Below, piece after piece: positions 1-64,000 of a stretch of DNA of 64,000 nt; the first letter of the stretch is position 1; the number at the start of each line of letters is the position of its first letter. The notes beneath the pieces were generated by a model. The model was given only the letters and a program-made list of their open reading frames with translations, was not told the origin of the DNA and did not search any database. The position numbers were made by a program, and so were the translations under genes. This DNA comes from Flavobacteriales bacterium (GTDB lineage: Bacteria; Bacteroidota; Bacteroidia; Palsa-965), in contig JBEIPA010000003.1 in NCBI GenBank assembly GCA_040377305.1, positions 96,001 through 160,000 of the forward strand, written 5' to 3'.

Positions 1-1006
1 CTCCCGGATTGTTGATGTCAACTTCAACCAGCCTGAAATTCGGCGCACCGTGATCCGTACGCATGATGATTTTACCGTCGATGATGTCGAGCACTCCGTA
101 TTCATCAGCTTCGTCAGCCAACGGAACAATCGTTACGAATTCAGCATTCGGTTTCGTGAGATCTTTTACCATCAAGCCACTACCGTGTGTAGATTTTGAA
201 GAGTAAAGAATGAGCCACTTCTCGTCATCAGTTACATCCGGACCGAACATCCAATCCGGGTGTGCTTCGTCTTTGTAAACGAGAACGTCTTTTGACTGAT
301 CATCGCCCACTTTGTGATAAAATACTTTCTGATTTTGATTCGCTGCAGAAAGTGCGCTTCCTTCCGGCTTGTCAAATCTTCCGTAGAAGAATCCGTCTGC
401 TTTCCATGCTGCTCCGGAGAACTTAATCCACTCCAGGTGATCTTTCAGCTGTTCTCCAGTTGCAATGTCCTTCACATAAAATTCCGACCAGTCAGAACCG
501 GCTTTGCTGATCGAATACTGATAATATTTCCCATCATTCGAAGGAGAACCACCATTGAATGAAGAGGTTCCTTCTGCTGAAAGAGGATTCGGATCAAACA
601 ACACTTTTTCTGTTCCGCCCAGCGTGTCGACATAATATTGCACCGACTGATTCTGCAAACCATCGTTGCGCGAATAGAAATATCTTTTCCCACGACGATA
701 TGGCGCACTACGCTTCTCAAAATTCCAGATGGTAGTTAAACGCTCCTTAATCTTTTCGCGGTTGGCAATTTTCGAGAGATAGTCGAACGTCAATGCATTT
801 TGAGCATCTACCCATTTCGCAGTTGAATCAGAATTGTCGTCTTCCAGCCAGCGATAAGGGTCTGGAACCTGAACACCGAAATAGGTGTCGACAGTATCGA
901 CTTTGCGGGTTACCGGATATTTGTAGCCGGTTTCTTCCGCGCTGCCAGAAGAGCACGATTCAATCATAAGAATACCAGCGGTTGCAATAAGGAGGTTACG
1001 GATCAT
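1..1006 (-). CDS. Prolyl oligopeptidase family (S9A) serine peptidase, lipoprotein; N-terminal part, runs off the left edge
   Basis: Manual translation from ATG at 1006 gives MIRNLLIATAGILMIESCSSG...YKYPVTRKVDTVDTYFGVQVPDPYRWLEDD, the classic POP N-terminus with a lipobox-like Cys. It is absent from the ORF track because it is truncated. Confidence 0.92.
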   Translation of the reverse strand, partial: MIRNLLIATAGILMIESCSSGSAEETGYKYPVTRKVDTVDTYFGVQVPDPYRWLEDDNSDSTAKWVDAQNALTFDYLSKIANREKIKERLTTIWNFEKRSAPYRRGKRYFYSRNDGLQNQSVQYYVDTLGGTEKVLFDPNPLSAEGTSSFNGGSPSNDGKYYQYSISKAGSDWSEFYVKDIATGEQLKDHLEWIKFSGAAWKADGFFYGRFDKPEGSALSAANQNQKVFYHKVGDDQSKDVLVYKDEAHPDWMFGPDVTDDEKWLILYSSKSTHGSGLMVKDLTKPNAEFVTIVPLADEADEYGVLDIIDGKIIMRTDHGAPNFRLVEVDINNPG

Positions 1007-1023
1007 AGCGTTTGGATGAAGAT

Positions 1024-1031
1024 CAAATGTA
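1024..1031 (-). promoter_or_regulatory. Putative Bacteroidota -7 promoter element (TACATTTG)
   Basis: Matches TAnnTTTG, 17 nt upstream of the POP start codon. Confidence 0.5.
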
Positions 1032-1081
1032 ACAGGAATTCGTGGTGTAAATAATAGAGTTGTATGAACGGCGTTTAGAGT

Positions 1082-1167
1082 AGGGGAATTGAGGGATTAA
1101 GGGATTAGGGGATTTTGGGCCTGCTTGAAAGTTTAGCCCAAATACCCAATTCCCCAATCCCTGAATA
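1082..1167. repeat. Inverted pair of degenerate 8-nt tandem repeat arrays (GGGATTAG-like / CCCAATCC-like)
   Basis: aggggaattgagggattaagggattaggggattttgggc ... gcccaaatacccaattccccaatccctgaat. Confidence 0.75.
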
Positions 1168-1197
1168 AGGTTATTTTTACCCCGAAATTGCATCCTT

Positions 1198-2136
1198 ATG
1201 ACCGCCCAAAAGAAAGAAAAAGTCCAACCGAAGACCCAAAAAGTATACCGTAGCTATAATGGAAGTTGGGACGATATTGACTCGGAAGAAACGCCGGACA
1301 CCAGTGCGTGGAAACTGACTTACGATCGTGAGTTCACCAAAGACGGAGAACTGGTTTACGAAATTGAATTCGATGTTGCAGGTAGCGAAGTGCAGAAGCA
1401 GCTCAACACGTATAACGATAAGGAGAAAATCACCCGACACGAATTGTACAACGAAGGTCAGCTTGTAGAGACCATTGTATTCGAATACAACGAGAAGGGT
1501 TTGTTAGCTACAGAATACCGCGAGTTCGAAGAAGGATATCCGCTGTGGACAATTTATACATACGATGATGAAAATCGGGTGGTAGAGAAACGCATTGAAG
1601 ATACCGACGGAGAGCAGGAAAAGCGTGAAACTTTCGAGTATCACAGTGAGTGGAAAGACAAAGTGGTGAAGCACGAAGTGTACGACGAAGAAGATAGGCT
1701 CACTACTTCCGAAGAAACTGAGTTTGAATTGCGCGAGGGCGAAGTAAAGATCAAAGTGCAGCGCTTGACGGACAACACAATTAATCAAACGCGCAAAACG
1801 GTTTTCTACGATGCTAAAAATCGGGAAGACAATATCGCTTACGTTACATACAACGAAAAAGACAAAGCACTTGAGTTGTTTAAGGTGATATACGATGAGA
1901 ATGGTCGTGAAGTTGAAGAGCGTTCAGAATCGGTTTTGCCATCAGAAAACTTTGAAGTGATTTACACGTACGACGAAGAAGATCGCATCATTCACCAGGA
2001 ACATCGTCAGGGCGACCGCATTCTGAGCAAACACAATCGCCGCTTCAACGAAAAACATCTTCCTTCTTTTCACGGATTTCGTTCTGCGAACAGAGGAATG
2101 CATGTAGACTTCTTTGAGTATACGTATTTCAATTAG
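1198..2136 (+). CDS. Hypothetical acidic protein with YD/RHS-like beta-hairpin repeats
   Basis: 312-aa ORF with repeated Y-x-Y-D/N-E-x-G/D-R motifs (YTYDDENRV, FEYNEKGLL, IYDENGREV, YTYDEEDRI); no signal peptide. Confidence 0.7.
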   Translation: MTAQKKEKVQPKTQKVYRSYNGSWDDIDSEETPDTSAWKLTYDREFTKDGELVYEIEFDVAGSEVQKQLNTYNDKEKITRHELYNEGQLVETIVFEYNEKGLLATEYREFEEGYPLWTIYTYDDENRVVEKRIEDTDGEQEKRETFEYHSEWKDKVVKHEVYDEEDRLTTSEETEFELREGEVKIKVQRLTDNTINQTRKTVFYDAKNREDNIAYVTYNEKDKALELFKVIYDENGREVEERSESVLPSENFEVIYTYDEEDRIIHQEHRQGDRILSKHNRRFNEKHLPSFHGFRSANRGMHVDFFEYTYFN

Positions 2137-2201
2137 GTACTACTTTATTTCCTGAGTGAATTCCTGTTCAGGGTTGATTGATTAAAGCAAGGTGTGAAGA
2201 A

Positions 2202-2894
2202 ATGAGAAGAGTGTTGTTGGTGTTCGGAGTTCTCATTTCATTGTGCAACTACGCACAGGATAGTACACGCCGTACAGCAGCTCCTGCACCGAAATCGTTT
2301 CTTTCAACAATTCCTGCCCGTAGTATTTTGAGTGACTACAACATCGGTTACGCGCATTCTATTTCTTCGAAGTATACCTTGGAGTATCGCATCGGTTGGG
2401 TTCATCGGAACAATATTCTTCACGAGTACTACGAAGGCTGGTTCACTTCAACCGACTGCCGTTTTCACGGACCATCGTTCTACTTACAGCTGAACAAATG
2501 GAATTACATGAAAAGCATGCGCCGGTATTACTGGGGCATTATCACTGGCTATCGCTACACCTGGTATTACGAAAAGTCGTTGTGGCTGGGCGGTAATAGC
2601 GGAAGCAGTTTTGAGGAACGCCCGGTGTTGTCGCAATGGAGAAACGGTATTTATGTTCTGGGTACTTTGGGGATTCAGACCACGCGGGTGTCGACTTTTG
2701 AAATATCAGTAGGAATTCGCGTGATGCAGACTTATACGCACGTTTCAGATACACGATTTCATCCGCAGTATATGACGCCTGAAGAATACGACGAGTACCG
2801 CGTGAGCCTGATAACTGAAATTCCGTATGCGATGGGGTGGGGGATTCAACCTGTATTTCGCATTTCGAGCCGACTTGGTTTATTTGAGTGGTAA
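2202..2894 (+). CDS. Hypothetical exported protein, probable outer-membrane beta-barrel
   Basis: Signal peptide MRRVLLVFGVLISLCNYAQ; alternating aromatic/hydrophobic strands; ends in an aromatic residue (LFEW). Confidence 0.6.
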   Translation: MRRVLLVFGVLISLCNYAQDSTRRTAAPAPKSFLSTIPARSILSDYNIGYAHSISSKYTLEYRIGWVHRNNILHEYYEGWFTSTDCRFHGPSFYLQLNKWNYMKSMRRYYWGIITGYRYTWYYEKSLWLGGNSGSSFEERPVLSQWRNGIYVLGTLGIQTTRVSTFEISVGIRVMQTYTHVSDTRFHPQYMTPEEYDEYRVSLITEIPYAMGWGIQPVFRISSRLGLFEW

Positions 2895-2966
2895 TCTCTG
2901 CGCACACTTCAAAGACCTTTGAAGTGTATGGTGGTCACCGTCGGGCATCAGCCGGCGTTACTTAGG

Positions 2967-5900
2967 CTACTCAAACACTACATTACCGATTCTGATAATC
3001 ACTTTCGTGCCAAGCGATTCTCCATTCGCATCTACAACATCCACAATTTCCATATAACTCTTCGGCTTGCCTTCCTCGCTCATCTGCTCCAAACGCTCAC
3101 GCGTAATTTCCATCGCAGCCGACTTGTGATCTTTCTTAATGCCCGCTTCGTACTCTGCAGCTTTCTTGCGACCAACACCGTTATCCTCCACTTCACAGAT
3201 GATGTATTGCTGATCGCCATTCTCTCCATCTGCTTTTCCTGCCAATAGGAAACGAATGGTCAAAATTCCACCGCCTTCAATTTTGTGCTTCAGTCCGTGA
3301 ATGATTGCATTCTCAACAAATGGCTGCACCAGCATCACCGGAATAAAAGTGGACTCGTGTTGTATCCGTTCATCAATCTCGATAATCGTCTGGAACGGAT
3401 TAGCATGACTCATTGCTTCCAGCGCGGTGTAGTTGTACAGCAATTCCGTTTCCTGTTCAATGCTTGTGTATGACGTGCGCGAATTCTCCAACGTCATACG
3501 CATGAGTTTACCGAACTTCGCGAGATACTTTCTTGCTTCAGCAGAATCGTTGCGCGCAATGTATCCGTTAATGGATTGCAACGCATTGAAAATAAAATGC
3601 GGATTCATCTGCAAACGCAAAGCTTTCTGTTCCAATTCAAGAACGTGTTTCTCTAAGCGAACTTTCGAAAGCAATTCTTTCCCGCGACGTTGTGCAGTTT
3701 TCAGTCTCCATCGGAAGATAATGATGAGCAACAACAATATTCCTCCACCCACAGCAAGTCGAAACGGCCACGTCTGGTAAACCGGTGGTGTTATCCGGAA
3801 GCTGAACGTCTGAAGATCGCTCCAGTAGCCATCGCTGTTTTTCGCTTGCACCTGGAATGTAAAATCACCGGGTTGTAAGTTTGAATACGTTGCTTGGCGC
3901 TCACTGTTTTCCGGAACCCAATCTGTTTCGAAGCCAACAAGTCTCCAGCGAAATTTCACACCTTCCGGATTTCTCAAGTCAATACCCGTGAACTCAAAAC
4001 GCAGGTGATTTTCTTCATACGGTAACTCAAGCGACTCCGGCACCGGAAACCATTTATATCCGCCCTGCCGACTTCCGTATTGCGTTTCTTCAATCGGATC
4101 GAAGAACAAGCGAATGCCCGTGATGTGAATCTTCGGTGGTGTTTCAGTGATAAAATCATTTTCCGGATGATATACACTCGCACCGTTAATTGTTCCGAAC
4201 CAAACTCCGGTTCCGCTGTCGAGACAAGCCGCATTCAGACTCACTTCAATTCCTGTGAAACCTTCACCTTTTCCGTAGTGCTTTACACTGGTGATTTTTC
4301 CGGATGCATCATACAATGCACGGTCAACACCTTTCTCAGTGCCCACCCAAAGATGTCCGGTCTTATCTGCGAGCAGTGAATACACATTGTCCGAAGCCAG
4401 TTTATTTGCAACGGTATACTTCATAAACTCGTTTCCGACATACGATGTGATTCCACCAGCGCCGCCGAACCAAAGATTTCCATAGTTGTCTGTGGTGATG
4501 GAACGCACAAAATTTCCAGCGAGACCATCAGCCGCGGTAAAATGCTGTTTCACTCTAGTAGATAGCGTATCATAGTCCATGAGAAAAACTCCTGCGTTCG
4601 TCGCCACCCAAATATTTCCTTGCGCATCACCGGCAATGCAATTCACCCGATCACTTTTCGGAACCGTAAATCCTGAATCTTTTCCGACTTTGAAAATCTG
4701 ATCAGTGGCCGGATCATAAATGCTGATGTAACCACCTGCAGTTCCAATCCACGTTCTGTTGAGCGAATCAACATACAAGCATTGAATAATGGAAAGTGAA
4801 AGTCCGTCGTTTCTCGTGTAGTGTGTGAATGAACCATTCGATAAACTATAAACACCATCGCCAGTGGTTCCAAACCAAAGCTTCCCCGCAGTATCCTGCG
4901 CCATCGCGCGCACTTTGTACGATGTAAATCCTGCACCATCGAAGTAGTTCGTGAAGTATTCTCCGTCGTATTCAGTCACTCCGCCATTCGATGTTGCAAA
5001 CCACATGTGATTCAACGTATCACACAACACGGTGTATACCCACGGACCCATATCGCCGCTTTTCTCATTGAAGTGGATGAATCGTTCTCCATCTAATCGA
5101 CACAATCCTCCACCGGAAGTACCGAACCACATGTTGCCCCAGGAATCTTCCAGGATGCACGACATGGCATTGCTGCACAAACCTTGTTGCTCAGTGAAGT
5201 TGGTAACCTTGTCTCCATCCAATCGCGTTACACCACTGGCAGTTGCAATCCACAATCTGCCGAATCGATCTACTTCAAGACAATGCACGGTATTGTTTGT
5301 GAGTCCATCTTCTTGCGTGAAACGTGTGAACTTTCCATTCTTCTGCAATTGATATAATCCACTTCCGTAAGACGCAAACCACAATCTTCCCAAACCATCT
5401 CGTGCAACAGAATAGATCGAACCAACACCTGGAAGTCCATTGCTTCTGTCATAACGTTGTGTTGTTCCGTCAGTCTTAAAATGCATTGCACCCATTTCGG
5501 TTCCGACCCAAACAGACCCATCTGTGTCTTCGTAAATGCAGTTGATCCACGACGATGGAAGAATGTCGACTTCAGAAGTACGGTTCGGGTCGCGCTCACG
5601 GTAGGTGGTGACTAGATTATTTTCAATCACAAACAATCCGGTGTCTTCTGTACCAATCCAGGTTCTTCCGTCGGCACCGCAATGAATCGCACGAATGTTG
5701 TGTGGTCTTCCTGGTAATTTTACTTCTGAAAACGAAATTCCATTGAAAATGCAGGCGCCTTCATCTGTTCCAATCCACACATTGCCATCCTTGTCAGTTG
5801 CGATGGTGCGTACAAAATCGTTCACCAATCCGTCGTATGTTTTGTAGTTGCGGAATTCTGTCCCGTCGAAACGACTAACTCCACCGCCACGCGTTCCAAG

Positions 5901-6050
5901 CCACAGATAACCTCTGGCATCCTCGCAAATTGCAAATACCTGCGACTGGGCGAGTCCATCAGCCACAGAATAACTGCGAAAGTTATACTGTTGAGCAGAG
6001 AGAAAACCGCTCAAAACACACAAGAAAAGACCAATCAGAAGCCTCCGCAT
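2967..6050 (-). CDS. Sensor histidine kinase: Reg_prop beta-propellers + Y_Y_Y + TM + LytS/YehU-type kinase
   Basis: Repeats such as DGLVNDFVRTIATDKDGNVWIGT; Y_Y_Y motif ATYSNLQPGDFTFQVQA; H-box LRLQMNPHFIFNAL; QPFVENAIIHG; EDNGVGR. Confidence 0.92.
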   Translation of the reverse strand: MRRLLIGLFLCVLSGFLSAQQYNFRSYSVADGLAQSQVFAICEDARGYLWLGTRGGGVSRFDGTEFRNYKTYDGLVNDFVRTIATDKDGNVWIGTDEGACIFNGISFSEVKLPGRPHNIRAIHCGADGRTWIGTEDTGLFVIENNLVTTYRERDPNRTSEVDILPSSWINCIYEDTDGSVWVGTEMGAMHFKTDGTTQRYDRSNGLPGVGSIYSVARDGLGRLWFASYGSGLYQLQKNGKFTRFTQEDGLTNNTVHCLEVDRFGRLWIATASGVTRLDGDKVTNFTEQQGLCSNAMSCILEDSWGNMWFGTSGGGLCRLDGERFIHFNEKSGDMGPWVYTVLCDTLNHMWFATSNGGVTEYDGEYFTNYFDGAGFTSYKVRAMAQDTAGKLWFGTTGDGVYSLSNGSFTHYTRNDGLSLSIIQCLYVDSLNRTWIGTAGGYISIYDPATDQIFKVGKDSGFTVPKSDRVNCIAGDAQGNIWVATNAGVFLMDYDTLSTRVKQHFTAADGLAGNFVRSITTDNYGNLWFGGAGGITSYVGNEFMKYTVANKLASDNVYSLLADKTGHLWVGTEKGVDRALYDASGKITSVKHYGKGEGFTGIEVSLNAACLDSGTGVWFGTINGASVYHPENDFITETPPKIHITGIRLFFDPIEETQYGSRQGGYKWFPVPESLELPYEENHLRFEFTGIDLRNPEGVKFRWRLVGFETDWVPENSERQATYSNLQPGDFTFQVQAKNSDGYWSDLQTFSFRITPPVYQTWPFRLAVGGGILLLLIIIFRWRLKTAQRRGKELLSKVRLEKHVLELEQKALRLQMNPHFIFNALQSINGYIARNDSAEARKYLAKFGKLMRMTLENSRTSYTSIEQETELLYNYTALEAMSHANPFQTIIEIDERIQHESTFIPVMLVQPFVENAIIHGLKHKIEGGGILTIRFLLAGKADGENGDQQYIICEVEDNGVGRKKAAEYEAGIKKDHKSAAMEITRERLEQMSEEGKPKSYMEIVDVVDANGESLGTKVIIRIGNVVFE

Positions 6051-6189
6051 AGACAGATCACCAAGTTATTGCAAAAAAGCACCCCTTTCCCATTGGAAAA
6101 ATATTGTGCGCCCGTTTGAACTTTTTTAACAGATGGGTGTACCGGATTGTTGAATGACTCATTGGGCTTAAAACCCGAACTTTGATACG

Positions 6190-7440
6190 ATGAAATCCTT
6201 GAAAGAAATCTCCCTGTTGTTGAACAATCGATCTGGCAAGTCGTCGCAGTTTCTGACCATTTTGCTGTTCACAGTACTGCTTCTGCCTGCTGACGGCTGG
6301 AGTCAGGCAAATCCAGCGAACAACAATCAGAACATGAACATGAATTCACAGATCAACTATGATCTGTCGGCTCAATATTCTGCGCTCATGGATCCGATCT
6401 ATGGTTATGGCGCAACGGAAAGTACCACCAATTTCTCTGCAAGAAACTATTGGTCGATGTACACAGCCGCGAACCCGAATGATGCGGATGCATGGTTCAA
6501 TTACTACCGTTCCACCCGATACATTGCAGAAGGCAGCGCAGGTTTCAAGGAATTGCAGGCCGATCTCGATACAATCGCAAATCACCTGCGGAAACATTCG
6601 CAAGGAACGTGGGAGCAATTGATCGTTGAATACTGGAACAGCAATCGCGACCCGAAAAAGGAAGCAGCACTCAATTCAGCGTATGCCTTGCGTCCAACGG
6701 ATCCTATCACCTTACGTTTCATGACCGGAATGGAATACTTGCACGGAAAGACGCGCTCCGTGTATAATTACTACGTAAAGTGGAAAGCAACCGGAGAGTT
6801 GCCCTTGTCGACGGAGAGTTATGCCTACAACGTCATGCAGTCAATTCCTACAGATGCAATTCTCTTCACGAATGGAGAAATGGACACGTATCCGTTGCTT
6901 TATCAAATGCAGACGATTGGAGCAAGCGGGGTGAAGGTTGTGAGCATTGCGCTCTGTAATCGCACAGATAATCGCTCTAAGATTTTTTCGAATGCCGGAT
7001 TGGCGATTCCAGACAACGATCTGACTTCCGCAATCAACGCCGCGTATATTGCCCGCGTTGCAGCTGCAAATCCTACGAAGAAAATTTATGTCGCTTCAAC
7101 CTGCGGAGCAACTGTTCTCAAAGCATTGCAGTCAAATCTGTATTGCACCGGACTTGCATTCCGTTACAGCGAAACCCCGATTGACCATCTCACTTATCTG
7201 CGTGACAATGTGGGTTCGCGTTTCAAGCTCGACAACGTTGGCAAACCACGTTCAAGTACGAATCGCTTCGATGTGAATTATTCTTCCAGTCTCGAGATGA
7301 ATTATTACCTGCCGTTGCTGATTGCAGCGGATCAGTACGTACAGGCTGGAAATCCAACACGGGCCGCGCAGTTGAGAGCGAAAGCAATTACTATCCGTCA
7401 GCGTGCAGGCTACGACGAACCTATTCGCAGCGAAGAGTGA
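6190..7440 (+). CDS. Exported hypothetical protein with a segment resembling the DUF2723/TMEM260 periplasmic domain
   Basis: Signal peptide; helical N-terminal half; motif YAYNVMQSIPTDAILFTNGEMDTYPL resembles DUF2723 'NAILFTNGDNDTFPLWY'. Stop overlaps the sigma start (GTGA). Confidence 0.6.
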   Translation: MKSLKEISLLLNNRSGKSSQFLTILLFTVLLLPADGWSQANPANNNQNMNMNSQINYDLSAQYSALMDPIYGYGATESTTNFSARNYWSMYTAANPNDADAWFNYYRSTRYIAEGSAGFKELQADLDTIANHLRKHSQGTWEQLIVEYWNSNRDPKKEAALNSAYALRPTDPITLRFMTGMEYLHGKTRSVYNYYVKWKATGELPLSTESYAYNVMQSIPTDAILFTNGEMDTYPLLYQMQTIGASGVKVVSIALCNRTDNRSKIFSNAGLAIPDNDLTSAINAAYIARVAAANPTKKIYVASTCGATVLKALQSNLYCTGLAFRYSETPIDHLTYLRDNVGSRFKLDNVGKPRSSTNRFDVNYSSSLEMNYYLPLLIAADQYVQAGNPTRAAQLRAKAITIRQRAGYDEPIRSEE

Positions 7441-8030
7441 ACCTGTTCGGTAGCACATATAAAACGCTGAGCGACGAGGAATTGATGACGCGGGTAGCAC
7501 GTGGAGACAAACGGGCGTTCGATACGGTGTACACACGTCACTCACCGGCGTTGATGCGTTATTTTCATCGCATGTTGTGGCGCGACAAAGAGAAGTCGGA
7601 AGATTTTGTGCAGGATTTTTTCATGAAAATCATCAAGCAGCCCGCTTCATTTGATTCGCAGAGAAAGTTCACAACGTGGATGTACAGCGTGGCACACAAC
7701 ATGTGTAAAAATGAATACCGCAAGATGGAGATTCGTAAGCCTACCGAGTTTGAAAGTGTTTCGGGAATTCTTCCAAGCGAACAATTGGAAGCCGGCAAAC
7801 GCATAGATCGGAAGGCATTCATGAATAGCCTCGGTGCGGAACTGGAAAAACTCGACGAAGGTCAGCGTACTGTTTTTGTGCTGCGCTACGAAGAGAATTT
7901 ATCGATCAAAGAAATCGGGGACATTATGGACATCTCCGAGGGAACAGTGAAGTCACGATTATTTTATACCCTGCGAAAGCTTTCGGATAAATTGAAAGTA
8001 TATGCGCCGGAAAATAGGACAGCAAGATGA
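7437..8030 (+). CDS. ECF-subfamily RNA polymerase sigma-70 factor
   Basis: SDEELM..VARGDKRAF; SEDFVQDFF; FTTWMYSVAHNMCKNEYRK; region 4 LSIKEIGDIMDISEGTVKSRLFY. Confidence 0.95.
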   Translation: MNLFGSTYKTLSDEELMTRVARGDKRAFDTVYTRHSPALMRYFHRMLWRDKEKSEDFVQDFFMKIIKQPASFDSQRKFTTWMYSVAHNMCKNEYRKMEIRKPTEFESVSGILPSEQLEAGKRIDRKAFMNSLGAELEKLDEGQRTVFVLRYEENLSIKEIGDIMDISEGTVKSRLFYTLRKLSDKLKVYAPENRTAR

Positions 8031-8902
8031 GCACAGAATTTGAAAACAGCAGCGTTGACCTCGAGCAATTGCTTCGCACGAAATCGTGGGAGCAACTGAG
8101 TGAGGCGGAGCGCACCGAAATGTTGACCGTTGTTTCTGGTCGCGAAGAATACATGCGCATGTTCGCAATGACCAATCAGCTCATGTCTGGAAGCGGTGTG
8201 CACGATGAGGATTTGAAACCCGCTGAGAATATTCGGGAGAATCTGATGAATGCATTTGCCGGAGAGCAGCGCAAGCGACGTGCAGCATGGTGGAGCAGTC
8301 TTTGGTACGGTTTGAGCGACAAGCTTCGTTTTGATATTCCGATGGTGCGCATTGCAGTTGCAGCTGTATTATTGCTTGCAGGTGTATTTGGTGTTGCGAA
8401 GTTGATGGAAAATAACGGCGAACCACGGATTGTGAACGCTCCGCAGATTAACACCAATGATGGGAATGCAAATCCGGCACCAACAAACGATAACAACATT
8501 GTTGAGCAGCCGGTGAATAATGTACCTGTTCCAAATCCCGACCAGCAGGTTGTGGTTGACTCGCAGGTGAATCTGAATACGCCTCAGGTTGCAATAGTTA
8601 ATCCGAATGTTCCGCAGAACAATATCATTCAGGATTCAACACCGCAGTACATCACCGCATTCACGAACAACGGGCAGCCGCTGATTGTAGATTCCAATAT
8701 GTTGGTTCTCCCCACAGCAACGTTCAACGCTACGAATTTCTGCTGCGCCACGTCGAATGGTACACTGAGTTTAACCACTAACGGAGGAAGCAATATCCAA
8801 TGGACTCCAACCGCAACCGCAACAGTAATTGGTTTGCCTGTACGTTCACGTTCATTGCAGAGTGATGCGGATGTGTTGGATGTGTTCTTTGCCGTGAAAT
8901 AG
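8027..8902 (+). CDS. Putative single-pass anti-sigma factor
   Basis: Translationally coupled to the ECF sigma (ATGA overlap); cytoplasmic N-domain, one TM (IAVAAVLLLAGVFGVA), N/P/Q-rich periplasmic tail. Confidence 0.7.
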   Translation: MSTEFENSSVDLEQLLRTKSWEQLSEAERTEMLTVVSGREEYMRMFAMTNQLMSGSGVHDEDLKPAENIRENLMNAFAGEQRKRRAAWWSSLWYGLSDKLRFDIPMVRIAVAAVLLLAGVFGVAKLMENNGEPRIVNAPQINTNDGNANPAPTNDNNIVEQPVNNVPVPNPDQQVVVDSQVNLNTPQVAIVNPNVPQNNIIQDSTPQYITAFTNNGQPLIVDSNMLVLPTATFNATNFCCATSNGTLSLTTNGGSNIQWTPTATATVIGLPVRSRSLQSDADVLDVFFAVK

Positions 8903-9000
8903 TTCCTTGTCCGTGCCATTTGGAGATGATGTTCGGATTATTGAATCAGCATCCTGTCGCGGTGTTGTGACTTGACAACTGCGCTCATCCGATCATCAAA

Positions 9001-10332
9001 TTATTTTATCATCCCATCATTAGTCGGAGAGCCAGGAATCTTCCCAAACGCATCCCAATATTTCTCTTTCGTCATTTCCGACCAATGAATAAGGTGATAG
9101 CGATATTGCCACGTCTGAAACTGGCAGAATAAAGTCAGCACAACGATCAGAGAAATCACTGTGTTTTTCACCGCGCGAACCTTGATGTAGCTGATCAGGA
9201 AATACAGCAGCAAAGCAAAGATCGGCAAGTACTCCACAATAACACGCGTACCGAAGCTGCCGCCGTAGAACCACATCCACCAACAGGACAGAATATACAT
9301 CACTCCCAGAAGAAATGCAGATGCGAATACAGCTTTGCTCTTGTCTTTCTTCCACAGCTGTGCAATTCCGAACAAAGCCACAAATGTGATTGGCAAATAC
9401 ACAAACAAACCTTTCTTGTAGCTAAACAGGAAGTCGATCAGATGCGGTTGTGTGAAATGAAATGCTTCGTCACCATACGAGTTGTAGAACCATTCACCAG
9501 TTTGAATTTTCCAGATGATCATCTGAATGAAAAACGGAAGAAAGATCCAGATAGGGGCAAGGATGGCATGACGTGTTGAACGCAAAAGCGAAAGCTTGTG
9601 CTGCCAAAGCTTCATTACACCACCAGCTTCATAGATCAACCAGAATCCGATCAGCACATTCACCGGACGAACGAGGGCAATCATTCCGAATGCCAATGCT
9701 GCTTTTATCGCTGATGATTTATCGCTGCTGTCAATCCACTTTTTCCCGAAGTACAAAAATAGGCTCACCAGCGAGAACGAGTAGAGGTGAGACATCGTCG
9801 GTTCAATGATCGTGTAGTAGAAAAGATTCGTCCCGAAGAAAATCACGTACAGCACAAACGCCGACTGATCTTCTTTCGCTCCATGTGCGTGAAGAAACTT
9901 TCTCAGGTAGTGTAGTCCGACTGCAAGCCAGAACAACGCTCCAATACAGGTGAAAATTACATACCACTTGCTATATCCGTCTGCGGGTTGATCGCTCATC
10001 AAAGTCACAGCATGACCCGCAAGAAAGAACGGGAGTTGCATGATTGCCACTCCGCTGAAATATTTGTCAATGGGTTTTCCCGGTTCTCCAGCACGATAAT
10101 CGTATTTCACGTGCTCATCGTAATACTTCGCTTCAATGGTGTCGAAGAATCCGAAGCTGAGATCGTGATAAATGAATACTGCGGGCAAATAGCTGTAATA
10201 TCCTTTTCCATCGGAAATGATGGTGTACTTGCGCCCTTGTTCGCTCCATTTCAGGTTCGAGGAACTAAACAATCCGATCAGCAAAATGATTGGAATGCAA
10301 AAACGGGAGAAGATGTGTGAAACGGGACGCAC
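9001..10332 (-). CDS. Polytopic membrane protein, GT-C-like (PMT_2/ArnT-like) glycosyltransferase
   Basis: About 10 TM segments; acidic first loop ISDGKGYYSYL; EPTMSHLYSF; LVRP; WFYGGSFGTR. Confidence 0.65.
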   Translation of the reverse strand: MRPVSHIFSRFCIPIILLIGLFSSSNLKWSEQGRKYTIISDGKGYYSYLPAVFIYHDLSFGFFDTIEAKYYDEHVKYDYRAGEPGKPIDKYFSGVAIMQLPFFLAGHAVTLMSDQPADGYSKWYVIFTCIGALFWLAVGLHYLRKFLHAHGAKEDQSAFVLYVIFFGTNLFYYTIIEPTMSHLYSFSLVSLFLYFGKKWIDSSDKSSAIKAALAFGMIALVRPVNVLIGFWLIYEAGGVMKLWQHKLSLLRSTRHAILAPIWIFLPFFIQMIIWKIQTGEWFYNSYGDEAFHFTQPHLIDFLFSYKKGLFVYLPITFVALFGIAQLWKKDKSKAVFASAFLLGVMYILSCWWMWFYGGSFGTRVIVEYLPIFALLLYFLISYIKVRAVKNTVISLIVVLTLFCQFQTWQYRYHLIHWSEMTKEKYWDAFGKIPGSPTNDGMIK

Positions 10333-10336
10333 GAGT

Positions 10337-10344
10337 CAAAGATA
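10337..10344 (-). promoter_or_regulatory. Putative -7 promoter element (TATCTTTG) 4 nt from the GTG start
   Basis: Exact match to the TAnnTTTG consensus. Confidence 0.55.
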
Positions 10345-10384
10345 AACTGTTCTAGGTTCTAAGTTCCCGGTTGGAATAACTGTA

Positions 10385-10416
10385 AAACAAAAGGGTTCTT
10401 TGTATAGAACCCCTTG
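10385..10416 (-). terminator. Intrinsic terminator downstream of ahpC
   Basis: Hairpin AAGGGTTCT/AGAACCCCTT, followed on the minus strand by TTTTGTTTT. Confidence 0.6.
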
Positions 10417-10445
10417 TGCAATTACATCTAAACTTGAACCTATTT

Positions 10446-10475
10446 CTGAGAACTGAGAACTGAGAACTGAGAACT
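10446..10475. repeat. Perfect 7-nt tandem repeat (CTGAGAA)x4 abutting the ahpC stop
   Basis: ctgagaactgagaactgagaactgagaact; degenerate complementary arm gttctaggttctaagttcc at 10349-10367. Confidence 0.85.
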
Positions 10476-11107
10476 TAGTGTGCGGCAAGATATTCTGCCA
10501 CTCCTTTGTGCGTTGCTTTCATTCCGCTCTTGCCTTTCGTCCAGTTAGCAGGACAAACTTCTCCGTGTTCTTCATTGAACTGAAGCGCGTCAACCACACG
10601 AATCGCTTCATCAACATTGCGTCCGATAGGAAGATCGTTAATCAACTGATGACGAACAAGTCCGTTTTTGTCAATGAGGAACAAGCCACGGTATGCAATC
10701 ATTTCAGATGATGCTACCATCAATCCTTCTTCCGATGCATCAAAAGTTCCGTTCAGTACACCGAAGTTGTAAGAGATTGTCTTGTTGGTATCTGCAACGA
10801 TCGGGTAAGTTACACCCTGAATGCCACCTTCTTTTTTCGGCATCTGTAACCAGCCCCAATGGCTCTGTTCTGTGTCTGTAGAACATGCTACCACTGCAAC
10901 ATTGCGGCTTTCAAATTCCCCAAGTGCTTCCTGAAAAGCATGGAGTTCAGAAGGACATACGAATGTGAAATCTTTCGGGTAGAAGAAGAAGATAACGTGT
11001 TGTTTTCCGATAAACTGATCGAGAGAGAAATCGTTCACGATATCCTTTCCGTTTACTACTGCACTTGCTTTGAATGACGGCGCTTTTTTTCCAACGAGTA
11101 CTTGCAT
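10475..11107 (-). CDS. ahpC: Typical 2-Cys peroxiredoxin (AhpC/Prx1)
   Basis: FFYPKDFTFVCPSE peroxidatic motif and GEVCPANW resolving motif. Confidence 0.95.
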   Translation of the reverse strand: MQVLVGKKAPSFKASAVVNGKDIVNDFSLDQFIGKQHVIFFFYPKDFTFVCPSELHAFQEALGEFESRNVAVVACSTDTEQSHWGWLQMPKKEGGIQGVTYPIVADTNKTISYNFGVLNGTFDASEEGLMVASSEMIAYRGLFLIDKNGLVRHQLINDLPIGRNVDEAIRVVDALQFNEEHGEVCPANWTKGKSGMKATHKGVAEYLAAH

Positions 11108-11320
11108 GATAATTTAAATTTTTAAGTGTGTATATCGACGTGTGGCGGTATTGAAGTTTCTGACCTAATTCCGCCAAACGCCCGCAAAATTACTCACGAA
11201 ATGGGTGCTGAATGTATAAAAATTATCTATACTGTAGGGATATGTATTGATAAATGTGATGCGTCGCCCTTCGAAGTAGTTTCAATTTTTCTAATCTTCG
11301 AATTCAAATCAGAAAACACC

Positions 11321-11791
11321 ATGCCAACTGTCGGTCAACCCGCGCCTGAATTCTCTCTCTACAACACGGAGAAAAAGCAAATCAACCTAAAAGATTTACG
11401 TGGCAAAAACGTACTTCTTCTTTTCGTTCCGTATGCATTTACCGGAACCTGCACGAAGGAGCTTTGCATGGTTCGCGATGACATCACTTATTTTGATCAC
11501 ATGGATGCCGTCGTTTTCGGAATCGCTGTTGATACGCCGTATGCACTCGCGAAGTGGAAAGAAGAACAGCGACTGAACATGGATTTGCTTTCCGATTTCA
11601 ATAAGGAGGCTATGACCGCATACGATACGAAGTATGATGTATTCGGAGCTTTCCAGTATCGCGGTGTCGCAAAACGTTCAGCGTTTGTGATTGACAAAGA
11701 AGGTGTTCTTCGTTATTCCGAAGTTTTAGAAAACGCCGGCGACATTCCGAGTTTTGATGCTATCAAGGCCTGTTTGGAAACTCTGAGATAG
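11321..11791 (+). CDS. Peroxiredoxin (AhpE/BCP-like redoxin)
   Basis: MPTVGQPAPEFSL; PYAFTGTCTKELC (PxxxTxxC plus a second Cys); KRSAFVIDKEG. Start re-assigned to ATG 11321. Confidence 0.9.
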   Translation: MPTVGQPAPEFSLYNTEKKQINLKDLRGKNVLLLFVPYAFTGTCTKELCMVRDDITYFDHMDAVVFGIAVDTPYALAKWKEEQRLNMDLLSDFNKEAMTAYDTKYDVFGAFQYRGVAKRSAFVIDKEGVLRYSEVLENAGDIPSFDAIKACLETLR

Positions 11792-11796
11792 AAATT

Positions 11797-11988
11797 GGAA
11801 CGCTGATTTTTATTTACGCGACTTGTTAGTCCTTCACTCGGATCACTCTGCTGAATACTTCGTGCGGGTATTGGATTTTATGAGATAAACTTAAGCCTAT
11901 CTCATAAAATCAAAATTCCAAATTCTCTATTCACCCTAAACATCCGGGAAAAGTAGTAGAAAACAACGGACATCAAAATCCGCGTTCC
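11797..11988. repeat. MITE-like nested inverted-repeat element between convergent genes
   Basis: Terminal IRs GGAACGCTGATTTT (11797-11810) and AAAATCCGCGTTCC (11975-11988) match at 13/14; internal perfect 14-bp IR GATTTTATGAGATA / TATCTCATAAAATC (11874-11911). Confidence 0.7.
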
Positions 11989-11990
11989 TA

Positions 11991-13415
11991 TTAGTGCGCA
12001 CTAACGGCTTTTTTATCGAAGTCAATCCCTTGCGATTTCAAAATAGAGGTTGCCTTCCAGGCGTAAAACGCGAGGTAAAGAAAACAACCCACACCAACGA
12101 GGTAACTGTACTGAATTCCAAGTAGGTCATCAGCCGAAAGAACTCCCTGTAGCAAGGCAATAAGCCCACCGCCCATGATCATCATGATCAAAAAGCCGGA
12201 ACCTTGATTCGTATGTCTTCCCAATCCTGCAATTGCCAGCGTAAATATGCATGGCCACAAAGTGCTGCAAAAAAGCCCGACGCTGATGAACGCAAAAACA
12301 CTGACCATTCCACTCGTGAACATGCCCACGAAAAGTGCGATGATTCCTGCGGCCGAGAAAATTAAGAGCTGTCGCGCCGGATTCCCTTTACTTAAAAAGT
12401 CAGCTATGATCAACGCAAGAATTACCAATCCATATACGTAGAATGGAGTCGGATCTGTTCCCGCAATCCAGTTCACAAACAGGAAAAATGCAAAAGCGAT
12501 GTAAGGAACTAGGAAACTCATAATTGCTTTCGACTCTTTTTTCATGGGGAAAGTACCGACGGAAGAAGTCCACCGACCAATCATTAAGCTGGCCCAGAAC
12601 AAGGATACATACGGTGCAATATTGGCCGTTTGAGTTCCCAGTTTTTGCTTCATGTACTCGGGCAGATTGCTCGCAGTACTCACTTCGACTCCAACATAAA
12701 CGAAGATGGCGATCATTCCTAGTACGAGTTGCGGATAGTTCCATGCGCTTCCTCGGTCTTGTACGTTCGACCGAACCTCCTTATCCGTAGCCGCTTCAAT
12801 CCTATCGGGAATAGATGAGAACTTGAACATGACGGCAACGAGAAGGAACGCAGCTGCCAGTATGAGGTAAGGTACTTTTACACTTTCAAGGTCCAGTGTT
12901 GATCCTCCTTTGATTGAACCGAAAATCGCGAAACTAATCAGGAGAGGTCCGATTGTTGTTCCAATATTATTAATGCCACCTGCGAGGCTAAGTCTTTGCG
13001 AACCTTTTGTTGGATCACCCATTACAATTGCTAACGGATTGGCTGCAGTCTGCTGAAGTGAAAAGCCCAAGGCAACTATGAACAAGGCCGTAAGCATTAA
13101 TCCAAATGATGCCGTTTCTGCCGCTGGATAAAATAGTAGCGCGCCCATTGCAGAAATACACAGCCCTGTAGCGATTCCATTTTTATATCCCATTCGGTTC
13201 AATAGATCCCCGCGACGACCTGAGGATATGATCAGGTAAATGATGGAGCCCACCGTATACGCCACGTAAAATGCTACATCGATAAGTTGCACTTGCCACT
13301 GAAGTAATCCGAGTTTTTCCTTATACACCGGGATTAGAATTCCGTTGCTGGCTGCAACAAATCCCCAAAAGAAGAATACCGATATAAGGGTGAGAAGCGG
13401 TCGGTTTATGTGCAT
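11991..13415 (-). CDS. FucP/GluP-family MFS sugar:H+ symporter
   Basis: FFFWGF; LQQTAANP; IFVYVGVEV; FCSTLWPCIFTLAIAGLG; MMIMGG; more than 12 TM segments. Confidence 0.9.
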   Translation of the reverse strand: MHINRPLLTLISVFFFWGFVAASNGILIPVYKEKLGLLQWQVQLIDVAFYVAYTVGSIIYLIISSGRRGDLLNRMGYKNGIATGLCISAMGALLFYPAAETASFGLMLTALFIVALGFSLQQTAANPLAIVMGDPTKGSQRLSLAGGINNIGTTIGPLLISFAIFGSIKGGSTLDLESVKVPYLILAAAFLLVAVMFKFSSIPDRIEAATDKEVRSNVQDRGSAWNYPQLVLGMIAIFVYVGVEVSTASNLPEYMKQKLGTQTANIAPYVSLFWASLMIGRWTSSVGTFPMKKESKAIMSFLVPYIAFAFFLFVNWIAGTDPTPFYVYGLVILALIIADFLSKGNPARQLLIFSAAGIIALFVGMFTSGMVSVFAFISVGLFCSTLWPCIFTLAIAGLGRHTNQGSGFLIMMIMGGGLIALLQGVLSADDLLGIQYSYLVGVGCFLYLAFYAWKATSILKSQGIDFDKKAVSAH

Positions 13416-13449
13416 AATCGCGATTATTTGCCTAAAAGTAGCGGAAATC

Positions 13450-13538
13450 GGCATTAAGGCACTGGGTTATTGGGGTATTCGATCATTGGTTTTGAAAAGT
13501 TATACCCAAATACCCTAATGCCCCAATGCCTTAATTCC
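13450..13538. repeat. Inverted pair of degenerate 8-nt tandem arrays (GGCATTGG-like / CCCCAATG-like)
   Basis: ggcattaa ggcactgg gttattgg ggtattcg atcattgg ... cccaaata ccctaatg ccccaatg ccttaatt cc. Confidence 0.75.
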
Positions 13539-13687
13539 GTTCGGGTTAGCGGTCGCCACCAACGTGGAATATTCATCTGCGAACGCGTTTTGTAACCCGA
13601 CCAAACAGCCTTTCTTTTTGAAAATTGCCAGATTTTGACTTACTTGCGTCGACTTTTAAAACACCCTACTTAACGCTACGGAATTCA

Positions 13688-14575
13688 ATGAAAGTACAGT
13701 TCAGATTAGCTGCAGTTATGGTCATTGCGTTTGCATCGATGACCGCCTGCTCTCCCAACGAAGGTGATGGTGGAGATTCAGATTCTCCAATCCAGGAAAC
13801 TATTGACGTGAACAACTTCAGAGTGAAAGGGCAGAATTTCATGATGCCTTCTCCGATGCAGATCGCCAATATGATCCAGAAAAGTGGATCTAACTACAAC
13901 AAAGCGATGCTTAATCCTGTTGCGGGCGCTTCGAAATATACGGAAAGCATGAAGCAAGCGCTCAACCTCGGTGTTTATGGGGCTGATCTTGGTTACATCA
14001 CCATGTACAGTAACACGCAGGACGCACTGGAGTATTACAAAACCGTTAATACACTGGCTGATCAGTTGAAAATCACTGCTAGTTTCGATCCAACCCTTCT
14101 CAAACGTTTCAGCGATAACATCGCGAACAAAGATTCAATCATGTCATTGGTTGGTGAAGCTTTCCGTCGCAGTGATAATTTCCTTCGTGATAGCGAACAG
14201 GATCACCTCGCAACATTGATTTTGGCTGGCGGATGGGTGGAGTCAATGTACTTTGCATTGAACACATATAAGGCTGAGCCAAATAATCAGGATATGGCTA
14301 TTCGAATTGGAGAACAGAAAACTACTTCTGCGGGATTGTTGAAACTGCTTGTAGAAAGCGAAAAGCCTGAGTTTGCTGAGCTCATTACGCTCATGCAGGC
14401 ATTGGATGCTGAATATCAGAAAGTGGAAATCAAATACACGTTTGCTGATCCTGTTCACGATGAAGGTGCTCACGTAACTACAATCAACGGAACAACGGAC
14501 GTGAAGATTTCTCCGGAACTACTTGCTGCTCTGCTGGAAAAAGTAACTGCGGTACGTAACTATATTGTCAACTAG
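13688..14575 (+). CDS. Hypothetical all-helical lipoprotein
   Basis: Lipobox MTAC after a hydrophobic leader; motifs ALNLGVYGADLGY and LILAGGWVESMYF. Confidence 0.75.
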   Translation: MKVQFRLAAVMVIAFASMTACSPNEGDGGDSDSPIQETIDVNNFRVKGQNFMMPSPMQIANMIQKSGSNYNKAMLNPVAGASKYTESMKQALNLGVYGADLGYITMYSNTQDALEYYKTVNTLADQLKITASFDPTLLKRFSDNIANKDSIMSLVGEAFRRSDNFLRDSEQDHLATLILAGGWVESMYFALNTYKAEPNNQDMAIRIGEQKTTSAGLLKLLVESEKPEFAELITLMQALDAEYQKVEIKYTFADPVHDEGAHVTTINGTTDVKISPELLAALLEKVTAVRNYIVN

Positions 14576-14595
14576 ATTTTCCCTCTGAACGATAT

Positions 14596-14634
14596 GAAAT
14601 CCGGATGGTAGCGTCAGGATTCACGAATTCGAAA
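14596..14634. repeat. Imperfect palindromic element, copy 1
   Basis: GAAATCCGGATGGTAGCGTCAGGATTCACGAATTCGAAA; related copy at 19144-19181. Confidence 0.6.
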
Positions 14635-14652
14635 TTGAAAACATAAGATACC

Positions 14653-15105
14653 ATGAGTAAAAAAATATTTGGTCTCGTAATTCTACTCGCTGCAGGAATC
14701 ACTGCACTGGCTCCGAATACAAATGCACAGGAAATGTGTGCGAACACGGCGAAATTATGTGCTGCACACATTGTAGCTCCTTTCGTTTCCGACGGACAAA
14801 CTTACCGTGCATTCGTTACAGCCGGTCAGGATGCTCAGTTCAATGCTACTTTCTTCGCTGGTACAACATACCGCGTGGCAGGTGCAACCGGAGAAACAGA
14901 AGGCAACCTTACTTTCTCTTTGTATTCTGTGGACCCGAATACTGGTCAGCACGACATGATCTTCACGAACAGTCAGCACAACAACGCTCCTTATTGGGAC
15001 TTTAAAGTAAATTCTACCGTAGAAGTAGCAATTACGGCAACACTTAACCCTGCTTCAGGCAAGGAATCGGGTTGCGCAGTTGTCCTCGTAGGATTCAAGC
15101 AATAA
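14653..15105 (+). CDS. Small exported hypothetical beta-sandwich protein with 3 Cys
   Basis: Signal peptide ending TNAQ; MCANTAKLC and SGCAVVLVGFK. Confidence 0.75.
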   Translation: MSKKIFGLVILLAAGITALAPNTNAQEMCANTAKLCAAHIVAPFVSDGQTYRAFVTAGQDAQFNATFFAGTTYRVAGATGETEGNLTFSLYSVDPNTGQHDMIFTNSQHNNAPYWDFKVNSTVEVAITATLNPASGKESGCAVVLVGFKQ

Positions 15106-15120
15106 AATTTACATTAAGAT

Positions 15121-15156
15121 AAAGCCCGCTCTGTCCTCGACGGAAGCGGGTTTTTT
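15121..15156 (+). terminator. Intrinsic terminator
   Basis: AAAGCCCGCT...AGCGGG followed by TTTTTT. Confidence 0.75.
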
Positions 15157-15297
15157 ATGTGCCGGCTCTAAGGAGTGACATTCACCCATACATGTGCCAA
15201 CACAACAACGAAAACTAATTGTCATATCAACACATTCGCATCTCGGCACATCGGATATTTTTCTATTTTTAAGCATTCTTGCTACTACGATTAATTT

Positions 15298-18200
15298 ATG
15301 AGTGAACGAATACTAAAAGCCTTAATGCAGCTTTTCGCAATCATTGCGAGAGTTGATGGCGTAACTTCTGCGAGTCGTGGCATCGTTGAATCGTTCCTCA
15401 AACAGCAACTCAGCTTAGATCTTGTTGATGAATACCTCCGCGTATTCGACGATTTTCTGGAGCAGCATCATCAGGTTTCAAAACGAAAAGATGGTGGAGC
15501 AAAACGTACATCTCTCGCTTCAGTAAAAGTTCTTCGTATCTGTACCCAGATCAACGAAGAGCTCGCGCAGAAACAGAAGGTGGTCGTGTTGTTGCGACTA
15601 ATTGAATTCATCCACTCAAGTAATGATATTTCTGAACAGGAATTAGAATTCGTTCAGACAGTCTCTGAAACATTCAACATCGAGAATGAAGAGTTTCTTC
15701 GCATGCGAGCTTTCGTTGAAAAGCCAATCGAAGAGATGCTGGATAAGGAAGAGTTCCTCGTTATCGATGGGAAAGCGGAACAGAAGTTTGATCACGCACA
15801 CCATATTTACGTTGACTCGATGGGTGGCGGAAGTGTGTGCGCTATCTCCATTCCTTCAGTGGGAATGTATGCGTGCCGTTACTTCGGTGGAACAGAACTT
15901 AACCTGAACGGACAAGCAATGATTCCGAACAAGGTGTACATCCTTACACCAGGTTCATCACTGCGTAGCTCGAAAGTTCAGCCGATTTATTACAGCGATA
16001 TTATCAGTGCGTACATGAGCCGTGGTACACGTACACGTATCACGTTCAACGCAAACAATATTGAATTTGCTTTCAAAGGCGGCAAGCTTGGATTGCGTGG
16101 TGTAAACATTCACGAAGAATCCGGTAAGCTCATTGGAATTATGGGTGGTTCAGGTGCGGGTAAATCTACACTCCTGAACGTACTCAATAGTAACGAAGTT
16201 CCGACCAAGGGTGAAGTGCTGATCAACGGCATCGACATTCACCGTCAGAAAGACAAAATCGAAGGCGTAATCGGAATGGTTTCTCAGGATGACTTGCTCA
16301 TCGAAGAACTCACTGTATTTCAGAACTTATTTTATAACGCAAAACTTTGCTTCGGAAACTGGCCTGATCAAAGAATCATCGAAACAGTAGATGAGCTTCT
16401 TTCAGATCTTGGTCTCGATCAGGCGCGCAACCTCAAAGTGGGTTCGCCACTCGATAAAAAGATTTCCGGTGGACAACGTAAGCGTCTCAACATTGCACTC
16501 GAATTGATTCGTGAACCATCTGTTCTCTTCGTGGATGAACCTACATCAGGTCTTTCTTCCCGCGATTCGGAGAACATCATGGACTTATTAAAAGAGCTCG
16601 CGCTGAAAGGCAAGCTCGTGTTCGTTGTAATTCACCAGCCTTCTTCCGACATCTTCAAGATGTTTGATAAGCTCCTGATTCTCGACGTAGGTGGTTTCCC
16701 GATTTATTACGGAAACCCGGTTGACGCAGTAGTTTACTTCAAGAAGATGGTAAACCATGTAAACAGCGATGAGAGTGAATGTCCGACGTGCGGTAACGTA
16801 AACCCCGAACAGATATTCAACATCATCGAGGGCAAGGTGGTGGATGAATACGGAAATCCTACACGGAACAGAAAAGTTTCTGCGGCGGAGTGGAACAAGT
16901 TTTACAAAGAACACATTGAGGAAAAAGCAGATGCTCTTCCTCCTTCAGCTGAAAATCCGGAGAGTACGTTCAATATTCCGAATAAGCTCAAGCAATTCAT
17001 CGTGTTTTGCACGCGTGATATCCGCTCCAAGCTGACCAATACGCAGTACATGTTAATCAACATGCTTGAGGCGCCTGTACTTGCATTCATTCTAGCATAC
17101 CTCGTGAAGTTCTGGAATACGGATGTGTCAAATAAAGACGGTTACGTTTTCCGGGCGAACGAAAACATGCCAGCGTATTTGTTCATGTCGGTTGTGGTTG
17201 CACTCTTCATCGGTCTCACGGTTTCTGCAGAAGAAATTATTCGCGACCGTAAAATCCTGAAACGCGAATCGTTCCTTAACCTGAGCCGTTCGTCGTATTT
17301 GTTCTCGAAGATTTCAATCATGTTCGTGTTGTCGGCAATTCAGACTTTCACGTTCATTCTCGTTGGGAATTTTGTACTCGGCATCCAGGACATGTGGATG
17401 GATTACTGGCTGGTGTTATTCTCTACGAGCTGTTTCGCGAATATGCTTGGTCTGAACATTTCATCAGCGTTCAATTCTGCTGTTACGATTTACATTTTGA
17501 TTCCGTTCCTGATTATCCCGCAGCTCTTGTTGTCGGGTGTAATCGTGAAATTCGAAAAGCTGAATCCGGATATCACTTCTCAAAGTACTGTTCCGGTTGC
17601 GGGTGAAATGATGGCATCGCGTTGGGCTTTCGAAGCACTTGCTGTGAATCAGTTCATGAAAAACGAATACGAGAAGCAGTTCTATAAGTACGACGAGATG
17701 ATGAGTATCTCCGACTTCCGCAAGAACTACTGGATTCCGCATCTCCGTGGCAAAATCGACAAGTGCGAAACGAATGCGAAGAACGGCGACAAAACTGCGG
17801 AACAAACAGCAGACATTGAACTGATCAAGTCGGAAATCACACTTGACCTTGCCCGATTGAAAGAGCTCATGAACCGTAAGAAGATCGCAACGATCGCAAC
17901 TACGCTCATGACTCAGCTCGAAGGTCTCGAAGGAAAAGTGAAAGCCTGCGATGCATCGAAGTTTGCTACTGAAAATGCAAACGACATGCGCAACTACCTG
18001 AACCTGGTGAATTCGGTTTACATCAAAGTGTTCAACTCAAACAGCGAAGCACGCGATAAATCAATCCGCGATAAGAACAAAACCGACGCCGACAAAGAAG
18101 CATTTGTGAAGCTGAAGAATGATTACATGAATGAAGCGATGGCTGATCTGGTTCGTAATGCGAATGAGTTCAACAAGATCATCGAACAGGACGGTAAACT

Positions 18201-18444
18201 TATTCAGCGCGCAGATCCTGTGTTCCTCGAGCCATTCCAAAGCGACATGGGTAACTCACATTTCTTCGCACCGCGTAAGAAAATCTTCGGCCATTATTTC
18301 GATACATTCTGGGTGAACCTCTGCGTTCTCTGGGGAATGTCGCTCACCATGGCAATTACACTTTACTTCGATCTGCTTCGCAAGTTGATTGATGGTTTGG
18401 GAAATCTCTTCGCACGGTTTTCGAAGAAGGGGAAACCCGCTTAA
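15298..18444 (+). CDS. ABCG-like (NBD-then-TMD) ABC transporter with an N-terminal TerB-like domain
   Basis: N-terminus LMQLFAIIARVDG...ISEQELEFVQTVSETFNI (TerB-like); Walker A GGSGAGKST; signature ISGGQRKR; Walker B LFVDEPTSGL; H-loop VIHQP; ABC-2 TM domain (EIIRDRKILKRE) with a large periplasmic insert. Confidence 0.9.
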   Translation: MSERILKALMQLFAIIARVDGVTSASRGIVESFLKQQLSLDLVDEYLRVFDDFLEQHHQVSKRKDGGAKRTSLASVKVLRICTQINEELAQKQKVVVLLRLIEFIHSSNDISEQELEFVQTVSETFNIENEEFLRMRAFVEKPIEEMLDKEEFLVIDGKAEQKFDHAHHIYVDSMGGGSVCAISIPSVGMYACRYFGGTELNLNGQAMIPNKVYILTPGSSLRSSKVQPIYYSDIISAYMSRGTRTRITFNANNIEFAFKGGKLGLRGVNIHEESGKLIGIMGGSGAGKSTLLNVLNSNEVPTKGEVLINGIDIHRQKDKIEGVIGMVSQDDLLIEELTVFQNLFYNAKLCFGNWPDQRIIETVDELLSDLGLDQARNLKVGSPLDKKISGGQRKRLNIALELIREPSVLFVDEPTSGLSSRDSENIMDLLKELALKGKLVFVVIHQPSSDIFKMFDKLLILDVGGFPIYYGNPVDAVVYFKKMVNHVNSDESECPTCGNVNPEQIFNIIEGKVVDEYGNPTRNRKVSAAEWNKFYKEHIEEKADALPPSAENPESTFNIPNKLKQFIVFCTRDIRSKLTNTQYMLINMLEAPVLAFILAYLVKFWNTDVSNKDGYVFRANENMPAYLFMSVVVALFIGLTVSAEEIIRDRKILKRESFLNLSRSSYLFSKISIMFVLSAIQTFTFILVGNFVLGIQDMWMDYWLVLFSTSCFANMLGLNISSAFNSAVTIYILIPFLIIPQLLLSGVIVKFEKLNPDITSQSTVPVAGEMMASRWAFEALAVNQFMKNEYEKQFYKYDEMMSISDFRKNYWIPHLRGKIDKCETNAKNGDKTAEQTADIELIKSEITLDLARLKELMNRKKIATIATTLMTQLEGLEGKVKACDASKFATENANDMRNYLNLVNSVYIKVFNSNSEARDKSIRDKNKTDADKEAFVKLKNDYMNEAMADLVRNANEFNKIIEQDGKLIQRADPVFLEPFQSDMGNSHFFAPRKKIFGHYFDTFWVNLCVLWGMSLTMAITLYFDLLRKLIDGLGNLFARFSKKGKPA

Positions 18445-18724
18445 CAGTCGGCAGTCTTGCAGCCTCGCAGTTGGAAGTTTTCAACCAGTATTGGATAACG
18501 TAAACTGCTCCATGACCAAGTCCTGCATCCGAAGTATTCTCTGATGGAGTTATAACCAGCATCATCACCCACAATCTGCACATTACGGATAATGGTATTT
18601 AGCGCGCCTTGAGGGATTGCCTCTTCTAATTTGGCACGTAACATTTATTATCACCATGGGGAACATGTTCTACAACTATATTGATGGTGTCGACCTAATT
18701 TTAGCCGGATTTAATTTTAACGAC

Positions 18725-19120
18725 ATGGAGAAGAAAGACCGATTAGCACAACTTCACAAAAAGATGATTGCGGAGATTCAAGACTACGCCATTATTCTTT
18801 TGGATGTTGACGGTACCATATTATCATGGAATATGGGTGTCGAGAAGATCAAAGGCTATAAGGAAACGGAAATTATCGGACAGAACTTTAGCATCTTTTA
18901 TTTACCCAGTGACAGACAAGCAAAATTGCCGGAGCAGTTGTTGGCTCTTGCGCGTAAGGAAGGACGGGCGGCACATATCGGTAGACGTTTGCGTAAGGAC
19001 GGAACGATTTTCTGGGGGAGTATTACGATCACGGCACTCCATGATGAAGCTGACGAGATAATTGGATTTACGAAGCTTACACGCGAAATACGCGACGGAC
19101 AGCAGTCGACCAATTATTAA
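18725..19120 (+). CDS. Stand-alone PAS/PAC domain protein
   Basis: QDYAIILLDVDGTILSWNMGVEKIKGY..EIIGQNFSIFY; PAC motif RLRKDGTIFWGSITITAL...GFTKLTRE, then a stop. Confidence 0.85.
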   Translation: MEKKDRLAQLHKKMIAEIQDYAIILLDVDGTILSWNMGVEKIKGYKETEIIGQNFSIFYLPSDRQAKLPEQLLALARKEGRAAHIGRRLRKDGTIFWGSITITALHDEADEIIGFTKLTREIRDGQQSTNY

Positions 19121-19143
19121 TTCTGTTTTGTAAATTGCAGTAG

Positions 19144-19181
19144 GAAATCCTGACGTTCCATCTGGGTTCACGAATTCGAAA
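19144..19181. repeat. Imperfect palindromic element, copy 2
   Basis: GAAATCCTGACGTTCCATCTGGGTTCACGAATTCGAAA. Confidence 0.6.
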
Positions 19182-19196
19182 CAAACTTTAGATCGA

Positions 19197-19577
19197 ATGA
19201 AAACTACTGCCATTAAAACGGTTGCAGACTGCATTGCAACATTTCCACCCGAAACACAGAAGCTTCTGAAGCAAGTTCGCGCGACTATCAAAAAAGCCGC
19301 ACCAAAAGCAGAAGAATACATTGGCTATGGTATGCCAGCCTATAAGTACAACGGCAAGCCACTCGTTTATTTTTCAGGATTCAAAAGCCACATCGGATTT
19401 TACGCAACACCAACCGGCCACGCGGAATTCAAAGCGGAACTCGCACAATACAAACAAGGCAAAGGCTCTGTTCAGTTTCCGATTGATGAACCCATTCCAC
19501 TGAAACTCATTGAACGTATTGTGAAGTTTCGCGTGAAAGAAAATGCTGTGAAGGTAAAAGCTGCAAAAAAGAAATGA
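19197..19577 (+). CDS. YdhG/DUF1801-family protein
   Basis: IKKAAPKAEEYIGYGMPAY; HIGFYATP; GKGSVQFP. Confidence 0.9.
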   Translation: MKTTAIKTVADCIATFPPETQKLLKQVRATIKKAAPKAEEYIGYGMPAYKYNGKPLVYFSGFKSHIGFYATPTGHAEFKAELAQYKQGKGSVQFPIDEPIPLKLIERIVKFRVKENAVKVKAAKKK

Positions 19578-20056
19578 CCGACATCAGCCTTATTCCGGAA
19601 GTCAATCTCAAACGCGAAATTCAGACAACGCGTGTTGTGAATTTTTCAATCGATTCTGTCTTCGATGCATTCGTAGATCCGAATCACCTGAAAAACTGGT
19701 GGGGTCCTGCTGGATTCACCAATACATTTCAGGAGTTCAATCCGGTTCCTTATGGTTCCTGGAAATTCACGATGCACGGACCAGACGGAAAGAACTACGA
19801 AAATGAATGTCGCTTTCTGGTTGTACAAAAGCCGGACTGCGTAATCATCGATCACGTGAATGCACCGGAATTTCGCGCGGTGTTTCAGTTTGAATCGTTG
19901 TCTGCTGATTCAACGCGCATCAACTGGAGAATGATCTTCAAGACCGATGAACTTTTTCACGCGCTTGGAGATTTCGTGAAAGGCAAGAACGTGGAGAATA
20001 TGGATAGACTGGAAGCGGAACTGGCCAACGTTAACAATCCGCGCTTCTCTGTTTAA
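19574..20056 (+). CDS. SRPBCC/AHSA1-family (START-like) protein
   Basis: VFDAFVDPNHLKNWWGPAGF; WKFTMHGPDG; coupled to the upstream gene (ATGA). Confidence 0.9.
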   Translation: MTDISLIPEVNLKREIQTTRVVNFSIDSVFDAFVDPNHLKNWWGPAGFTNTFQEFNPVPYGSWKFTMHGPDGKNYENECRFLVVQKPDCVIIDHVNAPEFRAVFQFESLSADSTRINWRMIFKTDELFHALGDFVKGKNVENMDRLEAELANVNNPRFSV

Positions 20057-20255
20057 TCCGCCCAATCCGCGTACTATTTTGTTGCCAACAATTCCAACCG
20101 ACCGCCCCACATTCGAAAGCTCCATCGCGACGAACTGGTTCGATGACGAAATTCTCATTTCACTTTCGAAGCCAGAGCGAAATTCTGGCTAAAATATTTG
20201 GGTAAAAGTTAATTTCGGGAATATCCTGAAGCCTTCATCGTAACTTTATACCGCT

Positions 20256-21650
20256 GTGTTCGCCATTATCGATATCGAGACTACCGGCGGTTCTCCCGAG
20301 CGGTGTAAAATAACCGAGATCTGCATTGTGCAGCACGATGGTTTGGCTGTAACAGACGTGTTTACCACGCTCATTAATCCGGAGTGTTATATTCCCAATC
20401 ACATAACACGCATCACCAACATCACCAACGAGATGGTGGAGAATGCCCCGAAATTTTATGAAGTCGCGAAGAAAATTATCGAGTGGACCGAAGGAAGAAT
20501 TTTCGTGGCGCACAACGTTGCATTCGATTACGGATTTATTCGTGAAGAATTTCGTTCACTCGGCTACACGTACAAACGTGAACAGCTTTGTACAGTCAAG
20601 CTTGCACGCAAATTAATTCCCGGAAGAAAATCGTACAGTCTGGGAAACATCTGCGAACACGTAGGGATTAATATCGCTGCGGAAGAACGTCACCGTGCCG
20701 AAGGTGATGCTGTAGCAACGGCAAAGCTTTTCGATCTGTTGCTCGCGAAGAAGAGTGAGCACACCGTTTATCGCAGCAAAGGCATTGAGGAAATGCAAAC
20801 CACGCGTGTCGATAAGGTGAAGATGCAGATTCTGAATCGCTTGCCGGAAGAATGTGGTGTCTACTATTATCTCGGTAAAGACAACAACATTCTTTACGTA
20901 GGCAAGAGCACAAACATGCGCTCACGTGCGCTACAGCATTTTGCGAGCAAGGAACCGAAAGCGCGTCGCTGGCAGAATGAGTTATACGATGTAGATTTCG
21001 TGAAAACAGGAAGCGAGTTAATAGCTTTGTTGCTGGAGTCGGAAGAAATTAAGAAGCATAAGCCGTTTTACAATCGTGCACGAAAGAAATCGACGTTCAC
21101 ACATGCGATCGATTGGTGGAAAGATGAGAAAGGTGTGATCAATTTCAACATCGTTCCTTCCGAAGAAGCGAATCAGCCTTTGCAGCATTACACGAACTAC
21201 ACTTCAGCGCGTGAGTTTCTGAATGTCTGGGTGGAGGAACATCGATTGTGTTTGCACCAATGCGGAATTTTCGCTGGGCACGGCGATCGCGAAACCAATA
21301 TGCGACGCGAATGCTTCAACTTTCAGGTCAAGCAGTGTGTGGGAATTTGCTGCGGAGAGGAAACGGCAGATGAGTACAACAAACGCGCATCGGAAGTTTT
21401 GAATCAATTTCTGATTTCCAGCGGCGATTTCATTCTCGTCGATCGTGGTAGGCGAGGAGGGGAGCAGGCGCTTTTACTCGTGGAGAATGGCAGCTTCAAA
21501 GGCTACGGTTATTTCGACGAAGCAGATTCTGCCGCTTCACCCGATGAACTCAAAGGCTTTATCACGAAAACCGCGTGGCATCCGGATGCAAACGATCTGG
21601 TACGAGGATGGATGCGGAGAAATCCGAAGCTGAAGCGAATTACTCTTTAA
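20256..21650 (+). CDS. DEDDh (DNA pol III epsilon-like) exonuclease fused to a GIY-YIG/UvrC-like domain
   Basis: IDIETTG; VAHNVAFDYGF; HRAEGDA; LPEECGVYYY...LYVGKS.NMRSR; ELIALLLESEEIK..KP.YN; Cys cluster. Confidence 0.92.
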   Translation: MFAIIDIETTGGSPERCKITEICIVQHDGLAVTDVFTTLINPECYIPNHITRITNITNEMVENAPKFYEVAKKIIEWTEGRIFVAHNVAFDYGFIREEFRSLGYTYKREQLCTVKLARKLIPGRKSYSLGNICEHVGINIAAEERHRAEGDAVATAKLFDLLLAKKSEHTVYRSKGIEEMQTTRVDKVKMQILNRLPEECGVYYYLGKDNNILYVGKSTNMRSRALQHFASKEPKARRWQNELYDVDFVKTGSELIALLLESEEIKKHKPFYNRARKKSTFTHAIDWWKDEKGVINFNIVPSEEANQPLQHYTNYTSAREFLNVWVEEHRLCLHQCGIFAGHGDRETNMRRECFNFQVKQCVGICCGEETADEYNKRASEVLNQFLISSGDFILVDRGRRGGEQALLLVENGSFKGYGYFDEADSAASPDELKGFITKTAWHPDANDLVRGWMRRNPKLKRITL

Positions 21651-22285
21651 CGGGTAACAGTATACTCTTCCCGCTTCACAAATGTGCCGTGCGAAGTTCC
21701 GTTCTTAAAGAAAATTTCTTTAGCTCCGGTTTGTGTATTCACCTTTCCGCGTTGCAGCGAGTCTGAACGTTTCGGTTGAACATGAAAGCCCCATTGTCCG
21801 CGTACACCATGATCCATGGCAAGCTGAATGAGCGGATCTTCAGAAGAATGTTTGTACTTCAATGAATCTGCGAGTGTAGTGGTGAAACTTCCCGGGCGCA
21901 AACATTTGTTCACCATATCGATTCGCTTGTCATTCGCGTAGATTGAACGGCGAACAAATATTTCTCCTCCATCCGTATGTTCTGCTTTCACTTCATCTGC
22001 AACAGAAACCGGTTTCAGTTCTGCATCATGAAAAATAACTTTCGTAATCTGCCAACGAAATTCCATGGCCTTCTCCAGAACTTTTTCAATTCCTTCACGT
22101 GCAATTTCTTTCACGACCAGTGGAGCTGCTTCATTCAACTCAACAGCCAGTTCCGCATTGAGTACTATGAATTTCGCTTTCATATCGATTCCGGGGAGCT
22201 GTGCTTCAATAGCCTGATAACCCATTCCGGTTTCCGGTTGAGTCAGCAATTCTTTTTCCTGGGCAAGCGTGAGGCGGTAGTACAT
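21647..22285 (-). CDS. Hypothetical protein, possibly with a degenerate TNT-like glycohydrolase C-terminus
   Basis: 212-aa ORF; QPETGMGYQ N-terminal motif; RPGSFTTT...LQRGKV...EIFFKNGT. The family call is a recollection only. Confidence 0.5.
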   Translation of the reverse strand: MYYRLTLAQEKELLTQPETGMGYQAIEAQLPGIDMKAKFIVLNAELAVELNEAAPLVVKEIAREGIEKVLEKAMEFRWQITKVIFHDAELKPVSVADEVKAEHTDGGEIFVRRSIYANDKRIDMVNKCLRPGSFTTTLADSLKYKHSSEDPLIQLAMDHGVRGQWGFHVQPKRSDSLQRGKVNTQTGAKEIFFKNGTSHGTFVKREEYTVTR

Positions 22286-22321
22286 GGGTCAGAGTTTATC
22301 TGCCCAATATAAACTGACGGT

Positions 22322-22491
22322 TTCGAACTAGTCGGGAGCAAACGTTTGTAAACGGATAAATCTGCTTTTGGTCTTACCCGATGCTCAAACCTTAAAGGTT
22401 TTAATCCGCCGCGGCGGACCTTTAAGGTTTTGCGCACGACAAGTATAGGTGAAAGAATTCGTACCAGTCGGGAGCAAACGATTGAAAACGG
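22322..22491. repeat. 34-bp direct repeat pair flanking a nested REP-like palindrome
   Basis: 22322-22355 and 22458-22491 are 30/34 identical; AAACCTTAAAGGT..TCCGCCGCGGCGGA..CCTTTAAGGTTT lies at 22387-22430. Confidence 0.75.
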
Positions 22492-22560
22492 GTTAGCCGC
22501 GGAGAAAGGGCAAGAATGGAGGCGCATTGGCCACCCTTCAAGGGCTTAACCCTTGCAGGT

Positions 22561-22953
22561 TTACTTCAGCCTATCCAACTTCCCCTTCTTCTTCACAATA
22601 TTCTTGTAATCCCACTGCACCTCTTTCGACTTCTTCAGCCAGCGTACCAGATCTTTCCTCTTGATCTCATCAACCGAAGTGTAAACAACCGAAGCATCCT
22701 TGAACTTTCCTGTTCCGGGTTGCAATTGTTCTTCATCAAATCCCATTCCGCTCCAGAACATCAATTTGATTCCGGCTTTCTGTTTGCTGTATCCTACAAT
22801 CGGATTTCCATCCAGAAACCAAACGGGATGCGCATGCCAGATTTTATTTTCTGCTTCTTTCAACGCGCCATCAATTTCTTCCGCGAGCGCCTTGCAGATT
22901 TTTTTGTCGGAGGCAGTTTGTTTCGAGTTGTAGAATTTGATGTCTTTGTGCAT
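22561..22953 (-). CDS. DUF1801/YdhG-like protein, second subfamily
   Basis: AENKIWHAHPVWFLDGNPIVGYS; LMFWSG; QWDYKNIVK. Confidence 0.88.
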   Translation of the reverse strand: MHKDIKFYNSKQTASDKKICKALAEEIDGALKEAENKIWHAHPVWFLDGNPIVGYSKQKAGIKLMFWSGMGFDEEQLQPGTGKFKDASVVYTSVDEIKRKDLVRWLKKSKEVQWDYKNIVKKKGKLDRLK

Positions 22954-22977
22954 GAGAGGTATTTATATAATATAAAA

Positions 22978-23349
22978 TTAGCCAATTACAACTCCACATT
23001 GACCTTGTTGATTTAGTGCGATATCAACGGCAGCTATTCCGTTCTTAATTCTGAAAGTCAATCCTTCCTGATCACCACCCGTGCAATCGACCACTTCATG
23101 TATGTGCTGCAGCAACACCTCAAACTCTTTTTTAAGTGCAAGAATTTCTTCATCGAAGACCATCACATCTTGTTCCTTCAACGAATGGATCAGAGGACAT
23201 CCTAGTTTTTCGACAACTGAATTTCCCCACACACTTGTTCGCCAGGATTCAAAACCGAAGAGTTCATTTTGTGGGTATGAGGCCTTTAGCTTCGGCCACT
23301 CCAGATTGGGGTCTTTAGTTTTTGACACAACGTAAACAATCAGTGACAT
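22978..23349 (-). CDS. Hypothetical protein
   Basis: 123-aa ORF in tandem with its neighbours; ELFGFESWRTSVWG motif. Confidence 0.6.
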   Translation of the reverse strand: MSLIVYVVSKTKDPNLEWPKLKASYPQNELFGFESWRTSVWGNSVVEKLGCPLIHSLKEQDVMVFDEEILALKKEFEVLLQHIHEVVDCTGGDQEGLTFRIKNGIAAVDIALNQQGQCGVVIG

Positions 23350-23381
23350 GCCGTATGACTTGTAATTTGGTTAGTAGTAAT

Positions 23382-23915
23382 CTAGCACCCCGTCGTCACC
23401 CATATCCACTTCCCACCCTTAAATGTAAAAAATCCACTGCCCCCTCCGTCTTGCCAAACCTTGATTGCGGGATTTTCTAATTTGAAAGTACTGTCGCGCA
23501 ACTCGCCATCGACAGCATAAGTCACCGTAACAATTGTGTCTTGCAGTAAACCCCAGGAATCCACCCAACTGAAATCTTCGACAAGCTCGCCTTTAACAGT
23601 TTCGAATTTCATCTTCTTGCGAGAGCCACTCCCATTGATACCAATCGCAATTGTTCCTTCGGGCTGCAAGAAGTCGACAAGTTCGGTATTACCATCTCCA
23701 TCAAGATCTACCCTGATCAATTGCTCTAAATCGTACGATGTGAAATTGTTTTCTGCGTACGGCTCTTCGTTGGCTTTCGCTTGTGAATCTACTCTGCCAA
23801 TAGAATCAGCATGCATGGAATCGAGGTAGCCGGAAGATTTTTTTGAATTCTCATCTGAACTACACGCGAACAAAGTCACAAATAACGTAAGTACAACAAC
23901 CGGACGCATTCCCAT
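23382..23915 (-). CDS. Hypothetical lipoprotein
   Basis: Lipobox LFAC; DLDGDG Ca-binding-like motif. Confidence 0.65.
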   Translation of the reverse strand: MGMRPVVVLTLFVTLFACSSDENSKKSSGYLDSMHADSIGRVDSQAKANEEPYAENNFTSYDLEQLIRVDLDGDGNTELVDFLQPEGTIAIGINGSGSRKKMKFETVKGELVEDFSWVDSWGLLQDTIVTVTYAVDGELRDSTFKLENPAIKVWQDGGGSGFFTFKGGKWIWVTTGC

Positions 23916-23930
23916 AAATTTTGTCTCCAA

Positions 23931-23960
23931 CAAAAAAGCCCTCCATCCGGAAGGCCTTTT
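23931..23960 (-). terminator. Intrinsic terminator after siaC
   Basis: Minus strand reads GCCTTCC-GGAT-GGAGGGC-TTTTTT. Confidence 0.7.
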
Positions 23961-23986
23961 ATATATTATCTGGGATTCGGCTTTTA

Positions 23987-24016
23987 CTCCCGTCTCCTGT
24001 CTGTCGTCTGTCGACT
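23987..24016. repeat. Degenerate 7-nt tandem array abutting the siaC stop
   Basis: ctcccgt ctcctgt ctgtcgt ctgtcga cta. Confidence 0.6.
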
Positions 24017-24395
24017 ACTCAGCAACCTCAACCATCTTGAACGGAATATTGATGATCGCCTGGTAATCTTCACCAGCTTCCAACATATCCTCGTCGTCTT
24101 GTTCGTAATACCAATTGATCACAATTGCAGATCCGCCTTTGTGAATTGCTTCGAGTTTCTTGAACACATCAAGAATGCATTTCGAAGAGCTCGTGTTGAA
24201 ATACTCCAACTGAATGTTCACGTTAGTATTCGCTTGCGGCTTCGAAGCATATTTTTCAAGATGCTCAACCAAAGGCTTATAAAACTCAATAGAGTTCTCA
24301 GGAATTGATCTGCCACGGATTTCAAGATGTCCGCTTGCCATGTCAAAACTGATTGTTGGTGTCTTTGGTGTTCCTTCGATTACGATGCGTTCCAT
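24015..24395 (-). CDS. siaC: SiaC-family regulatory phosphoprotein (DUF1987)
   Basis: TPKTP; GRSIPEN..EFY.P; LEYFNTSSSK phospho-Thr motif; INWYYEQDDEDMLEAGED. Confidence 0.92.
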   Translation of the reverse strand: MERIVIEGTPKTPTISFDMASGHLEIRGRSIPENSIEFYKPLVEHLEKYASKPQANTNVNIQLEYFNTSSSKCILDVFKKLEAIHKGGSAIVINWYYEQDDEDMLEAGEDYQAIINIPFKMVEVAE

Positions 24396-24414
24396 AGTAG
24401 TATGGTGTTGTGTG

Positions 24415-24984
24415 TTACTGTGCGATTTTAATATTTAAGCTGAAAAAAGAATAGACGTCATCAACCGGCATGAAGTGATAATTCAACTTCTGTCCTGTCT
24501 TGCGCGCGATATCGATCATACCGAGACCGCCACCGCCTTTTTCAGACATTTCCCCGTTATTAAGAACAGCCTTGTAGTAATCTTTCAACTCTTCTTTTGT
24601 GAGCTTGTTGATTTCGTCAAGACGATTCTTCAGACCGTTTACATTCCCTGTAAGAATGTAGTTGCCTGTAATGATATTGTACTGGTTGTCTAGCTTACCA
24701 ATCATGAAAATTGCAGAACGGATTTGTTCCCCTTCAGGACCATTAGCGTTTCCGTTCAAAGTTTTAGGAATTTCGTCCATGTGATGGTAAAGGTTCTGTA
24801 AACACTCTACCAATACATTGTAAACTTTCTTCTTGATTTTGGGCTCCTCCTGCATAGTGTCCAACTTGGACTCCATGATCTGGAGAATAGACGTCAACAA
24901 CTCGGACGTGATGTCGCCCTTAAATGAGAGCATAATGTTATTACGCTCCATTTTATCATAAAAGTCGTAGATGTCGACCATCAT
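24415..24984 (-). CDS. siaB: SiaB-family protein kinase (DUF6272, GHKL-like)
   Basis: LSFKG; VECLQNLYHH; LKDYYK; SEKGGGGLGMIDIARKTG; directly upstream of siaC. Confidence 0.9.
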   Translation of the reverse strand: MMVDIYDFYDKMERNNIMLSFKGDITSELLTSILQIMESKLDTMQEEPKIKKKVYNVLVECLQNLYHHMDEIPKTLNGNANGPEGEQIRSAIFMIGKLDNQYNIITGNYILTGNVNGLKNRLDEINKLTKEELKDYYKAVLNNGEMSEKGGGGLGMIDIARKTGQKLNYHFMPVDDVYSFFSLNIKIAQ

Positions 24985-25015
24985 AACCTTAAAGGCTGTG
25001 TGCTGTTGATTTCAA

Positions 25016-25023
25016 CAAATATA
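25016..25023 (-). promoter_or_regulatory. Putative -7 promoter element (TATATTTG) for siaBC
   Basis: TAnnTTTG match about 31 nt upstream of the siaB start. Confidence 0.55.
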
Positions 25024-25077
25024 ACGGGATTTTGGGAATAACAATGGTTCACAGAAAATAGTCGGAGTCTAATGAAG

Positions 25078-25123
25078 AAAGATGGGAGCCAGGCATGACA
25101 TTACCTTGACACTCCCATCTTTT
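25078..25123 (-). terminator. Hairpin, probable terminator between the lipoprotein gene and siaB
   Basis: AAAGATGGGAG ... CTCCCATCTTT 11-bp stem with a long loop. Confidence 0.55.
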
Positions 25124-25142
25124 TACCTTAAGACCGACGCGT

Positions 25143-25961
25143 TTATTGCATCGTGAACTCGAATGTATTCCCTTCGATCATGATCGTACCACGGTTGTCG
25201 CAGGTACCATTACCGAAATCTACTGTACGGGTCGCTTTCCCGTCCGGAACAAGCTCTACAGTACCCTGGGTAATCCAGGTACAGCTCATGTCGCGGATGA
25301 TTGGCGATGTAACAGTTGAAGTGAAGTGTAGGCCATTACGGTCAGTTCCTTCGTTAGTTCCTTCAATACGGATTACCTGGTTAGCAGCAGAATTGCCTAC
25401 ACCGGAGATCCATGTAATGGTCTTATTGGTGTTCCAGTCGATCTCCCACGGAGTAGCTCCAGCTTTGCTGCAGTGGCCGTCATTGAGAACCATGTTAAAG
25501 GAGTTATTCGCACCGCGGGTAATGGTTGTTGTTCCTGTGAAGTTGATAGCTCCAACGTAGAAACTGTCGAGTGTAACTGTCATTACACAACCAACCGAAT
25601 CCCAAGGACGATCCATCGCAACCAGCATACGTCCTTTACGAACTTTGCCATCGACAGAATCTGTACATCCTGTTGAACCGTAATCTATCGTCATAACCAA
25701 AGGAAACTGGTTTGGCGTATTAACGGAAATAGTAGGACATGATTGAACCGATGGGCCACCTGGTCCCCAACGATGAACGCCCGGCTCATCAATAGAAATC
25801 TTGTTTACGGTAGGAAGAACGCGGAGAAACTCCCCTTCGCACAAGCTGTTATCAGTTGCAGAAGTGGTTTCAGTGTCAGCGACATCATCTTTTTTGCATC
25901 CAACATATACGAAGGATGATAAACAGAACAAAAATGCAGCGGATAGAGCAATGCGATTCAT
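25143..25961 (-). CDS. Hypothetical beta-rich lipoprotein
   Basis: Lipobox YVGC-KKDD; TIDYGSTGCTD..DGKVRKG; VDFGNGTCDN. Confidence 0.8.
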   Translation of the reverse strand: MNRIALSAAFLFCLSSFVYVGCKKDDVADTETTSATDNSLCEGEFLRVLPTVNKISIDEPGVHRWGPGGPSVQSCPTISVNTPNQFPLVMTIDYGSTGCTDSVDGKVRKGRMLVAMDRPWDSVGCVMTVTLDSFYVGAINFTGTTTITRGANNSFNMVLNDGHCSKAGATPWEIDWNTNKTITWISGVGNSAANQVIRIEGTNEGTDRNGLHFTSTVTSPIIRDMSCTWITQGTVELVPDGKATRTVDFGNGTCDNRGTIMIEGNTFEFTMQ

Positions 25962-26264
25962 GGAGTTATGTTTGATTTGGTTGTAGGACGTTTACCAGGT
26001 CCGTGGGTTCTTATTTGTACTATGTTCGACGCACTTTGATGACTGAGGTTTAAGCCGTTTGTCATTCCGAGCGCAGCCGGCGTGCAACAAATATAGTTTT
26101 TTGACTGAAAAAGCGTCAAATAGCTATGCTGAATCTTACGCGTGCATTCCTCAAAGGTTTCCACGATAGAGGCGGTTTTTCCAACATTGGCGGGAATTCC
26201 AAAGTGACAGTCGTAAATCCTAAAGTAAGCTGAACCTGAGTGGAGCGCCCTGAACATCGGATAA

Positions 26265-29200
26265 CTAGATTCTGATGCCTACAACCAAAACATCGTCAAC
26301 CTGAGCATACGTGTCTTTCCAGCCGTCAAATGCCTGTTCGAGTCTCGCAGCCTGATCCGTCAAGGATAGACCTTCAATTTCGCGTAGCAGTTCAAGGAGA
26401 TGCTTCACCATGAACTTCTTGCCGCGTGGACCTCCAAACTGATCAGCATATCCATCCGAGAACATGTAAAGCATGTCACCAGGTTCGAGAATGACGGTGT
26501 GTAGCGAGTATTCATTCACGCGTTCAGTGAGATTGCCGCCAATCGGGAATCGGTCGCTGTCAATTTTGGTGAGCACACCTTTACGTATAAGAACGAGTGG
26601 ACGTAAAGCTCCGGCAAATTTAAGTTCGCGTGAACCATCGGTGAATACGCAGATAGCAATGTCCATTCCATCGCGCGTGTCTTCTTCACCGTGCTGACCT
26701 TGCTTGAGTGCAGCCATCACCCCTTTATTAAGACGGTTCAGAATTTCTTCCGGAGATGTAATTCCTTTCTCGAGCACGATCTGGTTGAGAAGGTTGTGAC
26801 CAATTACACTCATCAGCGCACCAGGAACACCGTGGCCTGTACAATCGGCACACACCATGATTTTCTTTCCGTCTTTCTCTGCGAACCAATAGAAGTCGCC
26901 CGACACAATGTCTTTCGGGCGATAGAAAACAAAACTCTGTGGCAGGTGACGATAAATAAAATCAAGTTCGGGAAGAACCGCTCCTTGAATCCGTTTCGCG
27001 TACTGAATACTTGCTGTAATGTCTGCGTTCTTTTGTGCAAGCTCGTGCGTTCGTTCAGCAACTTTAGCTTCGAGTATTCTGTTCTCTTTCTTGATCGCAC
27101 GCGTTCTGTATCGTGTGAATCCGATTACACCGCCGATTACAGTTAGCACACAAATAGAGTAGAACCAGGTCGTCTTCCACCAAGGTGGTTGCACTTCTAT
27201 GCGTATGGAAATGCCTTCTTCGTTCCAATTTCCATTACTGTCCGCTCCCCGGATACGAAGCGTGTATTTGCCTCCCGGTAAGTTGGTGTAACTGATAAAA
27301 CGATTGGTTGTAACTGGCGACCAATCGTCATCGAATCCTTCGAGTTTGTATTGGTACATGTTCTTCTCCGGATCCACAAAGTCAAGAACGGATGCTTCGA
27401 AGCTGAAGTAATTTTCACGCCATGTTACGCTGATAAATCGTTTGGCTGTAATGGCAGAATCGAGCACAATCTCCGTTCCGAATCGCTTATAAGAAGTCAC
27501 AAATACGGGCGGAACTGAAGAACTTTTTCCCAGTCGTTTTGTGTCGATAATGTTCAGTCCTTTTTGCCCGCCGAAATAAAGAATCCCTTGCTTATTCCGG
27601 AAGTAGGCCCCTTGGTTGAACTCTTCAGGCTGAACGCCCGCGGCCGGACCATAATTGACAAACTGTTTTTCTGTGCCGGTAACATTCGCTTTGAAGCGGG
27701 TCAATCCTTTGTTGTGGCTCAACCACAGATAGCCTTCATTGTCGGGCAGAATCGCATAAATATTATCGCTGGGCAATCCGTTACGTTCATAATAGGTGGT
27801 GAATCCTTTGCCTGATTTATCGAGCAGGTCTAAGCCGTTCGCGGTACCAATCCACACGTTTCCCAATGCGTCTTCTGCAACGCAATATGTACGATCGTTA
27901 GAAAGTGAAGTCTGATCACTCTCATTGTGTTGATACTTCGTAAGCGCGCCCTTTCGTTCACGTTTCATTACACCACCATCGCGTGTGCAAATCCAAAGCG
28001 CTCCTTGTTTGTCGAAGTACAAATTGAAAATCACATCGCTCGTGAAACCGGAATTTTCCGAATTGTATTGTGTCAACGAATCCGTTTTCGGGTCGAGGTT
28101 GTACAATCCACCTCCAAAAGTTCCAAACCAGATCGTTTTGTCAACGGGATCTTCTTTGATGCAAAGAATGGTGCCATTTTCCAGACCGAAATCAGTAGAA
28201 TAGGTCTTCACTTTTCCGTCTGGCGACTTCCGATTTAATCCTTCTCCGTACGTGCCCACCCAAATAGTTCCGTCGGTGGCTTCTGTAACACTTAGAACTG
28301 AATTGCTGACAGAAGTAGACAATTCAGGATGTTGAGCGTACTCATCTGTTTTCGGATTAAATGTGGTCAAGCCTCCTCCATCTGTTCCGATCCAGATTAC
28401 TCCCGTGTGATCTTCCATGACACAGAAAATTCCGCTGCTCATGAGTGTGTTATTTTCCACACCAGGTCGCTCTGAGCGACGAACATGGGAGATCGTTGAT
28501 GTAGAACGGAAGTACACGCTTATTCCGCGTCCACTTGTTCCGCACCACATATTTCCGCTTCGGTCCCGAAAAACACATTTCGGTTGATCCGAAGCAAACG
28601 CGTAAGGATCGCGATCATTGGGAGAGTAATGCTGTATCTGTTCACTACCGGGATTCATGATGTCGAGACTGATATCGAAAATCGCGAGCCACAAATCACC
28701 TTTCTCGTCGTACGTCATATCAAACACCCGTGCTTCTGCAATGGAGTTCGACTTTTCAGCCGGATTAACGACACGATCAAATTTGTGCGAGGAAAAATTG
28801 AATACCTGCATTCCGCCACCATCTGTTCCAACCCACAAGGTATTTTCGTCGCGATATGCGAGCGAGCGCACCTGATTACACTGTCCGCGACGACGCACAT
28901 CATCTGATACTACTTTCGGATACAGTTTTGCAATCTCATCATCGGTCAACGTATAGTTCGTGAAACGTCGTGTTGCAGGATCCAGCATACACAACCCGTT
29001 GCCGTAAGTCCCGATCCAGAGATTTCCTTTTTTGTCTTCATAGAGGTCAAAAACCCGATTGCCTGCAATGGAAAACGGATCATTCGCATTATTCGTGAAA
29101 CGCGTAAACTTTTTCGTTTGCCGGTCAAACAAATTCAGACCATCATCAGTGCCAATCCACAAATTACCTTTCGCATCTTCCATGATCACTCGCACAGAGT

Positions 29201-29603
29201 TACTGCTGATCGTAGAAGCGTCTGAATCGTTGTACGTATAATGCGTGAAGTTATTCTTCACCGGATCATACATATCGAGTCCGCCTCCTGTCATTCCAAG
29301 CCAAATCATCCCATCTTTCGATTCAAACATGGTGTAGATGAAATTGTTTGCGAGTGAATTCGCATCCTGAGGGTCGCGCTTGAAAATCTTGAACGTATAT
29401 CCGTCGTATCGGTTCAAACCTTCCTGTGTACCGAACCACATGAAGCCCTGCTGATCCTGCATGATGCAGTTCACTACGGTTTGAGATAGTCCCTGTTCAA
29501 CCGAGATGTGCGAGAACTTATAATCTTGTGCACACAGTTGGGTCGCGATCGTAATAACTATCGCACTGTATAGCACACGCAGAAAACTGGTTGATCTCGC
29601 CAT
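26265..29603 (-). CDS. Receptor Ser/Thr phosphatase: Reg_prop propellers + Y_Y_Y + TM + SpoIIE (PP2C), SiaA-like
   Basis: Propeller repeats; ISYTNLPGGKYTLRIRG; PKDIVSGDFYW; ADCTGHGVPGA; DGMDI; SDGYADQFGG; QVDDVLVVG. Confidence 0.93.
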   Translation of the reverse strand: MARSTSFLRVLYSAIVITIATQLCAQDYKFSHISVEQGLSQTVVNCIMQDQQGFMWFGTQEGLNRYDGYTFKIFKRDPQDANSLANNFIYTMFESKDGMIWLGMTGGGLDMYDPVKNNFTHYTYNDSDASTISSNSVRVIMEDAKGNLWIGTDDGLNLFDRQTKKFTRFTNNANDPFSIAGNRVFDLYEDKKGNLWIGTYGNGLCMLDPATRRFTNYTLTDDEIAKLYPKVVSDDVRRRGQCNQVRSLAYRDENTLWVGTDGGGMQVFNFSSHKFDRVVNPAEKSNSIAEARVFDMTYDEKGDLWLAIFDISLDIMNPGSEQIQHYSPNDRDPYAFASDQPKCVFRDRSGNMWCGTSGRGISVYFRSTSTISHVRRSERPGVENNTLMSSGIFCVMEDHTGVIWIGTDGGGLTTFNPKTDEYAQHPELSTSVSNSVLSVTEATDGTIWVGTYGEGLNRKSPDGKVKTYSTDFGLENGTILCIKEDPVDKTIWFGTFGGGLYNLDPKTDSLTQYNSENSGFTSDVIFNLYFDKQGALWICTRDGGVMKRERKGALTKYQHNESDQTSLSNDRTYCVAEDALGNVWIGTANGLDLLDKSGKGFTTYYERNGLPSDNIYAILPDNEGYLWLSHNKGLTRFKANVTGTEKQFVNYGPAAGVQPEEFNQGAYFRNKQGILYFGGQKGLNIIDTKRLGKSSSVPPVFVTSYKRFGTEIVLDSAITAKRFISVTWRENYFSFEASVLDFVDPEKNMYQYKLEGFDDDWSPVTTNRFISYTNLPGGKYTLRIRGADSNGNWNEEGISIRIEVQPPWWKTTWFYSICVLTVIGGVIGFTRYRTRAIKKENRILEAKVAERTHELAQKNADITASIQYAKRIQGAVLPELDFIYRHLPQSFVFYRPKDIVSGDFYWFAEKDGKKIMVCADCTGHGVPGALMSVIGHNLLNQIVLEKGITSPEEILNRLNKGVMAALKQGQHGEEDTRDGMDIAICVFTDGSRELKFAGALRPLVLIRKGVLTKIDSDRFPIGGNLTERVNEYSLHTVILEPGDMLYMFSDGYADQFGGPRGKKFMVKHLLELLREIEGLSLTDQAARLEQAFDGWKDTYAQVDDVLVVGIRI

Positions 29604-29622
29604 AAAGACGATCTAAAAGTAA

Positions 29623-29684
29623 GGAATTAGGGAATGCGGAGTTTTATCACTTATTCCGCATCCCCCGTTCCTCATTCCCCGTTC
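29623..29684. repeat. Inverted degenerate 8-nt arrays between two divergent -7 elements
   Basis: ggaattag ggaatgcg ga ... tccgcatc ccccgttc ctcattcc ccgttc. Confidence 0.65.
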
Positions 29685-29693
29685 ATCAATCCT

Positions 29694-29701
29694 TATCTTT
29701 G
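29694..29701 (+). promoter_or_regulatory. Putative -7 promoter element (TATCTTTG) 4 nt before ATG
   Basis: Exact match to TAnnTTTG. Confidence 0.55.
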
Positions 29702-29705
29702 CAAC

Positions 29706-30452
29706 ATGATGTCTTGCGATCGCGAAAACTGGTTTGAGGAGTGGTTCAACAGTCCATATTACCACATGTTGTATGCCAATCGCAGTACAGCAGAAGCTGA
29801 TGCGTTCATTCTGAATGTACACAAGCTACTAGAACTTCCTCCTGGATCAAAAATTCTCGATCTGGCATGCGGTAAAGGCCGGCACTCGAAGGCGCTCGCA
29901 TCGCAGGGATACAATGTAACGGGTGTAGATCTATCGGAAAACAGTATCGTGGAAGCGAAAAAAATGGAGTCCGATAATCTGAACTTCATGGTACACGATA
30001 TGCGCCGTCCGGTTGCTGCTAATTATTATGATGCTGTGCTCAATTTGTTTACCAGTTTCGGGTATTTCGTTTCGCAACGGGATAACGTGAGAACCATTAA
30101 CGCTGTTGCATCAGCATTGAAACCCAAAGGACTATTTCTTATTGACTTTCTCAACGCCGTTAAAGTGAAGAAAGCAGTTGAAGCGAATGCCGAAGGGAAT
30201 GTGGAACGGGAAAATGTTCGTTTTCATTGGAAGAAATCGATTGAAGAAGGCTCTGTTGTAAAACAGATTACCATAACCGACGGATCGGAAAAGTTTGAAT
30301 TTTGTGAGCACGTCCAGCTATTCAGCCTGGCTGATTTTGCCGGGATGTTAAATCATAAATTTGAAATCGTGAATGTCTTTGGCGACTATAACCTCGCTAC
30401 TTTTGACGAATCAAATTCCGACCGCCTCATTTTAAGCTGCAGGAAGAAATAG
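29706..30452 (+). CDS. Class I SAM-dependent methyltransferase
   Basis: WFEEWFNSPYYHMLY; ILDLACGKGRH; GVDLS; NLFTSFGYF. Confidence 0.92.
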   Translation: MMSCDRENWFEEWFNSPYYHMLYANRSTAEADAFILNVHKLLELPPGSKILDLACGKGRHSKALASQGYNVTGVDLSENSIVEAKKMESDNLNFMVHDMRRPVAANYYDAVLNLFTSFGYFVSQRDNVRTINAVASALKPKGLFLIDFLNAVKVKKAVEANAEGNVERENVRFHWKKSIEEGSVVKQITITDGSEKFEFCEHVQLFSLADFAGMLNHKFEIVNVFGDYNLATFDESNSDRLILSCRKK

Positions 30453-30455
30453 AGT

Positions 30456-31187
30456 ATGCTCATTTACGGAGTTATCGCATTCATTTCAGTATTCGCCAGC
30501 GGATTGCTTCTGCTTGCATTCAAAATTCCGCGCAATCCAATGAAAATGCTGCTTGCATTCAGCGGTGCATTTTTGTTTGCGATGAGTTTGCTGCATCTCG
30601 TTCCTGAGTTGTACACCGACGGAGGAGCGGGCATCGGAATCTGGATTCTCGTCGGGTTTATGATTCAACTTTTGCTCGAATATGTTTCAGAAGGAATTGA
30701 GCACGGTCACGTACATAATCACGACGATCATCATCATGATAAGTCGAAAGTACCTGTAGGAATTATCGGCGGATTATGCCTCCATTCTTTCCTTGAAGGA
30801 ATGCCACTCGGAGTAAAAGCAGATGCCGACGTAATCTTCACGCCCTTCTTAACCGGAATTGTGCTTCACAATATTCCGATTGCAATTGCATTCATGGGAA
30901 TTCTGCTTCATCATGGAAATTCAAAAGCCAAAGCTGCGTTGTGGTTAGGCGTTTTTGCAGTGATGACACCATTGGGAATGATTGCTGCTCATTTTGTCGG
31001 TTCTCAGCTCACCGGAGATTTGCAACCGTATTTCAATATTGTAACAGCAGTGGTTGTCGGAATCTTTCTGCATATTTCTACCACAATTCTGTTTGAGACT
31101 TCGGAAAATCACCGCTTCAATGCGGTGAAGTTTATCACCATTCTGTGCGGAATTTTCGCTGCATGGCTTATTACACATACTGCATAA
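30456..31187 (+). CDS. ZIP-family metal transporter
   Basis: LLAFSGA; His-rich loop HGHVHNHDDHHH; LHSFLEG; LHNIP. Confidence 0.92.
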   Translation: MLIYGVIAFISVFASGLLLLAFKIPRNPMKMLLAFSGAFLFAMSLLHLVPELYTDGGAGIGIWILVGFMIQLLLEYVSEGIEHGHVHNHDDHHHDKSKVPVGIIGGLCLHSFLEGMPLGVKADADVIFTPFLTGIVLHNIPIAIAFMGILLHHGNSKAKAALWLGVFAVMTPLGMIAAHFVGSQLTGDLQPYFNIVTAVVVGIFLHISTTILFETSENHRFNAVKFITILCGIFAAWLITHTA

Positions 31188-32401
31188 TGGAGAAGGAGAG
31201 TTTACCACCGGGAGATTTTCGCATGGTGGCGAAAACGATGCAGGGATTGGAACCTGTTTTGTACAAGGAATTGCTGCGAATCGGAGCACGTGATATCGAA
31301 GAGCACAATCGTGCGGTTTCTTTTGTTGGTGACAAGGGCACGATGTACAAAGCAAATTTCATGTTGCGTACGGCATTGCGCATATTGCTTCCGGTCACTG
31401 AATTTCTCGCAAAGGACGAACAGGAATTTTACGATGGAATTATGGCAATCGACTGGTCGCAGTGGATTGATGAGAAGAATACGATTGCGATTGACACAAC
31501 TTTGAATGGTGATGTATTCACACATTCATTTTTTATGTCGCAAAAATGCAAGGATGCAATTGCCGATCAGTTCAGAAACAAAACCGGCGCGCGTCCTTCA
31601 GTTGATACGGAACAGCCAGACCTGCGTGTCAATCTTCATATTTACAATGATAAAATCACGGTATCGCTCGACAGTAGCGGAAGTTCGCTTCACAAGCGCG
31701 GATACAGAAACGATACAGGTCGCGCTCCTCTGAACGAAGTTTTAGCTGCAGGAATGATTCAGCTCACGGGCTGGGAGGGAAGAACACGACTTATTGATCC
31801 CATGTGTGGTTCCGGAACAATTCCGATCGAAGCTGCTTTACTTGCAGCCAATATTCCTTCAGGTTTCTTTCGCGAATATTTCGCATTCCTCAAGTGGCGC
31901 GACTTCGATGCTGCGTTGTGGGAGAAAATTACTGAAGGTGCAATCAACCGGATAAGCAACGAGCAGCAGGATATAATAGGGATTGAAATTTCTTCAAACA
32001 CCTTGAGGAAAGCGCGTGAAAATATTCACCTGGCCAAAGTTGATGACATTGTAAAGACGTTCAATGTCGATTTTCACGAATGGGATCCTCCACAAGGAAG
32101 TGGCACGTTGATCATGAATCCTCCGTATGGCGAGCGTATGGATAAGGACGACATAGCAACGTTCTATAAAGCCATTGGCGATACGCTCAAGAAGAAATAC
32201 GCAGGTTATTCTGCGTGGATCATGTCTTCTAATCCGGAAGGTTTTAAGAGTGTAGGTTTGAAGCCAACGCGCCGCATTCATCTGTTTAACGGTCCGCTTG
32301 AATGTCGTTTCATGAAATTTGAAATGTATGGCGGATCGAAAAGAACGAAGTTTCAAAATAGAGACGGGGAAAGTGGAACAACCGATGAGGAGTTGAGTTA
32401 A
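31187..32401 (+). CDS. THUMP-domain RNA methyltransferase (RlmL-like, 23S m2G2445)
   Basis: KDAIADQF; DSSGSSLHKRGYR; APLNEVLAA; DPMCGSGTIPIEA; NPPYGER; LFNGPLEC. Confidence 0.92.
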   Translation: MEKESLPPGDFRMVAKTMQGLEPVLYKELLRIGARDIEEHNRAVSFVGDKGTMYKANFMLRTALRILLPVTEFLAKDEQEFYDGIMAIDWSQWIDEKNTIAIDTTLNGDVFTHSFFMSQKCKDAIADQFRNKTGARPSVDTEQPDLRVNLHIYNDKITVSLDSSGSSLHKRGYRNDTGRAPLNEVLAAGMIQLTGWEGRTRLIDPMCGSGTIPIEAALLAANIPSGFFREYFAFLKWRDFDAALWEKITEGAINRISNEQQDIIGIEISSNTLRKARENIHLAKVDDIVKTFNVDFHEWDPPQGSGTLIMNPPYGERMDKDDIATFYKAIGDTLKKKYAGYSAWIMSSNPEGFKSVGLKPTRRIHLFNGPLECRFMKFEMYGGSKRTKFQNRDGESGTTDEELS

Positions 32402-32435
32402 TGGGTTCCCCATCCCTTTCAGTATATTTACCTAT

Positions 32436-33404
32436 ATGAAATCCATTGCACTTTTCACATCAGGAGGCGACGCTCCAGGAATGAATGCTTGTATACGGGC
32501 TGTGGTTCGAACAGCATTGCATCATGGCCTCAATGTGCATGGAATCCGATACGGTTATGAAGGAATGATTACCGGTGATATGGTGAAGATGGATGCAAAG
32601 TCTGTTGCGAACATTCTCCATCGTGGAGGTACGATACTCAAAACCGCCCGCAGCAAAGAATTTATGACGACGGAAGGAATGAAGAAGGCTGCTGCGAATA
32701 TTCAGAAACATCACATTGAGGGAATCATTGCAATTGGTGGAGACGGGACATTCCGAGGGGCACTCGCTTTTCAGGAGTATTGTAATATTCCTTTCATAGG
32801 TTGTCCTGGAACAATTGATAATGACCTCGTAGGTAGTGATTGCACCATTGGTTTCGACACCGCAATAAATACAGTGGTAGAAGCGGTCGATAGAATCCGT
32901 GACACCGCTGAATCTCATAACCGGATTTTTGTAGTGGAAGTGATGGGGCGCGATGCAGGTTTGATTGCGTTATATAGCGGTATCGGTGTGGGAGCGGAAG
33001 GAATTTTGATTCCGGAATCGAAGAACGATTTAAGCGAAGTGATGACGTTGTTGTCGAAATCGCGCAGAGATAAGAAATCTAAAATTATTATTGTGGCGGA
33101 AGGGGAGGAAGACGGTGGAGCACTTATAGTTTCAGAGAAAATTAAAAAAGCGTTTCCTGAAGCAGATGTGCGTGTTACAATACTCGGACATGTACAGCGA
33201 GGAGGCGCACCAACGTGCATGGAGCGTGTGAATGCCGCTCGAATGGGTTATGAAGCTGTGAATGCGCTCATGCAAGGAAGAAAGATGGAAATGGTGGGTA
33301 TTGTGAATGGAAAAATAGCATTTACTCCTTTTGTTAACGCGGTAAAGCAACACGTTGAACCAGATCCATCTTTGTTAACGATGATTAAAATTCTGGCTTC
33401 TTAA
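32436..33404 (+). CDS. pfkA: ATP-dependent 6-phosphofructokinase
   Basis: TSGGDAPGMNA; GGTILKTAR; IGGDGT; PGTIDND; VEVMGR; LGHVQRGG. Confidence 0.97.
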   Translation: MKSIALFTSGGDAPGMNACIRAVVRTALHHGLNVHGIRYGYEGMITGDMVKMDAKSVANILHRGGTILKTARSKEFMTTEGMKKAAANIQKHHIEGIIAIGGDGTFRGALAFQEYCNIPFIGCPGTIDNDLVGSDCTIGFDTAINTVVEAVDRIRDTAESHNRIFVVEVMGRDAGLIALYSGIGVGAEGILIPESKNDLSEVMTLLSKSRRDKKSKIIIVAEGEEDGGALIVSEKIKKAFPEADVRVTILGHVQRGGAPTCMERVNAARMGYEAVNALMQGRKMEMVGIVNGKIAFTPFVNAVKQHVEPDPSLLTMIKILAS

Positions 33405-33413
33405 AATATCTCT

Positions 33414-34688
33414 GTGAGCAAAACGACACCAGTAGCAAAGAAGAAGACCAAAGAAGTGTTCGTACGCAAAGACACGCTCGCGTTTTGCCCCGTAATGGTT
33501 CAGCTAGGAACCGGTTACGAGTTGCACATGTATCGCAACGCGGAAGACATTGAAGATGAACAGTGGGAGTTGCTGAATCACGACGGTAATCTTTTCACTT
33601 CATTGAAATTTCTGCGGGGACAACAATTCACCGCTCCACCGGAGATGGAATTTATCTACATCATCCTGCGCAAAGGGAAAAAGATAGTTGCGGGCTACAT
33701 TTTTCAGTCGATTCATTTGACAGTAGAAGTATTGACCGATGTACTTGCTCCATTGACAAAACAAAATTCCATTGTTGGTCATATGAGCGATTGGCTCACA
33801 CGCTGTCGCGAAGAAAAAGGAATGCGGGTGCTTATCTGCGGAAATAATTTCATTAGTGGAGAACACGGTGTTCTTACACCGAAGGATTCGAATTCGGCCG
33901 AGGCGTTTACCTTGCTCCCGGAGGTTGTAAAAACCATTGTGCAGAAGGTTACCAGGCCGGTAAAATTTTCAATTATCCTTGTGAAGGATTACTACGCGTC
34001 ACACAAGAAAAAGCCGGAAGTTTTACTTACCAAAAAACGATATCATTCTTTCGCTGTAGAACCAGAGATGGTGTTGAAAATCAACCCGGACTGGGTGCAG
34101 TTTGGTGACTACATGGCGGCGATGTCGAAGAAGTATCGCAACAGAACCAAATCCGTTTTAAAGCATTCTGCACAATTGGTAGAACACCATTTGGATGAAG
34201 AAGGTTTGAGATCGGTGATTAATGACATTTATCCGTTGTACGCGAAAATGCACCAGAAGGCGCGTTTCCGTTTATCAGCACTCACGCCGCACTATTTCGT
34301 GGAAATGAAGCGACTTTTTCCAACCCAGTTCTGTGTGAAAATGTACACTTTAAACGGAAGAGCGGTAGGATTTCGATCGTACTTCCTCAATGGCCATCAA
34401 GTGGAAGCGCATTTTATTGGCGTTGACTACCTGCTCAACAAGGAGCTCGATATTTACAATCGAATTCTTTACGATTTTGTCGATGACACGATTAAGGCGG
34501 GTGGTACCGAACTTCTTCTTGGTCGTACAGCTGCCGAAATCAAGTCTACAATTGGTGCAGTTCCGCAAGATCTTACTTGTTACATCCGTCACCGCAACAG
34601 TTTCTCCAACCAAATGATCCGTCCCTTCATCGATTATCTCAAACCATCGGAATGGACACCACGGAATCCTTTCAAGAACGAGGAGTAA
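33414..34688 (+). CDS. GNAT/FemAB-like acyltransferase-fold protein
   Basis: CGNNFISGEHG; VKDY; VEPEM; YMAAMSKKYR; LGRTAAEIKSTIGA; RNPFK. Confidence 0.7.
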   Translation: MSKTTPVAKKKTKEVFVRKDTLAFCPVMVQLGTGYELHMYRNAEDIEDEQWELLNHDGNLFTSLKFLRGQQFTAPPEMEFIYIILRKGKKIVAGYIFQSIHLTVEVLTDVLAPLTKQNSIVGHMSDWLTRCREEKGMRVLICGNNFISGEHGVLTPKDSNSAEAFTLLPEVVKTIVQKVTRPVKFSIILVKDYYASHKKKPEVLLTKKRYHSFAVEPEMVLKINPDWVQFGDYMAAMSKKYRNRTKSVLKHSAQLVEHHLDEEGLRSVINDIYPLYAKMHQKARFRLSALTPHYFVEMKRLFPTQFCVKMYTLNGRAVGFRSYFLNGHQVEAHFIGVDYLLNKELDIYNRILYDFVDDTIKAGGTELLLGRTAAEIKSTIGAVPQDLTCYIRHRNSFSNQMIRPFIDYLKPSEWTPRNPFKNEE

Positions 34689-34806
34689 TCGCCGCCATTT
34701 CTGCATTAATCTGAGCGCGTAAGTATTCTGACGTATTTCCTTGTAAAAAGAGGTTGGAAAAGCTATTTTTATAGCATACACACCTCTATCCCTTAACCGG
34801 AAAAAT

Positions 34807-37800
34807 ATGGTTAGAATAAACTACTTCGCCGCGCTCATTTCTTTATTCGTTTCGGTCTCTTTGTTCGCACAACAAGGTGTTCACGGTCCACGCACTGTAA
34901 ACGCAGCGAATACCATCGTCAACGAGTATACTTCCCTAACGGCAAGTGTTGCATCAGGATCAACCTCGATCACTGTGGCGAACAGTACACTCAATGCCAA
35001 TGGACGTTTCGCAACGGCACTTCAACCTGGAGATTTGATCATGATTTATCAGGTACAAGGCGTGTTCTTTCTACACGGTGGATTTGTCGGCCCCTCGGAT
35101 ACAACGTGGGGAAAGATTCCGAACCCGTGGGATTATCAGCAATGCGGGTTGTATGAGTTTGCTCAGGTAAGTTCTGTCCCGAACGCTACAACAATCAACG
35201 TTGATTGCGGATTGATCAATTCTTACAACCATGATCTCGTACCAGCTGTCCCTTTTAATGCATTGGAAAAGGTAATTGTTGTTCGCGTGCCGAGATATAC
35301 TTCGCTTACAGTTAACGCTGGCGGAGTGCTCACCTGTGACGACTGGAATGGCACAACGGGCGGCATATTAGCCGTGGAAGTGCAGGGAACCACTACTATA
35401 AACGCGGGTGGTATTATTGATGCGACCGGTAAAGGTTTTCGTGGTGGATCACTGGTAGGAGACAATGTCACAGCGTTTGGGGTTAACACAACCTATTCAA
35501 TGAATAATTCACTGGGCGCAGAGAAAGGCGAGGGCGTTGCTGGCTATCAGAGCGAACTTGACGTTTTTGGTGGACGGTATTGCCGTGCACCGGCAGTGAA
35601 TGGTGGAGGAGGCGGAGATGGGCATAATGCAGGAGGTGGCGGAGGAGCTAATGCACCGAACTCCACCAGTGGCGCTGCCATCTGGAGTGGCAATGGAATT
35701 CCGGATCAATCAGTTGGAGGATGGACAACCGCATGGTCAATTGAACCACCGGCGGGTACAATGAACCTTCGCACAACTGCAAATTCAGCAGGCGGCGGTC
35801 GCGGAGGATATTCTTTTTCTGGATCAAATCAGAATGCGGCTGCAGTTCCTCCTGGGAATGCGGCATGGGGTGGAGACGCAAGAAATCATCAGGCGACCGG
35901 ACTGGGCGGGCGACCATTGAGCAACATGAATGGCCGTGTGTATTTTGGTGGAGGTGGAGGAGCTGGCGATCAGAATCAATCAGGTGGGGGTGTAGGGGGT
36001 GATGGAGGTGGTTTAATTTACATGATGTGTTTCGGTGCTGTAAACGGTAGTGGAACTATAGTCTCGAACGGTGGCAATGGCGCCAATGGACAAGGCGGAA
36101 CCGGAGTGATAACTGGAATCGATGCCGGAGGTGGTGGCGGTGCCGGTGGGTCAATTCTTATTAACGCAATAGGAGGAGTCGCAAACACAATTACGGTTAC
36201 TACGAATGGTGGTAATGGAGGAAATCAGGTAATCAACCTGCCATTCAGCACCAATGAAGGGGAAGGTCCAGGAGGCGGTGGCGGTGGTGGATATATTGCA
36301 GTATCGTCCGGTGCACCCACCCGAAATTCTAATGGCGGAAACAACGGTACAACGAATTCCGCCGGTGTTACCGAATTCATTCCGAACGGCGCAACTCGCG
36401 GTTGCCCAGGTACGAATAACGCCCTCGTTCTTAATTACGATATTACCTTAACGAATCAAACTATTTGTGCTGGACAGTCGGTTACAATTACACCCGTTAT
36501 CACGGGTACACCGCCTTTCGGTTATGTACTCAACTATTACAATGCTTCAACTGGTGGTGTTCCATTTGCTTCCGGAACTAGCTACACTACGCCAGCGCTA
36601 GCAGTTGGTACATACACGTATTGGGTTGGTACTTGTGGTGGTTTCTGGAGAGAATCTGTTACGATCACAGTGGTTGGTGCACCAACTGTTACTTCAAGTG
36701 CAACAACGAATCCGATTTGCAGCGGACAGTCTACAACGCTCACAGCGGGTGGAACCGCTACTACTTACGTATGGAATCCTGGAAATATTGCTGGCACTTC
36801 TGTCAGTGTAAGCCCAACGACGACAACAACGTACACAGTTACCGGAACATTAATGCCGGGCGGATGTACAAATACATCGGTGATTACAGTTACCGTTAAT
36901 CCAACTCCAACCGTGACTGCAACTGCTTCTACGGTTACAATTTGCAACGGACAGTCTGTAACACTTACTGGGGGCGGCGCCACGTCATACGTTTGGAATC
37001 CGGGTAACATTTCAGGAAGTCCAATTAGTGTTTCTCCAACTGGAAATACAACTTACACTGTAACCGGAACAAGCTTAGGCTGTAGTAGCACTGCACAAGT
37101 TGCAATTACAGTGAATCCTACTCCAACAGTAACCGCATCAGCGGGCACAAATCCTATTTGCGCTGGTAACAGTACAACACTTACAGGTGGTGGAGCATCG
37201 ACTTACGTATGGAATCCTGGAAACCTCCCAGGAAGTCCGATAAGTGTTTCTCCTTCCGGTACACAAACGTATACGGTTACAGGAACAGCGGCGAACGGTT
37301 GTACAAACACCGGCCAGATAACAGTTACAGTTACACCTACACCTACTGTTACTGCATCAGCTTCAACGCTTACAATTTGTAATGGCGGATCAACAACACT
37401 CACCGGTGGAGGCGCAACGTCTTACGTATGGAATCCAGGAAACATTTCCGGGAGTCCAATCAGTGTTTCTCCAACAGGAAATACAACTTACACAGTTACC
37501 GGAACAACCAGTGGATGCAGCGGAACTGCACAAGTAGCAATCACTGTCAATCCAACTCCGACGGTTACATCAACTGCCGGAACTAATCCGATTTGCGCAG
37601 GCGCTTCTACAACGCTTACAGGTAATGGTGCAACTTCCTATGTCTGGAATCCGGGTTCATTACCAGGCTCGCCTATTTCAGTTACACCAGCAACTACCAC
37701 TACATACACAGTTACAGGTACAGGTGCAAATGGATGTACGTCCAACTCGCAAATCACAGTTACCGTAAATCCATTACCTACAGTAACATCTACTGCAGGA

Positions 37801-40800
37801 ACAAATCCAATTTGTGTTGGCGGTTCCACAACTTTAACCGGTGGTGGCGCATCAACGTATGTTTGGAATCCGGGAAGTATTCCGGGAAGTCCAATTAACG
37901 TTGCTCCAGGTTCAACTCAAACATACACGGTAACCGGAACTGATGGTAACGGTTGTACGAACTCATCACAGATTACAGTTACTGTTGTTCCTACACCTAC
38001 GGTAACCGCAAGTGCGAATACAAATCCAATTTGTGCAGGATCACCAACTACTTTAACTGCAGTTGGTGCGACGACTTACAACTGGATGCCGGGTAACCTG
38101 AGCGGAAATTCAATAACCGTTTCACCGGGTGCTACAACATCTTATACTGTTACGGGAACGAGCGGAACCTGTACTTCTTCTTTTGTAATTACCGTTACGG
38201 TGAATCCAACGCCGGTTGTTTCATCCTCTGTGGGAACAAATCCAATTTGTGCAGGTGCTTCAACTTCACTGAGTGCAAGTGGTGCTGTAACCTACGTTTG
38301 GAATCCGGGTTCATTACCGGGCTCACCGGTTTCAGTAACTCCTGCGTTAACTACAACTTATACCGTTACAGGAACAGACGCAAACGGATGTACTTCTACA
38401 TCACAGATTACAGTCACTGTAAATCCAGTGCCAACAGTTACCGCTACACCACCATCTGCCACAATTTGCGCGGGATCAAGTGTAACGATTAACATGACTG
38501 GTGCTGCTTCGTACAGCTGGCTGCCGGGACCACTTGCCGGATCTTCGCAAACATTGAGTCCCGCTTCAACAACCACGTATACAATTACGGGTACTGGTGC
38601 GAATGGTTGTACAGACACTGCGCAAGTAATGGTTACAGTTAATACGTTACCAACGGTTACGGCAACTTCAGCTCCGACAACAATTTGTGCGGGTCAATCT
38701 GCAACACTTTCAGCTGGCGGTGCTTCAACGTATGAGTGGAATCCGGGTTCTTTGCCAGGTTCTTCAGTGAGCGTTACTCCTGCTTCAACGACTACTTACA
38801 CATTGACGGGAACAGACGCGAATGGATGTTCAGACACGGCACAAGTTACCGTAATTGTGAATCCACTTCCGGTTCCAACGGTAGCGGCAACGCCGAACAC
38901 ACTTTGTTTGGGCGATACTGTCCAACTTTCTGCGGGAGGTGGATCTGTATACACATGGAACGGCGGAACACTTTCGAATGCATCCGGTGCAAATCAAATT
39001 GACACACCTTCGGTTACTACAACATATTCTGTAGTGGTGACCGATGGAAATGGTTGTGTTGATTCAACTACGGTAGCTGTAACTGTGAATCCGCTTCCGA
39101 CTGCTGATGCAGGATTGGATCAAACAGTTTGCGCGGGTACTACGATCACTATTACAGGTAACGGTGGAATCACTTACACCTGGAACGGCGGTGCGCTCAC
39201 AAATGCAAACGGATCATCACAATCTGATACGCCTCCACTCACTACCGATTATGAATTGACTGTAAGTGATGTGAACGGATGTACTGATCGTGATACAGTG
39301 ACGATTAACGTGAATGCACTTCCTATCGTTGGTGCCGGACCCGATGTTCAGATTTGCATCAACAGTTCAACACTACTCAATGGTAGCGGAGGAACATCTT
39401 ACGTTTGGACACCTGCAGGCAGCTTAGATGATGATTCAATTGCATCGCCAACTGCGTCCCCAGTTGTGACAACGACGTACGTTGTTGTTGGGACAGATAA
39501 CAATGGATGTTCAGATGATGACACAGTTGTTGTAACAATCGGCAATAACCTCACGGTGTTTGCGAGCAACGACATCACCATTTGTCCTGGCGATACTGCG
39601 GTACTAACTATTGTTGGTGGAACAATCTGGAGCTGGTCACCAGCGGCAACACTTGATCAGCCGGCAAATGATAGCACGAATGCATTCCCGACATCAACCA
39701 CAACATACACGGTGAACGTGCAGGATGCGAATGGTTGTCTTGGATTGGATTCAGTAACGGTATTTATCAACTCAAGTGTTGGCTTATCGGTTACAGGCGC
39801 TGCAACTATTTGCATCGGTCAATCGACATCGATCAATGCAACACCAAGTGGTGGAACAGGCCCATACACATACACGTGGGATAACAGCTTAACGGGCGCG
39901 GGTCCTCACATTGTTTCTCCAACGGTAACTACAACATACAATGTATTTGTGACCGATTCAATCGGATGTAATTCACAAACGCAGAGTGTTGTCGTAACAG
40001 TAAACCCAGCGTTGACTTTGAATACGATCACTCCTGTATCAGCCTGCGTAGGCGGAACGGCGAACCTAACAGCATCTGGTAGTGGTGGCGACAACAACTT
40101 AACGTACACATGGTATCCGGGAGCACTGACCGGAGCATCGCAAACAGTTACTGTGAATGCAACACAAACGTACACGGTGATTCTTACTGATGGATGCGGA
40201 ACTCCTGCAGATACCCAAGTGGTAACTGTAACCGCAAATCAACCTCCAACGGTTTCCTTGACTTCTGATGTGAACACAGGTTGTGCTCAGTTGTGTGTAA
40301 ACTTTACAGGAACTTCTTCCGGATCTTGTGCGGCTTCAGCCTGGGATTTCGGTGATGGAGGTAACGCTTCTACAGCAAATGCAACCTACTGTTACAACGT
40401 AGCAGGTGTGTACGACGTAATTTATAGCTGTACAGATGCGAATGGTTGCGTAGGATTTGATACGGTTGTAGGAATGATAACAGTAACTCCAGATCCAACA
40501 GCCGCAATGTCCATACCGAACGTAACAGTTCAGTTGAATGGTGGACAAGCAACGGTGTGTGTTACTGATCAATCAACAGGAGCAACTTCCTGGAGTTACC
40601 AGTTGAACGAGCCTAATGGAACCCAGTCGAGCACATTGCAGAATCCGTGCTTCACAGTAACAGATACCGGAGCGTATTCAATTTGGTTGACCACACAAAA
40701 TGCAAATGGTTGTGTGGATTACGACTCGCTTGTATTCTTTGTAGATTGGCCATGCACCGATCTGTTCGTACCAAGCGCATTCTCGCCAAACGGCGATGGA

Positions 40801-41028
40801 ATGAACGATACGTTCTACGTTTACGGAAATTGTATCTCCTTCATGCAACTGGAAATTTATAGTCGCTGGGGCGAGCAAGTGTTCATCTCAACAACTCCTG
40901 CGAATGGTTGGGACGGAACATGGCGAGGGAAAGATTGTGAGGCGGCCATATTCACTTACGTCTTACGAGGGCAGATGGACGATGGAACACCTCTCGAAAT
41001 GCAAGGAAACATTACACTCACCCGATAA
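34807..41028 (+). CDS. Large T9SS type-B cargo adhesin: Gly-rich head, about 16 disulfide-containing Ig-like repeats, 2 PKD-like domains, gliding-motility (CHU_C) CTD
   Basis: Signal peptide; poly-Gly N-region; ~73-aa repeats [28 protein letters not shown]...[11 protein letters not shown]; WDFGDG; [18 protein letters not shown]...IYSRWG...WDG...GNITLTR. Confidence 0.93.
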
Positions 41029-41040
41029 CAACGTACGACC

Positions 41041-42078
41041 ATGAAGATGAAAAATATTCTTTCGGCTTTAGCAGTTCTTGGTGCGGTAACGTTATCGGCA
41101 CAGGATATACACTTTTCTCAAACCACGGAGACTCCGCTCTTGTTAAATCCTTCGCAAGCAGGTTTAGGCATTGATGTGCGGGCTCACGTGAATTACAAAG
41201 ATCAGTGGAGAAGTGTAGTAAGTGCTCCTTACAAAACGATTAACGCTGGTGCAGATTTCGCATTGCTGAAACGCAATGGCGGAACGCACATGGGAATTGG
41301 CGTGAATCTGTTCAACGACAAAGCCGGCGATTCGAAAATGACTACGTCAATGGGTCAGCTTCACTTATCGGGCGTGGTAGCATTGAATAGCAACAATTTG
41401 CTTTCTGTAGGATTAGTTGCAGGTTACGCTCAGCGCAGCCTGAATAATTCTGAACTCACCTGGGGTAATCAATATGATGGCCAGCAGTACAATCCCGGAT
41501 CAGCATCGGGTGAACCGGCAAATTTCGCCAGCTTCAATTATTTGGATGTGGGTGCGGGCGTGTCCTGGTTCTTCGCAACCGGAAGTTCGAATCTGAGTTC
41601 AAAGGATGCGAAAATTTTCAATATCGGATTCAGCGTTCTGCACATCAACAAGCCGCAGTACAGTTTCTATGGTCAGAGTGATTCGAAATTGCCAATGAAA
41701 ATTGTTGCGCATGGTAACGCGTCCATCGGTCTTCGGAACACGAATCTCATTCTTGAACCATCGTACTTCGTGGCAATTCAAGCCGGGCATCGTGAAATTA
41801 TTCCGGGCTGTATGGCGAAATACATTTTCGGACAAAGTTCGCTGTATACTGATCGCAAGAAATCTTCAGCATTATCCTACGGATTATTTTTCCGCGTAGG
41901 CGATGCCATCGTACCGATGTTGCGTTATGAGTTTTCGTATTACTCCATCGCTGCAAGTTATGATGTTAACGTTTCAGGACTTACTGCAGCCAGCAGAGCA
42001 CGTGGTGGATTTGAAATGTCTTTGCGTTACATGATTCCAAATGCGTTCGGACAGAAAACATCACGCAGCTTAATTTAA
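41041..42078 (+). CDS. PorP/SprF-family T9SS outer-membrane protein
   Basis: QDIHFSQ...PLLLNPSQAG; NYKDQW; SYDVNVSGL...GGFEMSL; adjacent to type-B cargo genes. Confidence 0.92.
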   Translation: MKMKNILSALAVLGAVTLSAQDIHFSQTTETPLLLNPSQAGLGIDVRAHVNYKDQWRSVVSAPYKTINAGADFALLKRNGGTHMGIGVNLFNDKAGDSKMTTSMGQLHLSGVVALNSNNLLSVGLVAGYAQRSLNNSELTWGNQYDGQQYNPGSASGEPANFASFNYLDVGAGVSWFFATGSSNLSSKDAKIFNIGFSVLHINKPQYSFYGQSDSKLPMKIVAHGNASIGLRNTNLILEPSYFVAIQAGHREIIPGCMAKYIFGQSSLYTDRKKSSALSYGLFFRVGDAIVPMLRYEFSYYSIAASYDVNVSGLTAASRARGGFEMSLRYMIPNAFGQKTSRSLI

Positions 42079-42090
42079 TACCACGACTTT

Positions 42091-43740
42091 ATGAAACTAT
42101 TTCCGCTGATTGCATTTTCATTTTTCTCGCTTGCCGTACAAGCACAGGCTGATGTTGCTGGTTATGGAGGAGGTACTTGTACGAATTGTCCATCGGTACT
42201 GGATGGCAGCACTGTATTGGGACCGACTTACAGTAGGGATACTTGTGGATTGAACTATGTTACAGTTTCTCAAAAAATAGGACAGCGATTTACTCCAGCA
42301 GGCGCACCGCAACCGTGTACGCTTAGTGTTTCCGGTTTACCGACATGTTGTGTAATTGAGAGAGCGTATCTCTGGGCCGATGCATCAGGAACAGGAGCTG
42401 CAGTGAGTGCGACTATTGTGAATCCAAGTTCCGTGAGCAATTCGTATCCGATGACATTGATTGGTACTGATATCGATAAATGCTGGAGCTATCCGCAAAC
42501 CGATTCGTATCGTGCAGATGTAACGGGTGCGATTGCAGGCAATGGAAATTATGTATTCTCCGGTTTTCCGGTTTCATCTCCTGTAGACATTGACGGAATC
42601 ACGATGATGATTATTTACCGCGATCCGACTGCAACATATGAAGGCCACATCAATATTTGGGATGGAGCAGTTGTGATTGCAGGTGGAACCACATCGCAAA
42701 CGATCACCGGATTAAATCCATGTGCTAACTCCGTAAACCAGCGTGCATTTATGCAGGTTGCCGATTTGCAAGGACTAGGCGCTCTCATTTCAATGAATGG
42801 AGGTACACCGTTTGCAATTACAGAAGACTGGTGGAATTATATTGATCAACCAACAACGGCATTCACACCTGGACCAACCACATCTAACTTTCAGGTTGTT
42901 TCTTCCGGCGACTGTTACAACTTCATGATGATGGGAGTTTATTACCAGACCACTACGTGTAACGTCTGCACACCGCAAACTGCTGGTAACATCAATCTGA
43001 ATTCAACAGGCACGGGAACTTGTGCACCGAATAGCGGAGTGGCAACAACAAATCCCACAGGTGGAGTTGCGCCTTATACGTACAACTGGCAACCGGGTGG
43101 TGGAACAACACAAACCATCACAGGGCTTGCGCCGGGATCGTATACGGTTACCGTTATGGATGCAACGGGCTGTTCTGTTTCTACGGATACTGTTGTTGTT
43201 CCCGTTGGAGTTCCACCTAATGCGCAGTTTGCACTATCACCATATCCTACCGCTGCTTTCCCGGGACAATTGTGCATGGTTGATCAGACGGTCGGAGGTG
43301 CAACCTGGAATTGGGTAATCAACGGTGTTCCTTCATCAACAGCATCATCTTATTGTTACACCATTCCCGATACGAATGGCATCTGTGTTACTCTTTTTGT
43401 TCAGGACACATTGGGCTGTGGAGATTCAACAACCTTGTGTGTAACGATAATGGGAGAATCCATTATCACCATGCCGAATGTATTCACTCCGAATGGTGAT
43501 AATACAAACGACTCACTCGTTGCAACCTGGATTAATCTTACAAGTCTCGACTGTGAAATTTACGATCGCTGGGGCGTACTGATTTACCATTGGAATGCGC
43601 TCAACGGTGGGTGGGACGGCAAAACCGACAGCGGAAAAGAAGCAACCGATGGTGTGTATTATTACATCTGCACGGCTGTAACTACACAAGGTGAAGTGAG
43701 AAAATTATCCGGATTTGTTCATCTTATCCGATCGAAGTAA
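42091..43740 (+). CDS. T9SS type-B CTD protein with a SprB-like repeat, Cys-rich
   Basis: Signal peptide; GGVAPYTYNWQP...GLAPGSYTVTVMDATGC; CTD PNVFTPNGDNTND...IYDRWG...WDG..DGVYYY...GFVHLIR. Confidence 0.9.
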   Translation: MKLFPLIAFSFFSLAVQAQADVAGYGGGTCTNCPSVLDGSTVLGPTYSRDTCGLNYVTVSQKIGQRFTPAGAPQPCTLSVSGLPTCCVIERAYLWADASGTGAAVSATIVNPSSVSNSYPMTLIGTDIDKCWSYPQTDSYRADVTGAIAGNGNYVFSGFPVSSPVDIDGITMMIIYRDPTATYEGHINIWDGAVVIAGGTTSQTITGLNPCANSVNQRAFMQVADLQGLGALISMNGGTPFAITEDWWNYIDQPTTAFTPGPTTSNFQVVSSGDCYNFMMMGVYYQTTTCNVCTPQTAGNINLNSTGTGTCAPNSGVATTNPTGGVAPYTYNWQPGGGTTQTITGLAPGSYTVTVMDATGCSVSTDTVVVPVGVPPNAQFALSPYPTAAFPGQLCMVDQTVGGATWNWVINGVPSSTASSYCYTIPDTNGICVTLFVQDTLGCGDSTTLCVTIMGESIITMPNVFTPNGDNTNDSLVATWINLTSLDCEIYDRWGVLIYHWNALNGGWDGKTDSGKEATDGVYYYICTAVTTQGEVRKLSGFVHLIRSK

Positions 43741-43827
43741 CAATTTTCTAAAGTTGTCTCAAGACGATACCTGAACAATATTCAGAAGCGTGATACGTTT
43801 CGCGAATGGTAAACAGTGGTGAGCTTG

Positions 43828-44364
43828 CTACTGCTTAACTGTAGTTTTAGGTCGTCCGCCCTTGTAAAAGTACTTGGTATAGTACGCTTCATCCAAACAG
43901 CTGATCACAACGCCCCGGCTACTGGAAGCGTGGACAAATCTGCGGTTCTGCAGATACACACCCACGTGTGAAACCTTGTCGCTGTTGATCTTGAAGAAAA
44001 CCAAATCGCCCTGCTGAAGATTTTTTTCACTCACCGATTCACAAGCTTCATACATGGAATTTGCAGAGCCAGCTAAACTGATTCCGTATACTTCACGCAA
44101 TAGGTTGCTTGTAAATCCGGAACAATCGACGCCGGTTTTTGTTTTGCCACCATACTTGTATGGCGTTGCGTACCACTCGTCCACAAATCGATAGAGTTTA
44201 AGGTTGGTAATTTCCTTCTCTTCAACCTTAACTAATGCGGCATATTTCTTCCGCAATGCAATGTCGGCATCCGAAAGTTTTTCACCCGCGGTATGTTTCG
44301 ACCCTTTGCAGGATCCCAAAAACACCAGAAAAACGATTAAAAACGAAGATTTCAGCGACTTCAT
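43828..44364 (-). CDS. NlpC/P60 cell-wall endopeptidase lipoprotein (Spr/MepS-like)
   Basis: Lipobox LGSC; PYKYGG...GVDCSGF; GDLVFF; HVGVY; FVHASSSRGV. Confidence 0.93.
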   Translation of the reverse strand: MKSLKSSFLIVFLVFLGSCKGSKHTAGEKLSDADIALRKKYAALVKVEEKEITNLKLYRFVDEWYATPYKYGGKTKTGVDCSGFTSNLLREVYGISLAGSANSMYEACESVSEKNLQQGDLVFFKINSDKVSHVGVYLQNRRFVHASSSRGVVISCLDEAYYTKYFYKGGRPKTTVKQ

Positions 44365-44472
44365 GGTATATTAAAATTAGCCCACTGCTAACGCCTATTC
44401 CGACAGCAGCGCTCTAACTTCTCAAGTATAACGTGTTGAAAATCTGAACATTGTATTTTGCCCAAAGATTCG

Positions 44473-44480
44473 TATTTTTG
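44473..44480 (+). promoter_or_regulatory. Putative -7 promoter element (TATTTTTG) for the yfiR-like operon
   Basis: TAnnTTTG match upstream of ATG 44549. Confidence 0.45.
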
Positions 44481-44548
44481 AGAGATTTGGCGGGTTCCTG
44501 CATTCTCTGATTGTGTCAGATTGGCGCGGACTTTGCCTATTCCGGATT

Positions 44549-45082
44549 ATGCTTAAACGTATCAGCGTTTTATTCATTCTGTTTGTGTTGCCTGTAATGA
44601 TGGGTTTTCAAACCACTCCTACAGACACTAACGCTCGCGTGAAATCCGTTTTCATTTACAACTTCACGCGTTATGTTGAATGGCCGACTGATTACCAGAG
44701 CGGAAATTTCATCATCAACATGTACGGAACCAACGCTGCAATGCTCGCTGAGTTGAACACGATGGCGAAAACAAAAACAGTGGGTACACAGAAAATCGAA
44801 ATCAGAAACACGACTACACTTGATGGTATCGGAAAGTGCAATATCCTTTATGTAACTCCGGATGTAACGACCCCGATATCAGATATCGTCGCAAAAATAA
44901 AAGGGAAAAGTACGTTGCTCGTTACGGAGAAAAAGGGATTTGCTACACAAGGAGCCGCGATCAATTTCGTGGTGGTAGACAACAGACAAAAATTTGAATT
45001 GAACAAGGCGAATGCCGAGAAATACAGTCTTAAAGTTAGTGCGCAGTTAGTTACACTTTCAATACCAGTTGAAGACAAATAA
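44549..45082 (+). CDS. YfiR/HmsC-family (DUF4154) periplasmic regulator
   Basis: Signal peptide; VKSVFIYNFTRYVEWP; CNILYV; LLVTE; GAAINF; KFELN; LKVSAQLVTL. Confidence 0.88.
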   Translation: MLKRISVLFILFVLPVMMGFQTTPTDTNARVKSVFIYNFTRYVEWPTDYQSGNFIINMYGTNAAMLAELNTMAKTKTVGTQKIEIRNTTTLDGIGKCNILYVTPDVTTPISDIVAKIKGKSTLLVTEKKGFATQGAAINFVVVDNRQKFELNKANAEKYSLKVSAQLVTLSIPVEDK

Positions 45083-45086
45083 AACG

Positions 45087-46004
45087 ATGAAAAACAACGT
45101 AAGAAAAAGCGCAATGCTGTTGCTGCTGGGAGTTTTACTCTCGGGAGCTGCCGGACTGCAGGCGCAATCTTACTATCATCATGACCGTGCGTGGGAATTT
45201 GTGTTGTCGGGTCAGGTTGATAGTGCCAGAAAGGAGATTGATCTCCAGATGAAGGAGCCAGGTTCGGAGCGAGATCCGGAGTGCTGGTATACCTACGGCA
45301 TTGTGTACAATGAGATGTACAAGAAGTATGAAAATACGAATGTACAATCTAACTATCGTGTATTGGCTTTCAGCGCTTTCAAAACGGTGTTGGCAATGGA
45401 TACGGTTTCGGCCCGTGTACAGACCACTCGCGATTACATGAAGTATTATGCAACCCGTTTCTACAACGATGCGGTTTCTACACTGGATACAACGAATCAT
45501 GCGCAGTCTGTATCGTGCTACCGTGCATATCGTGAAGCTGCGGTTCTTGGTGATCCGAAATTCGATATCAAAAAGAAGGATATTGAATTCTATCTGGCTC
45601 TTGCTTCAACGTATACTGTAATTTACAATGTTGACAAGAAGAAGAACGCTGCGTATTTCGACTCTACGAAAAATACGTACTCATATGTTCTTACGCTGGA
45701 TGCAAATAATTACTCAGCTAACTATAATCTGGGCGTTCTATATTGGAACAAAGGAGTGGATCTGATGTATGATATTGATTACGACGATAGTCTCGGGGTA
45801 ATTTTCGATGTGCAGGATCACTCGGTTGAGCTTTTCAAGCAATCACTTCCATTTGCAGAGAAGGCATACCTGATGGAGCCAAAGCGCGAAGAAACACTCA
45901 TCGTACTTTCCGGAATTTATTACAGCCTTAACGAGTTCGAGAAATCGGACAAGTACAAAGAGATGTTAGATAATTTGAGGAATCAACCGAAGAAACCTGA
46001 ATAA
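45087..46004 (+). CDS. Exported TPR-repeat protein
   Basis: Signal peptide; WYTYGIVY; ANYNLGVLYWNKG; SLPFAEKAY...LSGIYYSL. Confidence 0.8.
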   Translation: MKNNVRKSAMLLLLGVLLSGAAGLQAQSYYHHDRAWEFVLSGQVDSARKEIDLQMKEPGSERDPECWYTYGIVYNEMYKKYENTNVQSNYRVLAFSAFKTVLAMDTVSARVQTTRDYMKYYATRFYNDAVSTLDTTNHAQSVSCYRAYREAAVLGDPKFDIKKKDIEFYLALASTYTVIYNVDKKKNAAYFDSTKNTYSYVLTLDANNYSANYNLGVLYWNKGVDLMYDIDYDDSLGVIFDVQDHSVELFKQSLPFAEKAYLMEPKREETLIVLSGIYYSLNEFEKSDKYKEMLDNLRNQPKKPE

Positions 46005-46038
46005 TCGTAACACAGATTAAAACGCACGCTGCCCGCTT

Positions 46039-47829
46039 ATGAATTTTCGCTTTTCGATTGGTGCAAAGATTCTCGTGGGCTTCGGCGTGCTCATTTTTCT
46101 CGTTACCATCGCATTTTTCCTCACGCTTTTTACCATTCGCGAGAGTCGTGAAATCAATGACACCATTGCCAAGCTTTACACACCTTCTGTAGATGCATTG
46201 CAGGAAATGCGACTCGTAATTACGCGGTCGAAAACCTACATGACTACCTGGGTAAACGTTCCGGGTCCATCGGAGGATAAGATTAAGGTGAAGAACCTCA
46301 TTGATTCCGAGTATCCTGAAGTGCGTAACCGCATCAACACACTTTCTGAAGGTTGGGATATTGCTGATCGCGATCAGATCAAGTATATCTTTTTGAAATG
46401 CGACACGCTTTGGATGATGGATCACCAGGTAATGGCCGATCTCAGCGCATTCGAAAGCTATGATGATCCTTCTATCGTATTCATGGCACGCCCACGTGTA
46501 CTCGATGAAGACGGAGACATTACGGACGCTACACGACAGATCAGCGACTTGCTAGACTTTCTGATTCAGAAGCAATATGATGCCGCTTCGAAAAAGCGGA
46601 TGGAAATGCTCGACTCTTTCCGTCAGCTGCAGATTGTGGTGGTGTTGCTGCTTGTAATCCTTCCGCTGGGAGGAATTTTCATTGCCTTGTTGACTGCACG
46701 AACAATTACAAAACCGGTCCGCAACCTCAAGAATACACTTCTTCAAATGGCGCGCGGTGTACTTCCGAAAAATAAAATTCCGAATCGTAATGATGAAGTA
46801 GGAGAGATGTCCGTTGCACTCAACAACCTTGTTGATGGTATGCGGTTAACCACTGAATTTGCGCGAGAGGTGGGTGCGAATAACTTCGATTCCTATTATA
46901 AGCCGCTTTCAGATGAAGATTCATTGGGGCATGCGCTTCTGAAAATGCGTTCCGATCTTCGGGAGAATGAACGTGTACTCGAAGCGAAAGTTATAGAACG
47001 TACAGAGGAAGTTGTTCGGCAGAAAGAGGAAATCGAAATCCAGAATCGCAAGCTGGAGATTCTATACAAGCATATCACCGATAGTATCCGCTACGCTAAG
47101 CGCTTGCAGGATGCAATTCTTCCAACCCAGGCTACGATTGAGCGTTTGCTTCCTGAATCGTTTGTGTTGTTCAAACCAAAAGACATTGTATCCGGCGATT
47201 TCTATTGGTTGTTTGAAACACCAAAACGAATTTTCATTGCAGTTGTAGATTGTACCGGTCACGGTGTGCCAGGCGCATTCATGAGCATTGTGGCGCACAA
47301 CATGCTCAATCAGATCGTAAAAGAAAATCCGGAGCTTAATGCGGCTGAATTCCTGAATGAACTGAATTCACTTGCGGGACAAACAATCAATCAGCACTCT
47401 GAGGATTCAGCTGTTCGCGACGGAATGGACATGACGCTTTGTATTCTCGACAAGGGCACAAACATGGTTGATATTGCCGGAGCGAATAATCCGCTTTACA
47501 TTTTCCGCAATGAAAATCTGCAGGAATTGCGTGCTGATAAATTGCCGATTGGTTACCTCGATGATCGTCCTTCGAAGAAGTTCACCAACAACCGAATTCA
47601 ACTCGAGAAAGGTGATACGTTGTATCTGTTTTCCGATGGTTATGCCGATCAGTTTGGTGGACCGAAAGGCAAAAAATTCATGGTTGGGCAATTCCGTTCT
47701 TTCCTCAGCCAAATTCACAAAGAATCAATGAAAGATCAGTATCGTACACTCGATCTTACCATTGAGCAGTGGCGTGGAAACCTCGAGCAGGTCGATGACA
47801 TTCTCGTTGTCGGATTCCGAATTTCTTAG
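46039..47829 (+). CDS. Membrane phosphatase: 4-helix-bundle sensor + HAMP + SpoIIE (PP2C)
   Basis: Two TMs flank a helical periplasmic domain; HAMP TITKPV...DEVGEMSVALNNL; PKDIVSGDFYW; VDCTGHGVPGA; SDGYADQFGG; QVDDILVVG. Confidence 0.92.
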   Translation: MNFRFSIGAKILVGFGVLIFLVTIAFFLTLFTIRESREINDTIAKLYTPSVDALQEMRLVITRSKTYMTTWVNVPGPSEDKIKVKNLIDSEYPEVRNRINTLSEGWDIADRDQIKYIFLKCDTLWMMDHQVMADLSAFESYDDPSIVFMARPRVLDEDGDITDATRQISDLLDFLIQKQYDAASKKRMEMLDSFRQLQIVVVLLLVILPLGGIFIALLTARTITKPVRNLKNTLLQMARGVLPKNKIPNRNDEVGEMSVALNNLVDGMRLTTEFAREVGANNFDSYYKPLSDEDSLGHALLKMRSDLRENERVLEAKVIERTEEVVRQKEEIEIQNRKLEILYKHITDSIRYAKRLQDAILPTQATIERLLPESFVLFKPKDIVSGDFYWLFETPKRIFIAVVDCTGHGVPGAFMSIVAHNMLNQIVKENPELNAAEFLNELNSLAGQTINQHSEDSAVRDGMDMTLCILDKGTNMVDIAGANNPLYIFRNENLQELRADKLPIGYLDDRPSKKFTNNRIQLEKGDTLYLFSDGYADQFGGPKGKKFMVGQFRSFLSQIHKESMKDQYRTLDLTIEQWRGNLEQVDDILVVGFRIS

Positions 47830-48030
47830 GATTTTCAGCTCGTTAAGAGTTGTAGTAATTGAGATTCGCGATTAACCGGATTACAAACGCGTGGAATTCT
47901 GGTTTTTCCCACCGAAATCCCTTATTTCGCAAATCATCTTATCCTCATTTTTCCTGTTGCCCAGTCCCTCCTTTTTTGGTAATTTGGCGACAATCCGTGG
48001 TCACACACCAGCTATGGATTGCTTGGCAAA

Positions 48031-50568
48031 ATGCAGCATCTGAAAACCCTCCTGCTTGTCATCGTATTTTTATCTGTGAACGTCAGATTGAGTGCGATCA
48101 ACCCACCACCAATTAATGATACCGTTTGCGATGCAACCGATCTCGGAATCCTTCCGGTTCCTGGTCCGTGTCCATCCTATCCATATGGTGACACAATCAA
48201 TGTGAACGGCACAACGGACTGGGCTTCTTACAATACGTTTGATTTTTCTCCAGTGTCCTGTTTTTCGAGTGGTGCTCCTGATGTTTGGTACAAATTCAGA
48301 ACCACGGGCAACTACATCTACATCGAACTCTTTGGTTTTGGCGATTTAGATTCCATGTTTTGTAAGCTGTACATCAGTCAAGGTTCATGTCTAAGTCTGA
48401 TTCCCGCACATTGTGAAACAACCTTGAACGGTACAATCATGGCTTCCATCATGACTGCCGACATCGGTGGAGAATATTACCTGCAGATAGGAGGAAGTCA
48501 GTACGACGAAACCGGAAACTTTACGTTCAGTCTCAAATCATTCAACGACTGCGGCGATTGTGTCAAGAACGCACATGTAACGATGGATCCTTCACCGTGG
48601 TTCGGACGTTATGGTACAAGCGATACAGTTACCATGTGTTACACGGTCGATCGCTGGGATCAAACAACTGCATCACGTTTACATTCTGTAATTCCTCTTT
48701 TTGGAGATGAGTGGGATACAACAACGCTTGTTCCGATTTCTATGCCTTCAGGTCCATGGATCTGGGGCAATAATATTCCGACGCAGCTGGGTTCCTGGGA
48801 TGGATTTTATTTTGATCTCAACACTGATGGTGATCCAACGAATAATCTAGGACAGCAAGGAAACGTAACTACTTCCTGGGAATTCTGCTGGTCCATTTCT
48901 ACAAAACCGTATTGTACTGCTTACGATGCACATGTGGATATTCATGTGTTCAGTGATAACGAAACTGGAAGTGGAAGCTCAACACTAGCATGCACGGAAG
49001 CAATCCCTACGCATCTGTCAATGGCAGGTTGGTGTTGTCCTGATCCGATCGTCAGTATCACGTATGCCGGCGGGTGTAATCCAACTGCGGATATATCAGT
49101 TGATCCGGTTTCTGTTAATGCATCGGACACATTCGACATTGTGCTCTATGATGATTCAATGCACGTGTACACGTTTGCGCAAAACATTGTGGGAACTGTT
49201 GCATTCTCAAATATTCCTTCCGGAGATTATTTGCTCGAGGTGTACAATCAAACAACGATGTGCCCGAGTTTCCATCAGATACATATTCGTGAAGCATTTG
49301 AAATTGAAATGGAGCAAACGGTTGTTGGTTGTGGTCCCGGCAACGGTTCAGTAATTGCAACACCGAATAGTACCGGACCCTACACCTTCGTTTGGCCGAA
49401 CATTACAACATACAATGACTCACTTGCATTCAATCTTGACGAAGGTTACGTAACCGTGCAGGTCACAGATGGTGCGGGCTGCACAATCATTGATTCGTTT
49501 TATGTAACCGTCCTGCCAAGTCCGGGCGCTTATTTCGATTATCAGGATGCGAGCTACTGTCACAATGACGACACTATTCAGGTGTGGACACATCCTTCAA
49601 CGCCAGGCGGAGTTTACCAATTGATTTCACCAGCATCTGCAATTACTGTGAATTCAACTACTGGTACAATTTCATTGAACAATGCAACTATCGGAACACC
49701 TTACTGGGTAAAGATTCGTTACACCGTAGGAACCGTTTGCAGTGCGACTTATGTTGACTCGGTAAAAATTGTTCAGCAACCGTCTGCTCCAATTGCTTCT
49801 GGGCCACAGAACGTAGATTGGTGTATTGGTAATGCTCCTCCAACACTTGCAATTAATATTAACACGGGCTTTCCGTTTTGGTATGATGCACAATCAACAC
49901 AAACGGGTTTCGGATATTCATTCAGTCCAACGCTCAGCGGAAATACACCGCCAGGAGTTTATCTGTATGGATTTATTTACCTCGCAGACTTAGGCAGCGC
50001 ATGTTCCAGTTTGCCGACGATATTCAGTGTTACCGCACACAACAATCCATCATTCTCAATGGGACCAGATGTTACAATTTGTCCCGGAGATACTGCTGCG
50101 TTGTTGGTGGTAAGCCCGGGCGGAACGTACAATTACCAATGGAGTCCGGTACCCAATGTTGGTCCTGACAATTTTCCAATAACGGCCGCAGCACCTGGAG
50201 CAACGACAACCTATACTGTTGCAGTTACAGACGGAGCGTGTACACTCTCGAATAGCATCACCGTAATTGTAGATAGTTCTTCAACCTGCGGAACCGTTAC
50301 TACCCTGTACAATGGAGTTACACCGAACGGCGACGGTATGAATGATACATGGATCATTGAAGCTGCCTATAGTGCAACGAACATGACCGTATGCATATAC
50401 AATCGTTGGGGCGGTATGGTGTGGAAAGGAAATAACTATAACAACACAACGATCGTGTTTGAAGGACGTAACGGAAAAGGAGAGGATCTTCCGTCAGGCA
50501 CTTACTATTATACGATTGAACAGGACAACCGGGGAGCTGAAAAGGGATGGCTCGAACTTACCAGATAA
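48031..50568 (+). CDS. T9SS type-B CTD surface protein, Cys-rich
   Basis: Signal peptide; PINDTVCDA..DVWYKF N-domain; SprB-like and Ig-like segments; [38 protein letters not shown]. Confidence 0.88.
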   Translation: MQHLKTLLLVIVFLSVNVRLSAINPPPINDTVCDATDLGILPVPGPCPSYPYGDTINVNGTTDWASYNTFDFSPVSCFSSGAPDVWYKFRTTGNYIYIELFGFGDLDSMFCKLYISQGSCLSLIPAHCETTLNGTIMASIMTADIGGEYYLQIGGSQYDETGNFTFSLKSFNDCGDCVKNAHVTMDPSPWFGRYGTSDTVTMCYTVDRWDQTTASRLHSVIPLFGDEWDTTTLVPISMPSGPWIWGNNIPTQLGSWDGFYFDLNTDGDPTNNLGQQGNVTTSWEFCWSISTKPYCTAYDAHVDIHVFSDNETGSGSSTLACTEAIPTHLSMAGWCCPDPIVSITYAGGCNPTADISVDPVSVNASDTFDIVLYDDSMHVYTFAQNIVGTVAFSNIPSGDYLLEVYNQTTMCPSFHQIHIREAFEIEMEQTVVGCGPGNGSVIATPNSTGPYTFVWPNITTYNDSLAFNLDEGYVTVQVTDGAGCTIIDSFYVTVLPSPGAYFDYQDASYCHNDDTIQVWTHPSTPGGVYQLISPASAITVNSTTGTISLNNATIGTPYWVKIRYTVGTVCSATYVDSVKIVQQPSAPIASGPQNVDWCIGNAPPTLAININTGFPFWYDAQSTQTGFGYSFSPTLSGNTPPGVYLYGFIYLADLGSACSSLPTIFSVTAHNNPSFSMGPDVTICPGDTAALLVVSPGGTYNYQWSPVPNVGPDNFPITAAAPGATTTYTVAVTDGACTLSNSITVIVDSSSTCGTVTTLYNGVTPNGDGMNDTWIIEAAYSATNMTVCIYNRWGGMVWKGNNYNNTTIVFEGRNGKGEDLPSGTYYYTIEQDNRGAEKGWLELTR

Positions 50569-50619
50569 TTGTCCGCAACAGGAATGAAAATTGCTTTAAC
50601 CCCCAATACGCTGAATAAA

Positions 50620-53600
50620 ATGAAAAAACTATTTACTCTTCTGCTTTTAGGCTTTTGTACGCTACAAGTATTCGCTCAGGCACCTGAAGGCATAAACTAT
50701 CAGGCTGTTGCGCGTGATGTTGCAGGAACAGAAATGCCGAACACGCCGGTCGATGTTCAGGTGCAAATTCTGAATTCCGCACTCGCAGTTATTTATCAGG
50801 AAGATCATCTCGATACAACCAACGCATTTGGATTGTTCAACCTGGTGATCGGACAAGGACAAAATCCTACGTCTTCATTTTCCAACATAAATTGGGCCAG
50901 TGGTCCGTTTTATTTGCGCATTTACATTGATGCAAATAACAGCGGGTATGTAAACATGGGCTACACCCAGTTATGGTCTGTGCCGTATGCACTTTACGCA
51001 AAAGAATCCGCGAATGGACCTCAAGGACTACCCGGAACAAATTGCTGGGATTTGGATGGAGATGGTGTGAATGATCCTGCAGAAGATGTAAACAACGACT
51101 CGCAGTGGAATGCACTCGATTGTCAAGGAGATAGTGGCGCAGTTGGACCGCAAGGACCACAAGGTGCGCAAGGTATTCAGGGTGTACAAGGAACACAGGG
51201 TGCTCAAGGAATACAAGGTGTACAAGGAGCAACAGGAGCAACGGGCCCGAACGGACTCGCATGTTGGGATCTCAACGGAAATGGAACTGGCGATGTTGGT
51301 GAAGACATTAACACGGATGGATTGTGGAACTCACTTGATTGTGCTGGTGCAGTAGGTGCAACTGGCGCTCAAGGTCCAACAGGTGCTCAAGGTCCAAGTG
51401 GAATAGCAGGAACAAACGGTGCGACTGGAGCAACCGGTCCTTCAGGAACAAACGGAGCGAATGGAGCAACAGGAGCTACTGGTCCTTCAGGAACAAACGG
51501 AACGAATGGAGCAACAGGAGCTACTGGTCCTTCAGGAACGAACGGAACGAATGGTGCAACGGGAGCAACTGGTCCTTCGGGAACAAACGGCACCAATGGA
51601 GCAACAGGAGCAACTGGCCCATCAGGAACGAACGGAACAAATGGTGCAACGGGAGCAACTGGCCCAACGGGTTCAAACGGAACGAATGGCGCAACGGGAG
51701 CGACTGGTCCATCAGGTACAAACGGAACGAATGGAGCAACAGGTGCCACGGGTCCTTCAGGTACAAATGGAACGAATGGTGCAACGGGTCCAACCGGTGC
51801 AACGGGACCGACTGGAACTTTTGCAATGGCAGGAGTATTTGGACAGACGCTTTATTATAACGCAGGATGGATTGCGACGAGCAATTTGTACAACGATGGT
51901 ATTCGTATTGGAATTGGTACCTCTTCTCCGAATGTAAACGGTCAGCTTGATGTGAATGGTGATGCATTTGTAAATGGACATCGCATTGGAAGAGGGGCCG
52001 GACTTTCTCAGTTCAATACGGTGCTTGGTACAAATGCATTGGGAAGTACGAATACGGGAACAGATAATACTGCAATTGGATTCAACACACTTCGCTTTAA
52101 CTCTACCGGTGGGCAAAACACGGCCATCGGTGCGTCGGCCCTTAATGCGGTTGTGATCGGATCTTCAAACACCGCAGTAGGATATGCATCTTTTGGTAAC
52201 AACACTAGTTCGTTCAACACGGGGTTAGGGGCTTCTTCCGGTGAACAAAACACAACAGGGAACAATAACGTTGCAATAGGAAACAGAGCGCTCTGGCTAA
52301 ATCAAACGGGTAACCAAAACGTTGCTGTAGGAAAAGACGCCTTAGTAAACACCACAGGATCACAAAACGTGGGCATTGGCTTCCAGGCGAATATTACCAA
52401 CACAACAGGTACAAACAACACTGCTATTGGTTATGCCGCAAGCGTTACGGTAGCTGGACTTACCAATGCAACTGCGATTGGTTCAGGTGCTCAAGTCTCT
52501 GCAAGTAATTCACTTGTTTTGGGCAGCGGGGCCAATGTTGGCATTGGAAACAGTGCACCCGCATTCAAACTGGATGTAACAGGTAACGTTCGTTTCACAG
52601 GTACAGCACAAATCGGAGTGTATACATTACCAAGTACTGATGGTATTGCCAATGCTGTTTTGAAAACAAACGGACTTGGAGTTGTATCATGGCAACCAGA
52701 CAATACCGGCACCGGAACAGTAACCGGAAGTGGTACGCTTAATTTTCTTCCGAAGTGGAGTTCTGCTACAGGACTCACCAATTCGATGGTGTATGATAAT
52801 GGGACAAGTGTTGGTATTGGAAATACTGCGCCAAGTGCCACTCTTTCGGTTGGAGTAAATAAGTTTCTGGTTAACGGAGCAGATGGCGATCTCAGTTTCA
52901 CAGACCCTAACGGATCAATTATTTTCCCAGCGAGTTCAGCAGGTAATCCGGCAATGATTTCCATGTTCGCAAGTGGTTCTGGAAATCCAGCTCGTATGGT
53001 GCTCGGACACAGCCCCGCTTTCCCTGACTGGGGCTTGATGTACGATGATGGCTTTGATAGATTTCATTTCACCAACAATGGAGGAGCGGGAGCTGCTCTT
53101 ACTGTTGATATTGGTTTTAGTGCAGTCGGAATAAACAATACTTCTCCAGCATATGCACTTGATGTAAATGGTACGACCAACACAGCAGGATTCATTATGC
53201 AGCCTGGTGCAAGTAGTGGTAAGGTCATGACATCAGATGCTACCGGTGTGGGAAGCTGGGAGTTTCCATTAACACCAGCAAAATTCGGTGAGCTTGCTTC
53301 TGTTTATCCGACAAACAATTCAAGTCAGTATAGTTATACCCCAGTGGTATTAACAATTACTCCGCAAAGCAGTGGAGTAGTTGTGTTAAACGGTACAGTA
53401 GGCTATAACTACAATTCTTCGTTTACAAGCCAGGTTGATTTTGGTTATTACGTTGCAACAACGCCTGCAGTGCCTAATTCCTCCACACCTCTTTCATCAT
53501 CAACGACTACCTCTGGCTATGCTGCAGCGGAAGGCACGGGCTTTACCAGATCCGTTGTCCCTCTGGTTTGGTCGTTCACAGTAGTTGCAGGGCAAACGTA

Positions 53601-53706
53601 TTACATCTATGTTGGAATGCTAGATGGTGGGCTATCTACTCAGACTTCCGGAAATATGGTGGCTCCAAAAGTTACCGCAACACTTCATTCATCGGCAGGC
53701 TTATAA
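50620..53706 (+). CDS. Collagen-like fibre protein with YadA/tail-fibre-like repeats; no T9SS CTD visible
   Basis: Signal peptide; N-domain QAPEGINYQAVARD...SVPYALYA; two Gly-X-Y tracts; NTAIG/NVAVG beta-roll repeats; VGIG...LDVNG repeats. Confidence 0.88.
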   Translation: MKKLFTLLLLGFCTLQVFAQAPEGINYQAVARDVAGTEMPNTPVDVQVQILNSALAVIYQEDHLDTTNAFGLFNLVIGQGQNPTSSFSNINWASGPFYLRIYIDANNSGYVNMGYTQLWSVPYALYAKESANGPQGLPGTNCWDLDGDGVNDPAEDVNNDSQWNALDCQGDSGAVGPQGPQGAQGIQGVQGTQGAQGIQGVQGATGATGPNGLACWDLNGNGTGDVGEDINTDGLWNSLDCAGAVGATGAQGPTGAQGPSGIAGTNGATGATGPSGTNGANGATGATGPSGTNGTNGATGATGPSGTNGTNGATGATGPSGTNGTNGATGATGPSGTNGTNGATGATGPTGSNGTNGATGATGPSGTNGTNGATGATGPSGTNGTNGATGPTGATGPTGTFAMAGVFGQTLYYNAGWIATSNLYNDGIRIGIGTSSPNVNGQLDVNGDAFVNGHRIGRGAGLSQFNTVLGTNALGSTNTGTDNTAIGFNTLRFNSTGGQNTAIGASALNAVVIGSSNTAVGYASFGNNTSSFNTGLGASSGEQNTTGNNNVAIGNRALWLNQTGNQNVAVGKDALVNTTGSQNVGIGFQANITNTTGTNNTAIGYAASVTVAGLTNATAIGSGAQVSASNSLVLGSGANVGIGNSAPAFKLDVTGNVRFTGTAQIGVYTLPSTDGIANAVLKTNGLGVVSWQPDNTGTGTVTGSGTLNFLPKWSSATGLTNSMVYDNGTSVGIGNTAPSATLSVGVNKFLVNGADGDLSFTDPNGSIIFPASSAGNPAMISMFASGSGNPARMVLGHSPAFPDWGLMYDDGFDRFHFTNNGGAGAALTVDIGFSAVGINNTSPAYALDVNGTTNTAGFIMQPGASSGKVMTSDATGVGSWEFPLTPAKFGELASVYPTNNSSQYSYTPVVLTITPQSSGVVVLNGTVGYNYNSSFTSQVDFGYYVATTPAVPNSSTPLSSSTTTSGYAAAEGTGFTRSVVPLVWSFTVVAGQTYYIYVGMLDGGLSTQTSGNMVAPKVTATLHSSAGL
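51418..51777 (+). repeat. 45-nt tandem coding repeat x8 (GATGATGPSGTNGTN)
   Basis: Eight consecutive 15-aa collagen units with synonymous codon variation. Confidence 0.9.
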
Positions 53707-53716
53707 TGTATTGAAC

Positions 53717-54451
53717 ATGAAAAAAATATTCTTCATATTCTCTGTGACCATTGCGGTGCATCTAAATGCGCAACAGGTCGGTTCACTTACTCCTGTGCTC
53801 ATTGGCAGTAGCGGAAATTATTCCACCGGAGGAAACATCACATTGTCGTCTTCGGTAGGAGAGTGTATCGTTCCAACAACACAAGCGGGTCCGATTATCC
53901 TCACACAGGGATTTCAGCAACCATCTGTAAACGGAACTTTGTCTTTGCAGAGTACAGTCAGTTATTTCAACTCGACTTGTCTGGGTGCGAATGACGGTGT
54001 TGCAACATTATCTGCCACTGGTGGATCTGCACCTTACACGTACATCTGGAGCTCCGGTTCCGGAGATACACTGCAGTCAGTTGACAGTCTCGCTCCGGGG
54101 AATTACACAGTAACTGTTATAGATGCGGGAAACTTATCGCAGACGCACACCTTCACTGTAATTGACGGAACTGATATCTGCGGAATTGTTACTTACACCG
54201 GTTTCAGTCCAAATGGTGATGGACAAAACGACGTATGGGTAGTTGATTATCTAGAATTGCACCAGCCGAATGAAGTGGAAATTTATAATCGCTGGGGTGG
54301 AATGGTATGGCGCGGAACCAACTACGACAACGTGAATGTGGTTTGGAACGGTCGCACCCAGGATCAAACAGAATTACCCGATGGTACATACTATTGGATT
54401 ATCAAAGTAGATGGAGCAGTAACGAAAGGATGGGTCGAGTTGACTCATTAA
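53717..54451 (+). CDS. Small T9SS type-B CTD protein: N-terminal LTQGFQQP module, one SprB repeat, CTD
   Basis: Signal peptide; GSSGNYSTGGNITLSSSVGE...LTQGFQQP; GGSAPYTYIWS; FSPNGDGQND..IYNRWG..LPDGTYYW..GWVEL. Confidence 0.88.
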   Translation: MKKIFFIFSVTIAVHLNAQQVGSLTPVLIGSSGNYSTGGNITLSSSVGECIVPTTQAGPIILTQGFQQPSVNGTLSLQSTVSYFNSTCLGANDGVATLSATGGSAPYTYIWSSGSGDTLQSVDSLAPGNYTVTVIDAGNLSQTHTFTVIDGTDICGIVTYTGFSPNGDGQNDVWVVDYLELHQPNEVEIYNRWGGMVWRGTNYDNVNVVWNGRTQDQTELPDGTYYWIIKVDGAVTKGWVELTH

Positions 54452-54455
54452 TCTT

Positions 54456-55397
54456 ATGAACTACAAAAAAACATTAACCCGGTTTGCTGTACTCGCGCTG
54501 TTTGCGTGTTGTGGACTCTCCCTGCATGCACAACAGGATCCGCAGTTCAGTCAGTACATGTTCAATCCATTGTCGGTGAATCCTGCTTACGCGGGTAGTC
54601 GCGGTGTGATGAATGGTGCACTCGTCTATCGTCAGCAGTGGATTTCATTTCCAGGTGCGCCGAATACGCAGGCACTTGCGATCAATACTCCGCTTCGCAA
54701 AGGGAAAGTTGGATTGGGTGCAGAACTCGTACGTGATCAGATAGGACCGAAGACAAGCATAGGTGCGTATCTCGATTATGCCTATCGAATTCCACTTGGT
54801 AAAGGAAAACTTGCATTCGGACTTGGAGCAGGAATTCTCAACTACCGTATCAATTGGTCAGACATAACGTATCGCGATCAGGCAGACGTGTATGCGCAAC
54901 TGGCGAATGAAGGTCACATGCTTCCTGATTTCAAGTTCGGCGTGTTCTTCAACAATAAAAATTTCTACACGGGGTTGTCTGTTACACATTTGAATCGTGC
55001 TCAGTACGGGGAGTTCATCGCTGATTCGCTTTCTCCAACCGCACAATTACGTCGTCATAACTTCTTTACCATCGGACGCGCATGGAAAGTCGGTGACAAC
55101 TTCACACTGAATCCATCGTTGATGGTTCGCGGTGTAGTTAGCACGCGGATAGTGAGTATCGATTTGAATTTCAATGTCCGTTATAAAGAAGCAATCTGGT
55201 TCGGTGCTTCATTCCGGACGGAAGGTGATCTGATTATCATGGCACAATACAACATCAGTGAAAAGCTGAAAGTTGGTTACTCTTACGATTCTACATTCGG
55301 AAGAATGAAAGGTTATCACGGCGGATCACATGAAATCATGATTGGCTTCGATCTCAACCTGTTCAACTCTGAAGTGATGTCACCACGCTTTTTCTGA
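54456..55397 (+). CDS. PorP/SprF-family T9SS outer-membrane protein
   Basis: QQDPQFSQYMFNPLSVNPAYAGS; YRQQW...GAP; GYSYD; GSHEIMIG; SPRFF C-terminus. Confidence 0.95.
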   Translation: MNYKKTLTRFAVLALFACCGLSLHAQQDPQFSQYMFNPLSVNPAYAGSRGVMNGALVYRQQWISFPGAPNTQALAINTPLRKGKVGLGAELVRDQIGPKTSIGAYLDYAYRIPLGKGKLAFGLGAGILNYRINWSDITYRDQADVYAQLANEGHMLPDFKFGVFFNNKNFYTGLSVTHLNRAQYGEFIADSLSPTAQLRRHNFFTIGRAWKVGDNFTLNPSLMVRGVVSTRIVSIDLNFNVRYKEAIWFGASFRTEGDLIIMAQYNISEKLKVGYSYDSTFGRMKGYHGGSHEIMIGFDLNLFNSEVMSPRFF

Positions 55398-55417
55398 TCT
55401 TTTTTGAAATACCATTT

Positions 55418-58117
55418 ATGCGATTTATACAACGAATTCTCTTTTTAGTTTTACTTGCCTCTGTTGCAACTCCCCTCGCAGCGCAGATCAAACGTGGCGA
55501 CCGACACTTCTATGCCGGCGATTACGCACGATGCATTCCAGCATACGAGCGCGGACTTCGGAACAAGAACGATGCGAAGGCGATGGAAAATCTGGCTAAC
55601 GCTTATCGTATCACAAAAAATTATATGAAGGCGGAAGAGTGGTATGGCAAAACAGTTGCTGCGAATCCGAACTGTGGTCCACTCGTGCATTATTATTATG
55701 CGATGACGCTGAAGAACAACGGAAAGATTCCTCAGGCGAAAGAAGAACTGAATAAGTTCATGGGTCAACAACCCGATAGTAAACTGGGTAAGGAACAAGT
55801 CGAGGCGCTTGACAATATTCAGCTCTGGCTCTCACAAACTCCGTTGTACGCTGTGCACAACGTTGGAGGACTGAACTCGGAAGTTTCGGATATGTCACCA
55901 TCTTTTTATGGTAATGGTTTGATGTTCTCTTCTGATCGCGGTGAAACAGATGTGCTCAACGGAGAGAATGCAGGAACAGGTCGCGCATTCTATGCAATTT
56001 ATTACATAGATAAAAAATCAGAGAACGAAGATTCTATTTCATTCGCGAAACCAAAGAAGTTGTCGCGCGAAATCAATAAAGATTTCCACAACGGACCGGT
56101 AAGTGTGACTTCCGATGGAAATAAAATGGCGTTTAACCGTGTTGCCAACAAAGTGAAAATGATGTCGGCAGGTTATGTAAATCGTCCGCAAATTTTCTTC
56201 GCCGAGAAAAAGGGCAAGTCGTGGGGCAATGTGAAGCCTTTTCAATACAACAATGAAAAGTATTCGTTCGCACATCCTTCATTGTCTGCAGACGGAACAA
56301 TTTTGTATTTCTCTTCCGACATGGAAGGAACGCTCGGTGGAAACGATATTTGGATGTCCAAGAAAGAAGGAGACAACTGGTCGCAGCCTGTTAATCTTGG
56401 CGCGATGGTAAATACACCGGGTAACGAAGTTTTTCCTTACGTGCGTCAGGATGGAATCCTGTTTTTCAGTTCCGATGGACATGGTGGAATCGGCGGACTC
56501 GATATTTTCTCATCTGCAAACGAAAACGGCGCATGGACAGAAGCTGTTAATCAGGGTGTGCCGTTGAATAGTGCAACTGATGACTTCGGAATTATTTTCA
56601 ACTCGGAAGGAACGCGCGGTTATTTCACATCAGATCGTACGGGTGGAAAAGGATCGGATGACGTTTATTCGTTCAAGGTAACCGCGAAGTTTGTGAACAT
56701 CCGCGGTACGCTGTTGTCGAGCAAGAATCAGAATGAGATACTCCCGAATACAGAAATTCAGTTGCTGACTGCAGACGGAAAGGTGGTGAAGACAACTACT
56801 TCCGATGCTAACGGCAATTTCAAATTCGATAACCTTTCTTCTGATCAGAATTATATTGTTCGTTTGAACGAAGAAGATCCGGGTCTCACGCGCACGAAGT
56901 ATTACATGACAGATGATAAAAGTAATCTCGTTCGTGTGACTGTACTTGATGAAGTAGGAGGGAAGTTTACATTCCAGAATCTTCCGGTTGATCCGAATGC
57001 ACCACCGCAGTTGCTGGCAGACGATGAGTATCTCACGATCGCAGGTAACCTTGTTGCAGATGGAAATCCACCGAGCGCAATTGCGAATACAAAAGTTGAA
57101 CTGAAAGACGATCAGGGAAATATTGTACAAACAACTACGACAAATGATTTCGGCGCATTTGCATTCACACACGTGCCGCCGGACATGACGTACATTGTTT
57201 CCGTAGCAGAAGGATCAGCACCGAAGCTGGCTCCCAATTCAACGGTATCTATTACGAACAAGAGCGGTAAGTCGGTAATGACCACGACGCCGGATGCGAA
57301 TGGAAGATTCCAGTTCCGAATTCTGGCGACAGATAAGAATACCATTTCAGCAATGTCCGTTACGGAACCTGAGTTGAGAATGGACATTCACGGTACGCTT
57401 ACCGGTGCAGATACCAATCGCACTGCTATTGCGAACACGAAGCTGAATATGTTCAACGAGAAAGGTGAAATCATTGCCTCTACAACGACCGACGAACGCG
57501 GCTACTTCAACTTCCAGAACATTCCTTCCGATCAGGCTTACATCATGAGTGTTGAAGAAGTGAAGGACCCGAGTCTTGCGTCACTTGGAAAACTCTACGT
57601 GCGCGACGACAACGGAAAAGTCGTGAAGACACTCAAGATGAACCGCAATGGTAAGTATGAGTTCCGCATTCTTCCGATGGACAAATCAACGATTGCTTAC
57701 GTGTATGTAGAAGATCCCTGGTTACAGGTTCTTCAGATGAAAGCGAAACAGTCGAAGGACAGTCTTACGATCATCGAGAACATTTACTACGACTACGGCT
57801 CTGCAGATATCCTTCCTTCAGCGGAAAACACGTTGCAGAAAGTGGTGAAAGTAATGCAGCTCGATGCTTCAATTACTATCGAGATTAGTTCGCATACCGA
57901 CAGTCGTGCGGCAAACGATTATAACCAGCGTCTTTCGCTTAAACGTGCACAGAACGTTGTGGATTATCTCGTGAAGCGCGGTATCGATAAGAAACGTCTG
58001 AAAGCGGTTGGCTACGGAGAAACGAGGCTGTTGAATGGTTGTAAAGACGGATCGAACTGTACAGAAGAGGAACACGCGAAGAACCGACGCACGGAGTTCA
58101 AGATCAACAAGAAATAA
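55418..58117 (+). CDS. PorE-like peptidoglycan-binding protein: TPR + PD40/WD40 propeller + multiple CRD-like repeats + OmpA_C
   Basis: LANAYR...AEEWY; HPSLSADG..LYFSSD..GGNDIW; FSSDGHGGIGGLDIF; IYYDY; SSHTDSR..YNQRLS.KRA; NRRTEF. Confidence 0.92.
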   Translation: MRFIQRILFLVLLASVATPLAAQIKRGDRHFYAGDYARCIPAYERGLRNKNDAKAMENLANAYRITKNYMKAEEWYGKTVAANPNCGPLVHYYYAMTLKNNGKIPQAKEELNKFMGQQPDSKLGKEQVEALDNIQLWLSQTPLYAVHNVGGLNSEVSDMSPSFYGNGLMFSSDRGETDVLNGENAGTGRAFYAIYYIDKKSENEDSISFAKPKKLSREINKDFHNGPVSVTSDGNKMAFNRVANKVKMMSAGYVNRPQIFFAEKKGKSWGNVKPFQYNNEKYSFAHPSLSADGTILYFSSDMEGTLGGNDIWMSKKEGDNWSQPVNLGAMVNTPGNEVFPYVRQDGILFFSSDGHGGIGGLDIFSSANENGAWTEAVNQGVPLNSATDDFGIIFNSEGTRGYFTSDRTGGKGSDDVYSFKVTAKFVNIRGTLLSSKNQNEILPNTEIQLLTADGKVVKTTTSDANGNFKFDNLSSDQNYIVRLNEEDPGLTRTKYYMTDDKSNLVRVTVLDEVGGKFTFQNLPVDPNAPPQLLADDEYLTIAGNLVADGNPPSAIANTKVELKDDQGNIVQTTTTNDFGAFAFTHVPPDMTYIVSVAEGSAPKLAPNSTVSITNKSGKSVMTTTPDANGRFQFRILATDKNTISAMSVTEPELRMDIHGTLTGADTNRTAIANTKLNMFNEKGEIIASTTTDERGYFNFQNIPSDQAYIMSVEEVKDPSLASLGKLYVRDDNGKVVKTLKMNRNGKYEFRILPMDKSTIAYVYVEDPWLQVLQMKAKQSKDSLTIIENIYYDYGSADILPSAENTLQKVVKVMQLDASITIEISSHTDSRAANDYNQRLSLKRAQNVVDYLVKRGIDKKRLKAVGYGETRLLNGCKDGSNCTEEEHAKNRRTEFKINKK

Positions 58118-58214
58118 TGTGCTAATCGGTTAATATGCTAATGTGCTACACAACGCGCACATTGGGAGATTAACCTTCTTTTAGCACATTAACCCATTAG
58201 CAAATTAGTACATT
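58115..58214. repeat. Inverted pair of degenerate 8-nt arrays (TAATGTGC / GCACATTA)
   Basis: taatgtgc taatcggt taatatgc taatgtgc ta ... tagcacat taacccat tagcaaat tagtacat t. Confidence 0.8.
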
Positions 58215-58908
58215 GATAGATCAGTCCAGAATTATTTACGAAGACAACCACCTCATTGCTATAAACAAGCGCTCGGGTGAAATTGTGCAGGCAGACAAAA
58301 CCGGCGATGCGCCCATTGGTCATCACCTGAAAGAATTTCTCAAGGAAAAATACAACAAGCCCGGCGAAGTTTTCGTTGGTGTTGTACATCGTCTTGATCG
58401 TCCGGTGAGCGGAGTTGTATTGTTCGCGAAAACCAGCAAAGGTTTAGAGCGCATGAATCAGTTGTTTCGCGAGCGTGCGACGAAGAAAATCTATTGGGCC
58501 ATCGTTGAGCAGAAGCCGGAGAAGCCAGAGGGCAAGCTCATTCACTGGCTCGCGAAAAACGAGAAACAGAATAAGTCGTACGCTTCCCCAATTGAAAAAG
58601 CGAATCACTTGATTTGCGAGCTCGATTATAAACTGATTGCATCCTCAGATCGTTATCACCTTCTCGAAGTGAATCCGCTCACAGGTCGTCATCACCAAAT
58701 TCGCGTGCAACTTTCCACGATGAAGACGATCATCAAAGGCGATTTGAAATACGGTGCGAAACGTTCTAATCCGGACGGCTCCATTTGTCTGCACGCGAGA
58801 CGACTCGAGTTTATGCACCCGGTAAAAAACGAACCGATTTCTATTGAAGCTCCCGTGCCGCAGGATAATTTGTGGAAGGCGATGGAGGGGTTGGTGCCGA
58901 AAATATGA
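58213..58908 (+). CDS. RluA-family RNA pseudouridine synthase
   Basis: IIYEDNHLIAINK; HRLDRPVSG; KIYWA; TGRHHQIRVQL; GDLKYG; LHARRL. Confidence 0.95.
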   Translation: MIDQSRIIYEDNHLIAINKRSGEIVQADKTGDAPIGHHLKEFLKEKYNKPGEVFVGVVHRLDRPVSGVVLFAKTSKGLERMNQLFRERATKKIYWAIVEQKPEKPEGKLIHWLAKNEKQNKSYASPIEKANHLICELDYKLIASSDRYHLLEVNPLTGRHHQIRVQLSTMKTIIKGDLKYGAKRSNPDGSICLHARRLEFMHPVKNEPISIEAPVPQDNLWKAMEGLVPKI

Positions 58909-58918
58909 TGTGCAACTT

Positions 58919-59060
58919 TGACAGCCGTGGGCTTTAGCCCGCGGGCTGGCACGAAACAACGAAATCACGGATACGAGTTACGCGGGTTTAAACCCGCGTT
59001 GCTCATGTCGAAAAGGGAACCGTATTCTCGCCATCCGCGGGATGAATCCCGCGGCTGTCA
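58919..59060. repeat. REPIN-like element: inverted REP doublet with a central palindrome
   Basis: TGACAGCCGTGGGCTTTAGCCCGCGG ... GAGTTACGCGGGTTTAAACCCGCGTTGCTC ... CCGCGGGATGAATCCCGCGGCTGTCA. Confidence 0.75.
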
Positions 59061-59184
59061 TAAATTTTTTGTGGAACCTTCTCCTCATTTGCATCACTTA
59101 TTCGGAATTGCTAACCGCTTGCATTTTTTAGCATTCCAACAGATACCTTTCTTCGTACATTTAAGTTGAATTCCGGAGTAGCTT

Positions 59185-60552
59185 ATGCTCGCAAAAATCC
59201 GATACTGGTCGGTTTATACGATCTTCCGTTGGCAGTTTATTTTCATTGCACTCTGCATGTGGGCGGTGTACACGTGGCTCGTGCTGAATGTGAAGAATAC
59301 GGGAACAGATGAGTGGATTCGAATTGCGCAGTGGTTACAGGTATTATTTTTATCCACCATCGTTCTGATGGGATTCAGCATTCTCACGCTTCTCATTTCC
59401 TGGTTCGTTTTTCTCCGACAAATGAAGTCGGGAAGAATGAAACTTTCTGTTCAATTGCCAGAAGACAAAACGCATGAAGCAGGTACGGTTCCTATCGAAG
59501 CAAAAATCACGAACATCCTGCGACCAATCCTGGGTACGGTGGAAGTGAGAATTGTCTTCCCGGGAATGCTTGTTTCACAGCGAATTCTACTCGACGAGAA
59601 TAAGAAAACCTGGTTGGCTCCGTATAACACTGTGGCAGGTACTTCAACGCTCGATCTTCATCACCGCGGGCTTCACGACATCGAAGAGATTCAGGTTATT
59701 CTCACCGACATGATGAAGCTCGTGTGCATTCCGATCACGCTTCATTCGCAAAACAGATTGCTCACTATTCCGAAGCAACTGAAAGAACAAACGTTTCCGA
59801 TATTTCCTTCGGCAACGGAAGAGCAGGATGTGCGCATCAACATTCCGAAACGAGTGCAGGGAGAATTTCTCAGCTATAAAGACTTTGAATCGGGTGATGA
59901 CATCCGCCGTATTGTCTGGAAGATCTATGCACGCAGCGGAGAATTGGTTGTTCGCGTTCCGGAAACACGTGATCCGTATGCGTCACACGTTTACATCTGC
60001 ACCGGATTTTACAATACGTTGATTACTGAATTCGATGATCTCGCCGGAAGAGAATTGCTCAACGTGTATAAAGATTCCTTGCGTCAGGTGTACGATGCCG
60101 TGTGTCGCAATCAACACAGTGTCCGTCTCATCAAAGATCAGGAAGAACAGAAAGACGCGCCGAACACGGATGTATCGAAAGACCTTTATTTTCTGAGTAC
60201 AGCACATTGGCAAAGCGATCAGTTGCCTCACGAGAATTTTGTGAATCCGAAAACGGCGGTGATTTGTTTGTCGTCTGCAACGCCCGTGGAAGAAATCGAA
60301 AATCTTTTTGGAAAGCTGGCATTGCATGTGCCGGTGATGGTATTCGGATTGAGTGATGCACTGGGTCCAGCGTTTAAGTTTAAGTTCAGAAACGTTTTCT
60401 TCAAACCGAAAGAACATCCGCTTTCTGAAGTACGTAAGTCGTGGTGGATTTCTCCGTTGAGAAAACGCCTGAAGCTGAATGAAGATCGCATCCGAAAATT
60501 AGTGAATCAACGTGGTAATGCGTGGTTGATGGAGATGAAACCGAATGAGTAG
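59185..60552 (+). CDS. DUF58-domain membrane protein
   Basis: Two N-terminal TMs; GEFLSYKDFESGDDIRRIVWKIYARSGELVVR motif. Confidence 0.85.
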   Translation: MLAKIRYWSVYTIFRWQFIFIALCMWAVYTWLVLNVKNTGTDEWIRIAQWLQVLFLSTIVLMGFSILTLLISWFVFLRQMKSGRMKLSVQLPEDKTHEAGTVPIEAKITNILRPILGTVEVRIVFPGMLVSQRILLDENKKTWLAPYNTVAGTSTLDLHHRGLHDIEEIQVILTDMMKLVCIPITLHSQNRLLTIPKQLKEQTFPIFPSATEEQDVRINIPKRVQGEFLSYKDFESGDDIRRIVWKIYARSGELVVRVPETRDPYASHVYICTGFYNTLITEFDDLAGRELLNVYKDSLRQVYDAVCRNQHSVRLIKDQEEQKDAPNTDVSKDLYFLSTAHWQSDQLPHENFVNPKTAVICLSSATPVEEIENLFGKLALHVPVMVFGLSDALGPAFKFKFRNVFFKPKEHPLSEVRKSWWISPLRKRLKLNEDRIRKLVNQRGNAWLMEMKPNE

Positions 60553-63457
60553 CGAACCTGTCATAAAGAAGTCTTTTTTCGAGCTGATGGTTCGATTGCT
60601 GTTTGTCGTTGTTCCGACAATGGCAGTGAGTGCGTATGTGCTGACCTCAATCAATCTTTCTTACACAGGATTCAACAGCGGAACAACTTCTCAATTTCTT
60701 TGGTTGTCGGCGGGAATCATGGGCGCGTATCTGCTCTCCTGGCTTCGTGGACGATTCTTCGTGCTCTCTGCAATCGTTCTTCTCGGATTGTGGATCGGTA
60801 AATTGATTGTGACAAATCTCTCCGGAGAGTTTGATGTGTTCTACGCACAAGCGAAGTATTGGCTATTCTCCACGTTGTTCACTATCGGTTGGATCGCAGG
60901 ATTTTTAATCAATCGTTCGCGGGTATTCGTAGTGATCTGGTGTAGTTTGCTCACCTTGGTTTACATCGTGTTCCTTTCGCGTGCAGAGAATACGAAGATG
61001 ACAGAGTTCGCCGGTTATCTTCTGCCACTTTTCATGTACACGATTTACATGTTGTATCTCGTTCCGCAGATCTTACAAACCGGAGATTGGAACAAGAAGA
61101 AAGCTACGCGCTGGATTACTACGATTTTCGTTTTGCTCGGACTAGCTTGGGGCGTTTTCGAACTGTTGTCTTGGGAGAGAATGCCGGAGATCGCAGCAAC
61201 GGAACACCAGCTCGACAACAAAGACGACAAGGATGATAAGAATGGCAGAGACGGTGTTGACGGCTACGACCAGAAGCACGGTTTGATGGAAGAAGGCAGT
61301 GATCCGGACGAAGGTAAAGGTGGCAGCAGTGGAGATGATCCCAAGGATGGCAAAGACGGTAAGGATGGAAAAGATCCGAAGGATGGGAAAGACGGAAAGG
61401 ATCCGAAAGATGAAAAGGATGGGAAAGATGGGAAAGACGAGAAGGATGGAAAGGATGAGAAAGATCAGAAGGGCGGAAGTAAAGGCGAAGATGGTGAAGG
61501 TGGATTGAAGATGAAAGATTCCATGTCAATGGGTGAGAAGCAGAGTAAATCTGATATTCTCATGTTTTGTGCGCGACTGGAAAATTATTTTCCGAATGGT
61601 GCACCGCAACCTTTGTATTTCGTGTATCACTATCTCACGAAGTATGATCCAAAGACAGAAACGTTTGTACGTGATCCGTTGATTCCTAGTTCGGATGAAA
61701 TCTCGATTGATCCTTCGAAGGTTGATATGTACCGCACGAAAGTAGATTCGACGGCAATCAAGAATTCATTTGCCACGAAGAAGCGTAAAACGATTGAAGC
61801 CGATGTGTTCATCAGTGCAACCGTATGGAAACATTCTCTGCTTGCGCCTTCCGCTGCATATTCTGTGCAAACAATTCCGGTTGATACGGGATACAAAGAT
61901 TTATTCCGCTCGGGGTATCACGTCAAATCGTATTCGTCTGAGCTGAACAACGCTTACTTCGTTTACAATCCTTCGTCGAATCCCAATATTCTACCATACC
62001 AGCAGGAACGTTACAATGAGCTGAGTTCGGTGAAAGATTACACCGGAGTTGATTCTCTCTACTACGCATATTACACGCAGTTGCCGCAAGGAAGTTTATT
62101 CGACTCCATCCGAAATCTCGCCATACAGATCACCGCTACAGCGCAAACTCCTGTAGAAAAAGTGATAGCTATTCGCGATTACTTCCTCTCGAAGAAACCG
62201 GACGGTTCTCCGTTGTACAAGTACACACTCGATCCTGGTGCACCTGGGGATCCGAATATTCCCACCGGTGGAATGCTTCGTAATTTTCTTTTCTCGAAGC
62301 ACGAAGGTTATTGCACGTATTACGCAGGCGCATCAACACTCATGCTGCAGGCTGTTGGAATTCCCGCACGATTCACAACAGGATTCGCAACCATCGATCG
62401 TAGCGACAAGAACAAAGGTTGGTATTGGTTCTATGCTTCGCAGGCGCACGCATGGACTCAGGTTTATTTTCCGGAGTACGGATGGCTCGACTTCGATATG
62501 ACGATCTCGAGTGAAGAAGAAGGTGGAGTGGGTGAAGCACCGAAACCCGATGGAACTCCTCCTGTTCCTCCTCCGCAACCTTGGTTGATCATTGATGGCG
62601 TTGTTACCGAAGAACCTGTTCCGGGATCAGGTCGTGTGAAAATTAAATTTAAAGATCTCATTTTCTTCAACGACGAATACCATCTCGACGTTGAACGCGA
62701 AGAAGAAGTTGATGCGACACTCTGTCGTTTTGTGTACGCAACCGTTGATACCACATTCGAAGCGATTCACAAAGGCGATTCAATTTTCGTTGTATCCTGG
62801 GATGACATGGCGAAAGATGTGCCTGAACCTGATCCGAACAAATCGATAGAAGAGCAACTGAAAGATTTCACGTGGCCAATGATTGCCGATGAAATTTACA
62901 TTCAGAAGAAATTGCCACCGAAGAAAGAGCAGGAGTCTGAAGAGGAGAAGAAGAAGGATGAAGAAATTCAGACTGACTGGACCATGCTTTGGTATATTCT
63001 GATGGGACTAGGCGGAGCATTGGTACTTGGTGTTATTTTCTTCCCGTTGTTCTTCTTGTTGCGTTTGCGCTTGAAAATATCACAGGCGAAGAATACAGCG
63101 GGCAGAGCAGAAGCAGTTTACCGTTCTGCATTGTACACCTATCACATGAGCGGAGAAGAACTGAAAACGCAAACGGCATTGTCGTATGCGCAAGAACGTG
63201 TTGATCCGAAATACGGAACCTACTTCGCAGAATTTGTAAATGTTTATTTGCGCCTCAAGTATTCCGGATTGCCAGAACGAACAGAGGACAAAACGACCAT
63301 CAATAACTTTAATGCGGTCTTCCGCGGCATGGTTCGCAGCAAGTTGAATGTATTCAAAGCATTTGTGCGCTGGTTCAACCTCATGCGTGCGTTACGTTAC
63401 TTCCGCGCACCGGAATCACTTACCGAACAAGAAAATCAACCTTATGGAAAACCATAA
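60545..63457 (+). CDS. Membrane transglutaminase-like (TgpA-like) protein
   Basis: About 7 N-terminal TMs; catalytic triad GYCTYYA / HAWTQVY / GWLDFD; C-terminal TM; KDx repeat linker. Confidence 0.9.
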   Translation: MSSEPVIKKSFFELMVRLLFVVVPTMAVSAYVLTSINLSYTGFNSGTTSQFLWLSAGIMGAYLLSWLRGRFFVLSAIVLLGLWIGKLIVTNLSGEFDVFYAQAKYWLFSTLFTIGWIAGFLINRSRVFVVIWCSLLTLVYIVFLSRAENTKMTEFAGYLLPLFMYTIYMLYLVPQILQTGDWNKKKATRWITTIFVLLGLAWGVFELLSWERMPEIAATEHQLDNKDDKDDKNGRDGVDGYDQKHGLMEEGSDPDEGKGGSSGDDPKDGKDGKDGKDPKDGKDGKDPKDEKDGKDGKDEKDGKDEKDQKGGSKGEDGEGGLKMKDSMSMGEKQSKSDILMFCARLENYFPNGAPQPLYFVYHYLTKYDPKTETFVRDPLIPSSDEISIDPSKVDMYRTKVDSTAIKNSFATKKRKTIEADVFISATVWKHSLLAPSAAYSVQTIPVDTGYKDLFRSGYHVKSYSSELNNAYFVYNPSSNPNILPYQQERYNELSSVKDYTGVDSLYYAYYTQLPQGSLFDSIRNLAIQITATAQTPVEKVIAIRDYFLSKKPDGSPLYKYTLDPGAPGDPNIPTGGMLRNFLFSKHEGYCTYYAGASTLMLQAVGIPARFTTGFATIDRSDKNKGWYWFYASQAHAWTQVYFPEYGWLDFDMTISSEEEGGVGEAPKPDGTPPVPPPQPWLIIDGVVTEEPVPGSGRVKIKFKDLIFFNDEYHLDVEREEEVDATLCRFVYATVDTTFEAIHKGDSIFVVSWDDMAKDVPEPDPNKSIEEQLKDFTWPMIADEIYIQKKLPPKKEQESEEEKKKDEEIQTDWTMLWYILMGLGGALVLGVIFFPLFFLLRLRLKISQAKNTAGRAEAVYRSALYTYHMSGEELKTQTALSYAQERVDPKYGTYFAEFVNVYLRLKYSGLPERTEDKTTINNFNAVFRGMVRSKLNVFKAFVRWFNLMRALRYFRAPESLTEQENQPYGKP
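61343..61468 (+). repeat. 9-nt coding repeat, 14 x K-D-(G/P/E/Q)
   Basis: KDGKDGKDGKDPKDGKDGKDPKDEKDGKDGKDEKDGKDEKDQ. Confidence 0.85.
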
Positions 63458-64000
63458 CCCAACCGAAGCACCGTTTCATGCGGAGAAGCTCAAACAGCTG
63501 ACCGACAACATCGGTAAAATTATTCGCGGTAAAGACACCGAAGTGAAGTACGTGATTGCGTGCTTGCTTTCACGCGGACACATTTTGCTGGAAGATAATC
63601 CGGGTTCAGGAAAGACAATGTTGGCGAAAACGCTGGCGCAATCCATTTCAGGTGGACTGAACGAAGCTCCGTTGAATCAGGAAGGAACGGTTGCATTTCG
63701 TCGTATCCAGTTTACTCCCGATTTGCTTCCGATGGATCTGATCGGTTCGCACATTTACGACGACGCTAAAAAAGAATTCATCTTTAAGAAAGGTCCGTTG
63801 TTTACGAATGTACTTCTTGCGGATGAAATTAACCGTGCTTCTCCGAAAGTGCAATCCGCATTGCTGGAGTGTATGGCGGAAGGACAGATTTCTGTTGGAG
63901 ATCGCACCTGGCATCTCGATAAATTCTTTTTTGCAATTGCTACGCAAAACCCGATTGAATCGGAAGGAACATATCCACTTCCGGCCGCACAGCTTGATCG
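63444..64000 (+). CDS. MoxR-family AAA+ ATPase, partial, runs off the right edge
   Basis: Manual translation gives MENHNPTEAPF...GHILLEDNPGSGKT; RRIQFTPDLLPMD; LADEINRASPKVQSALLE; ATQNPIESEGTYPLP.AQLDR. Confidence 0.95.
   Translation, partial: MENHNPTEAPFHAEKLKQLTDNIGKIIRGKDTEVKYVIACLLSRGHILLEDNPGSGKTMLAKTLAQSISGGLNEAPLNQEGTVAFRRIQFTPDLLPMDLIGSHIYDDAKKEFIFKKGPLFTNVLLADEINRASPKVQSALLECMAEGQISVGDRTWHLDKFFFAIATQNPIESEGTYPLPAAQLD

Follow-up and report, generated by a model that had tools for sequence, protein, structure and literature searches.

Three genes, encoding a YfiR-like (DUF4154) protein, a TPR protein and a sensor with HAMP and PP2C phosphatase domains, are kept together in many Bacteroidota. 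We propose that they constitute one conserved unit, in which the YfiR-like protein gates a SiaA-type phosphatase that carries a four-helix-bundle sensor and acts on SiaC, and the TPR protein is a decoy that frees the sensor. We regard this proposal as evenly poised between right and wrong. According to the complex model, the YfiR-like protein would clamp the tip of the four-helix bundle. The sensor would signal through its HAMP repeats to the phosphatase, which likely dephosphorylates SiaC, judging from sequence comparisons. The TPR protein would likely pull YfiR off the sensor, its hairpin tip offering a similar helix start to the same YfiR groove; in sister operons the groove may be filled instead by the N-terminal tag of TonB-dependent receptors. 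The outcome would be partner switching of the YfiBNR kind. If the analogy with YfiN is valid, YfiR would hold the sensor in one state while bound, and its release would flip the phosphatase activity, in either direction. The signal is not redox acting via YfiR disulfides, and would most likely be a periplasmic protein or peptide in the TPR groove.

The three-gene locus and its conservation

The genes and sites considered below lie in the window, the 64,000-nucleotide stretch of DNA that was analyzed:

44549..45082, + strand: yfiR-like (DUF4154) gene, 177 aa; PF13689 115.9 bits, cut-off 24.9
45087..46004, + strand: TPR gene, 305 aa; Pfam TPR matches all below cut-off
46039..47829, + strand: sensor-phosphatase gene, 596 aa; HAMP 218-267, SpoIIE 395-594
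44451..44480, + strand: candidate promoter (TTG, 19 nt, TAnnTTTG), ~70 nt before yfiR
43828-44364, divergent from the trio: NlpC/P60 gene
55418: OmpA-domain gene, a separate T9SS-locus protein outside the trio
24015..24984, - strand: siaB (kinase) and siaC (Thr phosphoprotein), ~20 kb upstream and outside the operon

The sequence-only reading had described an operon of these three genes in this order, free of GGDEF and OmpA-type genes, divergent from an NlpC/P60 gene and lying between T9SS cargo loci. The description turned out to be accurate: all three reading frames were found on the + strand, a domain search of the three genes found neither a GGDEF nor an OmpA domain, and, besides the NlpC/P60 gene, CHU_C/PorP genes flank the trio on both sides. 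The trio is tightly packed, with gaps of 4 nt (yfiR-TPR) and 34 nt (TPR-sensor). The candidate promoter has the form TTG-19 nt-TAnnTTTG, which we take to be the Bacteroidota housekeeping promoter consensus. Its TAnnTTTG match is at 44473-44480; the motif is not enriched window-wide (26 found, 41 expected). Of 85 trio loci, 52 have it in the ~200 nt that precede yfiR, 3 inside the TPR gene and 4 inside the sensor gene, coding against non-coding DNA being an imperfect control. A scan for sigma-70 promoters and terminators gave 3 and 3 sites, no more than in shuffled sequences.

GTDB loci were collected by the sensor head alone, and their neighbors were counted in six frames. The order and strand of the trio are kept in 51 of 51 such loci in which the sensor is of the phosphatase type and 1600 nt or more of upstream DNA is available, and likewise in all 12 metagenome loci of this description, two of which duplicate GTDB or relative loci. 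The three-gene linkage is thus conserved, and it exceeds chance. The trio is on one contig in 27 of 33 family genomes (excluding G012) and in 8 of 26 genomes of other families. Its carriers are many, mostly uncultured, Bacteroidota; a cultured one is Cryomorpha ignava (locus L112). The trio TPR family was found in at least 4 of 400 other genomes of a phylum-wide sample (E 1e-30, five candidates scored per genome).

The yfiR gene tracks the sensor head, not the output domain. Where the same four-helix head has a GAF output, yfiR is adjacent in 7 of 13 loci and the TPR gene in none. Furthermore, yfiR lies beside the same head on hybrid kinases (L057, L058), and accompanies same-head phosphatases beside a TonB receptor (L053, L054, L056). 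In genome G040, yfiR and the TPR gene are separate from the sensor, and another yfiR is near that sensor. Among five genomes checked for sensors without an adjacent yfiR, DUF4154 genes are present elsewhere in three, two of these having a degraded sensor tip, and also in G465 (four of five). An apparent yfiR-less clade was rejected, the gene being in place in 5 of 5 genomes.

The sequence-only reading suggested an envelope-sensing circuit. NlpC/P60 is beside the trio in only 7 of 47 loci; CHU_C or PorP is near it in all 11 family loci and in 8 of the 36 GTDB loci. Since this linkage is mostly family-local, it says little in favor of envelope stress being the signal. A stricter form of the idea, that the trio serves specifically to monitor cell-wall hydrolysis or type IX secretion, could draw on the CHU_C/PorP counts and on the periplasmic TPR protein TprA of P. 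gingivalis, which binds the T9SS-related TapA/TapB (PMC4674972). It is very unlikely, however, in view of the few NlpC/P60 neighbors, of the 55 CHU_C and 19 PorP genes in the genome, one of which is touched by 11.7% of random 8-kb windows (by criteria not identical to those of the locus counts), and of the unrelated neighbors of the most distant trio loci.

The YfiR-like protein and its predicted contact with the sensor

The yfiR-like gene is the sole DUF4154 gene of the genome. Its product scores best on NCBIfam NF053591 (111.4 bits, E 3.7e-32; under the cut-off of 125) and reaches 25.6 bits on the true-YfiR model NF053586, for which the cut-off is 85. By its sequence it is placed closer to the TOL_0243 subfamily, whose genes are usually flanked by those of a TonB-dependent receptor and a kinase, than to true YfiR. 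A PDB search with the single sequence did not recover YfiR; the profile of the YfiR-like protein matches solved YfiR (E 6e-07), and residues were mapped onto P. aeruginosa YfiR by profile alignment. Both the YfiR-like and TPR proteins are predicted to be exported from their hydrophobic N-termini and, for the TPR protein, also from Q27.

The mature protein has a single Cys, C97, in agreement with the claim that the canonical intramolecular disulfides cannot form. Only C110 of the canonical positions is kept; C71, C145 and C152 correspond to N57, A132 and N139, and both Cys71-Cys110 and Cys145-Cys152, the two disulfides of canonical YfiR, are lost. Among 86 orthologues, 27 have no Cys, 47 have one and 12 have two at scattered positions. 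Redox sensing via YfiR disulfides was considered and rejected on these counts.

The sensor is predicted to be an inner-membrane phosphatase consisting of TM1, a periplasmic four-helix bundle, TM2, HAMP, a coiled coil and a SiaA-type PP2C domain, with hydrophobic segments at about 11 and 199. The sequence pattern suggests a second HAMP-like repeat after the HAMP domain. Three parts of the gene are of importance here:

46135..46632, + strand: periplasmic four-helix bundle, residues 33-198; no Pfam family; model pLDDT 89.9
46459..46494, + strand: tip helix, residues 141-152, membrane-distal; predicted YfiR-docking element, resembles YfiN AAVVF
47044..47826, + strand: SiaA-type PP2C domain; D387, D404, D533, D586, D587

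The DSSP helices of the sensor head are H7-73, H79-103, H108-134 and H160-223, and the model has the TM1-alpha1, four-helix bundle, alpha4-TM2 topology of four-helix-bundle sensors. The closest structures are the HK9 sensor 3va9 (Z 15.6, rmsd 2.2, 127 aligned), MCP2201 (Z 15.4) and LytSN (Z 15.3), and the top seven matches are all sensor domains. A sequence search of the head against the PDB gave nothing under E 0.05 and Foldseek nothing under E 0.001; neither CHASE8 nor NF053592 matched the sensor. The tip helix contains Y141, which is invariant, and D143, P144 and F148. The DPSIVF tip, similar to AAVVF of YfiN, is kept in all aligned yfiR-adjacent sensors; of 6 GAF sensors that lack an adjacent yfiR, 3 have a degraded tip.

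An interaction of YfiR with the sensor domain is predicted by complex modeling: the YfiR-like protein docks on the sensor tip with a score of 0.78, compared to 0.01 for the best of three controls. Of 157 solved complexes, 116 reach the score mark, as do 2 of 215 mismatched pairs; these counts apply only roughly to a model with its own alignments and two sensor copies. At least 93% of the contacts are shared between runs, and the partner pLDDT is at least 89. In the modeled pose, one YfiR spans the tips of the sensor dimer, and P144 and F148 of the sensor enter a YfiR groove lined by residues 31-38 (helix 1), 146-149 (a strand) and 169-171 (in the C-terminal helix). By profile alignment, the contacted Q147/F149/L170 are P. 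aeruginosa YfiR 160/162/183, the patch proposed for YfiN contact (PMC3375315). Likewise, R41/E44/T75-T77/K162/S164 are equivalent to S57/R60/Q88-N90/R175/H177, which belong to the surface by which canonical YfiR binds YfiB (PMC4887326). Conservation at the predicted interface does not exceed that of the remaining residues (0.56 vs 0.55 in YfiR, 0.47 vs 0.45 in the sensor), and inter-protein covariation over 82 paired rows (Neff ~48) gave nothing above cytoplasmic-domain controls, nor within YfiR itself. The model may owe part of its score to similar complexes whose structures are already known (YfiB-YfiR; XylFII bound to the LytS bundle). No structure of YfiR gripping its sensor is given in PMC4655355 or PMC4887326.

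In XylFII-LytS (PDB 5xsd/5xsj), too, a periplasmic partner on a four-helix bundle controls a cytoplasmic phospho-enzyme, although the trio partner has a single-lobe YfiR fold, not that of a two-lobed binding protein, and the output is PP2C. GlnH-GlnX-PknG is reported to be another system of a periplasmic binding protein and a four-helix-bundle sensor (PMC9769921). YfiR could stay on the sensor as a small-molecule lobe, and the TPR protein could be the third member of the complex, either a scaffold or a further co-receptor, as in XylFII-LytS. The sensor has a fold like that of LytSN, the partner of a periplasmic binding protein, canonical YfiR weakly binds vitamin B6 and Trp (PMC4887326), sister operons pair YfiR-like genes with TonB importers, and the gene linkage is strictly 1:1:1. 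Such an arrangement is nevertheless rather improbable, because the site predicted for the sensor coincides in part with the one where canonical YfiR binds YfiB, as expected for competition, the TPR tip is similar to the tag of the receptors, and the B6/Trp pocket residues, mapped by profile alignment, are mostly not conserved.

The TPR protein as a candidate decoy

The AlphaFold model of the TPR protein (pLDDT 92.6) is an all-helical TPR solenoid. The protein is predicted to be soluble and exported, with a leader that ends in AQ, no lipobox Cys and a near-invariant Q27 after the leader. Fold searches with the model gave generic TPR matches only, and ESM Atlas only unnamed Bacteroidota TPR clusters. 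End-to-end homology to a gyrA-linked Bacteroidota TPR protein (hhalign probability 99.4%, E 2.5e-21) indicates that the trio protein is a shortened paralogue. The gyrA-linked protein probably belongs to the TprA family of P. gingivalis, where tprA presumably adjoins gyrA. A long C-terminal hairpin is common to both paralogues, but the trio protein is ~120 residues shorter in most members, its gene lies between yfiR and the sensor gene, and its hairpin tip is longer and acidic, with an invariant aliphatic residue:

45771..45815, + strand: TPR hairpin tip, residues 229-243; family-specific acidic/aliphatic helix start, candidate YfiR-docking tag

A profile built from 11 TonB-receptor tags ranked this tip first in 40 of 86 trio TPR proteins and in the top 3% in 81 of 86, compared to 0 and 5 of 18 gyrA-linked paralogues. 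Position 236 is L/I/F/V/M in 86/86 trio proteins and in 3/18 paralogues. The similarity is moderate (mean 9.6 vs 33.4 for the tags themselves), generic helix starts also score on the profile (sensor position 50 is first in 35/86), and the sensor docking helix scores poorly (-10.6). No TonB receptor of the tagged type was found in any locus tabulated for trio linkage, nor in this genome. The resemblance of the tip to the tag of YfiR-associated TonB receptors suggests that the TPR protein is likely the YfiB-like decoy. The conserved aliphatic residues of the hairpin could reflect packing.

It is unlikely that YfiR and the sensor are the whole working unit and that the TPR protein, coming from the gyrA-linked family, is a periplasmic chaperone or assembly factor with no switching role. 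TPR-less YfiR-sensor pairs do exist (none of the 13 GAF-type loci has the TPR gene), the protein is paralogous to a housekeeping-linked one, and its fold is generic, lacking a specific structural match. However, its gene is never lost in the 51 phosphatase-type loci and is always between the two others, the hairpin tip is absent from the gyrA-linked paralogue, and in G040 the TPR gene stays with yfiR, away from the sensor.

The phosphatase output and related systems

The structure closest to the PP2C domain is SiaA 6K4E (E 2.4e-37; next match 4.6e-06), and on NF038263 the sensor scores 242.6 bits over 292-595, under the full-length cut-off of 700. Each of the five aspartates is invariant in 82 of 82 full-length sensors; the catalytic residues are intact, consistent with the proposed Ser/Thr phosphatase output. 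The genome (99.99% complete) has 52 SpoIIE-family phosphatases, ~51 of them SiaA-type against 2 SiaB and 4 SiaC, and no GGDEF match anywhere. Among 61 genomes, GGDEF gave any match in 2 and one over the cut-off in 1. The phosphatase is the default output of the lineage, and the 'swap' is lineage-wide.

The siaB product matches the SiaB family (165.8 bits, cut-off 85); that of siaC is under the cut-off of the SiaC model (100.1 bits, cut-off 150) and over that of Pfam SiaC (152.2). The two are likely the kinase/substrate pair for the trio phosphatase and other SiaA-type phosphatases, and SiaC is likely the substrate, by sequence comparison. SiaB is present in 34 of 34 family genomes (including G012), and the Asn-Thr phosphosite is kept in all four SiaC of the genome. 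siaB/siaC are near the trio in 5 of 85 loci, neither being seen in the other 80, and on a quick tree of the loci this proximity arose at least three times. The order is sensor-siaB-siaC-X in L080 and L089; siaBC or siaC is directly upstream in L083 and L159, and 3.5 kb upstream in L044. X has an [IV]SDx[YL]Q-type motif like the SiaC-binding site of SiaD (PMC8457831) and weakly matches the SiaD-model stalk (E 0.0044, 0.027), and its relatives are fused to SiaC; it may be a cyclase-less SiaD-like stalk. It had no PDB sequence match, and a search of the trio's own genome found no such stalk.

In the trio phosphatase, V585 and K545 occupy the places of SiaA R652 and F612, two residues whose importance for SiaC has been proposed (10.1101/674879); both replacements recur in the phosphatase encoded in the window immediately upstream of siaBC. 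These differences, the ~51 paralogues for 4 SiaC, which leave specificity open, and two STAS proteins in the genome as alternative substrates would fit a phosphatase with the same input that acts elsewhere, for instance on a STAS anti-anti-sigma factor of an RsbV-type switch. This is quite unlikely, as SiaA is by far the closest structure, siaB/siaC are operonic with the trio in separate lineages, all four SiaC have the Asn-Thr site, and the divergent, RsbU-like phosphatase C44 is probably available for STAS proteins.

SiaABCD of P. aeruginosa (10.1101/674879, PMC8457831; PDB 6K4E) shares with the trio a membrane HAMP-PP2C protein with a SiaA-type catalytic domain; SiaB and SiaC are in the genome, and L080 and L089 have the same operon order. 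At the trio locus, in contrast, siaA-siaB-siaC are not one operon, there is no SiaD cyclase, the periplasmic domain is different and has YfiR-like and TPR partners, and the R652/F612 equivalents differ. YfiBNR of Pseudomonas aeruginosa and HmsCDE of Yersinia (PMC3375315, PMC4887326, PMC4655355) are alike in having a DUF4154 periplasmic regulator, a two-TM HAMP sensor, the same predicted YfiR surface, an AAVVF-like docking helix, and three genes with a third exported protein. They have PAS/CHASE8 and GGDEF where the trio has a four-helix bundle and PP2C, and their third protein is the OmpA-family lipoprotein YfiB, not a soluble TPR protein. Their YfiR binds and represses the sensor and is freed by sequestration; in the trio, binding is predicted by the model. 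Of the sequence-only reading of a YfiBNR-like input wired to a phosphatase, the predicted docking and the PP2C output stand, but the sensor is not YfiN with a new tail and the regulator is nearer the TOL_0243 subfamily. The TonB receptor/YfiR-like/histidine kinase trio (NF053590, NF053591, NF053592) occurs in related genomes, some with the same four-helix head (L053, L054, L056, L057 and L058), and its receptor N-terminal tag resembles the TPR tip. Here the TPR protein replaces the receptor, CHASE8 is absent, the output is a phosphatase and NF053591 is below cut-off.

Variable outputs on YfiR modules are already published (PMC3375315); 'SpoIIE', 'PP2C' and 'phosphatase' are absent from the 8 supplementary files of that paper. 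No paper on a YfiR-TPR-sensor-phosphatase trio was found in the openly accessible literature searched. Output swapping itself being known, what is apparently new is the combination of a YfiR-like protein, a TPR protein and a four-helix-bundle SiaA-type phosphatase. The YfiR module is tied neither to PAS/CHASE8 sensors nor to c-di-GMP; a protein-phosphorylation switch would be driven by the input part of a known biofilm sensor where almost no c-di-GMP cyclases are found, which points to an unstudied Bacteroidota SiaABC network without the SiaD cyclase. There is no medical or biotechnological link.

A broader and tentative reading, more probably wrong than right, is that YfiR-fold proteins are universal adaptors, one groove reading a short helix start grafted on scaffolds that have nothing in common, namely those of the sensors (CHASE8, four-helix bundle) and those of the other partners (YfiB, TonB-receptor tags and the TPR hairpin). 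A TPR decoy derived from the gyrA-linked TPR would then gate a SiaA-type phosphatase and connect the input of one Pseudomonas biofilm circuit with the SiaBC switch from a second one, without c-di-GMP, in a network where ~50 phosphatases act on a few SiaC. A soluble four-helix domain with named, predicted YfiR-binding residues and a soluble candidate decoy make the partner switch testable with three small proteins.

The three-gene unit and its surroundings

The sequence-only reading had proposed three open reading frames, all of which were borne out:
44549-45082, (+), yfiR-like gene (DUF4154, 177 aa)
45087-46004, (+), gene of a TPR protein (305 aa)
46039-47829, (+), gene of a sensor phosphatase (two transmembrane segments, HAMP and SpoIIE domains, 596 aa)

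The intergenic spacing is 4 nt between yfiR and the TPR gene and 34 nt between the TPR gene and the sensor gene. A TAnnTTTG element, the Bacteroidota promoter consensus, is positioned 70 nt upstream of yfiR and is found before yfiR in 52 of 85 trio loci.

The trio is real and conserved. Sixty relatives were searched with each of the proteins and counts were made from coordinates, excluding genome G012. Within the family, 27 of 33 genomes carry the complete trio on a single contig; it is split by contig ends in two and was not found in four (completeness 72-89%). In other families it is intact in 8 of 26 genomes. In G040, yfiR and the TPR gene are separate from the sensor gene. An independent scan used only the first 330 residues of the sensor. 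Among the best 80 of at least 107 relatives, 60 have SpoIIE outputs, 16 have GAF outputs and 4 are cut. After exclusion of 9 SpoIIE loci with less than 1600 nt of upstream DNA, yfiR-tpr is directly upstream in all 51 remaining SpoIIE loci from these best 80, as well as in all 4 cut loci. The arrangement recurs in 12 of 12 comparable metagenome loci, two of which duplicate earlier loci. The conserved linkage of the three genes is shown. Most carriers are uncultured Bacteroidia, with Cryomorpha ignava in addition, and the TPR family was matched in only 4 of 400 other genomes sampled evenly across the phylum.

The flanks, also remarked on in the sequence-only reading, are a different matter. The divergent NlpC/P60 gene and the flanking CHU_C and PorP genes of the type 9 secretion system (T9SS) are present in the window annotation, but they are not part of the conserved unit: NlpC/P60 is near the trio in 7 of 47 loci, and CHU_C/PorP in 11 of 11 family loci and 8 of 36 GTDB loci, compared to a rough background of 11.7%.

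Some loci (L050:8035-9896 in G053, L080, L089) have a tandem pair of TPR genes, or encode a longer TPR protein (~394 aa) that retains internal repeats. In some Flavobacteriales a class III adenylate/guanylate cyclase gene lies 3' of the trio (L088:6725-10780, L091, L097, L135, L173, L176); that of L088 encodes a propeller/Y_Y_Y sensor cyclase.

YfiR and the sensor head

The YfiR-like protein, product of the only DUF4154 gene detected by profile search of the genome (5.18 Mb, completeness 99.99%), scores 111.4 bits against NF053591 (TOL_0243 YfiR-like; cut-off 125) and 25.6 against the true-YfiR model (cut-off 85). Its paralogues in related genomes mostly follow a TonB-dependent receptor and precede CHASE8 or hybrid kinases or phosphatases, and NCBIfam already catalogues a trio of receptor, YfiR-like protein and kinase. 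A core of YfiR and YfiN[PAS/HAMP] with kinase, GGDEF-EAL, HPT and MCP outputs has been described (PMC3375315). The proposed YfiBNR-like input wired to a phosphatase has to be qualified: the trio resembles YfiBNR on the input side and the SiaA system on the output side, yet belongs to neither. The four-helix head, the PP2C output and the TPR partner find no mention in the accessible parts of the text and supplements of PMC3375315, nor were they found in literature searches; the available part of PMC12088040 mentions neither YfiR nor SiaA.

The canonical YfiR disulfides are missing, as had been anticipated. Profile alignment to the solved P. aeruginosa YfiR shows that C71, C145 and C152 are replaced and C110 alone is kept; Cys is absent altogether from 27 of 86 orthologues. 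The Pseudomonas protein reportedly cannot fold without the C145-C152 bond (PMC4887326), which makes redox sensing unlikely for this YfiR-like protein.

In one locus (L065:7398-9317, G060) a YfiR-like domain is naturally fused to a SiaA-type phosphatase in a single chain. In two others (L063, L064), an array of two or three yfiR-like genes and one or two TonB receptor genes faces a REC gene and a propeller-SpoIIE gene in convergent orientation.

The periplasmic domain of the sensor matches no Pfam family. Its model (pLDDT 89.9) shows a four-helix bundle that bears two additional short helices at its distal tip. The closest folds are those of the sensors HK9, MCP2201, Adeh_2942 and LytSN (Z 15.3-15.6, rmsd ~2), so this is not a YfiN head. 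YfiR goes with this head irrespective of output. The same head is found on hybrid kinases 3' of receptor-yfiR (L057, L058), on phosphatases divergent from receptor-yfiR (L053, L054, L056) and on GAF(-PAS)-tailed proteins, where yfiR is adjacent in 7 of 13 cases and the TPR gene in none of the 13.

Eight loci (L126, L131, L132, L136, L138, L146, L150, L151) have yfiR immediately 5' of this same four-helix head with HAMP-GAF(-PAS), in which no catalytic domain was detected; often a NUDIX gene precedes and a dCache-HAMP-GAF-PAS gene follows.

The predicted YfiR-sensor complex

An interaction of YfiR with the sensor, which the sequence-only reading had called for, is predicted. ESMFold2, run with paired alignments on a sensor dimer plus YfiR, places one YfiR across the tips of the dimer with a score of 0.78, the best of three controls reaching 0.01. 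Of 157 solved complexes, 116 reach the score mark, as do 2 of 215 mismatched pairs; these counts are only a rough guide for this job. The runs share at least 93% of contacts, with partner pLDDT of at least 89. The model supports binding rather than demonstrating it, and a further caveat is that look-alike complexes exist (YfiB-YfiR, XylFII-LytSN). Sensor residues P144, V147 and F148 are predicted to insert among YfiR residues 31/34/35/38, 146-149 and 170-171. Q147, F149 and L170 of YfiR align with P. aeruginosa residues 160, 162 and 183, the proposed YfiN site, and the sensor tip DPSIVF resembles AAVVF of YfiN (PMC3375315). R41, E44, 75-77, K162 and S164 correspond to YfiB-contact residues; the YfiN and YfiB sites of YfiR are reported to overlap (PMC4655355). 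Sensors encoded next to yfiR retain the tip motif, and 3 of the 6 GAF sensors lacking an adjacent yfiR have a degraded one, an argument weakened by DUF4154 genes elsewhere in 4 of 5 genomes of such sensors. Counting against docking, the predicted interface residues are no more conserved than the remaining residues; covariation between the partners was uninformative. On balance, we consider it quite probable that YfiR docks on the sensor tip.

Phosphatase output and the TPR protein

The closest solved relative of the sensor PP2C is SiaA (E 2.4e-37; next match 4.6e-06). All 82 full-length orthologues conserve D387, D404, D533, D586 and D587, which we take to be the PPM metal ligands. SiaA R652 and F612 are replaced, as they are in the window phosphatase just upstream of siaBC. 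The genome has 52 SpoIIE-family matches, 51 of them SiaA-like by a local profile and with varied sensor heads, 4 SiaC, 2 SiaB and 2 STAS proteins, and no GGDEF match in a whole-genome search; 52 phosphatases against 2 SiaB and 4 SiaC would suggest a many-to-few Thr-phosphorylation network. Of 61 genomes, 53 have SiaB and 2 have GGDEF, so phosphatase output is the norm of the lineage.

T68 of SiaC is the reported target of SiaA and SiaB (10.1101/674879). Five of 85 loci have siaB/siaC close to the trio, representing at least three separate events in a quick tree; chance would give roughly 0.5 in 616 kb of flank, an estimate assuming a few siaB per 4 Mb. The operon order of L080 and L089 is yfiR-tpr-sensor-siaB-siaC-X. 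The product of X (L089:7865-8344, L080:7846-8397) has a motif matching the SiaC-binding residues I81-S82-D83-Y85-Q86 of SiaD (PMC8457831), weak matches to the SiaD stalk, a coiled coil and two transmembrane segments, and no GGDEF. Fusions to SiaC, REC or TPR domains occur among its relatives. X is a candidate SiaC effector in Bacteroidota; such a stalk was not found in the genome under study. We consider SiaC the probable substrate of the sensor phosphatase.

A siaABC-like locus without siaD (window 24015-29603, (-)) comprises, in one direction, a Propeller/Y_Y_Y-SpoIIE phosphatase gene, a 272-aa gene, siaB and siaC. The 272-aa product matches no Pfam family and has a paralogue on contig C58.

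In the TPR model (pLDDT 92.6), helices 209-228 and 236-263 form a long hairpin on a TPR solenoid; structure searches with the model returned generic matches only. The protein is a shortened paralogue (hhalign 99.4%) of a 380-450-aa TPR protein whose gene lies directly after gyrA in 18 of the 19 loci where it was matched; the family is sizeable, with 419 representatives at E 1e-30. An S-L-E-E/Q-L tag occurs in 11 of 14 TonB receptors of sister operons. Scored with a profile of these 11 tags, the hairpin tip comes first in 40 of 86 trio TPR proteins and lies within the top 3% in 81 of 86; the figures for the gyrA-linked paralogues are 0 of 18 and 5 of 18. Position 236 carries an aliphatic residue or Phe in 86 of 86 trio proteins and in 3 of 18 paralogues. 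The resemblance is suggestive only, because tag scores are moderate, generic helix starts also score and the docking helix of the sensor is unlike the tag. The TPR protein may be a competing decoy for YfiR, with a chance just short of even. The whole model (docking, SiaC as substrate, TPR decoy), with correlated steps allowed for, has in our view an even chance of being correct.

The genome also has, straight after gyrA, a conserved gene of an exported 422-aa TPR protein (contig C21:9699-10967) that has no NCBIfam family. Elsewhere in the window are a T9SS type-B cargo of 2073 aa that has many Ig-like repeats and is Gly-rich in its N-terminal region (34807-41028), a 1045-aa protein with collagen-like repeats (50569-53706), and a 1048-aa protein in which TerB-like, ABC ATPase and ABC-2 membrane domains are joined (15298-18441).
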